From the NCBI RefSeq assembly GCF_000143415.4, contig NW_003314281.1, positions 1,158,481-1,222,480 on the forward strand: a DNA stretch of 64,000 bases, given 5' to 3'. The notes beneath the pieces were generated by a model. It was not told the DNA's origin. It was given only the letters and a program-made list of their open reading frames with translations, and did not search any database. The first letter of the stretch is position 1. Every line of letters begins with the position of its first letter. The position numbers and the translations under genes are program-made. The DNA is from Selaginella moellendorffii. Taxonomy: Eukaryota > Plantae > Lycopodiophyta. Shown one piece after another: positions 1-64,000 of this stretch.

Positions 1-1791
1 GCCAATTCTGCAAGTCATAGTTAAAGAAAAAATCCACCATTCTAAAAAATGGTAAATCTTTTATATCAACCATAATCTAACAAAACCTTTGACAAAGATA
101 ATCAACTATCCTAGATGACAATCAATTATCACCAATGATTACCAAATGTAAATACTAACTTCAATATTGAAGTTAATGAGCCAAACATGCCTTCCTTAAC
201 AACTTTTAACAAATGGAATAATAAACACAAAACTCAAAGAATCAAAAGCTCAAAGAAGTTTATAACTAAGTCTTGTCTAATAATAGTTATGAGTTTCATA
301 TAAACTAACTTCAATGTTAAAGAAGAAATCATGGTATAACCCACAATATCTTCCTCAACACATCCATAAGCTGAACTTAATAATGCCAAAGCTAATGAAG
401 AGTATATTTGCATCAATCCAAAAGCCAAGCATAATGAAGCTATGCTCAATGAGTGACCATCAAACGACCCTCCATCCATCTATACATAATAAAAGGTAAT
501 TCACTTTATAATAAGTATAAGAGAAATCATCAATAATTTATATATCCTAACTCAAATTCAACAAGGAACCAATATTTTCAATATCAATCACTAACTTTTC
601 ATTTCGTAAAATTAGAATAATCCATGACTAAATCATTTTTCAAGGAAAGGCTCAAAGCTCAACCGCTACTAAACAATTTTGTCTAGAACACAATTAACTC
701 AACTTGCCACTCAATTCATTTGAATGTCAATACAATTGTTAACTAGCAAATGCACGAATGTTAATAAGACAAAGTTATAGCCCAAGCATCGACACTATTT
801 ATAGTAAGACTAATGAAACTCAAAATTAATCCTATAAAGAGATATCTCATTTTATTCAAATCTCAACATTAATAATGTCAACAATAGGGCATCACTCAAT
901 GCTATCAACACCAAAACAAAGTTAAAAGAAAGCAAGAATGAATCACCACTCAAAGCTCATTAGCAATTAAGCTAACCAAAGTCAAAAATACCTTAGTCAA
1001 TATTTGAAACCAATCCTTCAACAATACTCAGTAACACATAACATATCACCAAGGAGTGAATCACCACTTCCAAGACTCAATATAATCCAACACTATGAAC
1101 TAAATGCAATTAAATAATGTTGATAAAGGTGAAATTGATACGATCCTCTGTAACACTATTTGGTAAAGTAAGCCTATCATTAATAAATTTTTATTGAACA
1201 AAGCAAATGTCAAAAGTTCTTAATGAAGTTTACAAGCAATCATTAATCACAAAGCAACTAACAATTGCCCTTCAACTTACCTTCACAAGACCCAAACACT
1301 AAACTCACATCATTGAGTCAAATACTTCTCTAACATAGAGGTAATACCTTAAGTATGACATGGACAAATACAGACGAAATGACCACTCAAACCCAACTTA
1401 TCTACAATAAACTCATTTATGCGTTTAGTCAATAGTTTTGGCCTTGAAGAGGCTAGTTATACATGACTAACACTTAATAAAAATTAAAGTAAAGACCACG
1501 AAATGGACTCATATTGATACACAATCTTTTTATAGAAAAAGCTATAGTATAAGTTAAGTTAAACACCATCATCCTCAGCTAAAGCACAAAGCTACCAAGA
1601 CCAAATCAAGATTAGTGAGAGATCACTATTCTTATAGAGTTTAATAAAATGCAAAGTGCAACCTGCCACCAAGCATAATACTACAAAAGAAATACACAAA
1701 GTCATTTTTCTAAAAAAGTGCAACAGCCACTTTTTTACACCAACTCTAGATTTTATCCAACTTAATTGCTTTAGCCCAATAAGTTAGCATC
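1..1791 (-). mobile_element. Old, decayed host copy of LTR family A, internal region (left segment)
   Basis: Reverse complement is collinear with the internal region of the younger copies (e.g. 1741-1791 matches ~4826-4880). It is AT-shifted, has no ORFs and resumes at 9096. Confidence 0.9.
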
Positions 1792-2937
1792 TGTCGCAAA
1801 TGTGACTTCGGGTATCGAAAGTTACCTGTCGGCTAGTCCTTACGGACACTCTTACCTTATTGCCACGATGGCAAGAGGTCGGTATTGCTGGACCCGTTAT
1901 CAGTCTCCGCCTAAGCTAGTTGAGAAACTGGTCCTCGCGTGTGCACTTGACCAGATGAGCATAAGGAAGGAATTCCTAAGTGTCTATTTAGTCAAGCATA
2001 CTTGACCTGGTTAGAGAAACTCATTCGTTGACTTGCACTTGCTAGTGTTGGGAACCCCCGCGATATTGAGCTTGGTCCCTCAATATCGCTAGATGATAGC
2101 TTACCATGTCTGCCAAACACCCTCGCTATCATGCCCTTTGTGTTAGTCTCATTTCGGTCCTAAATGCTATTTCTGGAAAGTGTCTAGATTTGCTCATTTG
2201 GCATATCTACGGAATGTAGAGATCGGCCTGAACACAATGGTGTTCGTCCCATGTCCAAATTCGCAATCTAGGAACATTCCATATTTAGTAAGTTTCGAGC
2301 TTGTCCCAGAGACTAACTCTTGATACTAAGGGAGGCTTGGGGTGAAAGCCCAAAGCGTGTGTTCCTCAAGGGGGGGGGGGCTATGGGGGGTTCCAAATGT
2401 ATAGTAGGGATAGTGGGTAGGTCGGGCATGGCCGACCAACCTGAGGCATAGTCTAGCTCCCGCTTGCGTGCCTGTCCTTGTTCTGCGTCCGGCTTGGGTC
2501 TAAGCCCAAGTTCCATTCCATGCTAGCTGGTGGAGTACCCATATTCTCACGTTAGGCCACCGGTATGCCGAAATAGCGCCAGACTCTGTTTGGCTCCGTT
2601 TTGCGTGCTGGTCCTGGCATTGGGATGCTGGTTGCTCTAGGACTATTCCAAGTCGCTCCGGGCCCCTGTCCCTTCGCTCCTTGGGCTGTATGCTTGGAAG
2701 TTGCTCCGTGGTTAGGTTCCATCACTCCTTGGCGTCACGCTTGGGAGTTTGGCACCATTCCTTCGTTCAGTGGCCCAAGGCCCTGAACCTCGGGTTCCTA
2801 TGGACACGTGGCACGGACATGTGGCATGTGACACGTGGCATCTGTCACGTGGCACAAAGAGGGTTTATGTTCCGCTTCGTGGTGTTATCCTATGGTAAAT
2901 CACCATAGGATAAAGGGTCAAAACCACGTGCGCTACA
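1792..2937 (+). repeat. Family A LTR (left arm)
   Basis: TG...CA ends, followed by the PBS. Homologous to 7949-9095(-), 11020-12178 and 17092-18217. Confidence 0.92.
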
Positions 2938-2939
2938 TT

Positions 2940-2950
2940 TGGTATCAGAG
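2940..2950 (+). promoter_or_regulatory. Primer-binding site (tRNA-iMet type)
   Basis: TGGTATCAGAG 2 nt after the LTR-terminal CA; canonical plant PBS. Confidence 0.9.
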
Positions 2951-5777
2951 GGTGAGTCTCAGCGAGAACTATCCAATGAGATTGGGCAACTAGTCTTGTT
3001 GCATACGCAGAGATGAAAACGATGATCCGAGTGGGTACACGTTTTGGTGCAAAGACTTCACATTGGTTCCTTGGGATAGGTTTTGGTTACCTTTTTGTTC
3101 TATATTACACGAGTTTGCGCTTGGGCTCGTGAGTGAGGCGCATTAGCAACTCGAGGTTACACTTAGAGTTGGCAGGATTAATGTTAGCCTATCGGTGGTT
3201 CCATGAGTTGTTCCATGTACCATGGGTGAAAATAAACTTTCCCTGGGTTTGCTATGAGTGGCAAATAGGCTGGTCCGTAGCTGTTTAGCACGGCACTAGT
3301 GGATCCTTCCTAGGCATGATTATAATTGGATCAATCAAGACTGTAGGGAATAGTCTATTGGTTCAAGTAATCATTGCCGTGCTCTCTCATAAACTTTTCT
3401 TGGATTGAACTGAAGGCAGTGTGAAAGCAAGCTTGAGGTTTGGTCAAAGATGAGACCGAAAAGAGAGTCATCGGGGACAAAGGATCAAATACGTAAATCA
3501 TTTTCTCTTCTTGGAGAGATGATCTGCAACGAGGTGTTAACTCATTGCTTGTGTTCACATCATGCAATCAAGAGTTCCTATCTTGATGCATGTTGGAGAT
3601 GGTGGTCTTACAATGGTGAGTTGTAGGATGGATAGCGGTGAAGCGCTAAACCATTTTGTCTAAGCTTGCTATTGGAAGACTTGGGTTGCAATGCTCAATT
3701 CTTTTCCGGGGAACCTTGCTATTACTCCTTGAGTAGCTTGGTGTTGGATTAGTGTTGAGTTTGGTCAGAAAGAGAGCGGCATGAGCTTGTCCGTGTTGTG
3801 AACAAAAGTTAGTGATATTGGGTGTTGTAAATCTCTATCGGTGGAGTGTGGCATTTATGTTGCATTTTGTTGAATTGAGTTAGCACTTGATACTCACATA
3901 AACCTTTGCAGTAGTGACATGGGCATTGCTCATAGTGTTACTCAATTGATGATCAAGTCATTGTGATGCTTATATCATATCCATGTGATAAAGAGTAATG
4001 CGTTTACGAAGTTGCTTGGGTAAATGATGATCAACCCCAAAGTGGTTGATGGAGAAGCTAGTCTACTTGCACGAAGTAGCATTGTAGTAGCTTTGACTAG
4101 ATTCTCAATGGTGGTCCATTATGCTAAGCTTAAGTTGCTACCTTGTTTCCTTAAGTTTGCCCATTAGGTGTTGGAAAAGGGTTATAGCATTCACTTGCTA
4201 TGGCTTGTTGGTTGATCCGTTAACACTTGGAGTAGATTGTTGGATGGAGAAGATGGGTAGTTGGGGCATTGACATCGCTAACACTTGTGTTAGTGGAAGT
4301 AGCATTATTGATTCGAGTGATGAGGGATTTTCCTTAGAGCTTGATTTTCCATGTCATTTTTCTTGTTAGTGTTTTGGCTTCACATTGAATCTTGAAGGTG
4401 ATTGAAGAAGAGTGTTAGTGCAATGTGGATATCCGAAGATGTGGTCTTCGTGATCAAGCCTTGGATGTTCATTTTGCACTTTGCGGATGTCGGAGTTAGA
4501 TGTCGGAAAAATGGGCAAAGATGTTCGAGGCTTAAGCATATTGTTGGACATGAGAATTTGTGTTGAGGTGAACCTATGTGGAGTTGTTAGTAGGAGGAAG
4601 TTGGTTGAGTCTTGAAAGTTTGCAATTCTGGATTGAGAGTCATTCTTTCTCTAGGATGGAAAATTTTCCACAAATTTTCTTAGACTTTTCCAATGGCTAA
4701 TCTATTGATCACTTTGCTCGAAAACCATTCCATTTTCGAAAGCCAGTACAAACTAGTGAAGGGGTTGGAGTTGACTTCGGTTGGCTTAGATCTTAGTAGG
4801 TAGTTTGTATGATGCGGCCCGAAAGGGATGCTAACTTTTGGGGCTAAAGCAATTGAGTTGGATAGAGTCTAGAGTTGATATCGAAAAGTGGCCGTTGCAC
4901 TTTTCTCAGAAAGGTGACCCTTGTACCTTTCTTTTGTAGCGTTATGCTTGGTGGCAGGTTGCACCTTGCATTATGTTAGACTCTATGAGAGTAGTGAGCT
5001 TTCACTGATCTTGACTTGGTCTTGGTGGCCATGCGCCTTGGCTGAGGATAGTGATGTCCAATTTAGTTGTTTGAGGTTGCGATGTTGGTACCCGTACTAT
5101 AGCTTTGTCTATGAGGAGGTTGTGTACCAATATGAGTCCATCTCATGGTCTTCACTTTAGTTTCGACTGAGTGTTGATCATGCATAGCTAGCCTCTTTAA
5201 GGCATGTTCAGAGCTATTGATTAAATGCATTAGTGAGATTATTGCGGTTGAGTTGGATTCGAGTGGTCATTTAGTTTGTGCTTGTCTATGAACTTTTATC
5301 TCGTACCTGGGGTATTATGTTCATGTTGGACAAGTATGTGACTCGATGATATGAGTTGGTGTTTGGGTCTTGTGAACGCAAGTTGAAGAGTGATTGTTAG
5401 TTGCTTTGCGACTAGTGATTACTTGTAGACTTCATCAAGGACAGTTGACACTTGCTTTGCTCGATGATGATTTAGCAGTGATGGGCTTGCTTTACCGGAT
5501 GGTGTTGCGGAGGATCGTGTCGTTAGACTTGCATAGGTTTTCTATGTTAGTATATCGATTCTATCTTTGTCGATATCATTTGGTTACGTTTAGTCCGTGG
5601 TGTTGGATTTCATTGAGTCTTGGATGTGGTGATTCACTCTTTGATGAAATGTTATCTGTAACTGAGTATTGCTGAAGGATTGGTCTCGGATACTAAGTAT
5701 AGTATCTTCGACTTTGGTTAGCTTGGTTGCTGGAAAGCTCCGAGTGGTGATTCACTCTTGCTTTCTTCTAGCTTTGT

Positions 5778-5877
5778 NNNNNNNNNNNNNNNNNNNNNNN
5801 NNNNNNNNNNNNNNNNNNNNNNNNNNNNNNNNNNNNNNNNNNNNNNNNNNNNNNNNNNNNNNNNNNNNNNNNNNNNN
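5778..5877. other. Assembly gap (100 N)
   Basis: N run. Flanks are collinear with 15061-15120, which implies only a few tens of bp are really missing. Confidence 0.95.
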
Positions 5878-7948
5878 CATTGATATTGTTGATATTGAGA
5901 TCTGAGTGAAATGAGATATCCTTCCAAGGATTGATATTGAGTTTCATTAGTCTTGATGAATATAGTGTTGATGATTTGGCTATAGCTTTGTGTTGTTGGC
6001 ATTTGTGCATTTTGCTAGTTAGCAACTATGTTGACGTTCAAATGAACTAAGTGGCAAGTTGAGTTAGTTGTGTTCTAGACGAGATTATTTAGTAGAGGAT
6101 TGAGCTTCGGCTTTTCCTTGAAAAGTGATTCAGTTATGGACTATGCTAGCTTTACGAGATGAAGAGTTAGTGATCGCTATTAGAATATTTGAGTCCTTGC
6201 TGGATTTGAGTTGGAATATATATCGATCATGGATGATTCTTCTTGTGCTTGTTATGAAGTGAGTTACGTCTTGGTATAGATGGATTCATGGAGGATCATT
6301 TAGTGATCACTTGTTGAGCATAGCTCCATTGTGCTTAGCTTTTGGATTGATGTAGAAATGCTCTTCATTAGCTTTGGCATTATGAAGTTTGGCTTATGGA
6401 TGTGTTGAAAAAGACATTGTGGGTTGCACCATGATTTCTTCTTTAGCATTGAAGTTAGCTTCTATGAGACTCATGATCATTATTAAGCAAGACTTGGCTA
6501 TAGGCTTCTTCGAGCTTTTGGTTCTTTGAGTTTTCATACTCATTATTCCATTTGTCTGGAGTTATTCGGGGAAGGCATTTTTGGCTCTTTAGCTTCGATG
6601 TTGAAGTTAGTATTTGCATCTAGCAATCATTGGTGATGATTGACTATCATCTGGGATAATTAATTATCTTTGTCAGAGGTTTTTCTTGATTATCGTTGAT
6701 CTAGATTGATTCGCTATTCTTCGGGATGGTGGATTCCTTCTTAGACGATGATTTTGCATCTCTTTATTGATGGGATGATTGATGATCTTTCATGATGGTT
6801 AGTTGTTCTTTTTGATGGCTTATGGCTTTTCACAATACCACATATTCTTTGTGGTTTGCTCTGGATTGGTCTCTTGGGTTTGAGACATCCGTAGGATGTT
6901 GCTAACACTTGCTTAGACAACTTGAGTTCTTTCGTGTTGTTGGCTGGGATCTATTCGGATTGGCTAGTGTAATGGTTAATATGAACAAGCGTTTGTTTGC
7001 TTTGCAACATTCATTTTGTTCTATTGATTATTGCTCGAGTTAGTTCTCATAGATTAGGATGTTATTCCTTCGGGTGATACATTCGCGAGCATTGTGCTTG
7101 TTAGTCAATGATACTTTGTGTTCTTTGAGTTGTGTTTTGTGAGTTGTTTGGCATGCTATCAGCCATTTTCGGTAGTTAAGTTTTATCATTGAGTTTACTT
7201 GATGATATACTTGCTATTGAATTTTGTTAGATGGTGAATTCTATGTTTTCCAATGATAGTGATTTTGGTGGTTCTTATACTATAATACTAGTTTATCGGA
7301 TGATAACTTACTTGGAATACTTTTGTGTTCTAATCTAAGCTTTATTCACTGATAATTAAATCTCTAAGATATCATTGTTTATGACTTTGCTATGTCCATA
7401 TATATTGATCTTTGAGTTTGGGCCAGTATAGGTAGACTGGCTTCGGCACTTCGTGTGCATGGTGAAATCTCTAGTCATGGGGTAGCTACTGTCGACTGGT
7501 CACATAACCCGCCTCTCTGTCGATGTTCCTTGTTCCGTGAAAGGGCGTGACCGTGTAAACAACTCTAAACTACCTGTTGACAGTAGTCTATCTAAACCTT
7601 ACCGACGGGTTTGGTTTCTTTGCTCAGAAGGGTTGGGGCCTCTGGCTCCTCTCTCTATGTCTCTGCGGGCAGAGCATATCACACTTTTGTAGCTGGGTGA
7701 CTCCCAGAGCAGCAGGGGTGGCTGACTTCGTTGGTCATTTCCTTGTCGGTGACGGCCGGAAGGTGTCTGAGCTGGTAACGCATCCGCGTTAGACAAAGAG
7801 GTTCCCCCTAACTCATTTAAGTTGGTGCATTTCTCACATAGTGTGAGTACCGTAAACTTTTTCTGGAGTTGTTTCCTTGGCGGTATTCTAGACTCGAGTG
7901 TGCATCGACGAGGACGTCGATCTTCCTCAAGGGACCTCTGATACCAAA

Positions 7949-9095
7949 TGTAGCGCACGTGGTTTTGACCCTTTATCCTATGGTGATTTACCATAGGATA
8001 ACACCACGAAGCGGAACATAAACCCTCTTTGTGCCACGTGACAGATGCCACATGTCACATGCCACGTGTCCGTGCCACGTGTCCATAGGAACCCGAGGTT
8101 CAGGGCCTTGGGCCACTGAACGAAGGAACGGTGCCAAACTCCCAAGCGTGACGCCAAGGAGTGATAGAACCTAACCACGGAGCAACTTCCAAGCATACAG
8201 CCCAAGGAGCGAAGGGACAGGGGCCCGGAGCGACTTGGAATAGTCCTAGAGCAACCAGCATCCCAATGCCAGGACCAGCACGCAAAACGGAGCCAAACAG
8301 AGTCTGGCGCTATTTCGGCATACCAGTGGCCTAACGTGAGAATATGGGTACTCCACCAGCTAGCATGGAATGGAACTTGGGCTTAGACCCAAGCCGGACG
8401 CAGAACAAGGACAGGCACGCAAGCGGGAGCTAGACTATGCCTCAGGTTGGTCGGCCATGCCCGACCTACCCACTATCCCTACTATACATTTGGAACCCCC
8501 CATAGCCCCCCCCCCCCTTGAGGAACACACGCTTTGGGCTTTCACCCCAAGCCTCCCTTAGTATCAAGAGTTAGTCTCTGGGACAAGCTCGAAACTTACT
8601 AAATATGGAATGTTCCTAGATTGCGAATTTGGACATGGGACGAACACCATTGTGTTCAGGCCGATCTCTACATTCCGTAGATATGCCAAATGAGCAAATC
8701 TAGACACTTTCCAGAAATAGCATTTAGGACCGAAATGAGACTAACACAAAGGGCATGATAGCGAGGGTGTTTGGCAGACACGGTAAGCTATCATCTAGCG
8801 ATATTGAGGGACCAAGCTCAATATCGCGGGGGTTCCCAACACTAGCAAGTGCAAGTCAACGAATGAGTTTCTCTAACCAGGTCAAGTATGCTTGACTAAA
8901 TAGACACTTAGGAATTCCTTCCTTATGCTCATCTGGTCAAGTGCACACGCGAGGACCAGTTTCTCAACTAGCTTAGGTGGAGACTGATAACGGGTCCAGC
9001 AATACCGACCTCTTGCCATCGTGGCAATAAGGTAAGAGTGTCCGTAAGGACTAGCCGACAGGTAACTTTCGATACCCAAAGTCACATTCACGACA
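7949..9095 (-). repeat. Family A LTR (right arm, inverted), preceded by inverted PBS at 7936-7946
   Basis: Near-identical reverse complement of 1792-2937; CTCTGATACCA is the reverse complement of the PBS. Confidence 0.92.
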
Positions 9096-11019
9096 GCATC
9101 TCTTTCGGTTGCATTATAGTTTGTACTGACTTATGAAAATGGAATAGTTTTCAAGCAAAATGATCAATAGATCAGCTATTTTTTAAAAGTCTAAAAAAAT
9201 TTGTGAAAAGTTTTCCATCCTAAAGAAAGAATGACTCTCAATTTAGAAATACAAACTTTTAAACTCAACCAACTTCCTCCTACCTACAACTTTATATAGG
9301 TTCACCTTAACATAAATTCTCATAATCTAATAATATGTTTAATCATGGAACATTTTGCCCATATTTCTAACACCCAACATTGACATCCGCAAAATGTAAA
9401 ATGAACATTCAAGTTTTGATCATGAAAACCATTTTTTTGAATATCCATATTGCATTAACACTTTTCTTTAACCACTTTCAAGATCCAATGTGAAACCAAA
9501 ACACTAACAAAGAAAAAAAAAAGGACATGGAAAATTAAGTTTTAAGGAAAATTTCTCATCACTCAAAATAACAATGCCACTTAGTGATAGTGATATTAAT
9601 GCCTCAACTACACACCTTCTCCATCTAACAATCTACTCCAAGTGCTAACAGATAAACTAACAAACCATAGCAAGTGAATGCTATAACCTTTTTCAACACC
9701 TTATAAGTAAACCCTCAAGAAAACAAGGTATCAACTCAAACTTAATATAATGGACCACTATTGTGAATTTAGTCAAAATTACTACAATGTTACTATATAT
9801 AAGTAAATTAGCTTCACTATTATCCACTTTGGGGTTGATTATCATTTAACTAAACAACTTATTAAACACATTGCTCATGATCATATGAATATAATATAAA
9901 AATCACAATGACTTGATCATCAATTGAGCAACACCACATGCAAGCCCATATTATTACTTCAAAAGTTTACGTGAGTATCAAATGCTTACTCTATTTGACA
10001 AAATGCAACATAGATGCTATACCCACTAATAAAGATTTACAACACCAAATGCCACCAACTTTATTCATAACATAGACAACCTCATGCCACTCTTTTTCTT
10101 GACCAAACTTAAAACTAATCCAACACCAAACTACTCAAGGAGCAAAAGCAAGATTCCTTAGAAAAGAATTGAGAATTGTAACTCAAATCTTTAATAGTAA
10201 GCCTAGACAAAATAGTTTAGCGCTTCATTGTTATCCATCCCACAACTCACAATTTGTAAAACCATCATTTTTAATATGCATCAAGGTAGAGACTTTTGAT
10301 TATATAATGTGAACACAAACAATGAGTTAACACCTCATTGCAAATCATCTTTTCAAGAAGAGAAAATAATTTACGTATTTGATCCTTCATTCCTAACAAC
10401 TCTTTTTTCGGTTTCATCTTTGATCAAATCTCAAGCTTGCATTCGCACAATCCAAGAAAAGTATATAAGAGAGCGCGGCAATAAGTATTTGAACCAATAG
10501 ATTGATATCTATAATTTTGATTGATCCGCTTATAATCATGCCTAGGAAGGATCCACTTATGTCATGCTAAATAGCTATAGACCAACTTATTTGCCACTCA
10601 TAGCAAACTCAAAGGAGGCTTACTTTTATGTATGGTACATGGCTCAAGTCATGGTAAAGACTAATAGGCTAACGTTAATCCTGCCAACTCAAAATGTAAC
10701 CTTGAGTTGCTAATATGCCTCATTCACAAACCCAAGCATAAACTCGTGCAAATGGAATATCTCATTCTATACTATGAGCCCAAGAGCAAGCTTACATAAT
10801 ATGGTAAAAAAGGTAACCAAAGTCCATATCTAAGGAATGAATGCAAAATCATAGCACCCAAACGTATACCCACTTGGATCATCGTTTCCATCTTTGCATA
10901 TGCAACAAGACTAGTTGCCCAATCTCATTGGATAATACTCGCTAAGACGTATCATTTAATACCAAATGTAACACATGTGGTTTTCACCCTTTATTCTATA
11001 ATGATTTACTATAGAATAA
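9096..11019 (-). mobile_element. Old host copy of family A continued: internal region, decayed PBS (~10955-10965) and start of its LTR (10967-11019)
   Basis: Reverse complement matches 2885-4830 of the young copy. Interrupted at 11020 by a further insertion. Confidence 0.88.
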
Positions 11020-14000
11020 TGTTGCAAATGTGACTTCGGGTATCGAAAGTTACCTGTCAACCAGTCCTTTCGGATATTCTTTCCTTACTGCCACGACGGC
11101 AGGAGGTTGGTATTGCTGGACCTGTTATTAGTCTCCACCTAAATTAGTTGAGAAACTGGTCCTCGCGTGTGCACTTGACCAGATGAGCATAAGGAAGGAA
11201 TTCCTAAGTGTCTATTTAATCAAGCATACTTGACCTGGTTAGAGAAACTCATTCATTGACTTGCATTTGCTAGTGTTGGGAACCCCCGCAATATTCAGCT
11301 TGGTCCTTTAATATCGCTAGATGATAGCTTACCGTGTCTGCCAAACACCCTCGCTATCATCCCTTTTGTGTTAGCCTCATTTCGGTCCCAAATGTTATTT
11401 ATGGAAAGTGTCCAGATTTGCTCATTTGGCATATCTACGGAATGTAGAGATTGTCCTGAACACAATGGTGTTCGTCCCGTGTCAAAATTTGCAATCTAGG
11501 GACATTCCATATTTAGTAAGTTTCAAGCTTGTCTCAGAGACTAACTCCTGATACTAAGGGAGGCTTGGGGTGAAAGCCCAAAGCGTGTGTTCCTCAGGCG
11601 GGGGAGGGCGGGGGGGGGGGGGCTGTGGGGGGTTCCAAGTGTATAGTAGGGATAGTGGGTAGGTCAGGCATGGCCAACCAACCTAAGGCATAGTCTAGCT
11701 CTCGCTTGCATGCCTGTCCTTGTTCTGTGTCCGGCTTGGGTCTAAGCCCAAGTTCCATTCCATGCTAGCTGGTGGAGTACCCATGTCCTCGTGTTAGGCC
11801 ACCGGTATGTTGAAACAGTGCCAGACTCTATTTGGCTCCGTTTTGCATGCTAGTCCTGGCATTGGGATGTTGGTTACTCTAGGACTATTCCAAGTCGCTC
11901 CGGGCTCCTGTCTCTTCGCTCTTTGGGCTGCATGCTCGGGAGTTGCTCTATGGTTCGGTTCCGTCACTCCTCGGCTCCATGCTTAGGAGTTTGGCACCGT
12001 TCCTTCGTTCAGTGGCCCAAGGCCCTGAACCTCAGGTTCTGCACCACTATCCTTTGGACACGTGGCATATGACATGTGGCATGTGTCATGTGGCATAAAG
12101 AGGGTTTAGGTTCTGTTTCGTGGTGTTATCCTATGGTAAATCACCATAGGATAAAGGGTAAAAACCACGTGCACTACATTTGGTATCAGAGAAGGAGTCT
12201 CAGCGAGTACTATACAATGAGATTGGGCAACTAATCTCGTTGCATACGCAGAGATGAAAACGATGATCCGAGTGGGTACACGTTTGGGTGCTAAGACTTC
12301 GCAATCGTTCCTTGGGTATGGATTTGGTTACCTTTCATTTTAGATTATGTGAGCTTGCTCTTGGGCTCATAAGATGGATTTGAGTTGTTCCGGTAGCACG
12401 AGGTTGAGCTTGAGCTTGTGAGTGAGGCACATTAGCAACTCAAGGTTACGCTTTGGGTTGGCAGGATTAATGTTAGTCTATTGGTGGTTCCATGAGTGGT
12501 TCCAGTGGTTCCATGAGTTATTCCTTGTACCATGGGTGAAACAAACCTCCCTGGGTTTGCTATGAGTGGCAAATAGGCTGGTCCGTAGCTGTTTAGCACG
12601 GCACTAGTGGATCCTTCATAGGCATGATTATAAGTGGATCAATCAAGACTATAGGGATTAGTCTATTGGTTTAAGTAGTCATGGCCGTGCTCTCTCATAA
12701 ACTTTTCTTTGATTGAACTAAAGGCAGTGCAAAAGCAAGCTTGAGGTTTGGTCAAAGATGAGACCGAAAAGAGAGTCATCGGGACGAAGGATCAAACACG
12801 TAAATCATTTTCTCTTCTTGGAGAGATGATTTGCAATGAGGTGTGATTCATTGCTCGTGTTCATAATATGCAATCAAGAGTCCCTATCTTGGTGCATGTT
12901 GGAAATGATAGTCTTACAAATGGTGAGCTATGCGATGGATAGCGGTGAAGCGCTATACTATTTTGTGGCTTGCTATTGAAAGACTTGGGTTGCAATGTTC
13001 AATTCTTTTCCGGGGAACCTTGTTATTGTTTCTTGAGTAGCTTGGTGTTGGATTAGTGTTGAGTTTGGTCGGAAAGAGAGTGTGAGCTTGTTCGTGTTGT
13101 GAACAAAAGTTAGTGGTGTTAGGTGTCGTAAATCTCTATTGATGGGGTGTGGCATTTATGTTGCATTTTGTTGAATCGAGTTGGCACTTGATATTCACAT
13201 AAACCTTTGCAGTAGTGACATGGGCATTGCTCATAGTGTTGCTTGATTGATGATCAAGTTATTGTGATTTATATCATATCTATGTGATAATGAGCAATGT
13301 GTTTACGAAGTTGCTTGGGTAAATGATGATCAACCCCAAAGTGGTTGATAGAGAAGCTAGTCTACTTGCACGAAGTAGCATTGTAGTAGCTTTGACTGGA
13401 TCTCGATGGTGGTCCATTATGCTAAGCTTAAGTTGGTACTTTGTTCCTTGGGTTTGCCCATAAGTTGTTGGAAAGGTTGTAGCATTCATTTGTTATAGCT
13501 CGTCGGTTGATCCGTTAACACTTGGAATAGATTGTTGGATGGAGAAGATGTGTAGTTGGGGCATTAACATCATTAGCACTTGTGTTAGTGGAAGTGGCAT
13601 TGTTATTTCAAGTGATGAGGGATTTTCCTTAGACCTTGATTTTCCATGTCATTTTTCTTGTTAATGTTTTGACTTCACATTGGATCTTGAAGGTGATTGA
13701 AGAAGAGTGTTAGTGCAATATGGATATCCGAACATGTGGTCTACGTGATCAAGCCTTGGATGTTCATTTTGCACTTTGCAGATGTCGGTGTTGGATATCA
13801 GTTAGATGGGCAAAGATGTTCGATGCTTAAGCATATCGTTGGATCATGAGAATTTATGTTGAGGTGAACTTATATGAAGTTGTAGGTAGGAGGAAGTTGG
13901 TTGAGTTTTGAAGGTTTGCAATCCTAGACTGAGAGTCATTCTTTCTCTAGGATGGAAATTTTCCACAAATTTTCTTAGACTTCTCCAATGGCTGATCTGT

Positions 14001-17000
14001 TGGTCACTTTGCTGAAAACCATTCCATTTTCGTAAGCCAATACAAACTAGTGAAGGGGTTAGAGTTGACTTCGGTTAGCTTAGACCTTGGTAAGTGGTTT
14101 GTATAATGCAACCCGAAAGGGATGCTGACTTTTGAGGCTAAGGCAATTGAGTTGGATAGAGTCTAGAGTTGGTATAGAAAAGTGGCTATTGCGCTTTTCT
14201 AAGAAGGGTGACTCTTGTACCTTTCTTTTGTAGCGTTATGCTTAGTGGTAGGTTGCACCTTGCATTACGTTAAACTCTATGAGAGTAGTGAGCTCTCACT
14301 AATCTTGACTTGGTCTTGGTGGCCCTGCACCTTGGTTGAGGATGGTGATGTCCAATTTAGTTGTTTGAGGTTGAGATGTTGGTACCCATACTATAGCTTT
14401 GTCTATGAGGAGGTTGTGTACCAATATGAATCCATCTCATGGTCTTCACTTTAGCTTTAGCTAAGTGTTGATCATGCATAGCTAGCCTCTTCAAGGCATA
14501 CTCAGAGCTATTGACTAAATGCATTAGTGAGCTTATTATGATTGAGTTGGATTCGAGTGGTCATATAGTTTGTGCTTGTCTATGAACTTTTATCTCATAC
14601 CTGAGGTATTATGTTCATGTTGGACAAGTATATGACTCGATGACATGAATTGGTGTTCGGGTCTTGTGAAGGCAAGTTGAAGGGTGATTGTTAGTTGCTT
14701 TACGACTAGTGATTACTTGTAGACTTTGTCAAAAGACTATTGATACTTGCTTCGCTCGATGATGATTTAGCAGTGATGGGTTTGCTTTACTGGATGGTAT
14801 TGTGGAGGATCGTGTTGTTAGACTTACATGGGTTTTCCATGTTGGCATATCAATTCTACCTTTGTCGATATCATTTGGTTGCGTTTAAGTTCGTAGTGTT
14901 AGATTTCATTGAATTTTGGATGTGGTGATTCATTCCTTGATGATGTGTTATCTATAGCTAAGTATTGTTGAAGAACTGGTCTTAAATACTGCCTAAAGTA
15001 TCTTCGACTTTAGTTAGCTTGGTTGCTAAAGAGTTTTGGGTGGTGATTCACTCTTGCTTTCTTCTAGCTTTGTTATGGTGTTGATGGCATTGAAGTGATG
15101 CCTTGTCATTGACATTATTGATGTTGAGATTCGAGTGAAATGAGATATCTCTGTAGGATTGATATTGAGTTTCATTAGTCTTGATGAAGATAGTGTTGAT
15201 GATTTGGCTGTAGCTTTGTGTTGTTAGCATTCATGTATTTGCTAGTTAGCAACTGTATTGACGTTCAGATGAACTGAATAGCAAGTTTGAGTTAGTTGTG
15301 TTCTAAACGAGATTGTTTAGTAGGGGCTGAGCTTTAAGCTTTTCCTTGAAAAAAGTGATTTAGTTATAGACTATGCTAACTTTACAAGTGGAAGAGTTAG
15401 TGATCAATATTAGAATATTTGAATCCTTGTTAGATTTGAGTTGGGATATATTGATCATTGATGATTTGTGTTGTACTTGTTATGAAGTGAGTTACGTCTT
15501 GCTATAGATGGATTCATGGAAGATCGATTGGGTGATCACTTGTTTAGCATAACTTCGTTATGCTTAGCTATTGGATTGATGCAGACATGCTCTTCATTAA
15601 CTTTGGCATTATGAAGTTAGCTTATGGATGTGTTGAGTAAGATATTATGGGTTATACCACGATTTCTTCTTTAGCATTGAAGTTAGTTCATGCAAGACTT
15701 ATGATCATTATAGACAAAGACCTTATGTATAAGCTTCTTCAAACTTTTGGTTCTTTGAGTTTTTATGCTCAATGTTCCATTTGTTAGAAGTTGTTGGGGA
15801 AGGCATTTTGGCTTATTAGCTTTGATATTGTTAGTATTTGCATCTAGCATTCATTGGTAATAATTGACTATCATCTAAGATAATTGATTATCTTTATCAA
15901 AGGTTTTGTTTGATTATTGTTGGTATAAAATGATTTGCCGTTCTTCGGAATGGTAGATTGTTTCTTTGACGATGATTTTGCATTTTTGTTTTATGGGATG
16001 GTTGATGATCTTTTATGATGGTTAATTGTTCTCTTTGATAGCTTATAGCTTTTCGCAATACCATAAGTTGTTTGTGGTTTGCTCTGGATTGGTCTCTTGG
16101 GTTTGAGACATCAGTAGGACATTGCTAACACTTGTTTAAGCAACTCTGGTTCCTTGGTATTATTGACTGGGATCTATTCAGATTGACTTGTGTGATGGTT
16201 GGCATAACTAAATGTTTGTTGGTTTTACCACATTCATTTTGTTTTGTTGATTATTGTTCAAGTTAGTTCTAATAGATTGGGATGTTATTTCCTTTGAGTG
16301 ATATATTTGCGAGCATTTTGTTTGTCAGTCAATGATCCTTAGTGTTTTTTGAGTTATCTTTCGTAAGTTATTTAGCATATTGTCTACAATCTTTGATAGT
16401 TAAGTTTTCTTATTGAGTTTACTTGATGATATCCTTGCTATTGAATTTTGTTTAATGGTGAATCCTATGTTTACCAATTATGGTGATCTTGGTGGATTCT
16501 ATAATTAAGACTCAAAACTATCATTGTCTATGACTTTGGTATTGTCCATCTATTGATCTTTGAATTTGGGCTAGTATAGGCAGACTGGCTTCAGCACTTC
16601 GTGTGCATATTGAAATCTCTAGTCATGGGGTAGTTATTGTCGATTGGTCACATAACCCGCCTCTTTGTTGATGTTCCTTATTCCGTTGAAAGGGCGTGAT
16701 CGTCTAAACAACTCTAACTGCCTGTTTACAGTAGTCTATCTAAACCTTACCGACAGGTTTGGTTTCTTTGCTCAGGAGGGTTGGGGCCTCTGGCTCCTCT
16801 CTCTATGTCCTTGCGGGCAAGGGCGTATCACACTTTTATAGCTGAGTGACACCCAAAGCAGCAAGGGTGGCTGACTCTGTTGGTCATTTCCTTGTCGGTG
16901 ACGGCCGCAAGGTGTCTGAGTTGGTAGCGCATCCGCGTTAGACAAAGAGGTTACCCCCTAACTCATTTAAATGGGTGCATTTCTCACATAGTGTGAGTAT

Positions 17001-18217
17001 TATGAACTTTTTCTGGAGTTATTTCCTTGGCGGTATTCTAGACTGGAGTATGCATCGACGAGGACGTCGATTTTCCCCAAGGGGGGGAGAGTGTCACGAA
17101 TGTGACTTCGGGTATCGAAAGTTACCTGTCGACCAGTCCTTTCGGATATTCTTTCCTTACTGCCACGACGGCAGGAGGTCGGTATTGCTAGACCCGTTAT
17201 CAGTCTCCGCCTAAGTTAGTTGAGAAACTGGTCCTTGCGTGTGCACTTGACCAGATGAGCATAAGGAAGGAATTCCTAAGTGTCTATTTAGTCAAGCATA
17301 CTTGACCTGGTTAGAGAAATTCATTCATTGACTTGCACTTGCTAGTGTTGGGAACCCCCGTGATATTGAGCTTGGTCCCTCAATATCGCTAGATGATAGC
17401 TTACCGTGTCTGCCAAACACCCTCGCTATCATGCCCTTTGTGTTGGCCTCATTTCGGTCCCAAATGTTATTTATGGAAAGTGTCCAGATTTGCTCATTTG
17501 GCATATCTATGGAATGTAGAGATTGTCTTGAACACAATGGTGTTCGTCCCGTGTCCAAATTTGCAATCTGGGGACATTCCATATTTAGTAAGTTTCGAGC
17601 TTGTCCAAGAGACTAACTCTTGATACTAAGGGAGGCTTGGGGTGAAAGCCCAAAGCATGTGTTCCTCAAGCGGGGGGGGGGGCTGTGGGGGGTTCCAAAT
17701 ATATAGTAGGGATAGTGGGTAGGTCGGGCATGGCCAACCAACCTAAGGCATAGTTTAGCTCCCGCTTGCATGCCTGTCCTTGTTCTGCGTTTAGCTTGGG
17801 TCTAAGCCCAAGTTCCATTCCATGCTAGCTGGTGGAGTACCCATGTCCTCGCGTTAGGCCACCGGTATGCTAAAATAGTGCTAGACTCCGTTTGGCTCCG
17901 TTTTGCATGCTGGTCCTGGCATTGGGATGTTAGTTACTTTAGGACTGTTCCAAGTCGCTTCGGGCTCCTATCCCTTCACTCCTTGGGCTGCATGCTCGGG
18001 AGTTGCTCCGTGGTTCGGTTCTGTCACTCCTCGGCTCCATGCTTGGGAGTTTAGCACTGTTCCTTTGTTCAGTGGCCCAAGGCCCTGAACCTTGGGTTCT
18101 ACACCACTGTCCTTTGGACACGTGGCATATGACATGTGGCATGTGTCATGTGGCATAAAGAGGGTTTAGGTTCCGTTTCATGGTGTTATCCTATGGTAAA
18201 TCACCATAGGATAAAGG
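11020..18217 (+). mobile_element. Non-autonomous gypsy-like LTR element (family A) with normal direct LTRs
   Basis: 5' LTR 11020-12178, PBS TGGTATCAGAG ~12181-12191, PPT AAGGGGGGGAGAG 17079-17091, 3' LTR 17092-~18217 (last ~20 bp lost). Inserted into the LTR of the old host copy. Confidence 0.9.
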
Positions 18218-18665
18218 ATAACCACGAAATGAAATCTAAACCATCTATATGCCACATGTCCCCAAGGACAAAAAAGTGAAACCTGAAATTCAAGGTCTTG
18301 GGCCACTAAATGAAGGAACAGAGCCAAACTCTTAAGCATGGAGCTAAAGAGTGAAGGTACTAAAGCACGAAACAACCCCGAGCATATAACCTAAAGAACA
18401 AAAGGATAAAAGCATAGAATAACTTGGAACAATCCTAAAGCATTTAGCATCCCAATGCTAAAACCAGTGTAAAATAGAGCCAAATAAAATTTGGCATTAT
18501 TTCAGCATATTAGTGCCCTAACACGAGGATATGAGTAACATAATGTGAAACTTGGGTTTAAACCCAAGCCAAATGCAAAATAAAAATATTTATGCAAGTG
18601 AGAGTTCAATTATGCCTCAAGTTGGTCGGCCATACCCAACCTATCCATTATCCCTACTATACATA
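18218..18665 (-). mobile_element. Remainder of the old host copy's LTR (decayed, truncated)
   Basis: Collinear with 8003-8490 and continues the LTR broken at 11019. Confidence 0.8.
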
Positions 18666-18757
18666 CATACACTTCCATGCTTTAAGGCATTCATCTTTCC
18701 AACCATTTCCCTTTATTATCACACTTTCTACCACTTGATAACACATTTCCATTCCAT

Positions 18758-19922
18758 GACATGTGGCGAGTGCATATATTAATCCAACACATAGACAATC
18801 CAATTAACTTAAGCCAGTGAAGGGCGAAGATATCATTTCATTGGTTTCTAGTGGAGCGCTCGTTGCCTTGGTGCTCTTAGGGATTTTGTGGTGGAAGGTG
18901 GTGAGACGATCCAATGCCACCAAGAAGAAGCTCCATCAGGGGGATCTCACTGATAGGTACCAAGAGCTGTACCGAGCAAGGGATTCCAGAGCAAGGTGGG
19001 AGAGGGAGGGTTTGGGACTGTGTTCAAGGGGATGCTGCCCAGCAGAGAGATTGTGGCGGTCAAGAGGATTGGCGGTGGATCGCGGCAGGGGGACAAGCAA
19101 CTTAAGGCGGAGGTGATGTGGATTGGCAGCATCCATCACCTCAATCTCGTAAAGCTGGTTGGATTTTGCCTGCAGTCTCCCCCCAACGTACTTGTCTACG
19201 CCAATGGCTTGCTGGATGGATGGATTTTTGCCAAGGACAAGTATCTGCCCTGGGCAACCAGGCTATCCATCGTGCTCAACGTCACTCGAAGGCTTGCATA
19301 TCTCCACGATGGATGCCACAAGAAGGTACTCCATCTAGACATCAAGCCCCAGAACATCCTCCTGGACGAGAAGATGAATGCCAAAATTGCCGACTTTGGA
19401 TTCTCCAAGCTCATTGACAAGGACAAAACTCATGTCGTGACAGTCATGTGGGGCACAGTGGGATACATGGCTCCCAAGTGGCTCCACTCTCGTGTCACGG
19501 ACAAGACGGACGTCTATAGCTTTGGGATCGTCCTCCTGGAGCTCATGTCCTGCATGAAGGCCGTGGAGTATCCCTCGGACTCACAGATGCACGTTGGGTT
19601 CCTCGCCCAGACTGCTTTCAACAAGCTCGACAGTGGAAACGCCATGCACTTGGTGGATGATCGGCTGGTCAAAGCCGAGGACGGTGGTGGTTTATTGAGT
19701 GGCTTCGAGAACATCATCCGGATCGGGCTATGGTGTGCACAGGAGGATCCTTTGCAGCGACCAACGATGTCTGTGGTGGTGAAGATGCTCGAGGGTGCCA
19801 TGGATGTGTTGGCGTTCCCTCAGCTGGAGAGACCCGCTGCACAGGATTCATCACTCCTGGTGAGCAGCAGCGAGAGCTCGGGATTGCAAATCTCCATCTC
19901 GGTCTCTGACTTGGCTCGCTAA
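18758..19922 (+). pseudogene. 5'-truncated receptor-like kinase (TM + non-RD kinase), paralog of kiwellin-RLK-B
   Basis: TM LVALVLLGILWWK is in a different frame from the kinase ([21 protein letters not shown]). APE is APK and there are small deletions. Sequence matches the reverse complement of 23465-24243. Confidence 0.82.
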
Positions 19923-20459
19923 GTAGATATCTGAAGAATTATGATTGCTTAATAAGTTAATTGAACGGCAATTTACATATATATTTAGAATCCTCAATGA
20001 GAAACCAGGAGGTCTCGAGGCGGAAGATCTGGAGGAGTTCAGCAAATGGCTCAAGAATCATCAAGAGAAACGGCAAGACCTTATAAACAAGTAATGAATG
20101 AATGAGGTATATAAACACACACGGCACGGCGATGGCAACCCTAAAAGTGGAAATGACGGCAATGACAGCAATGCTGGAAGAATTGTACATGCAGCAGCAC
20201 TGCATTCAATTCATGGCTAGAAATCACCAATCTGCCACTTCTCTTTCTTTTTCATGAAAGACCAATGTTGATTTCAGAGTCAGAACAATAAATTTAAAAC
20301 GTAGAATTCTTGCTGTGAAATTAGGTGAAGTGGTAGTAAAAATGAATTAAAAATATTGTGGGTCCACAACAAAGTTCACTGACTAATAAATAAAAATAGA
20401 TGAGCTATTTATTAGTCTTAAAATCTTTTCATATGCAAGCATTTCCAATCTAGCTGCCA

Positions 20460-21240
20460 TAGTCTTGGATCTGGCATCCCATAACTCAGCATCCTGTAGC
20501 TCATGATCAATAAGAAGGTAGTTAGATCCCACGTAGAAGTCCATGTTGCATTCATTGTTCTTCTCCTTGTCTTTCGTGCAGGCATCATCCACCCGAACAC
20601 ATCCATTCTGCCGTTGGAAAGCGCTAAGTCTTGGAGCAGATCTATCTTGAGATGTGATCCAAAGGGATACTTCCCTTCATCTGGAACAGCTATAGACACG
20701 TAAAGCTGCAAGTCGTTCCCTCGACTGCCCTTGGGACCATCAGTCACAGAGTAGTAGGTGCAATCGTTGTCTTCACAATTCACGTAGCGCCCATCCTTCA
20801 ACCTTCTAGGACCCTTCGTGGATTTCTGAACTGAAACCGCCACAGACGGAAGCTATCGCGTTGTCATTGCAATCCTTGATTTCTGTGTTTGAGGCCTCGT
20901 TGCCGCACTCCTCTACAGTCCAGTAGTACGTCTCTGGCTGCCTCCACTGAGAATCCCAGAGCCATGCAAGCGAAAAAGAGCACAAGAGAAGCGGAAGATC
21001 GATGATTTTTAGCCATGAATGAATGCAGCGCTGCTGGCTGTATAATTCTTGCATGACCTCGGAGCACTAGCTTTTATAGGAGCCATGCATCGCCGTGCGG
21101 TGTGGTGTGTGTATACCGCATCTGTTGTGGGACCACCAGCCAGGTGCAATCGTCGTCTTCACCCTCGACGTGGCCTCGTTGGTGCTCCTCGGGAGTCCAG
21201 TAGTACGTGAAACTTTCGCTGGCTGTCTCCACTGAGAATC
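20460..21240 (-). pseudogene. Secreted 3D-domain-like protein, frameshifted copy plus upstream partial duplicate
   Basis: ATG at 21016 (MAKNHRSSASLVLFFACMALGF); ~8-bp deletion after AAR and further frameshifts; paralog of 22399-23262. Confidence 0.75.
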
Positions 21241-21566
21241 CACGAAGAAAGATCTGCTGCAATGATACATGGCTGGAATTGCAAACCTCTCGCGGGTAAA
21301 CTGCTCTAGCAAAAGTCTGAAGTCTTTTGCGGTCTCATGTGGAGCTAGACTTGTCAGGCTTTTGACTTTCTAAAGCATTGCGAGGGTCCCGTGGGAGGAA
21401 TTGCTCTTTTAGTCTGCCAGCCCAAAAAAACCTTGACACTGAAAGATACCTCCGAACTTTAAGTCTTTGGGCCGAAACGAACTAATGAGACTTACATGAT
21501 GTCATAGTCTAGTCTCTGACTTTCTATGGTTTCCAGGTGCCCAAGAACAATGGTATTTACTAAACT

Positions 21567-22016
21567 ATGGAGGTGTCGATTCTCTGTGCTTCATGGTCGT
21601 GCTATGTAGCATCCACTCGCAAGCCCAACAACAGGTATGCTCTTCGTTAAGCGACTGCCTGAATGGATCTCTTTGTTTCCTGGAGCGTTCACTCCAGACT
21701 GCTTTCAACAAGCTCGACAGTGGAAACGCCATGGGTCAAAGCCGAGGACGGTGGTGGTTTATCCTTGAGTGGCTTCGAGAACATCATCCGGATCGGGCTA
21801 TGGTGTGGACAGGAGGATCCTTTGCAGCGACCAACGATGTCTGTGGTGGTGAAGATGCTCGAGAGTGCCATGGATGTGTTGGCGTTCCCTCAGCTGGAGA
21901 GACCTGCTGCACAGGATTCATCACTCTTGGTGAGTAGCAGTGGCTCGGGATTGCAGATCTCCATCTCGGTCTCGGACTTGGCTCATTTGAAGAATTATGA
22001 TTGCTTAATAAGTTAA
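21567..22016 (+). pseudogene. Chimeric RLK fragment: 5' end of kiwellin-RLK-A fused to kinase 3' end of RLK-B type
   Basis: 21567-21695 matches 25126-25283. From 21695 it matches 19607-19920 (TAFNKLDSG...IGLWC...SDLA). Confidence 0.8.
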
Positions 22017-22398
22017 TTGAACGGCAATTTACATGTCTCGAAGCAGAAGATCTGGAGGAGTTCAGCAAATAGCTCAAGAGATCATCGAAACTGGCTGCAA
22101 GACCTTATAAACAACCAATGAATGAATGAAACCACTTTAAGTGTTGGCAGGTGCGACGGAGATGCCAACCCTAAAACTGGAAATGACGAATGCTGGAAGA
22201 ATTGTACAGCCAGCAGCACTGCATTCAATTCATGGCTAGAAATCACCAGTCTGCCGCTTCTCTTTCTTTTTCGCTAAAAACCAATGCTGATTTCAGAATC
22301 AGAACATTTAAATTGTTGCTGCTAAGAGATAAAAATAGATGAGCAGTTTATTAGTCTTAATAGGAAACCAAATCTTATAATATGCAAGCATTTCCAAT

Positions 22399-23262
22399 CT
22401 AGTCTTGGATCTGGCAGTTCGGATCAATATTGGCATCCCATAATTCAGCATCCTGTAGCTCATGATCAATATTAAGGTAGTTACTCTCAGATCCCACGTA
22501 GAAGTCCATGTTGCATTCATTGTTCTTCTCCTTGTCTTTCATGCAGGCATCGTCCACCCGAACACATCCATTGTGTTGCCTGCCGTTGGGAAGCGCTATG
22601 TCTTGGAGCAGATCTATCTTGAGATGTGATCCAAAGGGATACTTCCCTTCATCTGGAACAGCGATAGACACGTAAAGCTGCGAGTCGTTCTCTCGACTGC
22701 CCTTGGGACCATCAGTCACGAAGTAGGTGCAATCGTTGTCTTTGCAATTCACGTAGCGCCCATCCTTCAACCTTCCAGCACCCTCGACGTGGATTTCTGA
22801 ACTGAAACCGCCACAGACGGAAGCTATTGCACTGCCACTGCAATCCTTGATTTCTGTGTTTGAGGCCTCGTTGCACTCTCCTCTACAGTCCAGTAGTACG
22901 TGAAACTCTCTCTGGCTGCCTCCACTGAGAATCCCAGAGCCATGCAAGCGAAAAAGAGCACAAGAGAAGCCGAAGATCGATGGTTTTTCTGTACAATTCT
23001 TGCATGACCTCGGAGCACTAGCTTTTGTAGGAGCCATGCATCGCCGTGCCATGTGGTGTGTGTATACCGCGTCTGATGTGGGACCATCGGCCACGGAGTA
23101 GCAGGTGCAATCGTCGTCTTGCTTTCCAGCACCCTCGACGTGGCCTCGTTGGCGCTCCTCTGGAGTCCAGGAGTACGTGAAACTCTCTCTGGCTGTCTCC
23201 ACTGAGAATCCTAGAGCCAAGCAAGCGAAAAAGAGCACGAGAGAAGCGTGATTTCTAGCCAT
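22399..23262 (-). CDS. Secreted protein with C-terminal 3D (MltA/DPBB-like) domain; open but rearranged reading frame
   Basis: 287-aa ORF: signal peptide MARNHASLVLFFACLALGFSVETA, then motifs EGAGRLKDGR, YVSIAV, YPFGSHLKI, HNGCVRVDD, MDFYVG. The middle is an out-of-frame second N-terminus, so functionality is uncertain. Confidence 0.6.
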   Translation of the reverse strand: MARNHASLVLFFACLALGFSVETARESFTYSWTPEERQRGHVEGAGKQDDDCTCYSVADGPTSDAVYTHHMARRCMAPTKASAPRSCKNCTEKPSIFGFSCALFRLHGSGILSGGSQREFHVLLDCRGECNEASNTEIKDCSGSAIASVCGGFSSEIHVEGAGRLKDGRYVNCKDNDCTYFVTDGPKGSRENDSQLYVSIAVPDEGKYPFGSHLKIDLLQDIALPNGRQHNGCVRVDDACMKDKEKNNECNMDFYVGSESNYLNIDHELQDAELWDANIDPNCQIQD

Positions 23263-23448
23263 GAATTGAATGCACTGCTGCTGGCTGTACAATTCTTCCA
23301 GCTTTTCCAGCTTCCAGCCATGCGTTGCTGTGCCTGTTGTCATAACATGAAGATTCAGCAACTGAACTCGTACCAACATCAGCATTGGTCTTTCTTGCTA
23401 ATAAAAAGAAGTTTTTGACGAAGCAAATGTTTAAGTCATATTCATTCA

Positions 23449-24866
23449 TTAGTTGTTTATAAGCCAGAAGCCGAGCTTGTTGAAAGCAGTCTGGGCGAGG
23501 AACCCAACGTCCATCTGTGAGTCCGAGGGATACTCCACGGCCTTCATGCAGCACACGAGCTCCAGGAGGACGATCCCAAAGCTATAGACGTCCGTCTTGT
23601 CCATGACAAGAGAGTGGAGCAACTCGGGAGCCATGTATCCCACTGTGCCCCGTGAGTTTTGTCCTTGTCAATGAGCTTGGAGAATCCAAAGTCGGCAATT
23701 TTGGCATTCATCTTCTCGTCCAGGAGGATGTTCTGGGGCTTGATGTCTAGATGGAGTACCTTCTCGCGGCATCCATCGTGGAGATACGCAAGCCCTCGAG
23801 CGACGTCGGGAAAGCCTGGTTGGCCAGGGCAGGCACTTCTCCTTGGCAAAAATCCATCCATCCAGCAAGCCATTGGCGTAGACGACTACGTTGGGGGGAG
23901 ACTGCAGGCAAAATCGAACCAGCTTGACGAGATTGAGGTGATGGATGCTGCCAATCACCTCCGCCTTAAGTTGCTTGTCCCCCTGCCGCGATCCACCGCC
24001 AATCCTCTTGACCGCCACAATCTGTCCGCTGGGCAACGTCCCCTTGAACACAGTCCCAATCCCTCCCTCTCCCACCTTGCTCTGGAATCCCTTGCTCAGT
24101 GAGATCCCCCCGATGGAGCTTCTTCTTGGTGGCATTGGATCGTCTCACCACCTTCCACCACAAAATCCCTAAGAGCACCAACTAGAAACCAATGCAATCA
24201 CTGGCTTAAGTTAATCATGCGTTGGATCAATATGCCACATGTCTTAATGGTTGCGCCGCCCTTAACCTCTTCAAATGACTTGCAACACATTATCAAAATA
24301 CGTCTGGCCCAGCCCTTCCCACACACCTCTCGTCCCTCCCAACGATCTGGGCGTGCACGGCTCGTAGTATCCGCCACCGTCGCCGTGACGCTCATCCCAT
24401 TCTCTGCCGTGATCACAATCTCTTTGAAGCACGAGGATCCACTGGCAAACCATCCGGTGGCCATGTTTGCCAGGAGCTCCGAGTTCTTGTAAGGCGTGGA
24501 TTGATTGCATGCCGTGGGGAGTTCCTCCAGCTTGATGTAGTAGAAAGCCGCGAAGTTGAGAGACTGCTCTTCAGGGGAGCAATTGAAGAACTGATAGATG
24601 TTGTTGCCGATGCAGTACTCGGGATTGTGGGCAGTGGCATTCGAGTTGACGAAGGTCTTGCCGGGCTCGCAGCCGGGAATTGGGCAGGAAAGGGTGCTAG
24701 CTCCTGGATCGCCATCGTAGGTCTTGCTAACAGGATTGCAAACGAGGCCGCTAGAACAATCGCGCCTAGAGTCGCATCTCGTGCCGCAAGAGGAGGAGAA
24801 TTGCTGCGCGGTGGCGCTGGCGAGTGAGGTCATCGCTGGCGCGAAGAAAGTGCTGCAATGATCCAT
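23449..24866 (-). pseudogene. Kiwellin-RLK-B (kissper/kiwellin ectodomain + TM + non-RD kinase), frameshifted and 3'-truncated
   Basis: CDSRRDCSSGLVC, FNCSP, ATGWF...C.K.I.ITAENG.SV.A.VAD; then in another frame PCTPRSLGGTRGVWEGLG; TM VLLGILWWK; kinase motifs split over three frames. Confidence 0.82.
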
Positions 24867-25125
24867 GGCTGGAATTGCAAAAGGTAAACTGGTTTAAACG
24901 CTGAAGTCTTTGCGGTCTCAAGATCGAAGCTTTTGACTTGTTAAAGCATTGCGGGTCCCTTGGAGGAATTCCTCTTTTCGTCTGCCATCCCAGAAAAACC
25001 ATGACACTGAAAGATACCTGAAGCCAGCTGCCAAACATTAAGTCTGTGACGAGAGAGACGTGATCTCATAGTTTCTGATTTTCTATGGTTTCCAGGTGCC
25101 CAAGAACAGTGGTATTTACTAAACT
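24867..25125. promoter_or_regulatory. Putative bidirectional promoter between the two kiwellin-RLKs
   Basis: 259 bp between divergent ATGs (24866 and 25126); a second copy lies at ~21270-21566. Confidence 0.55.
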
Positions 25126-27045
25126 ATGGAGGTGTCGATTCTCATGTGCTTCATGATTGTGCTATGTAGCACCAGGAGCTTCCACTCGCAAGCCCAACAA
25201 CAGGTATGTTCTTCGTTAAGCGACTGCCCGAATGGATCTCTTTGTTTCCCGGAGCCCATGCTCAGCGGCAACCGTTCACTCCGCAATTCATCCTGCTACC
25301 TATCGAACAATCAATCCGAGCCATATCTCAGCGATTCTGAAGCTTGCAAGCCCATCTCCAGCGTCATTTTCAATGCCACCATCGGTCCAGACTGCCCGAA
25401 TTGCTGCGTCCCAGGCCTGGCTTACAGGTATTTCACCTGCTCTCCAAATTTACAAGGGACCAACAATGCCGTCCTCTATGTCACAAGCTTCAACCTCTCA
25501 AATCCGGGGTCTCTCAGGCCGTGCACGTCCTCGGAATGGAATAGGGAACCCATGGCAGCGCTGGCCACTGGATGGTATAGCCAAGACCGAAGCTTGTGCT
25601 CGAAAAACATCCAAGTTTTAGCTCCAAACGGACGGACTGCGGTGGCTAGAATGGTGGCTGAATGCTACTCCCCAGACGGGTGTCTCAGGGATCATTCGTT
25701 CACGGAGCCCTGTGCTCCAAACGCTGTGGCTGCGAACGAGCAAGTGTGGAGGCAGCTTGGGTATGATCCAGGCATTGGAATCTTGAGAAATATCACCTGG
25801 AATGTCATTGATATGAATCTTCCACAGTCCATTCGAAGCAAAAAGAATTATCTGGGAGTGATCTCTGGGGTAGCAAGCGCTGTGGCCGGGGTGGTGCTTA
25901 GCGTCGTAATCTTCGTAGCAACCAGGAAGTGGAGAAGATCTCGGAGGAGGCGCATGGAAAAGCAAGCGCTCATCGAAGGAATGAGGCTCGATGAGATACT
26001 TCCGCACCAGTTTAGCTATCACGACTTGAAGATGGCAACTAGAAACTTTGATCCCGAGCTCATGCTTGGAGCTGGAGGATTTGGATCCGTCTTCAAAGGA
26101 GAGCTTGCGGATGGGAGCCTCGTTGCTGTGAAGAAGATGGACGTAGAGATCCAAGGCTCGTCGAAAGGACACTCGCAGTTCAAGGCCGAGGTAATGTCCA
26201 TTGGCAGCATTCACCACTTCAACCTGGTAAAGCTCCGGGGATTTTGCATCCAGGGACCAGCTGCATTGCTTGTCTACGAGTTCATGCCCAATGGATCACT
26301 GGACAAGTGGATCTTCACCAAGAACGATGATGACAAAGGTGGCGGATCAGCAAATCTGCTGTTAAACTGGAACCAGAGACACTCAATCGCGATAGATGTT
26401 GCTCGAGGACTCACATACCTCCATGAAGGATGCCGGGAGCAAGTTCTTCACCTGGATATCAAACCTCAAAACATCCTCCTGGACGAGAACTTACGAGCCA
26501 GAATCTCCGACTTTGGCCTGAGCAAGCTCGCCGAGCGGGGAAAGAGCCAAGTGGTGACTGTCATGCGAGGAACTCCCGGATACATGGCACCCGAGTGGCT
26601 CCACACTAAAGTCACGGACAAGACCGACGTTTACAGCTTTGGAATCGTGCTGCTCGAGCTCGTCAGCTCCAAGCGGACCATCCAGTTCCATCCTCCATCC
26701 TCCTCTTCCTCCTCATCCTCCTCGCAACCGCGCTTCCTGGGCGAAACCGCGCTGAGCATGTTTCACAGTGGCAACGTCGTCGAGCTTATTGACGACAAGC
26801 TCCTGGACGATGATCTCGCCAGCACTAGCACTGGCTTGGAGCTCAAGGATGCCGAGAGGTACGTGAAAATCGGACTGTGGTGCATCCAACTCGAGGCAGC
26901 AATCCGCCCCTCCATGAGAAACGTCCTGGATATGCTTGAAGGTAACATAGACGTTCTTGACTTGCCACCACCTTCAAGTGATGGTAGCTCCAGAAGCTTC
27001 AGCTTGCGACTACCTGGATCCTACTTCAGCTCCACTCGTCTGTGA
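25126..27045 (+). CDS. Kiwellin-ectodomain receptor-like kinase (non-RD), 639 aa, intronless
   Basis: Signal peptide; CSSLSDCPNGSLC (kissper-like); FTCSP, ALATGWY, C.KNI.V.A.NG..A.A..V.EC.S..GC..DH....PC, VW..LG, ITW (kiwellin/ripening-related); TM then RKWRRSRRRR; [31 protein letters not shown] all intact. Confidence 0.92.
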   Translation: MEVSILMCFMIVLCSTRSFHSQAQQQVCSSLSDCPNGSLCFPEPMLSGNRSLRNSSCYLSNNQSEPYLSDSEACKPISSVIFNATIGPDCPNCCVPGLAYRYFTCSPNLQGTNNAVLYVTSFNLSNPGSLRPCTSSEWNREPMAALATGWYSQDRSLCSKNIQVLAPNGRTAVARMVAECYSPDGCLRDHSFTEPCAPNAVAANEQVWRQLGYDPGIGILRNITWNVIDMNLPQSIRSKKNYLGVISGVASAVAGVVLSVVIFVATRKWRRSRRRRMEKQALIEGMRLDEILPHQFSYHDLKMATRNFDPELMLGAGGFGSVFKGELADGSLVAVKKMDVEIQGSSKGHSQFKAEVMSIGSIHHFNLVKLRGFCIQGPAALLVYEFMPNGSLDKWIFTKNDDDKGGGSANLLLNWNQRHSIAIDVARGLTYLHEGCREQVLHLDIKPQNILLDENLRARISDFGLSKLAERGKSQVVTVMRGTPGYMAPEWLHTKVTDKTDVYSFGIVLLELVSSKRTIQFHPPSSSSSSSSSQPRFLGETALSMFHSGNVVELIDDKLLDDDLASTSTGLELKDAERYVKIGLWCIQLEAAIRPSMRNVLDMLEGNIDVLDLPPPSSDGSSRSFSLRLPGSYFSSTRL

Positions 27046-27244
27046 TGTTACCCTCTAGTTCTCACAGTGAGACCATGATCATCAAGACCAAGATAGAGTC
27101 TCGCAAGTGTTGACGTTATATTGACAGAGGGAAGTCACCTTCTTCCAAGTTTTTCTACTTCTAGCCAGCGGGAACGAGGAAGCATACCTGGAGACAATAT
27201 ACATTTCAAAGAATCAAGGGTCTTCGTCCGCACCACCATCAGCC

Positions 27245-28150
27245 TCATAAAATCTGAAGTTGGGTTCTACCTTCATTGCCCATGGCCAGCAATGACTTAC
27301 TAAAAACCTGTGATCCAAATCTCCTGCCTCAGTAAGAGAAATGAAAGTACGAAGTGCCGGGTTACCTTCTCAATGGGGATTTCATGTCGCTTGCACCAAG
27401 CGACTGTTCTTTGAGGATCCTTGTAGTTGATCTTTGACGTTCCCAGTGCCACGATATGAGATCTTCTTTGACGGACAGATCCAAGGTCATCTTGGCTATC
27501 CTTGCATCAGTTTGAGCCAACTTCTTTTCCAACCTAATAGTCAAAAGTAGAAACTACTTACAGTTCTGCGGTTGGAGGCCTTTTAGCCGTGGTGTGAACT
27601 GGATGTTTGCCCTTTTCAACTTTCCCCAAGTTCCTCACGCAGTGTCTGCCAATAGCAAAGCATCAGCCTCAAACAAACCATAAAGAAAAACGGACCTTTA
27701 ACTCTGCAATCTTTGCCTCCATTCTTTCCATCTGAGCACTATAGCCCTTGGATACTGTCCATTGATGATTACATGGAATCGTGACTTGTCAAAAAAGTGC
27801 TAACCAAACAGAATGTTCTCTTACCTCCTTATTTGCTTGGGAGTATTCTGCAGTTTTCTCGTTAAGAGTCACACCAAGCATCTCCGTCAACTGTAACAAG
27901 TAATTTTTCAGATCATTTTGGCCTTGACAAAGTAAAAGTCACCTGTGCTGTTCAGATGGGCATTAAGATTAGAAGTATCTAACTTATCAAAGAGGTCAAC
28001 CCCTTCCTTTTTCCTTGTGTAACAAACAACTCATCTCAATGAGGACAGCACAAGTCACAACATACCTTTCTTGAAATAGTGTATAGCATCATATACCTCT
28101 TACAGAGTTTTGATACCTGGTGGAATCTTTACCCAGAAAATCAAATTGTA
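27245..28150 (-). pseudogene. TOP1: DNA topoisomerase IB C-terminal fragment with introns
   Basis: Exon pieces FDFLGKDS, LFDKLDTSNLNAHL, CNHQWTVSK..AQM, LEKKLAQ...KEDL / [37 protein letters not shown]. It has frameshifts, lacks the TAKVFRTYNAS segment and is cut off at the 5' end by a gypsy remnant. Confidence 0.85.
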
Positions 28151-28169
28151 AACATGTGAACCATACATA

Positions 28170-30830
28170 GATCACAACAATGATGTTAAAGAAGTTCCCA
28201 AAGCTTGTCATAAATTCCTATGAGGAGGTGTGGCAAGTGGATATAATGGAACATGAGATTCCAATTAAGTAAGGAGCAAAGCCAGTGGCTCAAAAACTAT
28301 ACAAATTAGTGACCTCTAAAGTTTGATATTGTTTCTAAGTTAATGAAGTTAATCAAAGCTAACTTCATATCTGAAGTGGAGAATTCAAATTGGGTGTCAC
28401 CTGTTATAATAACACTAAAGAAGGGAGGGAAATGGAAAATATATATCAACTATAAAAAGTTGAATGATGCTACATGATGTGATCATCATCCCATTCCATT
28501 CATGGATGAGATCCTTGATAAAGTAGCATGGCATGAGTGATACACTGTTTCTAATGGATACTCTAGATATTTTCAAGTTTGCATTTGGGCTCACAAATGC
28601 ACCAACAACATTTCAACGACTCATGAACAAAATTTTTGAACTGTACCTGGGCAAGTTTATTAGTGTACCTTGACGACTCTTGCATATACAGAAACTGAGT
28701 AACTCATTTGGAAAAGGAATAAATAACATTTGAAAGGCTAGATGAATTAAAAAGTTGCTAAATCTGGAAAATGTCAAATTGCAAGCACAAAAGGTACATT
28801 AATTGGTCATATAGTCTCTAAAGAAAGAATTAAACCAAGCCAAAATAAGATACAAAAGTTGGTGGAAATGCCTATTAAAAAAGGTACAACAGTTTGTAAG
28901 ACTGGTGAGTTACTATCGATAGTTTGTTTAGGGATTTGCTGAAATAGCATTTCTCTTAAACAAACTTTTACCAAAAAAAGAAAGCTTTAGTTGGATAGTA
29001 GAGTGTCAAGACATTTAAAAACTTGAAGAAAGTGCTAAGTTCAACCTTGATTTTGGTGGCACTATGTTGGGATGAGACTTTCTATGTGAACATAAACATT
29101 AGCAAGTATTTTATCACAATGATTCTATTCCAAAAGGGGAGTAGAGGATATATGTTTCCCGTCTACTATATTGGCTGACAACTTCAAGGACATGAGCTAT
29201 GTTATCCACTTTTGGAGAAGCAAGCTGCAAATATCATATATATGGTAGAGAAATTTAAATGCTACTTGTGAGGAAGGCATTTTGTGTTCCTACAGATAAT
29301 ACTATATTAAGGTATATTGCAAATAAGCTAACACTTGTTGGGAAGTTTTCTAGATAGATGACAACTTTAGTAGAATATGACTTTAAGTTTTAATATGAGA
29401 AAAACACTCAAGTAGGATTGATTGGAGCTTTGGATTATAAAATACCTCTAGAGCAAAAAGAGATTAATCTATGCCAAGAAAAAGATCATGAAGTCTTAAC
29501 AATGAGTGTTGATATGGAAAAATATTGGGATATTTACAACTTTTTAGGAATATATAGTTTTCTAGAAGGTTATAAAGGCATTGAAAAGCAAAAAATTATA
29601 TTCAAGTCAAAACCATTCACACTAATCAAAGATCAACTTTATTGAATTGGATGAGATAGCATGCTTCGGAGAGAAGTTGAACAAAACGAATGAAAAGAGA
29701 TCATAAAGCAATGTCATGAAGGATATTATGGTGAACACTTCTCCCATAATTATACTATCAAGAAGATTGTGAATGTAGAATATTTCTGGCCAACATTATT
29801 CTAGGATGTGAAGGAATGGTGCAAGTTATATTACATTTGTTAGGCCTTTGAAAGAAGAATCCTTCAATCAGGAAGTCTCCATCCAAATTTGCCAACAAGA
29901 CTATTTGAGAAATGTGGGATAAATTTTAAAGCACCAGTTCTAATGGCATCAAATCAGAAAAGATTTATTTTGGTGGCAACAGACTACCTTACTAAGTGGG
30001 CTAAAGAAGTAATAACTAAAAGCAATACCAAGGAAGTTGTGGTAAACTTTCTTGTCCAAAATATATGCACAAGGTTTAGTTACTTGTTAGAGATTGTCAT
30101 TGACTAAGGCTCACACTTTTGCAAAGAGATGGTTAAAACACTAATAAAGAAGTTATTAATAAAATATTGATAGTCAACATCATGCTATCCACAAGCTAAT
30201 GGGTTGGTGAAGAGAACAAATGGTGTATTGGGCAACATTCTAAGAAAATTGAGTGCCAAAAAGAAAAAAGATTGGACAATCGCTATTGATAGCATTATGG
30301 GCTTATAAAACCACATATAAGGTAACAATAAACTTCATTCTTTTCTAGCTAGTTTATAGGATAGAAGCTATATTTCCAATTGAGTTGGAGATCCCAAGTT
30401 TATGATTAGCACTGAAGCATGGATTAAGTGACAATGAGGACTTGCAATTAACACTTATTTAACTTGAAGGGATGGATGAAAATCAACATCAAATTTTTCA
30501 ACATATAAAAGCAATTCAAGAAAGCACAGATTTAATAAGAAATTTACAAAGCTTTTCAGGTTTGCAATTTAGTTATGAAGTATGATAGCAAGATTGACAA
30601 AACATTCACAAAAAAGTTTCTTTTGCAATAGGATGGCCTATATTAAATTGTTGAGGTCAACAATAATGGATCATACTTGCTAGCAAATCTTGATGGAGAA
30701 TAACACAACACTTGACTAAATGGATATAGGTTAAAAATGTTCTATGTTCATCTAAAAGATAATATTACCATTGGGTTGCAAACAACCCATATAGCTTATA
30801 ACTATATAGCTTGTTTGGGTGGGATTATGT
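28170..30830 (+). mobile_element. Heavily decayed Ty3/gypsy pol (RT-RNaseH-integrase)
   Basis: Remnants WVSPVII..KK..KW...INYKKLN, GL.NAP.TFQR.M, ILVATDYLTKW, YPQANGLV.R.N, many stops; purine tract near 30817-30825. Confidence 0.85.
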
Positions 30831-33674
30831 GATGGGAAAAATTTTCAACTAAAAATGCCATACTCATATATGTATATATAAAACCATCCTTTTATACCCC
30901 TACCCTTACCACTTTACTATTCTACCACCACCTTTTCTTTATGACTTAATATTTGAAGTCAAAGTAAAAAATAAGTCAAACCAAATCCTTTTAGGACTAT
31001 TCTTTCCTTTTTATATTTTATATTTATTCTATTACTCATCCACCTTACTCTATCACAAACCTTATTTTCCACCACCTTTATAAAATGATTTGCATATATA
31101 ACTCCTACATTTAAGTATATCCTCTAATATTGCAAAGAGTTCTGCCACCATTTTAAAATATTTTCTTATGTAACCTATACATTAAAAATGGTCATCTAAA
31201 TCTACCACCTTTAATACATTAATATTTTATGATATCAACAACAAAATATAAAATATAGTCCAAGGACTATATAAAGAAGAGCCCCTCACGACACCAAAGC
31301 ATTAGAACATGGAATGTGGAGTGATTCTAACCTAAGTTTTCTCTTCTAGTTTTATAATATTCTTTTTTTGAGTCATACTTAAAAAATATAAAAATTAAGA
31401 CTTAGTAGAAATCCCTCTCCTCTCTCTTTCTCTCAAGGCACAAAGCATATAGAGATGATGTGTTACTAGCCACTAATTTCAGACATGACAATCAGATGAA
31501 ATAGAATACAAGTGCAATGAATCTTCAGAGTATAATAGTATAAGGTTGTCAGATCCTGTCAAGTCATCATCCTGTTTCACATCCTCCTCTATTTCTTCAT
31601 TCCCTTCGGTAGTTTCAATATGGCTACTTGAGTTGTTAGTCTCAATAATAGCTATTACAACAGACTGTTTAGAGGCTTTCCTTGAAGGAGCTCAAGATAC
31701 TAATTTTACTGACAATCCTAATGGATCAAGAATATTTATAGAAGTTGAAGAATCAATAGGATCTTTATTAACTCTTTTACCAAAAGATTTACTCTTGATC
31801 ACGTCACCGTCTTAAAAAGCATCTAATGGAGTATGAAATATAGATTATGGAGGAGATCATATAGAGTCTTGCTATAGAGAAATTGTAACATATGTGATCA
31901 TGGGATTAGATTTGGATATATTATTACTATGAATCTTTGGAATTTTAGGTGATAAATAGGGATAAAATAGCCATTAAAGGCTCTCTCATCAAGTAATTGC
32001 TCATTTTATAGTTAGTTTAACATAACATACTATATGGTATCAGAGTAAATGGTATGGGTTTAATCACTATTATATTTATTTGGCATTACTATATTAGTGT
32101 AAAATGTTCTGTTTAGAGTCACTATACTCATCCTTACTCCATAATTTATATTATTTATCCTCACTTCACTATCATATTTATACATTTTCACTCCACCATT
32201 ACTTATGTATATCCTCTTTACCTACTCTAAAGACAAAAAAAAAAAAGTTTAAAGCATTGGGGCAAAAAGGAGAAATCATGAAAAATTGAGAAAGAAACAT
32301 TATGGAAAAAGAGAAAGTGGATAAAAACGCATCGAAAGAGGAATTTTCAATAAATGTCAAGCTAGAAATGGGAAAATAAAAAAATACTTAAATCAATAAG
32401 AAAAAACCTTTTTATAAGCTCCAAAATTTAGGCTTCAAACCAAAGAACACTTAATCCCATTAACCGATTAAAAAAAGGGGAAGGGTTGCATTTTTATTTA
32501 TGGGCTCTTTCCTTTTATATTTGAACCTTTTATAAATCATCTTTTGAGCATTTGTTTTGGTTACTAAGCCTTTAAAAGAAATGTACTTTTATTCATGGGC
32601 CTTTTTTCTTTATATTTAAACTTTTTATGGATCATTGTTTTGTTATTCTCTTTGGTTACTTACACTTCTATTATAAAAGACTATTTAAGTAGAAAAGTTG
32701 GATAATAAAGGATATTTTGTTATAAAATATGTTGGCCAAAACAAAAAAGCAAAAAGACTCAACCACATCAATTTAAAACTCAACACTTGAGACAAGAAAT
32801 TAAAGGAAAATTCCACACTTTTAAAGGAACAAAAGAAATTTTTAACAATAATAGTAAAATAAAGATTATTAGTGACATATACAATCTTTGGGGAAACTTA
32901 CTTAACTCAAAACTTTGACAAAAGTGACTTAACCCTTGAAACAATAGAATACTCAAAATTCATCTAATCAACTTGTCAAGAGAAGAAAATATTGTAGATA
33001 AAGAAAAAACAAAAAGAATATGAAAAGGTTGCTCAATTTAAGAAATAAAAATGGTTGAGAAGGCAAAAAGAAAATACTCAATAACAAATTGAAAGATTGA
33101 TACTTGATAAAGTTTTTAACTCATCTCTAGCTATCTTTATAATAATCAAGCCATTCATCACAATTCAAAATCCATTCAAGTTTATATATTTTTTTTTCCT
33201 ATTGTGAGGGCCAAGTGTATGGCTATGATGCCATATGCTAATATTAGCGTAGTGAGATTTTGGTAGTTGTTGGATTAGTTTCAGTCCAAACCACTTGCTC
33301 CTGTATATAAATTAGGGTCTACATCTAACATTTTCCATTTCCTTTTTTTTGTTCTTTCCTTTTAGGATTTTAGTTTTGATCTAGCTTTACATTGTCTAGA
33401 TCTCCCTTTCCTTCTAGCTTTTAGTCATTTCTCTATTTTTGCTCTTTGTGAGACATAAAATCCCTAGGCCCCAAAGTAGAGCCGAAAGGGTGCCACGTGG
33501 TAATGGCCGAAGCAAAAGCCAAACGAGCATAACACGTTTAGACTAAAAGCTTCGGCTTGAAGGGTTGAGAGCGGGAGTGGAACTCTCAATGATGTGCTCG
33601 AGGAACAACCATGAAGCAAGCAATAAATGAGTCTTTAAAAAAAGGACACAAGAGGACCAACACATGACATGTGG

Positions 33675-34050
33675 AGGAGTCCGAGATGGAGTCTAAGATG
33701 GACCCGAGATGGAGTCCAAGATGGAGTCCGAAATGGACCCGAGATGGACCCAAGATGGAGTTCGAGATGGACCCGAGATAGAGTCCGAGATGGACCCGAG
33801 ATAGAGTCCGAGATGGAGTCTGAGATGGAGTTCGAGAAGGACCCGAGATGGAGTCTGAAGTCAAGATCAAGATCGGGACCGGGACCGGGACCAAGACCAA
33901 GACCAAGACCGAGACTGAGACCGGGACTAAGACCGAGACCGAGACCGAAGCCGAGGCCGAGACTAAGCCCAAGCCCAAGCCCGAGTCCAAGTCCGAGTTC
34001 GAGTCCGAGTCCGAGTCTGAGTCCAAGTCTGAGTTCGAGTTTGAGTTTGA
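33675..34050 (+). repeat. LTR-internal minisatellite (GAGATGGAGTCC/GAGATGGACCC) grading into CCGAGA/CCGAGT hexamers
   Basis: Directly visible tandem units. Confidence 0.9.
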
Positions 34051-37000
34051 GGGGGTGAAAGTCCAAAGCATTCGTCTCCCAGACCCTGGGGGGTTTGGTG
34101 AGCTCCAAAAGTATAGTAGGGGGAAGACTCCAGTGGAGCTAGTTTGGCCAGGAAAGGCCAGTTTGGCCCAGGAAGGCTGTACCCAGGCGTTGGGTGATGG
34201 GATAACCACTAGGAAGTCCAAGGCTAGAGTGAATATGGACCGACAAGCAAGGTAGCTTGGTGAAGTATTCAAGAGCCGGCTCTAGTTCCCCTGGGAGATC
34301 GACTGGTCGATGCTCCCAGTCCAAGTGTGGGTGGCACTACTTACTTGGATACTTGGCATGGCTCAATGGAACCTTGCTCTAAGCCCATGGCTAGAGCACC
34401 CAAAGGCAGAAGGTAGGGAGAGTACCCACGAGGCTCATGTTCCTAGATTATGAAAAGTCCAAGTGTGGGTGGCACTACTTACTTGGATACCTGGCATGGC
34501 TCAACGGAACCTTGCTCTAAGCCCATGGCTAGAGCACCCAAAGGCGGAAGGTAGGGAGAGTACCCATGAGGCTCGTGTTCCTAGATTATGAAAAGGAAGA
34601 GGAGCAATCCTCTGGTGTAGAGACCAAGGATACAGTCATGGGAGGAGGAAGTCCCAGAGGCTAAGCTCTTGAGTTTGGACTTCCCGGGAGGTCACCCAGC
34701 CTAGTACTATTCAAACCCAAGGACACTTAACCCTAAGTATCCCAAGACCCTTAACCGATTGGAAAAGGGGGTGCACTCTTGTTCATGGGCCCTTTCCCTC
34801 TATATTTGAACCCCATGGACCGTCTCTTAAGTTGTTCTCTTTGGTTGCTTACAAGAGGATTGTGGGACTTAGTGGTCGGGCCTGCGGGCCTTGATCCAGT
34901 GGTAGTGATAGCGAATACGGCCATGGATAAAAAGGGTCTTGGTGAGGACCGGAAAAGGGATATTAGGGACATTTATCCAACTTTTCTACTTAAATATTCC
35001 CCATGCCTACAAGCATCCTAAATATCCTAAGTAGTGGATCCGGGATGATCACTTATGGATGGATGGCTCAGTCTTTGAGAAACTGGACTATGATGCAGGT
35101 GGTGTTAGACCGCCAGTGTGACCAAAGTAAAGGGGTATGGACTTAACGTAACAGGTTAATATATCAGTGGTACCTTGGGGTGTCGGTCTTGGGATTGGAC
35201 ACATGGAGCACTTGGACCAAGTGCAAAGGATGAGTGGCATGGATGCCATTCTTGGGCTAGCACGCTCAAGTTCGGAATAGGACTTATGGAGGTTGTGAGT
35301 GAGACTCCTCAAAGTGGTCGAAGGTGTGGTTAAATGACTAAAGTAGAATGAAAAAATTAGTCGTTTACAATTTGGTATCGGAGCTGTTCCTTAGTCCAAC
35401 TTTTATTAGTGCTTAAGTATATCACCACTCGTGTTAGCATCAAAAGGTCCTAGAAGTGGGCCTATCTATGAGGAGTAGCAAGTCGGGAAGACATGGCTCT
35501 CCACTATAGTTTATGTGTGAACTGGTAGGTGGGGTGGTGGATAGAAAGGGGCCAATAATGGAACGACTTCGGGATCTTAGGAACAATATAATGTTTTCCT
35601 CAAAGAGTTGAGGATGTGATCTAGATGAACATTTGACTTAGCAAACTGGTTAATGTAGTTGTAGTAAACAACTATAGTTGGGATCACGGGAAAAATAAAG
35701 ACTCCAAAACCATAAAGGAGTCACAAGATTATCTTCATATAGTTGAGGTTGGTGCTCATGAATTTGAGACTAGAATTAATGACTGTAAAAGGTTAAATAC
35801 GGAAGGGGACACAAGTCCTTGAAATGGTAGTCGAGGCTACCCTTGATAAATGCTAGAACAACCCAAGGAGTTGGGGGTGTACTTAGAGGATGAGTTGGTA
35901 TTCTCATCACATAGACAAGTAGTCCAAAGGAGCAAAAGTTGCCCTAGGGAATAACATCAAGTGTTGAAGTGACATTTGCAAAGATGGTCCTTGTGAGTAG
36001 GACATGAATACAAGAAGTTGTATTCCAGCGAGCTAACACCTCAAATATTTTAAAGTCCAAAAATGCTAAATGACTCAAGTAGAGTCAAGAAATGGTTCTA
36101 AGGGATTGCTAAAAGCATTTGGATTGAGGTGTGTTGTGCCTCATAAAGGTTGGGGAGGATCATAGGATCCAAGTATGAGAACAGTGAGTATCTCATCGAT
36201 GGTGGAATGTGCCATACTAAAGTTGTGGGGAAAGTGTTCCCAGAAGAAAATAACTTTGACACAAAGTTGTGAGTAAATTCTATGGTGCAATGCTAATGGA
36301 TAGTTAGCATGAGAAAGAACTGTATTAGTCTTGGCAAGGACCTAGACACAAGTAAAAAGTGTCATAAAGGTAGGCTCGTGGAGCTGATGGTGTGGAGACA
36401 CCGAATGTGCCAATGCGTGATGCCTTAAGGTGAGTTGGCGGGTTCATGAGAACCCTTTCCCAAAGGAATACTAATGGAAATGGGAATGGCATAGCCTAAG
36501 CTGGAATGTAGGTGGTTGCAATGTGGTGATCCAGATAATGATGGAGGTGTGGAAGTATTAACAATGAGTTGTAAGACTTGACAACTATAAAGAAACTAAA
36601 CAAAAAATGCAAAATAATTGGTTAAACTGGTAAAAGGTAGCTACCCAAGACTTCTTAATGGCATAAGAAAGTTAAATATACCTTTATGGGGGATAAAATG
36701 CTTATGTTGCAATATAGTAAGTCAGTGTCATAAAAGAAAATGCTCATTATCAAAGAGGCCATCATTGGGACACCTAAACACTCTAGAACACTAGAAGGTG
36801 TTGTTTGATGTTGCAAGGGCAATAGATAAGGCCCAAAGGACTAAGTCTTTAGTGAATGATGGATAAAAGGTGCTATCTAAACGTCTAAGGTTACGAAGAC
36901 GGGAGAAGTCCTTCTACTCGAATTAGACAAAGCCAAAAATGAAATTTTGGCAAGGCTAGTGATGGGCATATAAAGGCCCATATGTAGCAACATTAATCCT

Positions 37001-38883
37001 GGTGTATGGGATTATAAGGTGAGCATACCTAGATTGAGGAACCACTCCCTAGGCTATTGGGTAGGTTCATCCCCAAGAATACTTGCTAACGCATGGTAGA
37101 AAATGCAAAGCCATTTTCCTAGTTTGGAGGCGAATAATCGAAGGAAATGTATGAGGCCAAAAGCAAGTAGTAAGGGGATAGAACCAAACCATAGGAATCG
37201 AAGAGCATAACCAAGGGTGGTTATGTTAGTTGAGAGTGGAGAATCAAGTGGGCGCTCGAGCATGTTGTTACTAGCAACCGTGGTGCCATGAAAAGTCTAA
37301 AGCATGGAATTGTCTATGCTAGACCATAAAGCAATTAGAAAGCTTGCGAAAAGAGAAGCCTTAGCAAGCTAAGGGACAGAGTTCCTTCAAGGTTCCCAAA
37401 GACAATTCTAGGTAGTGTGGTACCTAGAAACCCAAGTGTAAATGGTTCATAAAACGCCTGAAATCAGAGTAGCACAGCAAAAGCGTGGTCTTGAAGCTTG
37501 CCATAAAACCATACTATCAAGGTTGGGGAAGTAGTTTAGTAGGGAGATCACTAAGTGATCTTGTGGCTGAATAAGGACAAGGTCCTTGGTTGGCTAAGGA
37601 AGGAAGTTCCTAGTTCAAAGTGTTGATTTGAACTGTTTATGATGGTGTGGCTTGGTCAAGATGACCAAATGGGAAGAGCACCTAAGGGAAATAAGTTATA
37701 TCCATGCAATGGCATAGTGAGTCCAAGGAAAGTAGTCTCTATAAGAGACCCATGGGAGGGTCACTAAATTGGGCTATGAATAAAGCCATAGCAGAAAATG
37801 ATAAAGAGACATACTAGAGGTAAAGGCCCTCTAGACTTGGCAAAACAAAGTTTTTGCTATGGAACTGAAAGGATGCCTCAAGAATGGAGGTAGCGATCTG
37901 ATATTGCTAGGTGCAACAATCAAGGATAGGAGCAAAAAACTAGTGGTTAAGAAAAGAGCCATGGGAATCATGGGAAAGAATCCAAATGGCAAAGTTAGGC
38001 CAAGAACACTAATATGTTGGGAGCTAACGGGTTGTGGGAAAGGCAATGTTTTCCCAAGGATGGATTCCCAACCGCTCCGATTTGGCGAAAGAGGAAGCTC
38101 CAAGGGGGGAGCAGTAAGATAGCAAAATAATATGGCCGTGGGCAGCCCTAGCACAAATTATGATAACTAGAACTTAATGCTAAAGGTGGCACAATATTGA
38201 AGAGAGGATGATAGTGTCCTCAAATAGAGAACTTCCTAGGATGGGGAAGTGGAGTTGCACAATATGTGCAATGCAAAGTGTCGGAGACACCTAGGAAATT
38301 GACTTTGAGAAGTCAGAAGTAAAAATTCCAAAGTGCAAAGGTTATATCAATGGAAACTAAAACTATTTAAGAAGGAGTAGTGGATTGAGATAGAGACGGT
38401 GTCTCTAACAAGTTTAGCAAGGACTAAACCAATAAATGGAGAGAACCACCACAAGTGGTCGAATAAGTCTCTAAGTTGGAGAGACTATTCTCCTTAGAGG
38501 ATGGGCAAGGCATGGTGAGCCTTCAGTATCAAACCATTGACGAATATTGGCGAGGGGCCAAGGATGGAAACGGTAATACAAGTTCGTATTACTTTATAAA
38601 ATACTTTATCGTTTGATGAGGACATCGAACTTCGTCTATGGGTGGTGGAGTTGTGAGACACAAAATCCCTAGGCCCCAAAGTGGAGCCGAAAGGGTGCCA
38701 CGTGGTAGTGGCCGAAGCAAAAGCCAAACGAGCGTAACACATTTGGACTAAAAGCTCCGGCTTGAAGGGTTGAGAGCGGGAGTGGAACTCCCAATGATGT
38801 GCTCGAGGAACAAGCACGAAGCAAGCAATAAGTGAGTCTTTATAAAAAGGACACAAGAGGACCAACACATGACATGTGGAAAA

Positions 38884-39330
38884 GTCCGAGATGGAGTCCG
38901 AGATGGACTTGAGATGGACCCAAGATGGAGTCCGAGATGGAGTCCGAGATGGAGTCTGAAATGGAGCTCGAGATAGAGTCCGAAATGGACCCGAGATGGA
39001 CCCGAGATGGAGTTCGAGATGGAGTCCGAGATGGACCCGAGATGGACCCGAGATAGAGTCCGAGATGGAGTCCGAGATGGACCCAAGATGGAGCCTGAGA
39101 TGGAGTCCGAGATGGACCCAAGATGGAGTCTGAGATGGAGTCCGAAATGGACCCAAGATGGAGTCTGAGATGGAGTTCGAGATGGAGTCCGAAGTCGAGA
39201 TCAAGACCAGGACTGGGACTGAGACCGAGACCAAGACCAAAACCGAGACCGAGACAGGACCGAGACCGAGGCCGAGGCCGAGACTGAGACCGAGCCCGAG
39301 TCCGAGTCCGAGTCCAAGTTTGAGTCTGAG
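38884..39330 (+). repeat. Same minisatellite in the 3' LTR, with more 11/12-mer units
   Basis: Directly visible tandem units. Confidence 0.9.
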
Positions 39331-39795
39331 GGGGTGAAAGCCCAAAGCATTCGTCTCCTAGACCCTGGGGGGTTTGGTGAGCTCCAAAAGTATAGTAGGG
39401 GGAGGACTCCAGTGGAGCTAGTTTGGCCAGGAAAGGCCAGTTTGGCCCAGGAAAGCTGTACCCAGACGTTGGGTGATGGGATAACCACTGGGAAGTCCAA
39501 GGCTAGAGTGAATATGGACTGACAAGCGGGGTAGCTTGGTGAAGTATTCAAGAGCCGGCTCTAGTTCCCCCAGGAGATCGATTAGTCGATGCTCCCAGTC
39601 CAAGTGTGGGTGGCACTACTTACTTGGATACCTGGCGTGGCTCAACGAAACCTCGTCTCTAAGCCCATGGCTAGAGCACCCAAAGGCAGAAGGTATGGAG
39701 AGTACCCACGAGGCTCGCGTAAGGCCACGGTGTTCCAAAATGTTGTCCCAAAGTCCTAGATTGTGAAAAGGAAGAGGAGCAATTCTCTGATGTAT

Positions 39796-40227
39796 NNNNN
39801 NNNNNNNNNNNNNNNNNNNNNNNNNNNNNNNNNNNNNNNNNNNNNNNNNNNNNNNNNNNNNNNNNNNNNNNNNNNNNNNNNNNNNNNNNNNNNNNNNNNN
39901 NNNNNNNNNNNNNNNNNNNNNNNNNNNNNNNNNNNNNNNNNNNNNNNNNNNNNNNNNNNNNNNNNNNNNNNNNNNNNNNNNNNNNNNNNNNNNNNNNNNN
40001 NNNNNNNNNNNNNNNNNNNNNNNNNNNNNNNNNNNNNNNNNNNNNNNNNNNNNNNNNNNNNNNNNNNNNNNNNNNNNNNNNNNNNNNNNNNNNNNNNNNN
40101 NNNNNNNNNNNNNNNNNNNNNNNNNNNNNNNNNNNNNNNNNNNNNNNNNNNNNNNNNNNNNNNNNNNNNNNNNNNNNNNNNNNNNNNNNNNNNNNNNNNN
40201 NNNNNNNNNNNNNNNNNNNNNNNNNNN
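39796..40227. other. Assembly gap inside the family B 3' LTR
   Basis: N run. Confidence 0.95.
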
Positions 40228-43200
40228 CCCAGAGGACTATGGGACTTAGTGGTCGGGCCTATGGGCCTTGATCCAATGGTAGTGATAGCGAATACGGCCA
40301 TGGATAAAAATGGTCTTGGTGAGGACCGGAAAAGGGATATTGGGGAATGCTATTCCCCATGCTTGTAGGCATCCTAAGTATGTTAAGTAATGGATCTGGG
40401 ATGATCACTTTTGGATGGATGGCCCAGTCTTTGAGAAACTGGACTGTGATGTAGGTGGTGTTAGACCACCAGTGTGACCAAGGTAAAGGGGTATGGCCTT
40501 AGCGTAACAGGCTGATATGTCGGTGGTACCTTGGGGTGTCAGTCTTAGGATTGGACACATGGAGCACTTGGACCAAGTGCAAAGGATGAGTGGCATGGAT
40601 GCCATTCTTGAGGCTAGCACGCCCAAGTTCGGAATAGGACTTATAAAGGTTATGAGTGAGACCCTCCAAGTGGTCGAAGGTGTGGTTAAGTGATTAGAGT
40701 AGAATGGAAAAGTTAGTCGCTTACACTCTTTCCTTTTCATTCATCATCATGGCAAATCAACAATCTCCTTCTTTGACTCTAGAGCAACAATTGGTACAAT
40801 TGCTTGATGCTATGAGCTTGTAATTGAACAACCAAACTAAGTTGATGGCAGCATTCACGGCACGTGGTCCAGCTCCTCTTGCTCTTGGTGCCAATCCTCA
40901 CGTTCAGCTAAAGTTCTTTCGTGGGAATCCTAGGGATGATGTGTACTATTGGTTTGATCACTTCACAGTGCTTGCCATATATCATTCTTGGGATGAGGAG
41001 TCTTCTCCCGGACGTATTCAAACATACATTTGGACATGCTAATGATTGTGATGATGCCTTCCAGCACCATTTGAATTGGTGATGCAATTTGGCGTTTGTT
41101 TTTGAAGCCTCTTGCTTCATGTGGAGCCAAATATGTTGGAGCGGATCAAGCTAGGAATGTTGTGGCCAACTCTTCGTCCAGATCTTGTTGGACTTGTGTA
41201 TGCATTTGCTCCAGCCACCCTTGACAATGCTCTTCGCTTGGCACAACGTTATGAGATGTCACCTCTATCCACTTCTCACTGCATGTCCTTCCACTCCACT
41301 TTCTGTGGGCAATGGTCTTGTTCCAATGGAGGTTGATGCTATTGCTACTTGAGTCTAAGGACAAGGACGAAGATGTGGTCGTGGTTGTGACATTCGCTGT
41401 TGGGCATGTGATGAAATTGGTCACACTTATCGGTGTTGTCGGTGTTTTCCAGATTAGCGACCTCCATTTCTTGGGTGGAGACCTTGGCATCAACAATGTC
41501 CAGTTGGTGCTGCTGCAGTGGAAGGTTTGGACACTGAGATGCATCCGGGAAAGAAGGAGTTGCATGAGTAACAGAGGGATCTTGCGCGAATAAGTCAATA
41601 ACCCCTCCATCTTTCTTTCGGGAGTATCATTAAGGGGTTCACTCAGCACCAGTTCATCTAGTGTTTACTTTCCAAGCTCGTTTTTATAACAAGAGGTCTC
41701 CTTATTCTCTCCTTGTTGGTTGATACAGATTCGAGTTTATCTTCAATTGTTTGACCTGTTGCCACACATTGCCGTCTACACTTGCGTCGTGCGGCAGAAC
41801 CAGTTTTCATTCTTTATGACAACAGCCGTACACATGCATGTGCATGGGATGAGGCGGATTTGGTTGTGCATGTGGGTGATCTCGAGCTTGGGTTGCAGTC
41901 ATTCCAGGTGGTGCCGAGTCAAGCTTTTGACCTCATCCTTGGTATGGATTGGTTGCAATGCAATCATGCCAAGTGTGACTTTGAGGCTTCTCCCCCTTAT
42001 CTCATACTTATGTTTCCATGTTGTTCTACTCTTCCCTTTTCTGATCCCTTCTACAATCTTTATGCTGCAGTGGTTGACCAGCTCATGAAGGAGTATTCTG
42101 ATCTCTTTGAATTTGATTTATCGTCTGGAGCCAAGATTGCCATATGTCATCCGATTCCAACTAGAGATGCTCATCCAATCAAGGTTCCTATTCGTCATCG
42201 GTCACCCAAAGATATCAAAATTTTATGTGCAAACGTCAAGGAGATGCTGGAGAATGGTGTTATTCGATAGTCATGGAGTCCTTGGGCATGTGAACTTCAT
42301 CTTGTGACGAAGCCTGATGGGAGTATTTGTTTCTACATTGACTATTGTCCATTAAATGAAGTGACGATCCCAAATGTGTACCCTCTTCCTCACACTGTTG
42401 ATCTCTTGGATTGTCTGAGGAGAAGTCATTAGTTCACCAAGTTAAATCTTGTTTTTGGGTACTGCCAAGTACCAATGGCTGAAGAAGATATTCTTAAGAC
42501 TGTTTTTCGTACATTGTTTGGTTTGTACGAGTTCTTGGTGATGTTGTTTGGTTTGAACAATGCTTCAGCAACTTTTCAGTGGATGATGGATGAGGTTCTT
42601 TGTGATATGCCAGAGGTGACTGCTGACTTCATTGATGATGTCTTGATCCACTCGGAGGGGATATGGGAGGAGCACGTTTGTGATGTTTGTAAAGTGTTAA
42701 ATCGGCTATGGGACGTTAATTTAAAGCTGAAGTAATTGAAGTGCGTGTTTGGGTCCAAGGATACGACTTATCTTGGGTACCGTATTTCTTGTGAGGGTTT
42801 GCAAGTTGATCATGACAAACTTGTGGCTGTTCTAAAATTTCTTACTCCGAAGTGTATGAATGATGTGCAGTGCTTCCTAGGCAAGGTGTAGTATTTTAGT
42901 CATTTTGTGAATCATCTTTTTGATTGCACTACACCATTGCGAGTATTGTTGAAGTCATCAACGTCATCTTTCATTTGGTCTCCGGATTGTGAGCAGGCGT
43001 TCATGTATCTCAAAGAGCTCTTGACAACTCCAGTTTTGATATATCCTGACTACACTTGACCTTTTATTTTGCACGTGGATGCTTATGATATTGGTCTTGG
43101 AAGTGTGTTGATGCAAGAGAGCCCGAGTGTGCTTGGTTAGTGCCATCCCATTGCATATATAAACCATACATTACAACCAATAGAGGTGAACTACTCCACG

Positions 43201-46150
43201 ATAGAGAAGGAGTGTTTAGCAGCAGTCTGGGGTTTTGAGAAACTTCATGCATATCTATATAGTTCTTGGACATTATTTGAAGGTGATCATGTTACTGTTA
43301 CTTCATTATTAAAGTGAAAGAACCTAGTTAGTCATACTGCTCGGTGAGCTTTGAAGCTTCAGATATATGATTTTGATGTTCATCGCCCCAAGAATTTTAT
43401 GGCTGATATTGATGCCCTTTCTCAAGCTCCTCTTCCTTCTCCACTCTCTTCTCATATTTTTAGAGGCTATTGTTCTGGCATCTGTGGAGTTTCTAGACAA
43501 GGATTCTATGCTGTCAGCGATTGTTGTACTTGACGTTCAGTGTCCATAAGGTGTAGAGCAAAATCTACCTTCTCTTGATGAGGTTCGCGAGGCTTAAGAG
43601 CTTGAGCCATGGATTCGAAGGCTTCGAGATGGGTTTGAGAATCCTACATCACTTGCTGATGACTTGCCATTTCGGCATTTACATTCTCAGCATTGCCTTG
43701 AAGATGGCCTTCTTTATTTTGTGCGGATGGATCATGATGATCCTTTACGGCTGGTGGTGCCTTCTGTTTTTATTCCATGGTTTTTCCATGCCTACTATAA
43801 TTCTCTTGTTCTAGGTGGGCATATGGGACTTCGTTATGTGACCGAGAAGTTGTGTAGGTCTTCTATTAGCTAAAGATGTGACTTGAGGTCAATTGCTGGC
43901 AATGAGTATGTTGTTATTGCTTCTAATTACTTGACTCGTTGGGTGGAAGTTAGTGCCCTTACTAGTGCCTCTGCAACTGCCTTTAGATACTTCTTCCTCA
44001 ATTGAGTGGTGTTCCAGCATTCTTGTCTAGAGCGGATTCTTTTGGATAATGGTCCAACATTTATAGCTGTGGCATTTCATGTTTTGATGTCTCGATTGGA
44101 GATACGCCACACTTTCATGAGTGCTTATCATCTATAATTAGACGGTTTGGTGGAATGGATTGTTCAGACGTTCAAAGGGATGATCGCAAAGTATGTGAAC
44201 TTTTAGCATTTAGATTGGGATGGTTATTTGCCGTCTCTTTGGTATGCATATGTCATAGGGGTGTAGAGTTTTATTAGTGCTTCACTATATAAACTCCTAT
44301 ATGGTCATGATCTAATATTACTAATAGAGCTGAGTTTACCTTTGCGATTGCCACAAGCTGCCAATACTAAGTTATGGGATCAGTATTTGACAAGCATTCT
44401 TCCACTTGTCTGAGCAGAGTCTGCCGAACACTTAAGCCACGTACAAGTGGGACAACAACTCCCATCATCGTCCACCTGCGGAGTACAAAGTGGATGACTT
44501 GGTGTTAGTCTGTTTTCCCCATCTTACGATATATGGCAAGTTGGACTACAAGTTTATGAGGTTCGGCATGACATTTAGCAAATTGATCCTCCATAAATTG
44601 TGCATGTGCAACGGTTAAAACACTTTATACCAAGGGATCAAGAGCAATTAATATCACCTACAGATCCGCCAATGCCTCCTCTTGACATTCCTCTTGATCC
44701 CGGCCCATCTACAAGAGAACCCTAATGGTCTTCTATTATTCTAAGAGGAGGGGATGATGTGAGTGCCAAATGTACGATTATGATGCCGTATACTAATATT
44801 AGCATAGTGGGATTTTAGTAGCCGTCGGATTGGTTTCAATCCGGACCACTCGCTCCTGTATATAAACTAGGGTTTTTGGGCTAATTGACATGCATATTTT
44901 CTGTATTCCCTTTCCATATTTATGCACTTACATTATAAACTTGATATTTAAATATTCTTCAAGAACTACATTACATTATCCATAGTTCTCTAACCAATAT
45001 CAAAATCACATTCCACACCAACAGAAGATGAGAAATAAAAGACATTGTGTAATTACTTTCTATAGAAGCTAATGATAGCAACACAACAAAGATGGGGTAA
45101 CATTCATATTATCACACCCCACAACACCAAAAGCTTGACCAAACGAAGCAATATTAGAAGCCATAAATGATATATTGCTTAATTGATAATGGCATGGCAG
45201 AAAAAAAATTTAAAAAAGAAGAATATATCTAATAGCTATAAACCTAGATTTGGAGAAAAGCTAATATAGATCTAAATCTAAAAGAGAATAAAGGAATAAA
45301 AACAAAAGTATGATCTTTAAAGTAGTGCTAAAAAGTTTGAAATAGCACACCAATGTGAGTGCTTGAAATATAAGAATAGGTATGGTTTAACCTTATTTAT
45401 ATACAAAAATGCATATACCATATTCAATCCTAAATAGAGAATTCATATGCTATAGTACTATAATTAGGGTATTACCTAGTTAGAGATACTTATAGATCTT
45501 ATAACAAAGAATATCAAGGAAAATATCTGCTAAAAAAAAGGTTAAAAAAAAATTAAAAATAAAATAATAGAGTTTCTTTTTAAACTTCGTTTATAGAGAT
45601 CTTTACCTATCAATTGACAAACTAACATAATAAATTAATTTTAAATAAAAGAATTGAATTTATAGGTTTTAAAAGATTATTATAAATTTCATTTATATTT
45701 TAATTAAATCTATTAAAATAATAATCCTCATGGCCTTATGAAATTCACCATAGCTTTCTATAGCCACTGACTGCTTTAGCAATAGCAACATAGTTAGCTG
45801 TTGTGATAAAATAATATTAACCATAAAATGTCAAACTTAGAAGAAGATAACAACAATACTCAATATACCCACACTGCAACAGCCCCGAGTGGGGGTTCGT
45901 CGGGGCGGGGAGGCCGGCCTTCGTGGTGCTAGAAACCCCTCCTCCTTAAAACCTTTGCATTTTGTTTGTAACTAGCAATACAAATAAATGTCAAGTGAAT
46001 CTAAAAACAAAAATATAGGTGTAAAGATAAATCAGATTTGATAGAATATATTAGAATTATATCTAAACTCATGAAAAATATTAAATATTTAAATGTTAAG
46101 TAACAAATAATTCTCTATTTTGTATATGCATTAGAAATTCTTGTAGTTAA

Positions 46151-46630
46151 TTACACTTTGCACTTATCTGATACATATGATAAAGTATCTCCCTCAAGCC
46201 AAATTCCCATGTCAAAATGCACTGCAAAATCATTTGATGGAGTTCCAAAATCAATCCAATCAATATACCATCCAGCATGAGACCCCATATTATCATGTGA
46301 TATTATCATTCTACATATTTTATCATATTCTGAAAAACATGTACCTTGAACATCAAACACATCAGTACTACAACGTTCAAAATCATCATAATTGGTATGG
46401 TCTAAATTCCGGTAAGTTAAAGTGACTCCAGATAATGAAGTAAATATAATGTCCACATTTGCATCAGTACCTGCTAACCATACACATCCAGTTTTTATTA
46501 CAATTTTATATTTACACTAAACAAAAATATTAAGCTTAAAAAATTTAAAATAAAATTTATTTACCTGTTGTCCTAAATTAAACTCTACATAAAGAGTAAG
46601 ATAAACAATCAATAAAGCAATGAGTTTCAT
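46151..46630 (-). CDS. Small secreted PLAT/LH2-domain protein (143 aa, 2 exons: 46630-46565, 46516-46151)
   Basis: Signal peptide MKLIALLIVYLTL; 48-bp GT-AG intron; CKYKIVIKTG...AGTDANV, FERCSTDVF, HDN.G...GWY.DWI are typical PLAT motifs. Confidence 0.85.
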
Positions 46631-48154
46631 TATCAAACTTTAAGCTATTTTAGCTTTTTTTCTCTGTAATTTATAAATAACACTTTAAAAAAGTTATACA
46701 TTGTTTTGACCACTGTAAAAAGTTTTATAAGAATTAACTAGCTAAAATTTTTATCACTACACAATAAGATAAACCTTATATAAACTTATCTAAATACTAT
46801 TAACCATAAACCATTTGTTAATTTACCATATAAAAGATTAGGAAAAGTACATAGAAAACCACCAGTAACGTCCAAGAACTATGTAGATATGCAACATATA
46901 CAACAACATGGTGAATCCAGCATGATAAACCTCTTCAAGCAACTTATAGTTGGGACTTGTCCGTGTCCACATGAAGCCCAATGCCTGGCCAAGAACACCA
47001 CCTTTCTCGACCTTAGTATGGGCAAGCTCTGTCGTTGAAAAATGACCCAATCTACTTATGTGCAACTCACTCCTGATCCTGAGAGCTGGTGCCTGAGCCT
47101 CGGTGCCAGTGCCCAAAGCTCGGGAGATGTGTCGGAGCTCCGGGCGCCTGAGTGTCTTGCTTGAGTCGCTGATCAATACAAATAAAAATTTTAGAAAATT
47201 TTCTAGCAAAAAATTTCTATGAATTGAATTATCTTGAAAAGGTTGACAAAATTTCAGTTACAAACTGTAGATACCGTTTTAAATTTTTCAAGTAGAAAAT
47301 CTCGTGATGTTCACAACATTGTTGCAAATTAACCATACCAAAACTGGAAGTTAAGGGTGATCTCATGCTTCTGTCGCTACTAGGGTGTTAAGCACGTCTG
47401 GTTTAGCCCAATACTGAAGCATCTCTGGCACTGCTGTGGTGAATTAGCGATTTTTAAAGTACGCTACTGTGTTGAAGAAAACTCGAGAGTTCGAATGCGG
47501 TTGGTTTTCGTCATTTTGTATGTGTAGTTTGGAAGGTTTGTGTGTGGCACATCAAGAAGGTAGGCGAGTTTCTCATATCTCCCAACCAGGAAGCCGTGCG
47601 AGACCTCTTTGCGGTCGTCTACAGAGGAAGCACAGGATGGAATGCGGATCCATCAGCTGCTGGAGGAGTTTATCCCGCATCTAGCACAACTTCCATGTCG
47701 ACGGCGTTGGAACCACGTCCTTCAGGCCTAAAGGCAATCTACAGAAAGAACGATGCTGGAATCCTCTAAGCACCTTCGAGAAAGGTTGGCCACCTTCGTC
47801 CGACTCGTCTTCAAAACCGACAGGGGTAGCTGCTACAGCTTCTGAATGCAACCAGCACAGATGTTCAAGCAGCACGTCCTTCGCAAGCTTGCCGAAGGAA
47901 AGCTCGTGTTGAAAGGTGGCGAAGTGACATCTAGATCATGGTCGTCTTTTTGGTTCTCCTCCAGAAGAGGCCAATTTCGTTTGTTATGACGGCCCAGCAA
48001 GCGATCGCATTCAACAACACGTCCAAAAGATTCCCATGTAGATTTCACTCTCTTGCAAGCAAAGAAATGAGACAAGCGTAAGTTTCTCCATTGCCTGCCG
48101 TCTGTAACCTTAAAGCCTCTCCTGCCTCTTCTGAGAAGTTTTACCAGATACCTC

Positions 48155-48985
48155 TCAGCCCGTGGATTGATGATCATCGATGTCCTGGTTTTCTCGCAGC
48201 TCCATGAGCTCGTCCCTGTCGACAAACCTGTGGAGGACTTCGTCCGAAGGGACGATGCACTTGTCGGAGCGTCCAAACCAGCGGTAGCGATGTTTGGCGA
48301 CGTAGTCATAGGCGGCGTCTCGGAGTGGAGCTGGGATCACGAGGAAGGAACTGAGTGCTGAGTATGGAAATGGAAGGTAGGACGCGACTCTCAATGCCGC
48401 TGCAAGCAACGCAAGAAAGAGATTGCGGGCTGATCAATCGAACGAAAAGAAAAGTTTTGTAGCTGTGAACTTGCCTGAGGATCCGGAAGAGCAAACACCC
48501 GGCCCTTCCACAAAGATGAACCTCCGGAGGACGTCCTCGCGTCCAACTCCGCAAGCGATGAGATATGGCTCCGCGGCCTTGGATTGCACGGAGCAAAAGC
48601 TGATGCATTCGTCTTTGTCCTTGTCAATCACCCATTTCACTCCTGGGACGATCGAGGAAGCAAAACAAAAAATCTTAGAAGAGAGAGTTACGCGATTTTT
48701 TTTTTTTTTACCGGCATTGCAGAGATGGCAGACCCCGTCATAGATGATCACGCGAGGAATCAAGAGAAAAGGGGCGACGGGAGTGAATTTCACATTCGTT
48801 AAGGCCTGCCGCGGCTCGGATGGTGCTGTGAAAGGTATTGTCGAAAGGTACCTTCTCGATTCTTTAGCTGCAAAAACGCGATCAAGGCGATGCGAGTGCC
48901 TACATTCTAGAAATCATGGATCGATCACACCTTGCGATGCGATTGGCGAGGCCAGGCTCCCGACGCACGCCAAGACGCGCTGCAT
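48155..48985 (-). CDS. DCC1: DCC family (DUF393) thiol-disulfide oxidoreductase, organelle-targeted, 4 exons
   Basis: YDGVCHLC, FCSVQS, LRDAAYDYVAKHRYRWFG; spliced model from ATG 48985 (MQRVLACVG...). Confidence 0.88.
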
Positions 48986-49059
48986 TCTTCTTCCAAATCA
49001 TTCATGCGCAAGAGCCCTAGCCCTAGACACAGGGGGTTTAACAAATATTTCTAGGGCAA

Positions 49060-49685
49060 ATGGCAGAGAGCGTGGAGCAAAGGCGCGAGCGGCTGCGTGC
49101 GCTGCGCGAGGCTGTGGAGCTCGGCGGCGCTGGGGATGAGGATGCGCCTGGAGTGGAAGCCGCCGATGGCGATGGCGAGCAAGAGGTCGATGCGAATGGC
49201 AAAGAAAATTTACAAGAGGAGAAAGCGTAAGTCTCGATCGCAGGGGTGATTGTGTGTTTATTCTTTACGTTTTCTCGTGCTTGTAGAGATCTTCCGCCTA
49301 TAAGGTTTCGGAATTATTTACCGCGCGACGAGGAGCTCCAAAAGTTGAAAAGAGAACCTCCTGTTCTTCCCAAATTCGAGGATCCCGTTGCCGTGCCTAC
49401 TGATACAAGCAATGCAGAGGTATGGAAGAATTTTTTTTCTTTCTCTAGGCTGCAACTCTTTCTTTCATTCAGGATCCCATGCTTAGCATCGCTCCAAAGA
49501 AGGCCAACTGGGACTTGCGTAGAGACGCTACAAAGAAGCTGGAGAAACTGGAGAAACGAACAACGCGTGCTATAATCGAACTCATGGGTAAGTCATTCTA
49601 AGCTTCTTCGTTCTTGAAACTTATCTTGCTTTGAGCAGCCGGAGAGAAAGAAAACCGGAAGAAACTAGGCTATGAACAAGACTAA
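49060..49685 (+). CDS. CWF18: CWF18/CCDC12 pre-mRNA splicing factor, 4 exons
   Basis: RRERLRALR, RFRNYLPRDE, IAPKKANWDLRRD..KKLEKLEKRT; GT-AG introns. Confidence 0.9.
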
Positions 49686-49794
49686 GCTTCTCTTCGCTTT
49701 TTTGTTCTCCTAGAAGGAACTGTATTTGTACAACTCTGAAGGCTAATCTCTTTTTTACTTCGACTACAAAATTGAATCACTGGGACTAGTTTTC

Positions 49795-51129
49795 TCATCT
49801 TTTCTTGGAGCTGAGGTACAAGCATACTCCGACTGCTGTCAACGAGGCCGATGCTGCCAAAATCGGTAACCCGTAATCTGCTGATGCAAGCTCTCTCTTT
49901 CTCAACTTTCTTCTTGCAGCCTCAAGCTCCGTTCGAAGCTGCGAAGTGCTAGCCTCGCTCTGCTCCAAGGTGTCCGTCAGCTCGACTATTCTCTCCCTCA
50001 TTCGGGTAACTTCCTCTTTTGCATGCTTTGATGCCTCCGCAGACGTGGTACTAAGCCTTCTCACTTGAACTTCCAGGGCCTTTTTGTTATCTCCGACTGC
50101 AAAGAGCTGGGTCTCGAGCTTTGATATCTGGAGCTGTTTCTGCTTGAGCGCTTCGACCACCCTCCACACGGAGTTCCTCAGGGTGGCGTAATCCTTTTCA
50201 AGCGTAGTGCCACTTTTTTGAGCCTGACTTATCTGCCCGACAAAGAGAGGAAGTGCCGTGGCCGCGAACTCTGGATCACCACTGTTATCACCAGCGTCAT
50301 CGGCTGCCATGGTTCTCACGTCCTTGTTTAGCTTGGAGAGCATTTCAGCGAGCTGGAGCTCCTGAGTTTCCAGCTCCTGGCACTGCTTCTGAGTCGAGGC
50401 CAGGGCGGTCTCAAGCTTTCTATTGTGCTCCTTGACGACGTCGCCTTCTTCTCGCAACACGTCCAGCATGCTGGTGGCGTTTATGATCTCCTGCTTTGCT
50501 GCTGCCACGGCCTCCGTTAACCTTTGCAGCTCTTCCTCGACGATCTCCTTGGTGAACTCGGGATGGAAGTGCTCGTCCCCGGTAGCATGAACCTCGCTGG
50601 AAGTAAGTTGCTCTAACTCTCTGCTCAGGCCATCGATCTTACTAATCACATCTGCCATTGCATTTTCAGCGTCCTCGGCTCTCTGCAAAACACTCGACAA
50701 GTCCCGGTTATTCCGATCCTTCTCGACATGAAGCTGCTGCTTGAGCTGGTCCTGGACCTCAGAAGCCTTGATGCTCACTACCTGAAAGCGCCCACCGAGC
50801 TGCTGGATCTCCCGCTCCAGCGCCTCGTTCTTCAAGTCCATGGTATGCAACTCGTCCTCGAGCTCGTCGATCTTGACAACGTAGTAGTGCCTCTCGGCGT
50901 GCAGCATGGACATCTCCTGCATCAGCGACTCGTTGAGCTGCGAGAGATTCGACGCCTCATGGGTGGCGGTGAGCTTTGTAGTGTTCTTTTGCACAGATTT
51001 CCTTGGGGGGCTCTGATGGTTTTTCTTGCTGTCTAGCGCAGGAGAGCGCGGCGAGGACGACATATCTGACGAGATGTATCCTTCGTCGACATAGAAACTT
51101 CCCTGTTGGCGAACCATTGTGTCAGTCAT
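49795..51129 (-). CDS. Long coiled-coil protein with C-terminal TM anchor (possibly PMD1/2-like)
   Basis: Single-exon ORF, heptad-rich, ending LPILAASASLTAVGVCLYLSSKKR. The family call is tentative. Confidence 0.7.
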   Translation of the reverse strand: MTDTMVRQQGSFYVDEGYISSDMSSSPRSPALDSKKNHQSPPRKSVQKNTTKLTATHEASNLSQLNESLMQEMSMLHAERHYYVVKIDELEDELHTMDLKNEALEREIQQLGGRFQVVSIKASEVQDQLKQQLHVEKDRNNRDLSSVLQRAEDAENAMADVISKIDGLSRELEQLTSSEVHATGDEHFHPEFTKEIVEEELQRLTEAVAAAKQEIINATSMLDVLREEGDVVKEHNRKLETALASTQKQCQELETQELQLAEMLSKLNKDVRTMAADDAGDNSGDPEFAATALPLFVGQISQAQKSGTTLEKDYATLRNSVWRVVEALKQKQLQISKLETQLFAVGDNKKALEVQVRRLSTTSAEASKHAKEEVTRMRERIVELTDTLEQSEASTSQLRTELEAARRKLRKRELASADYGLPILAASASLTAVGVCLYLSSKKR

Positions 51130-51749
51130 CTTGGTAAGATCTCTCACTCTCTCTCTCTCGCTTCCCCTTTTTTTTCTACGACTTCCAGGCAGAGAGATTG
51201 ACGCAGTGACTCTGTGTTTCCTACAGGCTATCATCGAGAGTTCTTACCACCGAGATGAGTGCTTTGCGAGAGAGACAAGCCTCCGAGCAAAGCGAAGAGC
51301 CGGATCGAATGGAGGAATCCTTGGAGAGGCTGAGAGAACTAAAGGGGAAGAGGGGATTGATCGAGGAGACGAGGCAGCCACAGTCCGAGCAAGGCGAAGA
51401 AAGCGAGAGAAAAAATGGAGTCTTTTTGGAAGAGAACTCGCGGGGTGCCATGCCATGCCCACCCGTTCAATTGAATTCCACGTCATTACCGCGTGGGGTT
51501 GACGTGGAGATGACGCTACTGGCCACGTCGGCATGACTAGATGCTAAAAAAGGGAAAGATTCTACTATAAATTCGCAGCTAGGGCAAGCGATCTGGATGG
51601 ACGAAATTCTGGATCTGGAGCAGCGATCGCCGATCGCAAGGCGCCACAGCGTAAGGCTTTGCTCCTCTGGGATTCCCGCAGCTCGGATCTACGCGGCTCG
51701 GCGGAGGAGCTGATCGTTCGATCCATCCAGGGTTTCGATCGGCGCAGCG

Positions 51750-53243
51750 ATGGCGTCGAGGCAAGTAGCGGCCAAGTTCCGGGAGCTCCAGTCGCAGCCC
51801 GGGAACAAGACGTGCGTGGATTGCTCGCAGAAGAATCCACAGTGGGCGTCGGTGTCTTACGGCGTCTTCATGTGTCTCGAGTGCTCGGGCAAGCACAGGG
51901 GGCTGGGCGTCCACATCAGCTTCGTGAGATCCGTGTCCATGGATTCCTGGTCCGAGATCCAGCTCCGGAAGATGGAGGCCGGGGGCAACGACGCGCTCAA
52001 TCGCTTCCTGGCCGAGTATGGCATCCCCAAGGAGACCGAGATTGTGGCCAAGTATAACAGCCGGGCCGCGGAGGTCTACAGGGAGAAAATCCAGGCGCTG
52101 GCAGAGGGGAGATCGTGGAATGCTCCGCCAGTGGTGAAGGAAACTGTCAAGAGCTCTTCTTCCACCAATGGAGCTTCCAAGGGATGGGACGAGTGGGACG
52201 ATGGTGGTCGAGATGGTATGAGGAGAAACCAGAGCGCGGAGTCTTTCTCTGGCAAGGCTCCCGGTGGACCTCCTCGGTCGCGCTCCTCGGATGGATTGTA
52301 TAGCCAGGAGCAGCTCTCGGCGTCGGCGGCTGGGAAAGACGCGTTTTTTGCGAGGAGGCAAGCCGAGAATGCTTCTCGGCCCGAGGGATTGCCTCCTGCG
52401 CAGGGAGGGAAGTATGTGGGATTTGGATCCGGTGGAAATCGTCCGCCACCTCCACCGCCTGCGAATGACGTGCTCAAGGACACCATGTCTATTGTTTCTC
52501 AGGTAGAAAAAAGTTTGCTGTTATCTCGGCTAAGCTCGTGGATTTCCAGGGATTTAGCAAGCTATCAGTCGTAGCGTCTTCGGCAGCTCAGTCGGCTGCC
52601 GTGGCGGCGTCTACGGTCACCAAAGATCTTTCCAGTAAGGTATGTTGTGTTTGGAGATTTGTCTCTCTCACTCTCTCTCTTATACGATCGATGTGTTTTG
52701 ATTTTTTTGTAGGTGAAAGATGGAGGATACGACCAGAAAATGAACGAGACTGTGTCGGTGGTGAGTGCGAAGACCACCGAGATTGGGCATAAAACGTGGG
52801 GCCTGATGAAGGGAGTCATGGCTATGGCTTCCAAGACAGTGGAGAACTACACAAAAGAGGAGGCTGTTCGGCTGTACAACGTTGACGATCCTCACGCGAA
52901 CAAAGGCTACCAGAAGTTTAGCTCCTCGAGAAGCAACTGGGACGATTGGGACAACGAGAAAGCTGCCGCGAACAACAGTAATCCGGACGGGAACAAGAGC
53001 AGCGCTAAGAACAGCAACAGTAGCAAAGGGTGGGACGACTGGGATGATGATAACAATCGCAGGCACCACGATGAGCAGGCTAGCAAAGCAAATGGCTCGC
53101 AAAACTCTACCTTTCAATCGGTGGATCTTCACGAGTCGTGGACCGGCTGGGACGTCGACAAGGATGACGACGATGCGGTTTCGAGCAGGAGCAAGAACTC
53201 TGGGAAGTGGAACGATTTGGATTGGGACAGTGGATTCAAGTGA
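51750..53243 (+). CDS. ARF GTPase-activating protein (ArfGAP1/AGD6-7 type), 3 exons
   Basis: [37 protein letters not shown] zinc finger, GGKYVGFGS, repeated WDDW; introns ~52503-52549 and ~52640-52712. Confidence 0.93.
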
Positions 53244-53385
53244 CACACGACACGAATTCTTCGCGAATAAAACTCTTCGAGAGAAAACGAAGATCACCGA
53301 GGTGAAAAGAAGAATTTTTATGTACTCTGGATTGATTGCCGCGAAAGAAAATCTATGGCTACTATGTTACACGAAAGCTGGTTTT

Positions 53386-54832
53386 TCAGTGTGAGACCAC
53401 TGAGCTCTCGCTCGCTCCAGGTTGTGATAGTTTGAGCCGTCTTTTGGGTGAGACAGTCGCGTTGTTACACGTAACTTCGCTCGTATCTTCCGTGCGATCT
53501 TCCTCGTGATCCAGTGGCCTTTTCGTCTTTGGCACTGCGAGGCCTGGATTCGCCGCCGCCTCGGCAACGACTTCGTCGCCTTTGGAAGAACAAGTGGCCT
53601 CTGGTTCTCCCTTGTCCTCGCTTTGAATGCTCTTGGCTTGTGTGTGTTTGAGCTTGAGCTCGCCGTCGTGCATTAGCTGGAGGCGAGCTTCGATCTGGAG
53701 CTGGAGCTGGCGTTGGATCTGTGAGGAAAACACACGCAAGATCAAGCATGTGAAATCCATCCAGGAAAATAAAAGGAAGAGCAATAAAAACCTCTATGGT
53801 TTCGTGAAGTCGCCGCTGGACTTCCATTTGCAGTCGGAGGTTTTCCGTCACCCTGCGATACCCGAAGTTGTGATTCTCCAAGAAAACTGAGCGAGCGAGA
53901 CACAGAGAGAGAGAGAGTAGAAGATCACTTACGCTGTGGTTTCGGCCAACTTGTTCAATGTGAGCTTCTTCTTCTCGGGCTTGGGAGCTGTGACACCAAA
54001 GAGATGATATAAAACACGGAATGGGGAATGGAAACAAGCTCACCTCCTTCGGGGGCCTCAGGGATTTGCTTGTTAAGTCGATACTTCTGTAGGTAAGAAA
54101 ACAACGCTTAATCGTCACACTCTATGCTGCATTGCTACTTTCACCTGGAGATGGCTCTTGACGTGGTAAATGGTGATCTCCGGCACCGCCATGACGCTAA
54201 GAACCGACTTTGGGGTAGCAGCTGCAAGAGCGATCGATCGATCAAATCCAAAAAAAAACGAGCAAGAACATCCAAAAAACTTGCAGAACTCTGCTTACTT
54301 TCGGGGCCGCCGAGGAGAGCCACAGCCTCCACGAATCGCTGGTGAAGCTCCGGCGTCCACCGCAAGCGCTGCTTGAGATTCGGAGAGATTCCACTCCCAC
54401 CCGAGCTGCTGCTATTGCTGGGAGTAGCGCTCCCGGAATTGTCCCGGACTTGCACAAACTGTGGCACCACCACCCCTTTCTTGCTCTACCAGACCAAAAT
54501 AACCAACAATTATCTCCTCAATTCTTGGAAGAACACAACAAGAAACTCACGGATGATTCCTCGCCATCGCCGCCGCCGTCGCTGGGATTGAGCAGGCTGG
54601 TCCATCCCTCCTGCGCCCACTCCACCTCGTTCTTCATCAACCCGTTCCCACCGCCTCCCTGCTCTTGCGGCGAGCAAAGCATCATCTCCAGCGCCGCGCT
54701 AAACTCGGCATCGTCCATCCTGCCGCTGCCCTGATCCTGGCAGGCACCCAACGGCGCCACCGCCGCCGCCGCCGCCGCCGCATTGCCGTGGTCAGGCGAG
54801 CTGGGCCGCGAGGATCCATGGATCAATAGCAT
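53386..54832 (-). CDS. MYB-CC (PHR1/PHL-like GARP) transcription factor, multi-exon
   Basis: KQRLRWTPELHQRFVEAV, ATPK, HVKSHLQKYR, LRLQMEVQRRLHETIE/IQRQLQLQIE. Confidence 0.9.
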
Positions 54833-55885
54833 CTGTGCCGGCGCGCCCTCTCGCCCATATAAGGCGAGGCGCCAAATTCTTTGCCCTGGATCAAAAGCTC
54901 ACTCCTTCCTCACTGATGATTTTTTTCTCCTTTTCTCTTTTTTTTTTGGCGATAAAAAGTGTCAGGGAATCTCAAGGAATGTGACACAGCGTCGTGTTTT
55001 CTAGCGAGAAAATGGCCCCCAAATTCTTTTAATTGTTTTTTCTCTAATATCTTCTCTGAATGCTTTCTCGGCAACTTGGCGCGACACAAAGTACCAATGC
55101 GTGTGTCAATGCAATCACTTCCGTATGAATCGTTGCTATCATCAAGAATTATAAGCTTGCGCGCGTCGACAAAACAGCCACGGAAGCAGTTTTAATCTTT
55201 GGCCCGCGATATTTTACTTCTGTGTGCTTTTGTTATCACGACAATAACATATTGTCACACACTGTCCATCTGGTATTACAGCACTTTCTTGCACGCTTCC
55301 AACTCGTCAAGCTTATGATGTGTTTCCATCCTCAAAGACATTAAATTTTTACAAATCCTTGATGAAAGACAAGGAGAAAAATACCGTATCACCTTTGCGT
55401 TCCTTCCTGCAGTTGAATATGTTGGGTTAGAATCGGAAAAAGAAACATGAAAAGAAAACATCCGGCTCATGGCATCAGCGATCAAAGAGAAACTTCAGGA
55501 GAATTTCAGTTGAATCATCGAAATATAGACATCAGTTGCCAAAGCACGACGGAAAACGAAACATTATAGCAAGAAAAAGGTGGCATCAGCAAACCATATA
55601 GTATAGCTTCACAGTGATGTCAGCTGAATCATCGAAATCTTACCATCACTTGCCACAGACCAAAAAAGCACAGAAACAAAAAAATCCTACAGTGCCACAA
55701 ACAACAACGAGAGAAGGACGAAAGCTTACAGTCAAGAACGCTCACGCAGAAGAAACAAAGAAACAATCCTCTGGAAAAATCAAGACAAGCGAGAAAGAAA
55801 GTAAGCAACCAAAGAACAACTGAAGAAGATCAAAAGAACGAACCAGGTTAGAGAGCGAGGACGAGGAAAAGATCAAACTTTCCCA

Positions 55886-56353
55886 TCACTTGTCTACTTC
55901 GTGCTTCACTGCTACTCCCATGGATCTGGCAGTCCCCATGATCGACCGGCAAATCCCCTCCAGCGGCTTGTCCTTGCAGTTGGCATCCGTCTTCTTGATC
56001 TTGGCGATCTCGTAGATGTGCTTGTAGGTGACAGTCCCCACCGATTCGTGCCCCGGCTTGTGAGCCCCAATCTCCAGCCCCGCGGCCTTCTTCAAGAAGT
56101 AGCTCGTCTTGGGCGACTTGAGCACGAAATCAAACGTACTATCCTTGTACGCGGTGATGAGCACCGACATGGGGACGTCGGCCCGGATGTGCTGCGTCCG
56201 CGCATTGAAATCCTTGCAAAACGCCATGATGTTCAGCCGATGCTGCCCCAGCGCCGGCCCGACGGGAGGCCCCGGCTTCGCCTGCCCCGCATTCACTGTC
56301 AGCCGGATGTGCGCCGCGAATTCCTTGGCGGCGGCCTTCGCCGCCTTCGCCAT
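55886..56353 (-). CDS. RPL11: Mitochondrial ribosomal protein L11 (uL11m)
   Basis: IRLTVNAGQAKPGPPVGPALGQ, FCKDFNART, IYEIAKIK, GTARSMG; single coding exon. Confidence 0.93.
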   Translation of the reverse strand: MAKAAKAAAKEFAAHIRLTVNAGQAKPGPPVGPALGQHRLNIMAFCKDFNARTQHIRADVPMSVLITAYKDSTFDFVLKSPKTSYFLKKAAGLEIGAHKPGHESVGTVTYKHIYEIAKIKKTDANCKDKPLEGICRSIMGTARSMGVAVKHEVDK

Positions 56354-56363
56354 AGCTGCCAAG

Positions 56364-56404
56364 AACCCTAAACCTATAAACCCTATGCCCGAATTAAACC
56401 CTAG
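56364..56404. promoter_or_regulatory. Telo-box cluster (AAACCCTA-like)
   Basis: aaccctaaa, aaaccctat and aaaccctag directly upstream of RPL11; typical of plant translation-machinery promoters. Confidence 0.6.
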
Positions 56405-56566
56405 GATTTAACTCCAATGCTTTATTTTGACCGTATAATTCCGTACTTGCTTGAATATTATTGTCGTACGCTTGACCGTACGATTATAGAAAACTTTTAT
56501 GCGAGGGACTGGATTCTCTTGTCCAGCTCCTCCACTTCCTTTCGTATTCTGTCTAGATAGTGAGGA

Positions 56567-59500
56567 TCAGTGGCCAGTTTTGCCTGGAGCTTCGCGTGGT
56601 CGTCCATGAGGCGCTTGTAAGTTTTGTCCGCGTCCTGGATCGATCAAGCACGGCTGATTCATTCGAGGACAGAAAAGGAAAGGAGAAAGAATGCGACGAA
56701 CCTTTCTAGCGGCTTTGGACAGCTCCTTCCCCTCCGCGTTGTGTGTGGGAATTCCTTGCGTGTCAAACTGGCTGTATTTCTCGCTGAGCTTCCTAAAGTA
56801 CTCGGATGGATCTCGAGCTGCATCCAGCTTTTCCAGTTCTTTCACCTGTGTAAGGTTGGGTCAGAACAAAAAACACAAAGGAAAACTAGCAACCTTCTGT
56901 TCTTTCTTTGTCTGACACTTCTTTCTTTCTGCGTCTGTTGAGGCCTTGAGTTTTGCCTCCCTCTCTCTTTTTAGTACTTCGGCATCCTTAAGCTCCCATG
57001 AGAAACCTCCATCTTTATCCATCAGGCTCACACCTAGATCGACAAGGACACGGTCCCGAAGATCGTCAGAGAGCTCCATGATTCTTTCCTGTCATTCGCC
57101 ATAAAGCTTTAGCCACCAATGTAGAAAATTAAAAACTTACATTGGCCTTCCCAGCGTCACGGACATCTGCCCTGTATTGGCACAGCGTGTCGATCAACTG
57201 ATCAAGGGTAGGCCCATTTTTCTCTCCTAAAGACGCTTGAGCTTGTGATGCGAAGGCATCAGATTCATATAAACCTGGACATGATGTGAATAAAGTTAGA
57301 AAATTCTTAGACAGTTAAGAGTCAGCTCACCAAAAACTTGTAACGTTTTCTTGATATAGCTCGCCACCTTCTTCAGCAGTACAGGACTCGGGCTGCTGGA
57401 ATCGAATTTCTAAGAGTACCAAAACACACGTCAATCTCTACTGGTAGCTTTTACTTACGGACTGATTCAAGTAGGAGTGGACTCCACCGACGAGGTCGGA
57501 GAGACTTTTAAGAGCCCTGGCCGTGTTGAAATTGTCTTCTAAATGGCTTCTGACCTGTGCACTGTAAATTAGAGGAAAGAGGGAAGTCTTTTATCCAAGA
57601 GCTTACTTCCAGTTCAGTTTCGCGCCGCAATGTTTCTAGTGTTTTTTCGTTGTCTCCAAAATTTCCTGGTAGCATCTCATCGGTCTGCACATATGAATTG
57701 TAATGCGATTACACTTAGATGCCAACATGAATTTACCTCCTTGACGATATCTCTGACTTCTCTGAACAAGTTGTCAAACTGTTTCTCCTTTTGTGCAGCT
57801 TCACTCATCGCTGACGCACTGAAATCCATCGGCTAAGAAAGAAGAGTCTCAGTAATAAACTTGTATATGAAAAAACTACCTTATCCCACTGATGGAGAAG
57901 GAAAAGAAGTCGAAGCTGACTAGAAGAATAATGTAGTTCTTCCAGTGCCTGCACCATGTTATTAATAAAAATTAGAAAGACAAGACATAAAGCCTCACCT
58001 GTCTGATCGTAGTGAAATTCTTCAAAGACTTGGACATTTTTAGTCCGTTCACTGAGAGGTGACCGCTGTGAAAGAAGTAATTCACCCACTGCACAAGTAA
58101 AGACAATGAAAATCCTATACCTTTACCACGAGACGCGTACCTGTGAGCAACTATGGTAAGCTTCAGCCTGAGCTAGTTCATTGTCATGGTGCGGAAATTT
58201 CAAATCACTGAGAGATAAAAATGCGTGAGCTTACAAGTCTCAAGCCTCTGGAATGAATACTTACGCTCCACCTGAGTGGATATCAATGATCTCCCCAATA
58301 ACGTCACTGGCCATAGCCGAGCACTCGATGTGCCAACCAGGACGGCCAGGTCCCCATGGAGAATCCCAGAAAGGCTCCCCAACTTTGCTTTCCTGCAAAC
58401 AAATTTGTCACGACGTGCTATAAACTCGTAGCGTACCTTCCATAACGCGAAGTCGTTATTGTTTTTCTTGTTTCTGGTTTTGAAGTTCGTTTCACTCTCA
58501 GAAGCCAGACCAACACATCCTACAGCTGCCGGATTAAGCTTTCCATAAGTGTGCTTTGTGTTACTGAGAAAAGGCATGTTAGAAACCGCACAAGAAAAGT
58601 TAAGAAGCTTACAATGCTTCAGTATCGAAGTATACGCTGCCATCGACTTCATAAGCATATCCATTTGCGATGATAGTTTCGACATATTTTACAATCTTCG
58701 AAATGTAGCTGCAGTTGAAAAGGTTTTACCAAAAAGAAAATTAGAAGAGAGAAAAATTTGACAACTTACTCCGTGACTCTGGTGATAACATCTGGCGGTT
58801 TAACCCCAAGACTCTTCATGTCCTCAAAGAATTCTTTCTCGTATCTGTACATCCCAACTTTCAGAACCTCTCCCACCTCAACTGCATGTACCTTGATGCA
58901 TGAGCCCGATATATCCCATGATCTGTAACAGTGTGACCGAGATCATCGTCTAATTTCGAAGCCAAAAAGTCGTCAGCATTGTCGCCAAGCAAGTGACTGA
59001 TGCCATCGATTCCCATTAAGCCATCTTTGTCTCGTTTAAGTTTGAAAGCCTCTTCAGCCTGTCGAACCTTATCAAGCTTAAGCTCCTCCTGCTTTACTTT
59101 CTGCCCAACACAAACAGAAGCTAGTCGGAAAAATAACACATCCGAATCACTGTACCTCTTCAAGTTCTTTCTTCTGCGACGCCTTCGCCTTTGCAAACTC
59201 ATCCTTTGCACTTGCTAGACTCTTCCCCTGTTTTTCATTCTCCGTATCAAACGCCTTTGTAAGGTCTCGTATAACCTGAAAGCTCCGCGGTAAGCAACAC
59301 AAACTAGACAAGAAAACGCAGTACCTCTGAGGGATCTTTAACTCTCTCCAAGTACATTTTCAGTAGATGGTCCCGACGAGCTCGCTTGATGATCTTATCA
59401 TCCACATCAGTAACGTTCATCACATAGAAAACATCGTAGCCAAAAAAATCCTGGCCGGAGAAATGAGAGTAAACCAGCTGGTGGCAAGCTCAAAGAAAGA

Positions 59501-59868
59501 AATATACCTCGAGAATTCTCCTCAAAATATCAAATGTCACATAGTTCCTGGCGTGGCCGATATGGGAAGAATCATAGACAGTCGGTCCACATATATACCA
59601 AGTCACTGGAAGTAGCAATGCTGGAGAAATCGAGGAAAGCAAAGGAAAAATCCTCACCTCGTTTGGATCCATCGCTCGTCGCGAACGGCACCTTGTGGCC
59701 GCACAGCGTGTTGTTGACGATCAATCCCTGAGGAGGAGGAGCTGGAGGCGATGGCGGGATCCATCCTCCTTTGGCGCCATTGGCGCTCTGCGCAGCCATA
59801 GCCGTAGCGTCAAACCCTAATTTCCTCACGGCCAAACGCCGGAAGGAAGAAAGGCCAAAATTTCTCAT
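56567..59868 (-). CDS. CARS: Cysteine-tRNA ligase, eukaryotic cytosolic type, many short introns
   Basis: [64 protein letters not shown]-terminal YSQFD..GIPTH..EGKELSK. Start is either 59868 or 59799. Confidence 0.92.
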
Positions 59869-60102
59869 GGGGTAGGCAGCGCTGCCTCGATTCGATCCAA
59901 ATCGCCATAATTTGAAGGTTTCGATGGAAGCAAGCATTCTAAGTGGAAGATCCGAGAGTAAGACTGGATCATCGTGCGGCAACGATAAACCCTAGCTCCG
60001 AGAGCCCTAATTTGATAAACGGGATATTAGGGCTTTGGGAAAAAGGTGAGGTGGCCTATATAGGTGAGGGGGTTGGGGTAAGGTTTTTCCAGTCCAAGGC
60101 AA

Positions 60103-60354
60103 ATGGAGAGGAAGAGCGCTCCAACTTTTGATGTTGTTGAGCCTCCGCCGGGGCTCAGGATCAAATGCCCGCGCGATCCCTCGCTTTTTGATCCGGATGC
60201 GTTGATAGATCGATGTGAGGATGCTTTGGATGAGATATCTGAGATTCTCGAAATACTATTCAAGAATTTGGAGTTTCGAGATAGAGGGCTCAAGCGTTGT
60301 TCTAGAGGAAAACAACAAACGAAACCTTTTTGTTTGAAGGGTGATAAAAAATAA
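60103..60354 (+). CDS. Possible small orphan protein (83 aa)
   Basis: Good ATG context (gcaaATGg), TATA-like CTATATA at ~60056, acidic amphipathic helix; no recognised family. Confidence 0.3.
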   Translation: MERKSAPTFDVVEPPPGLRIKCPRDPSLFDPDALIDRCEDALDEISEILEILFKNLEFRDRGLKRCSRGKQQTKPFCLKGDKK

Positions 60355-60371
60355 TATAACCATGGCTTTCT

Positions 60372-62329
60372 TTACATTGTGTTGCTTTGAACGTAGCGTT
60401 CTTCCTTTCCGCCTCTCACGCTCTGGACAAGAGCGCACACCTTCCTCTCAAAATCGCTCAAAAAGTTTGGTTCTTGGCCAATTCCATACTTCGATCGATC
60501 GACCGCTTCTCTGAAGTTGTCGAGATTGACAGCAGATTGTCCTGGATCAACCAGTGTCACAAAAAAAGTTGGAAAGGATCAAAAGAAAAGGATCAGTGAT
60601 TTTCTCGTTACCTCGTCGAGCGGCCAAGAGCGCTGCTTCGTTCACCACGTTTGCCAAGTCGGCACCAACAAAGCCCGGCGTGATGCTCGCTACAAATCTC
60701 TGGAGCTCTTCCGGATCGCCTTCTACACGAACGCCCCTCATATGAACAGCGAGAACTTGTCTCCGGCCATCCAAGTCGGGCTCCCTCACGAAAACTTTCC
60801 TGGAGAATCGCCCCGCTCGACACAGCGCTGGATCCAGCGCGTCGGCTCGGTTTGTAGCTGCGAGGACGAGCACTCCAGTCCCGGATTCGAAGCCATCCAT
60901 CTCAGTCAGGAGCTGCGAACAAAGGACGACGAGCTCGCTCACTCAAGAGAGAAAAGAAGAACTTAGAAGATTTTTGTTCTACCTGGTTGAGAGTTTGGTC
61001 CCGCTCATCGTTGAAACCACGTCCTCTTTGTCCTCCGACAGCATCGAGCTCATCAATGAAGATCACCGACGGTGCGTGCTTCCGAGCCACGGTGAAAAGC
61101 TCTCGTATGCGCGCTGCTCCTCGTCCCACGAACATCTCCACAAACTCGCTCGCCGAGGCCGCAAAGAATGGAACTCCGGCCTCTCCCGCGAGTGCCCGAG
61201 CGAGAAGCGTCTTCCCAGTTCCTGGAGGCCCGATAAGCAACACTCCTTTTGGAAACTTGGCACCTAAGCTCCGGAAGTTCAAGGCTCCTCTCAAACAAGA
61301 CACTATCTGGAAGAAAAGAAAAACCATGAGAGGAAGACGAAGTTTCTTTCGCAAACTTACCTCGAGAAGCTCGTCTTTCGCAGTGTCAACTCCAGCAACA
61401 TCCTCAAACTTGACGCTCTGGATGTTCTTCCTTCGTTTCTTGGACATGTCGGCCTTGCCAGTGATCTGCCGGTGCATCAACCACATCAGTGGAGTGAGCG
61501 GGATCCACAAAGTGAGGAGAGTGCCGATGACCGAGGCAGCAACCGAGCTGAATGATCGAGGAGCCGAGCTATACTCAACGTTGCCAGCTCCATTTCTCAG
61601 CAATCCCAGCAAGTAGCTCTCGTCGTGCCGGATCTTCCTCGTACAAAACTGCCAAGTTTTCTCTCCTGTGCCTTTGCCTCTGCCAGAAGAAGAAGAAGCA
61701 CTCTTCACGCTCGAAGTAGCCATGGAGTTTGCTTCTTCTTCTCCGGATCCCACTTTCTCGGCAACGATGTTGAAAAAGATTTGAGATGAGCCCTCCTCGA
61801 ACAAAACGCTCTGGACACGCTGAGCTTCCAGTGATTGAATGAGAGTCGAGTAAGAAACGCTGGTTGGAGCAGTAGCAGCCGAGAGCTGGACCAAAAAACT
61901 CCCGGCCGTGAAGAGGCATGCTACAAATCCTCCGCCCAAAATCCCCCTCCAGTTCTTCCTCAAAGCTCTCGAGAATCTCGCAGCCGAGAACCACAAAAAG
62001 ATCTTAACCGACCTCCGCCATAGCCGCATTCTAACTCGTAGAACTCGAAGCCATGGCTTTCTTGTTGCCTGGATTTCTCTCTTCCCGTCATTGCTGTTGC
62101 TGCTGCTACTGTTCCTGCCGATTACCGCTAGAGGTCTTCTTCCAAAGTTGTGCTCGCTTTGATACGAAGAACACCTCAAGCTTAACCGGCATCTCTTGTC
62201 GTCTCCACCGCCGCTAGCCCTACTACCGCGAGGCCATAGCCGCGCTCTATGGAAACTATCCGAGCTCGAGGTAGTGAAAAGTGTACCTGTGGTGGAGACC
62301 TTGTGGAATCCATAGCACGCAGCATTCAT
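60372..62329 (-). CDS. FTSHI3: FtsH-like AAA protein lacking the M41 protease domain (FtsHi3-like), chloroplast-type N-terminus
   Basis: Two TM segments, [61 protein letters not shown]; ends soon after VDRSKYGI with no HEXXH. 3' end uncertain. Confidence 0.82.
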
Positions 62330-62879
62330 TCCGGCTCTCGCTACCTAGAAGGTAGGGCATTTGGTAAGATAAAACTCTTTCACAGGAATAAGAGTTGCTT
62401 AATAGTGGTCAAACAGCCACTTGCCGGTTCGCGGTCAAAGGATGAAATCAAAGACGAGTGACTAGTGACGAGTGACCATGTAACTCCAATGTTAATGGAT
62501 ACGGGGCCGCGCCAGCCATAGCAGGTGTCAAAAGCTTGGGTCGATCTGGTGGCCACAATGGGGGATGGCAAAACAAGATGAGCTTCACTTCAGCAGGGTA
62601 ATTTAAATTCTTTTGACAGATCCTGAGCTCTGGCATTAGCCAGATTGCAGAAAACTTGCTGCAAGCCCAAACTGCTCCAACTCCTTGTGAGAATGTTCTT
62701 AAAATTCTGAGTTCTTAGCATTTTTATGTCCAACTGCGAGATGAAGATCTGTTGTAAATCCTTCCTGAGCAAATGCTAACAAAACTTATGGACGGAGGCT
62801 TTTGCCAGCATAGTTATGATTGCAAGATATTACAAAGCTTTGAAGTTGACTTATGTCTAATTGATTAAACTTACAAAAT

Positions 62880-64000
62880 ACATTTTTCCATGCTATCTAC
62901 TATGCAGTCAGTCCCTGCTTTCCTATCATTTGTGTTAAAAGAAAGTGAGATAGAGTGATTTAAAATGGAAGGGAGTGATCAAAAGAAAAGAAGCGTTGGA
63001 ACCAAGAAACTAGAATTAACTAGGGCCATTTCAGTCTTAGTGTTTTTTTAGTGTTAACCATCAGTTTAGCGCATCTAAAAGGTCTACTTAGTGTTAACAA
63101 ATTTTAGCACATATTTGCCATTATTGAAAATATTTTACATTTTGAGTGAAAATTGACACAAGTAATAGAATAAAAAAGTATATAAATTAATAGATGTTGC
63201 ATAATTTATAATATAGACTAGAAATGTATTAATAAAATAAAGTAAGGCAAGCAGTGTGCTAATATAAATTTTTCACAAGAAATAAAAGAATAATATAAAA
63301 ATGTTAGTATAAAAAGTTTATATAAATTTCGGCTGTAAGGTTTGTAAATACATGTATATACTATTAAATATATATTTTTGTGGGAAAAACAATGGAAGAA
63401 AACATTAAAAAGTTTCGTCCACCTAGAAAAGAAAAATTCATAATAGTATTACTATGAGGAAAAATTAAATATTAAATTCACATATTTAGTTATATATAAT
63501 ATTTTAACTTTATGTCACTTTATAAAGGATTTAAAGACTCACAAATTAATAAAGAAAAATTATATAAAATAATACTTTAATTTTTTCTTGAAAAATTAAA
63601 GATGTGGCAATAAAATTAATAGGCAAGTAAAAATAATATAAAGTTAATCAACCTATTATTTAAATTAGAGAAACAATATTTTATTTACAATCTTGAATAA
63701 AAAAGGTTTATATATAAACAAAAGAAACTAATTTATTATTTATATTATGATACAAATTATTTATTGATCTAACCATCAACTTATTTTAGATAGAAATACT
63801 TAACAATAAAAATAGTTTTCAGTAGAAAAACTATAATATAATTTCATTTTTTATTTAGAAACATTTATAATGACTTTATGACCTTTAAAAATTTACAACA
63901 TCATTAAAAGAAAGTCAGGTTTCAAGGTAATAAGTTATTCATTATAAAACTTTAAAGAAGTTAATATTAAAATGTAAATTTTAATTTAAATATAACTCCA
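62880..64000. other. Very AT-rich non-coding or decayed-repeat DNA
   Basis: Abrupt compositional shift, no ORFs. Confidence 0.5.

Follow-up and report, generated by a model that had tools for sequence, protein, structure and literature searches.

The closest described counterparts of the locus reported here are the plant immune receptor clusters, whether of RLK/Pelle kinases or of NLRs, with which it shares tandem and inverted duplicates, chimeric fragments, frequent pseudogenes, retroelement-rich flanks and a single intact gene among dead ones; it differs from them in that its receptors bear a kiwellin ectodomain and a non-homologous secreted gene has been copied along. Known kiwellins (Pfam KWL1), such as the maize protein ZmKWL1 that binds the Ustilago effector Cmu1, are free secreted proteins, whereas the kiwellin domains at this locus, of which both types (A and B) pass the KWL1 cut-off, are joined via a transmembrane (TM) helix to a kinase. 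A literature search found no paper on kiwellin-ectodomain receptor kinases. The small secreted protein recalls the 3D-domain lytic transglycosylases MltA and YuiC in its fold, its aligned aspartate motifs and the Thr/Tyr/Asp/Asp set of the intact paralogues, from which its activity is predicted. Unlike MltA, however, it is eukaryotic, secreted and Cys-rich and is devoid of the inserted domain B; furthermore, in place of the Gly-rich loop that follows the second aspartate it has a loop bounded by cysteines and variable in length, and the Selaginella proteins fall short of Pfam PF06725.

Two further systems resemble the locus in gene layout. In the Brassica S locus the receptor kinase SRK is linked to SCR, the gene of a small Cys-rich secreted ligand, and here, too, an SD-type kinase adjoins a gene for a small secreted Cys-rich protein; the likeness is one of gene layout. 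The small gene is dead here, and block duplication accounts for the linkage. As in the RGA4/RGA5 NLR pairs with an integrated decoy, two diverged receptors stand head to head, 259 bp apart, and carry a domain that is normally a free defence protein, but they are cell-surface kinases and not NLRs, and, B being a pseudogene, their pair is non-functional at this locus.

The window, a 64,000-nucleotide stretch of a 2.3-Mb scaffold of Selaginella moellendorffii, contains these genes within an 8-kb stretch at 18.8–27.0 kb. The sole intact kiwellin-ectodomain receptor kinase there is of type A; the three type-B kinase copies (K1, K2 and K3) are all broken, the two kiwellin ectodomains are those of type A and K3, and both loci for the small secreted 3D/MltA-like protein are pseudogenes. 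All items of the inventory drawn up in the sequence-only reading (one intact and three broken receptor kinases, two kiwellin ectodomains, two 3D loci) were found, with coordinates slightly corrected. Pieces of broken genes were never joined; each fragment was searched separately against reference proteins. The features are as follows:

17092–17971, no strand, LTR-like repeat abutting the left edge of the cluster; third copy of its family (others at 1792–2669 and 11020–11911)
18817–19922, plus strand, K1, type-B kinase remnant with TM segment and kinase
18868–19629, left arm of an inverted repeat (K1), with its partner at 23472–24181 (K3); 95.9 % identity, K2P 0.042
19607–21241, tandem unit 1: type-B kinase 3' end, spacer and 3D copy 1
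20453–21016, minus strand, 3D/MltA-like copy 1, pseudogene; signal peptide intact, then at least four frame changes
21185–21241, minus strand, partial 3D 5' fragment of unit 1, residues ~21–39
21243–21686, plus strand, copy of the A/B intergenic promoter and the first ~46 codons of the type-A receptor (P0013 residues 7–46 at 75 %)
21669–21983, plus strand, K2, type-B kinase, final ~110 codons only (P0023 residues 280–387 at 68.5 %)
21694–23211, tandem unit 2
22402–22988, minus strand, 3D/MltA-like copy 2, pseudogene by comparison with the intact paralogues
23080–23262, minus strand, partial 3D 5' copy, internally deleted, supplying the ATG and signal peptide of a 287-aa ORF
23449–24866, minus strand, K3, type-B kiwellin receptor kinase pseudogene with kiwellin ectodomain and kinase, 3' end missing
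24867–25125, no strand, head-to-head intergenic region of 259 bp between K3 and the intact receptor kinase
25126–27045, plus strand, intact type-A receptor kinase of 639 aa, identical to P0013

The tandem duplication of a kinase 3' end together with a 3D gene, proposed from the sequence alone, proved to be real. The two units pair as 19607–20294 with 21694–22314 and 20383–21241 with 22322–23211, with an aligned identity of 92.3 % (K2P 0.081) and 21 indels, 13 of which are not multiples of three. Two features go beyond what the sequence-only reading listed, the inverted repeat and the promoter copy. The arms of the inverted repeat, ~710–760 bp each and 3.8 kb apart, differ by four indels, three of them not multiples of three, and the promoter copy at 21243–21686 aligns with 24842–25255 at 89.8 % identity. 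Identities of this order over hundreds of bases cannot be put down to chance. Homology to the kinases is lacking in 18758–18817. LTR-like repeats lie on both flanks of the cluster, the copies of the family at the left edge being 92–94 % identical (K2P 0.065–0.078). Recent duplicates, pseudogenes, chimeras and repeat-rich flanks bear out the earlier view of a birth-and-death cluster between retroelement repeats. Capture of the duplicated unit by a transposon was considered and rejected, as no terminal repeats flank it.

The intact type-A gene encodes, in one ORF, a signal peptide, a kiwellin ectodomain, a TM helix and a non-RD kinase of the SD-2b type. Its ectodomain matches Pfam PF24300 (KWL1) with 80.2 bits (cut-off 27; E=2e-22) over positions 37–199 of the 202-position model, and its kinase is recognized as Pkinase with E=1e-42. 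The features of an RLK/Pelle SD-2b-like non-RD receptor are all present, namely the signal peptide, the TM helix, the Lys/HxD/DFG/APE motifs and the lack of an arginine before the catalytic aspartate; the catalytic loop reads HLDIKPQN. The closest named kinases are SD2-5, At5g20050 and RLK-Pelle-SD-2b. Because a non-RD kinase is combined with a kiwellin ectodomain, the protein is most likely a cell-surface receptor of the immune type, as judged from its sequence. The region separating it from K3 is presumed to function as a bidirectional promoter.

Type B shares with type A ~50 % identity in the kinase and ~27 % in the ectodomain; the reference for type-B comparisons was the nearest match, P0023, itself a dubious truncated model. 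In K1, which has neither signal peptide nor ectodomain, the TM and juxtamembrane segment lies in one frame and the kinase in another (18996–19922; Pkinase E=1e-37), and the incomplete gene model P0024 (177 aa) spans 18999–19529. K2 lies downstream of the type-A 5' fragment, to which it is fused as a chimeric remnant. K3 keeps its ectodomain in frame to ~24372, with frame changes at ~24372, ~23808 and ~23650; the ectodomain scores 31.8 bits against KWL1 as a 222-aa ORF and 28.7 bits as the in-frame 165 aa (cut-off 27). RefSeq models K3 as P0035 ('PERK10', 351 aa), a model that omits the TM helix and the catalytic loop. The non-RD nature ascribed earlier to the kinases agrees with the HLD found in type A, in K1 and, though it is broken, in K3.

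Both 3D copies are disrupted. On copy 1 the tblastn match of the intact paralogue P0001 is split over frames -1, -2 and another, with stops inside the alignment. Copy 2 has its own start codon within a ~28-nt deletion, its frame shifted by a 10-nt deletion after codon 40, the conserved Cys94 codon lost, a stop three codons early and the T-Y-Y-W strand out of frame with the body. The 287-aa "3D" ORF at 22399–23262 is a read-through chimera, in which the signal peptide of the partial 5' copy is followed by a complete C-terminal 3D body, and some product may be expressed from it. None of six broken ORFs of the window, the 287-aa one among them, was present in the protein collection on exact look-up. 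Copies 1 and 2 differ at 14, 13 and 13 sites in codon positions 1, 2 and 3, respectively; 22 of the codon changes are non-synonymous and 7 synonymous. Read from these sequences, both copies are dead and appear to have drifted neutrally since the duplication, because the differences are spread evenly over the codon positions.

The identity of the small protein was established by profile search and fold comparison. Pfam PF06725 (3D) gave no match with the 3D ORFs of the window even at E<=10 and none with P0001 at E<=0.01, and a search of PDB sequences with a four-sequence profile likewise gave no match. A profile search retrieved 458 relatives, the best named ones and the closest outside Selaginella being from entomophthoralean fungi, and PF06725 was matched by 18 of 57 profile-detected relatives (best E=1.7e-15). 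The AF2 model of P0001, built on a 57-sequence alignment (pLDDT 91.6), was matched by Foldseek to MltA with probability 1.00 and E=9e-5, and superimposed on it with Z 10.3 and an rmsd of 4.0 over 160 residues, compared with Z 7.8 for YuiC and 5.7 for kiwellin. Its predicted fold marks the small protein as a divergent member of the MltA/3D double-psi beta-barrels (DPBB), and the earlier assignment of both protein types to DPBB folds is upheld, for the kiwellin by Pfam and for the small protein by these scores. YuiC is also matched at E=5e-4 with the aspartate motifs aligned. The catalytic set comprises the catalytic aspartate (D308 in MltA, D162 in YuiC), the Thr/Tyr that orient it (T99 in MltA, T91 and Y93 in YuiC) and a second aspartate (D297 in MltA, D151 in YuiC), with the residue roles taken from PMC4499186. 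Residues T32, Y34, D153 and D168, corresponding to T91, Y93, D151 and D162 of YuiC, are invariant in the intact Selaginella reference paralogues (P0001, P0002, P0003 and P0012), as are ten cysteines, and are retained in 51–56 of the 57 relatives. Since the intact paralogues keep this catalytic Thr/Tyr/Asp set, they most likely act as secreted proteins cleaving glycans of the peptidoglycan or chitin type. In ten long relatives that were examined, the only fusion partners were domains that act on cell walls (M15 peptidase, LysM, deacetylase, GH18), and no fusion to a kinase or kiwellin was seen. The literature search on 3D genes in plants yielded nothing relevant.

According to protein records, 3D genes and kiwellin receptor kinases share scaffolds of 261 kb, 1.16 Mb and 1.89 Mb; on the smallest of these their gene numbers (431484/431485) and UniProt accessions (D8TCT5/D8TCT6) are consecutive. 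The type-A receptors on four scaffolds are 94–96 % identical, and the copy on the 1.89-Mb scaffold is the most divergent for both the receptor and the 3D gene, as expected for block copying. Further truncated members are P0004, P0008, P0009, P0010 and P0023. The check proposed earlier, whether the two gene types are neighbours elsewhere, thus shows three other shared scaffolds. Because these loci are 94–96 % identical paralogous copies of one block, the linkage is most likely a single inherited event and not an association that arose repeatedly. The most probable explanation is that the locus is a paralogous copy of a gene block of Selaginella, rearranged and in decay, and that the gene types became neighbours through joint copying, the gene order and intactness at the other loci being taken from protein records and scaffold lengths. 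The full block would comprise head-to-head kiwellin-ectodomain kinases A and B beside the gene of the small secreted MltA/3D-like protein. Here the B kinase would have undergone an inverted duplication and its 3' end, with the 3D gene, a tandem duplication, and many small deletions would then have left the type-A receptor as the sole surviving gene; the order of these rearrangements is inferred, not reconstructed. What the window holds is one further decayed copy of the block and not a new kind of thing. A lineage-specific kiwellin/non-RD-kinase receptor and a foreign-looking MltA-like secreted gene spread and decay together, and the case urges caution in inferring gene clusters, since a neighbourhood seen repeatedly within a genome can go back to one inherited event.

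The sequence-only reading had suggested an enzyme-and-sensor module, in which the small secreted protein would generate the ligand of the kiwellin-ectodomain receptors or act as that ligand itself. Linkage would then be kept for co-inheritance as in SRK/SCR, and the dead copies would be served in trans by intact paralogues. Such a module is improbable. It draws support from the three shared scaffolds and the adjacent gene numbers, from the catalytic residues and ten cysteines kept in the intact paralogues, from the kinship of the SD-2b-type kinase with S-domain kinases and from the domain fusions of the 3D relatives, which make a glycan-fragment product plausible. At the locus itself, however, not all partners are intact: the two 3D copies and every B receptor are dead and evolve by neutral drift, so that this copy could not serve such a module, and the linked loci count as one event. 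Furthermore, the scaffolds of P0003 (3D) and of the receptor kinases P0007, P0011 and P0022 returned no partner in a word search, in which type-B kinases were not queried genome-wide, the long 3D relatives lack kinase or kiwellin fusions, and no paper linking kiwellins with 3D proteins was found in the literature search. Slightly less probable again is a fuller version in which the MltA-like protein and the type-B and type-A receptors of the intact loci work together as an immune module of three genes. The 3D enzyme, fungal in type and perhaps acquired horizontally, would free microbial wall fragments or imitate a DPBB protein of microbes; the signal would be read by the pair of kiwellin receptors, linkage would be kept as in SRK/SCR, and the window would hold a dead spare copy. 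If true, a module at the intact loci would add a novel pair of ligand and receptor to plant immunity, a reading that the present evidence does not favour.

Small-RNA loci in plants are known to arise from inverted gene duplications. The inverted kinase duplication, whose arms are 96 % identical and whose loop contains an A/B promoter copy directed towards unit 2, might give a long hairpin whose small RNAs dampen type-B paralogues, with the convergent arrangement of K2 and 3D adding antisense pairs; the arms, however, decay by indels like neutral DNA, and nothing sets the locus apart from an ordinary by-product of rearrangement, which makes a regulatory-RNA locus very unlikely. The published S. 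moellendorffii assembly, which contains both haplotypes, raises the possibility that the duplicates are mis-joined haplotypes, but the copies differ by 4–11 %, by many indels and in structure, far above allelic expectation, and distinct junctions mark the inverted and the tandem arrangement. An assembly artefact is extremely unlikely and was rejected because the copies are too divergent. Against the general picture of a decaying block copy stand two points: K1 keeps an uninterrupted kinase ORF of 308 aa, and the 287-aa ORF keeps both its signal peptide and its 3D body.

Open reading frames, Pfam and comparison with references place one intact and three broken receptor-like kinases (RLKs), two kiwellin ectodomains and two loci for a small secreted double-psi beta-barrel (DPBB) protein, the 3D protein, within the cluster, as had been proposed from the sequence alone. 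The pieces of broken genes were left unjoined and each was compared singly with a reference, P0001, an intact S. moellendorffii paralogue encoded elsewhere, serving for the 3D copies.

Features of the cluster (window coordinates)
18817-19922, plus strand: K1, type-B RLK remnant, TM and juxtamembrane parts in one frame, kinase in another
20453-21016, minus strand: 3D copy 1, broken, at least four frame changes needed
21243-21686: copy of the A/B intergenic promoter with the first ~46 codons of type A, K2 joined behind
21669-21983, plus strand: K2, type-B 3' remnant, last ~110 codons only
22402-22988, minus strand: 3D copy 2, broken, four defects
22399-23262, minus strand: 287-aa read-through ORF, beginning in a partial, internally deleted 3D copy (23080-23262)
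23449-24866, minus strand: K3, type-B kiwellin RLK, broken, frame changes near 24372, 23808 and 23650
25126-27045, plus strand: intact type-A RLK, 639 aa, identical to P0013

The type-A ORF carries a signal peptide, a TM helix and the full set of kinase motifs, and matches the Pfam families KWL1 (kiwellin, E=2e-22) and Pkinase (E=1e-42). HLD replaces HRD, so that this kinase is of the non-RD class, as previously read. All remaining kinase pieces in the cluster belong to the divergent type B, which shares ~50 % identity with type A in the kinase and ~27 % in the ectodomain. K1 retains an uninterrupted 308-aa kinase ORF and lacks the ectodomain. K3, which stands head to head with the intact type-A gene at a distance of 259 bp, has a kiwellin ectodomain (Pfam, 31.8 bits against a cut-off of 27) and is without the 3' end of the kinase; its RefSeq model, P0035 ("PERK10", 351 aa), leaves out the TM helix and translates the region of the catalytic loop in the wrong frame. 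P0035 and the other annotated type-B protein, P0023, look like gap-bridging models of pseudogenes. No intact type-B reference was found by word search within its length limits. The N-terminus of P0023 matches the C-terminal part of the kiwellin region when this is read in a wrong frame.

Both 3D copies are likewise defective. In copy 2 the native ATG falls inside a ~28-nt deletion. A second deletion, of 10 nt past codon 40, leaves the body in another frame than the signal peptide and the T-Y-Y-W strand; in addition, conserved Cys94 has lost its codon and the stop comes three codons early. The 287-aa ORF at 22399-23262, formerly taken as the 3D gene, does not hold as such: it starts in the partial upstream copy, whose signal peptide it uses, and reads through scrambled sequence into the full C-terminal 3D body in the same frame. 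It has no entry in the protein collection by exact look-up, and may be a chimeric product or just a frame in which no stop codon has arisen so far. Differences between copies 1 and 2 are spread over codon positions 1, 2 and 3 as 14/13/13; of the codon changes, 7 are synonymous and 22 non-synonymous. This pattern indicates neutral drift of the two copies.

Pfam gave no match to the 3D ORFs of the window, even at E≤10, and a word search returned no proteins other than P0001-P0004, which are from S. moellendorffii and 132-205 aa long; the further paralogue P0012 joined the set through a cluster look-up. A profile of four intact sequences, run against 1.84 billion representatives, gave 458 relatives, 116 of them at E≤1e-10. 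The best named ones come from Entomophthora muscae, Conidiobolus coronatus and Neoconidiobolus thromboides, some being annotated as 3D-domain proteins, and 18 of 57 relatives passed Pfam 3D. The AF2 model built from the 57-sequence alignment (pLDDT 91.6) gave a Foldseek list headed by MltA enzymes (probability 1.00); by VIA-align, Z was 10.3 for MltA (rmsd 4.0, 160 aligned) and 7.8 for YuiC, and about 5-6 for kiwellin, barwin and expansins. The family profile also matched YuiC (E=5e-4) with the Asp motifs in register, P0001 residues T32, Y34, D153 and D168 being the counterparts of YuiC T91, Y93, D151 and the catalytic D162 (roles according to PMC4499186). All intact Selaginella proteins share these four residues, which are nearly constant across the family too. 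Profile, Pfam on relatives, fold and YuiC residues thus justify both the name 3D protein and the recognition of two DPBB types. The intact paralogues may plausibly act as enzymes.

Bacterial 3D domains have a Gly-rich loop past the second conserved Asp. In P0001, P0002 and P0003 a Cys-bounded loop takes its place, with ~11 residues in P0001 and 4 in the other two; it may be a fast-changing site of substrate or partner contact. The closest non-plant relatives (P0142, P0144, P0146 and P0148, ~30-35 % identity) belong to insect-pathogenic and saprobic Entomophthoromycotina, a kinship compatible with horizontal transfer.

The sequence-only reading had suggested that the secreted 3D enzyme makes, or is, a ligand sensed by the kiwellin-ectodomain receptors. 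At this locus such a module finds no support, since both 3D copies are broken and drift neutrally and the type-B kinases are broken. Ten long 3D relatives have M15 peptidase, LysM, polysaccharide deacetylase, GH18 or RHS domains as partners, and none of the ten is fused to a kinase or kiwellin. Linkage elsewhere was read from protein records that give identical scaffold lengths, the DNA-level reading being that of this window.

Scaffolds carrying both gene types
261,321 bp: 3D gene P0001; RLKs P0005, P0009 and P0010
1,161,766 bp: 3D genes P0012 and the internally deleted P0004; RLKs P0015 and P0008
1,886,115 bp: 3D gene P0002; RLKs P0006, P0016 and the B-type P0023

3D genes and kiwellin RLKs occur together on three scaffolds, and on the first the numbering of a 3D gene and an RLK is consecutive (genes 431484/431485, UniProt D8TCT5/D8TCT6). 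However, the type-A RLKs of four scaffolds are pairwise 94-96 % identical (two pairs with P0006, 88-90 %) and the most divergent copy in both gene families lies on the 1.89-Mb scaffold, from which it follows that the loci are copies of one block and that the linkage counts as a single event. The searches run found no kiwellin RLK on the scaffold of the 3D paralogue P0003, and no 3D gene on those of the RLKs P0007, P0011 and P0022; many 3D and kiwellin RLK records are truncated members. A module among the intact paralogues is a speculation to which we give little credence. No description of kiwellin-ectodomain kinases or plant 3D genes was found in the literature searched. These components are unusual; the locus is an ordinary decaying duplicate.

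Comparison of the region with itself by blastn reproduced the tandem duplication of kinase 3' end plus 3D gene at the coordinates read earlier (19607-20294 with 21694-22314; 20383-21241 with 22322-23211), and showed an inverted pair, 18868-19629 against 23472-24181 on opposite strands. In global alignments the tandem units differ by K2P 0.081 with 21 indels, the inverted arms (96 % identical, 3.8 kb apart) by 0.042 and the A/B promoter copy by 0.110; K2P of the flanking LTR-like repeats is 0.065-0.078. Duplicates, chimeric K2, broken copies and these repeats agree with the birth-and-death cluster envisaged before. If transcribed, the inverted kinase duplication could yield a long hairpin RNA. 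The loop between its arms holds the copy of the A/B promoter.

Upstream, at 1792-18664, lie two retroelement-like body copies with ~9.2-kb spacing and three LTR-like repeats (1792, 11020 and 17092), together with a 68 % palindrome at 17699-18664; downstream there is a direct repeat pair with 5.2-kb spacing (33446-40610). Ordinary genes (ArfGAP, MYB-CC, AAA/FtsH-like) begin only beyond 49 kb. On the minus strand at 27300-27452, 250 bp beyond the 3' end of the intact RLK, a 50-aa ORF matches the domain at the C-terminus of topoisomerase I (Pfam Topo_C_assoc, E=8e-13). It may be the final exon of a whole gene with many introns in the AT-rich stretch at 28-34 kb, or only a fragment.

Follow-up and report, generated by a model that had tools for sequence, protein, structure and literature searches.

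Tandem decayed copies of a putative MltA-type secreted enzyme family, probably acquired by horizontal transfer, in the genome of Selaginella moellendorffii

Background

In this study, we report that a 64,000-nucleotide stretch of the Selaginella moellendorffii genome (contig NW_003314281.1), referred to here as the window, carries on its minus strand, at positions 20450-21277 and 22399-23262, a gene, intronless and coding for a secreted protein of ~200 amino acids, in two tandem copies, and that both copies are damaged. These copies are probably the decayed duplicates of a Selaginella family of MltA-type secreted enzymes, which was acquired horizontally and then multiplied. The members of this family are cysteine-rich secreted proteins of ~200 amino acids, encoded by intronless genes, with a compact MltA-type fold in which a double-psi beta-barrel carries the '3D' catalytic aspartates. 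An earlier note, made from the letters of the window, had described a secreted MltA-like protein of possible horizontal origin at this locus; the assignment to a secreted MltA-like family was upheld, but the window copies proved to be decayed duplicates and not a working gene.

Results and discussion

Layout of the two window copies

A word-based protein search identified proteins of S. moellendorffii only, namely SELMODRAFT_431484 (205 aa; P0001), SELMODRAFT_416208 (197 aa) and SELMODRAFT_405120 (196 aa), the partial model SELMODRAFT_423500, and SELMODRAFT_413345. The first three are the intact paralogs that the earlier note had suggested looking for elsewhere in the genome. They are full-length and intronless, and are located on scaffolds of 0.26, 1.9 and 4.3 Mb.

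Using P0001 as the tblastn query, residues 45-202 were located at 22872-22402 with 92% identity, in the copy designated B. Residues 3-40 were located at 22988-22875 with 100% identity, in a frame other than that of the C-terminal part of copy B. The more broken copy, designated A, was found by the same query at 21016-20473. Three-frame translation and tblastn revealed that the copy B unit is a chain, consisting of a truncated copy, then a promoter and signal-peptide region in the wrong frame, and then the correct frame. The second unit, ~1.97 kb upstream, has the same nested layout, and each of the two copies is thus preceded by a truncated extra copy (Table 1). The truncated upstream copy is old; a relic of it also precedes the intact P0001 gene.

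The two minus-strand copies had previously been combined into a single consensus, and tblastn and comparison with the paralogs confirmed that this combined reading corresponds to real intact proteins. The consensus, comprising a signal peptide, FTYYWT, IKDC, EGAGRLKDGRYVN, YVSIAV, YPFGSHLKI, HNGCVRVDD and MDFYVG, is almost exactly that of P0001 and P0002. The interval 22399-23262 does not hold one clean gene; its open reading frame starts at the ATG of the truncated copy (23262), crosses the promoter and signal-peptide region of the inner copy out of frame, and regains the correct frame past a 10-bp deletion.

Table 1. Positions of the MltA-like copies and neighbouring features in the window
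Feature	Positions	Strand	Remarks
Copy B inner gene, C-terminal 157 codons and stop	22399..22872	-	P0001 residues 45-202; EGAG, SIAVPD, HNGCVRVDD, NMDFY
Copy B inner gene, signal peptide and FTYYWTVEES	22875..22988	-	P0001 residues 3-40
Copy B promoter relic with altered TATA box	23021..23033	-	From alignment to intact loci
Copy B upstream truncated copy	23091..23262	-	ATG, signal peptide, FTYSWTPEE, internal deletions, HVEGAGK, DDDCTCYSVADGP; own TATA region deleted
Chimeric read-through ORF of 328 aa	22399..23385	-	287 aa from Met at 23262; runs from truncated copy into inner copy
Copy A inner gene	20450..21016	-	ATG at 21016 and TATA box at 21070-21082 kept; 96.1% identical to P0001 CDS
Copy A upstream truncated copy	21185..21277	-	FTYYWTPEE, HVEGEDDDC
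Kiwellin-like ORF	24198..24866	-	Pfam KWL1, 1.4e-07
Intact receptor kinase with kiwellin ectodomain	25126..27045	+	Such genes flank the MltA-like gene at three other loci
Broken kinase-domain fragment	23449..24135	-	Inverted duplicate, 94-99% complementary, of kinase ORF 18996-19922

Lesions in the window copies

Lesions were determined by DNA alignment against the intact intronless locus of SELMODRAFT_431484 (L001:10001-10618). Copies A and B are each 96% identical to P0001 at aligned bases, and every indel is a deletion. Copy B has four deletions relative to the P0001 CDS, of 27, 10, 3 and 9 bp. The 27-bp deletion, after 22989, takes out the ATG, and the 10-bp deletion, after 22875 (codon 40), is a frameshift, which places the signal-peptide part and the C-terminal part of the copy in different frames. 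The 3-bp and 9-bp deletions are in frame, the latter removing the last three codons. The motifs of the catalytic aspartates are present in copy B, but the first strand, with its Thr and Tyr, is out of frame there. The TATA box CTCCTATAAAAGC, which is common to the P0001 locus, the P0002 locus and copy A, reads CTCCTACAAAAGC in copy B, a change from TATAAAAG to TACAAAAG in sequence. Copy A retains its TATA box and ATG, but six deletions were found in it, of 8, 9, 2, 7, 6 and 19 bp, and four of these shift the frame. The branch-specific dN/dS of copy B is uninformative, with only 4 synonymous and 6 non-synonymous changes.

With regard to expression, four sequencing runs, probably of RNA, yielded contigs of SELMODRAFT_431484. 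At all 13 diagnostic sites these contigs agree with P0001, and both segments missing from the window, of 10 bp and 3 bp, are present in them. Among the contigs listed from these four runs, which are the longest ones, there was no exact match to copy B, and none of the sampled words of a 301-bp stretch specific to copy B occurred in the 17 listed contig runs of the species that are probably RNA, contigs being able to show the presence of a transcript and not its absence. The 301-bp stretch occurred only in runs of one sample of unspecified kind. On the disabling lesions relative to the intact paralog, together with this silence, the window copies are likely to be unexpressed pseudogenes, and the window locus itself is a case of ordinary gene decay.

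The chimeric reading frame and the gene model SELMODRAFT_413345

The 328-aa ORF of copy B makes up, without a difference, the C-terminal 328 residues of SELMODRAFT_413345 (P0179, 516 aa), a model in which NCBI has spliced the kiwellin-like ORF at 24198-24866 onto it. The model reads as an artefact, in which a kiwellin-like ORF has been fused with pseudogene debris. Direct Pfam scans of the MltA-like window ORFs and the intact paralogs gave a single match, a sub-threshold one to Ig_ADGRF3 on the junk linker of the chimeric ORF, which was discarded.

The 287/328-aa ORF might instead be a live gene, in which the upstream signal peptide and first strand became joined to the inner catalytic domain, across a disordered linker of ~80 residues, through deletions of 27 bp and 10 bp. 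The frame is open for 328 codons; the stop codon that ends this frame in copy A was lost with the 27-bp deletion, and owing to the 10-bp deletion the upstream frame is again in register with the catalytic domain, in which the motifs VRVDD and NMDFY are intact. The 88 bridging codons were free of stops in only 1.7% of shuffles (a chance of ~2% per frame), but the open frame is a post hoc observation. In the AlphaFold model of the 287-aa form, residues 45-126 are disordered, and the outer FTYSW strand (residues 25-31, pLDDT >80) is placed together with a confidently modelled domain, although this placement is driven by the alignment. Moreover, both TATA boxes, that of the truncated upstream copy and that of inner copy B, have been lost, the conserved Cys43 and three C-terminal residues are missing, and the linker is out-of-frame junk. 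Among the contigs listed from the four probable RNA runs, in which the paralog is seen, none matches the chimeric ORF, and the copy-B-specific stretch is without sampled words as described above. A live chimeric gene was hence considered rather improbable, and decay of both copies is the reading followed below.

Intact paralogs and their genomic setting

By inspection, the paralogs begin with a signal peptide of the usual eukaryotic kind, and ten cysteines are present in the mature protein. Between SELMODRAFT_405120 and the other paralogs dN/dS is ~0.3 at a dS of ~0.8, which points to an old family that selection has maintained in the plant.

The paralogs are distributed over five scaffolds, and in the window, as at four other loci, plant genes lie to either side. 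SELMODRAFT_431484, 416208 and 423500 adjoin receptor kinases with a kiwellin ectodomain and pieces of topoisomerase I, as do the window copies, whereas 405120 sits among F-box, fibrillin and HEATR1 genes; kiwellin-ectodomain receptor kinases thus flank the MltA-like genes at four of five loci. Also present in the window are ArfGAP, MYB-CC and FtsH-type genes, and its two inverted kinase arms (23449-24135 and 18996-19922) bracket both MltA-like copies. Following transfer, multiplication would have taken place mostly inside the clusters of kiwellin-ectodomain receptor kinases.

The nearest relatives of the Selaginella proteins are non-plant, which is what fungal or bacterial contamination, or an assembly artefact, would produce. 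Contamination is excluded, however, because plant genes surround the window copies (the receptor kinases, ArfGAP, MYB-CC and FtsH-type genes) and the paralogs on their five scaffolds, including the one with F-box, fibrillin and HEATR1 genes around it; to fungal proteins, in addition, the identity reaches only ~35%. The probability left to an artefact of either kind is negligible.

A functional link between the neighbours may also be imagined, in which the MltA-like enzymes and the flanking kiwellin-ectodomain receptor kinases would form a working pair. The enzyme would cut apoplastic peptidoglycan or chitin and the receptors would sense the fragments or guard the enzyme, giving an immune module of enzyme and sensor built partly from an acquired gene. 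We regard this as speculative and very improbable.

Fold and active site

Neither the window ORFs nor P0001-P0003 gave a Pfam 3D match, even with the E value relaxed to 10. Among 50 aligned family members (47 relatives and the three Selaginella paralogs), 14 match Pfam 3D (PF06725), the best at 1.7e-15. Membership of the Selaginella proteins in Pfam 3D is therefore transitive and not direct, the relatives matching PF06725 and the Selaginella proteins not. When the single protein was compared with PDB sequences, nothing meaningful was found, the 'amidase' matches being to an expression tag. A profile search of the PDB gave a weak match to YuiC (E 0.03) across the D..D motif, with GCVRVDD...IDFF aligned to YuiC ADTGSAIKGNRLDLY.

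The AlphaFold model of P0001, with the family alignment as input, has a pLDDT of 90.9. In a Foldseek search with this model, the first 14 PDB matches were all of MltA type, followed by YuiC, the top match having an E value of 6.5e-5 and a probability of 1.0. VIA comparison of the model gave Z 10.0 over 160 residues to E. coli MltA, 10.0 to the Acinetobacter baumannii enzyme and 7.5 to YuiC. The best non-MltA matches were a diffocin baseplate chain (Z 5.3) and Pa4485 (Z 5.0), and expansins, GH45, barwin, kiwellin and cerato-platanin scored ~4 or lower. The ESM Atlas shape search gave TM 0.76 to a Myxococcota 3D family and 0.75 to a Mucoromycota cluster, and the feature search pointed likewise. 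The modelled topology agrees with that of the MltA double-psi beta-barrel, in which an N-terminal strand is combined with a C-terminal 3D part.

In YuiC, D162 (MltA D308) is the catalytic carboxylate and D151 (MltA D297) binds sugar at subsite -2, while T91 sets the orientation of the catalytic Asp and Y93 possibly contributes to catalysis (PMC4499186). In the profile alignment, P0001 D153 falls on YuiC D151 (MltA D297) and D168 on YuiC D162 (MltA D308). By motif position, and not by profile alignment, T32 and Y34 of P0001 would correspond to YuiC T91 and Y93. Over the 188 rows of the family, D153 is conserved in 186, D168 in 179, Y34 in 175 and T32 in 157, and E74 (in EGxG), H145 and G147 are nearly invariant. 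At the first of the three aspartates (MltA D261, YuiC D129), the family column holds N (88 rows) or D (82 rows), and Selaginella has P118-D119, in which the aspartate is displaced by one residue. The MltA/3D-like character that the earlier note had read from motifs is thus borne out by the VIA score to MltA, by the members matching PF06725 and by the active-site Asp, Thr and Tyr that are kept.

Because the intact members keep the residues used for cleavage by MltA and YuiC, the intact paralogs are predicted to be secreted enzymes cleaving GlcNAc-containing glycans. The residues kept by SELMODRAFT_431484, 416208 and 405120 are those that in MltA and YuiC cut peptidoglycan or chitin-like GlcNAc chains to yield a 1,6-anhydro sugar. 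We infer that the intact members would act as apoplastic enzymes of lytic-transglycosylase type against microbial cell walls, in a putative role in defence; the antimicrobial or elicitor-releasing role proposed in the earlier note is likewise hypothetical.

Catalysis has been lost in many DPBB families. The intact proteins could accordingly be non-enzymatic DPBB proteins that bind or loosen polysaccharides, or that serve as elicitors, in the manner of expansins, cerato-platanins or kiwellins. The shifted position of the first aspartate in Selaginella and the dN/dS of 1.11 for the young pair SELMODRAFT_431484/416208, the two youngest paralogs, would be in keeping with this. On the other hand, the catalytic Asp, its partner Asp and the first-strand Thr and Tyr are kept across the family, and the model resembles MltA (Z 10) far more closely than it does expansins, barwin, kiwellin and cerato-platanin (Z 3.5-4.2). 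We consider a non-enzymatic function unlikely and retain that of a glycan-cleaving enzyme.

Distribution of relatives

An exhaustive HMMER search with the Selaginella profile identified 355 proteins at E <=1e-3, of which 63 were at <=1e-10. The best named matches were from Entomophthora muscae (1e-28), Conidiobolus coronatus, Neoconidiobolus thromboides and Dimargaris species, with the best matches overall being those of Entomophthoromycotina (1e-28 to 1e-22). The wider family includes proteins of Basidiobolus, Parasitella, Chlamydoabsidia, Spinellus, Gilbertella, Syncephalastrum, Bifiguratus and Jimgerdemannia, of the chytrids Nowakowskiella and Hyaloraphidium, a record of the springtail Allacma fusca and one EukProt protist entry. 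A separate set of 57 metagenome rows is annotated as 3D-domain, one of them with close relatives in Myxococcota MAGs. Among the named hits (about one third of all hits) from searches of 1.8 and 5.8 billion sequences, no plant other than S. moellendorffii was found, other lycophytes, ferns and bryophytes being covered through protein collections of uncertain plant sampling. The distribution that the earlier note had given was reproduced by these named hits, which run from Entomophthora, Conidiobolus, Neoconidiobolus, Dimargaris and Basidiobolus through Mucorales, Endogonales and chytrids to Myxococcota-type bacteria, with S. moellendorffii as the only plant.

Phylogeny and origin

In a quick tree of 187 rows, the Selaginella clade (support 99) was located inside an Entomophthoromycotina group (SH-aLRT 91). 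This nesting was not relied on, given that the backbone of the careful tree is unsettled and that a constrained search had a better likelihood than the free quick tree. The careful tree, of 39 rows with named sequences, separated eight bacterial or metagenome rows from the fungi, Selaginella and two other eukaryotes with support of 98/96. Its backbone within the eukaryote-type group is weakly supported, and the position of Selaginella there is not fixed. By AU test, neither fungi as one clade without Selaginella (p = 0.136) nor Selaginella outside all other eukaryote-type rows (p = 0.871) was rejected, the constrained search for the latter being the one with better likelihood than the quick free tree. 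By their sequences, the Selaginella proteins are of the fungal/eukaryote type. The phylogeny thus places Selaginella in the eukaryote-type clade, but does not single out a donor lineage.

Horizontal acquisition appears to be the most economical reading, because the gene was found in a single plant species and in many early-diverging fungi and soil bacteria. The proposal of horizontal acquisition made earlier is in keeping with this one-plant distribution and with the genomic integration, but not backed by a supported nesting inside a donor group. The family is of early-diverging-fungal type, with Myxococcota-type bacteria further out, and most likely entered the Selaginella lineage by horizontal transfer; its direction and source are inferred from the pattern of matches.

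An ancient eukaryotic gene that descended vertically and was lost in almost all lineages would fit the AU tests, which do not reject Selaginella outside all fungal or eukaryote-type rows, and the eukaryote-type members in the springtail record and the protist entry. The eukaryotic distribution is, however, patchy and enriched for soil organisms, S. moellendorffii is the only plant among the named hits, and the Selaginella genes are intronless. Vertical descent was accordingly given a low probability.

The gene could also have been acquired directly from a bacterium, independently of fungi. Bacterial members (from Myxococcota MAGs and a Wallbacteria MAG) share FTYYW and IDFF, the Wallbacteria protein lies near Selaginella in the quick tree on a long branch, and the Atlas feature search returned a Verrucomicrobiota cluster at 0.92. 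In the careful tree, however, the Wallbacteria row is among the eight on the bacterial side, with Selaginella on the fungal side, and the best HMMER matches are those of Entomophthoromycotina given above. A direct bacterial source is therefore improbable, and transfer of a fungal-type gene is the origin that we favour.

Comparison with known systems

The membrane-bound MltA enzymes (3D-domain lytic transglycosylases, CAZy GH102-like) of E. coli, A. baumannii and Neisseria gonorrhoeae (PDB 2pi8, 7esj, 2g6g) have a fold in common with the Selaginella protein over ~155-160 residues (Z 9-10), and share with it the first-strand Thr/Tyr and the Asp pair (equivalents of D297 and D308). The Selaginella protein differs in being about half the size, with a much reduced inserted domain B, and in having ten cysteines and a eukaryotic signal peptide instead of a lipoprotein anchor. 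Sequence identity is 15-17%, and the plant proteins are without a Pfam 3D or MltA match. YuiC and other Firmicute stationary-phase survival (Sps) proteins, each a 'stripped-down MltA' (PDB 4wlk; PMC4499186), are also minimal secreted MltA-type catalytic domains, but only 93 residues align with YuiC. In the Selaginella and fungal proteins part of the MltA insert survives, with a near-invariant EG(T/S)G motif and a near-invariant His145, which are unmapped to YuiC.

The '3D domain-containing proteins' of fungi (Conidiobolus, Entomophthora, Basidiobolus, Dimargaris and Mucorales) and Myxococcota form one family with the Selaginella proteins by HMMER (E down to 1e-28), with TYYW, EGxG, HNGCVRVDD and IDFF in common and a similar predicted shape (TM 0.75-0.76). 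At ~35% identity, the Selaginella proteins differ from them in having P-D in place of N/D-D after SIAV and a Cys-flanked insert between two aspartates. Published transfers from microbes or fungi to early land plants likewise involve a gene of microbial type which is restricted to an early-diverging plant lineage and has been integrated and duplicated. In the literature searched, no paper was found on these Selaginella genes or on the fungal branch.

Conclusions

As regards annotation, SELMODRAFT_413345 joins a kiwellin-like ORF to pseudogene debris. The relatives identified here flag a widespread, unstudied eukaryotic branch of MltA, present in early-diverging fungi, the springtail record and the protist entry. 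If the transfer holds, a fungal-type wall-degrading enzyme would join the short list of microbial genes in an early vascular plant lineage, and would offer a testable case, with three intact paralogs, a predicted catalytic Asp and clear candidate substrates. The biology of interest resides in these three intact paralogs and in the repeated siting of the family beside kiwellin-ectodomain receptor kinases.

Duplications around the MltA-like copies

The MltA-like region of the window is a mosaic of partial duplicates (see table). The kiwellin receptor-kinase gene, which starts at 25126, has its 5' end duplicated between the two MltA-like copies, where the duplicate is fused to a kinase C-terminal fragment (21663-22016). 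Both copies are enclosed between the arms of an inverted duplication of a kinase-domain segment; on the plus strand, the arm forms an intact open reading frame of 308 aa (18996-19922), and several open reading frames represent the broken remains of the minus-strand arm.

Duplicated segments and gene model in the MltA-like region
Feature	Position in window	Identity or length
Kiwellin receptor-kinase gene, duplicated 5' end	21389-21686 vs 24957-25255	89-96% identity
Inverted duplication of receptor-kinase kinase-domain segment	18868-19629 and 23472-24181	arms 94-99% complementary
Public gene model SELMODRAFT_413345 (P0179)	24198-24866 to 22399	516 aa

Gene model SELMODRAFT_413345 splices three parts into one protein: a kiwellin-like open reading frame, a short exon from a kinase fragment, and the chimeric MltA-like open reading frame, in which a truncated copy reads through into an inner copy. 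This splice is probably an annotation artefact.

Related proteins in other sequence records

The same MltA-like domain was present in a multi-domain protein of 1212 aa from a Logan contig (P0008), where it spans residues 516-681 and is set amid Cys-rich EGF-like repeats, with further domains on either side. Closely related members of the eukaryote type were P0166, from a genome record of the springtail Allacma fusca, and P0010, from a metagenome contig (L004), which were recovered as sister rows with a support of 99. P0166 in the springtail record reflects either a further transfer, this time into an animal, or a contaminated springtail assembly.

Paralogs and gene neighbourhood

Comparison of the two youngest intact paralogs, P0001 and P0002, gave a dN/dS of 1.11 at a dS of 0.086, against about 0.3 in the old-paralog comparison, and the P0001/P0002 value suggests that protein change was fast after recent duplication. 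A relic of the truncated copy (VEG...DC...) is retained at L001:9850-9900, just upstream of the promoter of the intact P0001 gene, and the nested partial duplication is therefore older than the spread of the cluster.

Of five loci, four (L001, L002, L006 and the window) have the MltA-like gene beside kiwellin-ectodomain receptor kinases and whole or fragmentary topoisomerase I genes; the fifth, L005 (SELMODRAFT_405120), is without these neighbours. This shared neighbourhood could indicate co-duplication of the cluster or a functional link.

Follow-up and report, generated by a model that had tools for sequence, protein, structure and literature searches.

A predicted receptor kinase with a kiwellin ectodomain in the lycophyte Selaginella moellendorffii

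Results

A single ORF joins a kiwellin domain to a receptor kinase

The window analyzed here is a stretch of 64,000 nucleotides of Selaginella moellendorffii NW_003314281.1. On its forward strand, a single unbroken ORF of 639 amino acids plus stop was found at positions 25126..27045 which, from the ORF itself, Pfam matches and transcript contigs, corresponds to the complete, single-exon CDS of a receptor kinase with a kiwellin ectodomain. All of its features lie on the same (+) strand. The protein begins with a signal-peptide-like N-terminus (aa 1–21, 25126..25188), assigned from hydropathy (aa 1–19 are hydrophobic, with a mean KD of 1.59). This is followed by a cysteine-rich, degenerate kissper-like leader (aa 22–64, 25189..25317) with 4 Cys and 4 N-glycosylation sequons, and by the kiwellin domain (KWL1, double-psi beta-barrel or DPBB; aa 65–225, 25318..25800). 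The sole strong transmembrane (TM) segment (aa 244–266, KD 2.48) and the basic stop-transfer stretch RKWRRSRRRR directly after it (aa 267–276) occupy 25855..25953. The Ser/Thr kinase domain, of the SD-2b type, spans aa ~309–606 (26050..26943) and includes the HLDIKPQN motif (26449-26472) and a poly-Ser insert (26698-26724). Seven of the eight N-x-S/T sequons of the protein are within the ectodomain.

A preliminary description of the locus had proposed that a signal peptide, a kiwellin domain, a TM helix and a kinase with intact catalytic motifs are united in one ORF. Each of these elements was recovered, and the 639 codons are read without a stop within one exon. An artefact of the gene model or of the assembly was rejected, because the ORF is continuous, a 94%-identical ORF is present in GCA_000143415.2 and transcript contigs cross the junction between ectodomain and kinase.

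Contigs from four studies, whose runs were taken as RNA by guess, cover about 25101-27330 and leave the flanks uncovered; as they are ~98% identical, some may derive from near-identical paralogs or alleles. Three of them, X1 (25101-26614), X2 (25436-26688) and X7 (25734-26591), span the fusion, which supports a transcript across the ectodomain-kinase junction if the runs are RNA, as presumed. In the X6 contig, two short GT..AG introns of the 5′ leader are spliced out, one of 63 nt (24884..24946, +) and one of 54 nt (25042..25095, +), and the ends of both were confirmed in the sequence.

The ectodomain belongs to the kiwellin family

The Pfam KWL1 family (PF24300) matched aa 65–225 with 80.2 bits for a cutoff of 27, over model positions 37–199 of 202, which corresponds to a near-complete domain. 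In the same type of search, thaumatin (PF00314) had no match in the protein, and B_lectin, S_locus_glycop and PAN had none in the ectodomain, where KWL1 was the only match. Compared alone with PDB sequences, the ectodomain matched maize KWL1-b (6TI2, E 8e-24) and KWL1 (6FPG, E 2e-22), as well as kiwifruit kiwellin (4PMK and 4X9U). A Foldseek search with an AF2 model, whose pLDDT was 69 only, placed 6FPG, 6TI2, 4X9U and 4PMK at the top (E 9e-12 to 1.6e-10, target-normalised TM 0.69–0.86), the best match being the kiwellin chains of 6FPG (E 9e-12, TM 0.83 by target). The structural matches that came after the kiwellins were bacterial and fungal expansins, loosenin, cerato-platanin and barwin. 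The core kiwellin cysteines are kept (10 of 10), so that the seven invariant and the three nearly invariant columns are occupied. The kiwellin assignment of the preliminary description therefore stands.

The kissper-like Cys knot claimed for the leader was only partly recovered: the leader does contain four cysteines with a C-x5-C-x5-C spacing, but kissper has six and HMMER leaves the region unaligned to it. A canonical kissper was recognised only in a second paralog type (P0016), which aligns to kiwifruit kiwellin from residue 2. Maize KWL1 and KWL1-b and kiwifruit kiwellin are like the Selaginella ectodomain in domain family, fold and core cysteines, with 31–35% identity and target-normalised TM-scores of 0.83–0.86. 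However, they are free secreted proteins of ~150–190 aa, whereas in this gene a TM helix and a kinase follow in the same ORF and tether the domain, and the protein is thus not a small free secreted one. It also differs from them by a shortened glycine-rich GGDGGG loop and by a degenerate kissper part which, as predicted from sequons, would be heavily N-glycosylated.

The kinase groups with the SD-2b clade

The kinase domain matched Pkinase with 146.9 bits, and its motifs lie at residues 315 (GAGGFGSV), 333 (VAVK), 442 (HLDIKPQN), 462 (DFG), 488 (APE) and 594 (RPSM). With the Gly-loop and the subdomain XI Arg present, the catalytic motif set is complete. Sequence comparison assigns the kinase to the SD-2b RLK clade, near which it had been expected: the closest non-kiwellin kinase matches were SD2-5 and ‘RLK-Pelle-SD-2b’ proteins, and in a quick tree it sits with SD-2b and away from the rows of LRK10L, CRK and WAK type. 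The clade also includes a thaumatin-RLK (P0116). SD-2b RLKs (SD2-5 or G-type lectin S-receptor-like kinases) share with this gene the kinase, at 42–50% identity, the non-RD HLDIKPQN motif and the single-exon habit, whereas their B_lectin, S-locus-glycoprotein and PAN domains are absent from it and a kiwellin ectodomain stands instead. Because the ectodomain is a kiwellin, the labels that NCBI gives automatically to the orthologues in Selaginella (‘G-type lectin S-receptor-like...’) are misnomers.

The replacement of HRD by HLD, to which the preliminary description had drawn attention, is present but not peculiar to this gene, since 80 of the 94 nearest related kinases share it. HLD being common to all of the SD-2b clade irrespective of ectodomain, the argument from non-RD kinases is weak, and HLD was rejected as special evidence for a role as pattern-recognition receptor (PRR).

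The gene sits in a birth-and-death cluster of divergent pairs

The intact gene belongs to a birth-and-death cluster, in which three dead or partial copies are found within 8 kb. The partner arranged head-to-head with it (23473..24866, -), identified by tblastn in frames -3/-2/-3 and by sequence, is a pseudogenised kissper-kiwellin RLK of P0016 type, with at least three frame changes and ~100 C-terminal residues gone; its intact counterpart is found at L003 7058-8851. A fragment of another P0016-type copy (18817..19922, +) consists of TM and kinase without ectodomain, with a shifted frame and APK in place of APE, and its kinase is 81% identical to that of P0016. The third is a chimeric remnant (21584..21992, +) in which a signal peptide and leader of the type of the intact gene are fused to the C-terminal kinase end of a P0016-type copy. 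A neighbouring ORF of 328 aa had no Pfam match, 3D-domain or other, even at E 5.

The head-to-head layout of one A member (the type of the intact gene) and one B member (P0016-like) was observed in the window and on two S. moellendorffii scaffolds. In the window, and likewise at L002, A is intact and B frameshifted; at L003, B is intact and A is without kinase subdomain XI. None of the three loci examined therefore carries both members clearly intact. Taken together, these data show a small, lineage-specific family, arranged in head-to-head pairs and turning over through duplication and decay.

In comparisons of close paralogs, evolution is faster in the ectodomain than in the kinase. Relative to P0001, dN/dS was 0.13 for the kinase and 0.63 for the ectodomain (N:S 7:16 versus 22:10, Fisher p 0.007), and relative to the L003 copy it was 0.26 and 1.67, respectively (p 0.027), all being pairwise estimates from few substitutions. 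A sensing domain that evolves faster than the signalling domain is a conflict-type signature, present here at the level of such small counts. When placed on the structural model, the paralog-variable sites were not concentrated in loops relative to strands and helices (22/99 versus 17/62, p 0.46).

The fusion probably arose twice

A word-indexed search with the ectodomain alone returned only close Selaginella paralogs, and the range of the architecture became visible by an exhaustive search of representatives. The combination of kiwellin and Pkinase is rare, being found in Selaginella, in a cactus and in Cuscuta. In Carnegiea gigantea (L005 8034-9776), kiwellin and SD-2b kinase are in a single ORF that adjoins a free kiwellin gene, and in Cuscuta campestris (P0040) the same design is encoded by two exons. 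Transcript contigs with eudicot kiwellin-RLKs were also recovered (P0028, P0026, P0034 and P0138).

The eudicot proteins are like the Selaginella one in carrying KWL1, a TM helix and an SD-2b kinase with HLDIKPQN, and they are without the kissper-like leader. Their ectodomains are 55–65% identical to ordinary eudicot kiwellins (KWL1 150–185 bits) versus 27–32% to the Selaginella ectodomains, and their kinases group apart, as a clade of their own within the angiosperm SD-2b kinases. Monophyly of the eudicot and Selaginella kiwellin-RLK kinases was rejected (AU p 3e-6, and 8e-4 without P0118). In the kiwellin-domain tree, from which a fragment identical to P0007 had been removed, a single origin of the ectodomain was not rejected (AU p 0.64); the rejection obtained with that fragment left outside its group (AU p 1e-4) was an artefact and was discarded. 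As the ectodomain tree is uninformative, it is the kinase tree and the identity levels that speak for two origins. Since the cactus and Cuscuta kinases form a separate clade, the kiwellin-kinase fusion probably arose twice. That the fusion, to one and the same kinase clade, occurs both in a lycophyte and in eudicots speaks for a useful combination and against an accident.

Discussion

To our knowledge, the literature presents kiwellins as free defence proteins of the apoplast whose sole known mechanism is the inhibition of the Ustilago chorismate mutase Cmu1, and among them effector binding or inhibition has been shown only for ZmKWL1 and KWL1-b. The locus holds an intact and, going by the contigs, transcribed gene for a type-I single-pass receptor kinase. 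The reading that we favor, which has in our judgment about an even chance of being correct, is that its kiwellin acts as a ligand-binding module, likely for a secreted microbial protein, and leads to kinase activation. The kiwellin double-psi beta-barrel, predicted to be glycosylated and to come after a degenerate kissper-like leader, would face the apoplast, and one TM helix links it to a kinase of the SD-2b clade whose catalytic motifs are, as read from the sequence, complete. The ligand would most likely be a secreted microbial protein by analogy with maize, where KWL1 binds and inhibits the secreted fungal chorismate mutase Cmu1 (PMC6419657, PMC9813671). Once bound, the ligand would switch on the kinase, probably together with a co-receptor as in other non-RD RLKs, and a passive defence protein would have become a signalling sensor. 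The analogy makes an effector-bait function wired to immune signalling plausible; the fast-evolving ectodomain, the birth-and-death cluster and the recurrent fusion are circumstantial points for it.

The nature of the ligand may nevertheless be different. Because the DPBB fold also matches expansins, loosenins and cerato-platanins, the structure would suit a glycan ligand equally well, and the barrel might bind a plant or microbial wall poly- or oligosaccharide and report wall damage or microbial glycans. DPBB relatives of kiwellin are described as carbohydrate binders, but neither binding nor hydrolysis of carbohydrate has been shown for any kiwellin (PMC6419657), and the sole kiwellin ligand known, Cmu1, is a protein. 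We consider such a glycan or cell-wall sensor possible, although on the unlikely side.

A role outside immunity, in abiotic stress or development, with a PR-type ectodomain carried by chance, appears rather improbable. Its precedents are Arabidopsis PR5K2, which works in drought signalling (PMC6822995), so that a PR-type ectodomain is no proof of an immune role, and the stress and developmental roles reported for SD-2b members (PMC10152718). However, the fast evolution of the ectodomain and the turnover of copies fit receptors in conflict with microbes better than developmental ones.

The recurrent divergent layout in the window and on both scaffolds raises a further reading, an obligate two-receptor unit in which the A type, to which the intact gene belongs, and the P0016-like B type would act as sensor and helper. 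The decay of one member at every locus examined makes this quite doubtful. A complex prediction for the ectodomains of the two types scored 0.00 in a run without controls, and it speaks neither for nor against pairing. That the gene is itself a decaying member, its ORF open yet no longer used, like the pseudogenised copies all round it, is hardly credible given 639 aa of open ORF, complete catalytic motifs, a kinase dN/dS of 0.13–0.26 and contig cover from four studies.

Returning to the effector-bait reading, a broader proposal can be made, tentatively and with the expectation that it would rather fail than hold in full. Kiwellin-RLKs would form an undescribed class of cell-surface effector-bait receptors, in which a soluble effector inhibitor is wired to an SD-2b kinase and the capture of an effector is thereby turned into signalling. 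The design would have at least two origins, one in lycophytes and one in eudicots, and in Selaginella it would work as divergently transcribed A/B pairs like sensor and helper NLRs. In the searchable kiwellin and RLK papers no description of kiwellin-RLKs was found, and with an architecture this rare they do not amount to a catalogued, widespread RLK class. Some may be included among the 61 larger kiwellin-domain ‘fusion proteins’ (Supplementary Data 3) mentioned in the accessible part of PMC9813671, according to which 30 of the 61, about half, are larger by a factor of three to four and have ‘no further domain’ identified in them.

With a kiwellin on a receptor kinase, effector capture may be coupled directly to cell-surface signalling. 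In practice, the receptor ectodomain could serve as a probe for kiwellin ligands, with chimeric receptors giving a readout of binding. The analysis also puts right a database name, ‘G-type lectin S-receptor-like kinase’, and a cactus gene model that had been mis-joined.

Such coupling would parallel the thaumatin domain of PR5K and the integrated domains of intracellular NLRs. PR-type folds are reused as RLK ectodomains in CHRK1 (chitinase-like) and in CRKs (Gnk2/DUF26), and the Selaginella protein, a homologue of a secreted defence protein joined to an RLK kinase, is of the same kind. The closest precedent is PR5K, characterised in Arabidopsis, which follows the same design principle of a secreted PR-type fold reused as RLK ectodomain (PMC6822995, PMC3048497), although the fold, thaumatin, is different. 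With the NLR integrated-decoy (NLR-ID) receptors, the shared concept is that of a pathogen-interacting domain on a signalling chassis, and the head-to-head layout of kiwellin-RLK genes is reminiscent of paired NLRs. The chassis is an NLR in the former, whereas in kiwellin-RLKs, known here from sequence, it is a cell-surface RLK. The term ‘decoy’, used in the preliminary description, is imprecise, because kiwellin is known to bind and inhibit an effector and not to be the target of one.

A kiwellin ectodomain and a kinase in one reading frame

A single unbroken ORF of 639 codons was found at 25126-27045 (+) of the window, and its product, hereafter the target, is a receptor-like kinase (RLK) with a kiwellin ectodomain. 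The N-terminus (aa 1-19) is hydrophobic, and the sole strong hydrophobic segment (aa 244-266) precedes a run of basic residues, RKWRRSRRRR, an arrangement consistent with an N-out, C-in topology. Of the eight N-x-S/T sequons, seven fall within the N-terminal 240 residues. In Pfam, aa 65-225 matched KWL1 (PF24300, Kiwellin-1) at 80.2 bits, against a gathering cutoff of 27, over model positions 37-199 of 202, and Pkinase matched at 146.9 bits. When the ectodomain alone was compared with all PDB sequences, maize KWL1-b (6TI2, E 8e-24), maize KWL1 (6FPG, E 2e-22) and kiwifruit kiwellin (4X9U, 4PMK) were recovered. Chains from these four entries also made up the top nine Foldseek matches of an AlphaFold2 model built from a 27-row alignment with a mean pLDDT of 69 (E 9e-12 to 1.6e-10; target-normalised TM 0.69-0.86), ahead of expansins, loosenin, cerato-platanin and barwin. 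All 10 kiwellin core cysteines are kept. The joining of a kiwellin ectodomain to a kinase in one ORF, as proposed in the preliminary description, is thereby borne out. Its "kissper-like Cys knot" holds in part: the region is degenerate, with four cysteines in C-x5-C-x5-C spacing and a glycosylated insertion, and gave no HMMER alignment to kissper. A canonical kissper is present in the paralog type represented by P0016, whose alignment to kiwifruit kiwellin starts at residue 2.

The best match to the target was P0001, a S. moellendorffii protein of 635 aa and 94% identity, named "G-type lectin S-receptor-like kinase SD2-5" at NCBI, in which the lectin domain is absent. KWL1 and Pkinase were combined in eight further Selaginella proteins. 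The window DNA was 86-95% identical to two loci of GCA_000143415.2, the best public run contained 57% of the window's 31-mers, and one contig was identical over 26727-27120 with zero differences. By these comparisons the window is Selaginella DNA, most likely from S. moellendorffii or a very near relative, at a paralogous or allelic locus.

The kinase is motif-complete and conserved

The Gly-loop, the catalytic motifs and the subdomain-XI Arg were all found in the kinase, whose Pfam match is split by a poly-Ser insert. This insert comprises nine serine codons in a row (26698-26724), between subdomains IX and X; positions 26689-26726 are flagged as a repeat, and contigs break there. HLD does replace HRD, as first reported, but this says nothing specific about the target because it is a signature of the whole clade, shared by 80 of 94 related kinases with the motif, lectin-type and thaumatin-type members among them.

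Pairwise Nei-Gojobori estimates, based on small substitution counts, gave dN/dS of 0.63 for the ectodomain (N:S 22:10) and 0.13 for the kinase (7:16) between the target and P0001 (Fisher p 0.007), and of 1.67 (17:3) and 0.26 (7:8), respectively, against the copy at the S. moellendorffii locus L003 (p 0.027). Within the limits of such pairwise, small counts, purifying selection acts on the kinase, which makes the target no dead gene, and the ectodomain is evolving faster than the kinase. Variable sites showed no enrichment in loops of the target model (p 0.46).

Transcription

Contigs from four runs of four studies (assemblies of 23-56 Mb, whose RNA label is a guess) were aligned to window 22800-28700 (5,901 nt); they carry neither strand nor expression level. 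Coverage was unbroken over about 25101-27330 and zero in the four runs at 22800-23390, 27331-27527 and 27922-28700, the remaining short patches falling on paralogous sequence. Single contigs bridged ectodomain, TM and kinase in runs X1 (25101-26614), X2 (25436-26688) and X7 (25734-26591), in line with the anticipated transcript across the junction. A contig from a further run, X6, omitted 63 nt (24884-24946, +) and 54 nt (25042-25095, +) of the leader, both with a GT start and an AG end, as expected for spliced RNA. Selaginella introns are typically short. Thus, subject to the guessed RNA label, the target is transcribed; since the contigs are about 98% identical to the window, some may represent an allele or a paralog of nearly the same sequence.

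A cluster of paired and decaying copies

The target belongs to a cluster that, as its sequence indicates, was formed by duplication and decay. A kissper-kiwellin RLK of the P0016 type (23473-24866, -) lies 260 bp upstream, with at least three frame changes and about 100 C-terminal residues missing. Another P0016-type fragment (18817-19922) retains TM and kinase with one frame change and APE altered to APK, and a chimeric remnant lies at 21584-21992. The head-to-head layout of a target-like (A) and a P0016-like (B) gene was found again at the S. moellendorffii loci L002 and L003. In the window and at L002, A is intact and B frameshifted; at L003, B is intact (aa 1-602 in one frame) and the A copy (10001-11764, GL377719.1) parts from the window sequence past aa ~561 and stops early, without kinase subdomain XI. 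Hence none of the three loci has both A and B clearly intact. Loose contig ends at 26808 match the L003 allele exactly, and because this alternative end occurs in all four runs, the shortened version is apparently expressed.

Adjoining the pair is a Cys-rich ORF of 328 aa whose N-terminal region is hydrophobic (22399-23385, -); a degenerate copy lies at 20383-21128 (-), and related ORFs flank the pairs at L002 (6735-7328) and L003 (6064-6681). The 328-aa ORF had no significant Pfam match, which leaves its assignment as a 3D-domain protein without support from Pfam. A repeat of about 400 bp occurs four times in the window (1827-2221, 8666-9060, 11055-11453, 17127-17525) and at L003 13842-14239, adjoining a chromodomain/Tf2 ORF; these probably represent the LTRs of retroelements that border the cluster. 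The other window genes appear ordinary: a coiled-coil protein (49795-51234, -) and exons of an ArfGAP (51750-52574, +), a MYB-CC (53465-54118, -) and an FtsH-like AAA ATPase (60902-62329, -).

Distribution and origin of kiwellin-RLKs

An exhaustive HMMER search of 1.84 billion cluster representatives with the ectodomain returned only 190 clusters at E <= 0.001. Among the long matches listed, kinase fusions were confined to the clusters from Selaginella and a single one from eudicots; the rest consisted of repeated kiwellin domains or of what seem to be merged gene models carrying F-box/LRR or CAP/alginate-lyase segments. Eudicot kiwellin-RLKs comprised Cuscuta campestris P0040, a JGI contig and several Logan contigs of 1.9-2.0 kb, and two were confirmed in genomes. 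In Carnegiea gigantea (JAKOGI010000032.1), locus L005 encodes a full 579-aa kiwellin-RLK in one ORF (8034-9776), 95.5% identical to the transcript contig P0028, with a free kiwellin gene 4.4 kb downstream (14217-14777); the Carnegiea model P0122 (515 aa) wrongly fuses the RLK ectodomain to this kiwellin and leaves out the kinase. In Cuscuta campestris (OOIL02002078.1, locus L004), the gene has two exons (6001-6852 and 7122-8027) among unrelated housekeeping genes, and its nearest relatives are cactus-like sequences. The oldest kiwellin holders have been given as Physcomitrium and Selaginella (PMC9813671). A 280-aa protein of the zygnematophycean alga Closterium sp. NIES-65 (P0141) also matched the ectodomain (E 4e-29), which suggests that the kiwellin fold is older than land plants.

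Every kiwellin-RLK fell within the SD-2b clade of the kinase tree, near which the preliminary description had expected the target. Selaginella members were placed in a Selaginella-only clade (SH-aLRT 99), and eudicot members in a separate one (SH-aLRT 100) lying among angiosperm SD2-5-type kinases. A single Selaginella and eudicot clade, a group defined after the tree was seen, was rejected by the AU test (p 3e-6; p 8e-4 without the long Selaginella lectin-RLK branch). Eudicot ectodomains share 55-65% identity with ordinary eudicot kiwellins, versus 27-32% with Selaginella ectodomains. In the kiwellin-domain tree, one clade was not rejected after removal of a duplicate fragment. Two independent fusions are therefore likely but not proven, the kinase tree and the identities favouring two and the kiwellin-domain tree being compatible with one.

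Discussion

In the target, a kiwellin anchored in the membrane is linked to a kinase that is conserved, complete in its motifs and transcribed. The preliminary description is thus confirmed as an observation, and its interpretation is partly supported. We propose that the kiwellin barrel would act as a ligand-binding module and that, on the precedent of maize KWL1 and Cmu1, its ligand would most likely be a secreted microbial protein. Ectodomain-biased substitutions, fast copy turnover and recurrent fusion lend this model circumstantial support. Its chief competitor is a model in which the ligand would be a glycan or wall component, in keeping with the DPBB relatives among the Foldseek matches. 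The receptor may also have a non-immune role, as for PR5K2. That A and B act as a sensor and helper receptor pair is made less likely by the partners having decayed in complementary fashion.

Kiwellins are treated as free apoplastic proteins in a kiwellin commentary (PMC6419657). No kiwellin-RLK was described in the full-text-searchable literature, and kiwellin is unmentioned in a 350-genome PRR survey and in RLK and S-domain surveys. As subscription-journal papers lay outside this search, the class provisionally appears undescribed in the searchable literature; the architecture is implicit in database domain annotations. The closest precedent is PR5K, in which a thaumatin/PR-5 fold serves as an RLK ectodomain (PMC6822995), and a thaumatin-RLK was placed in the same kinase clade as the target.
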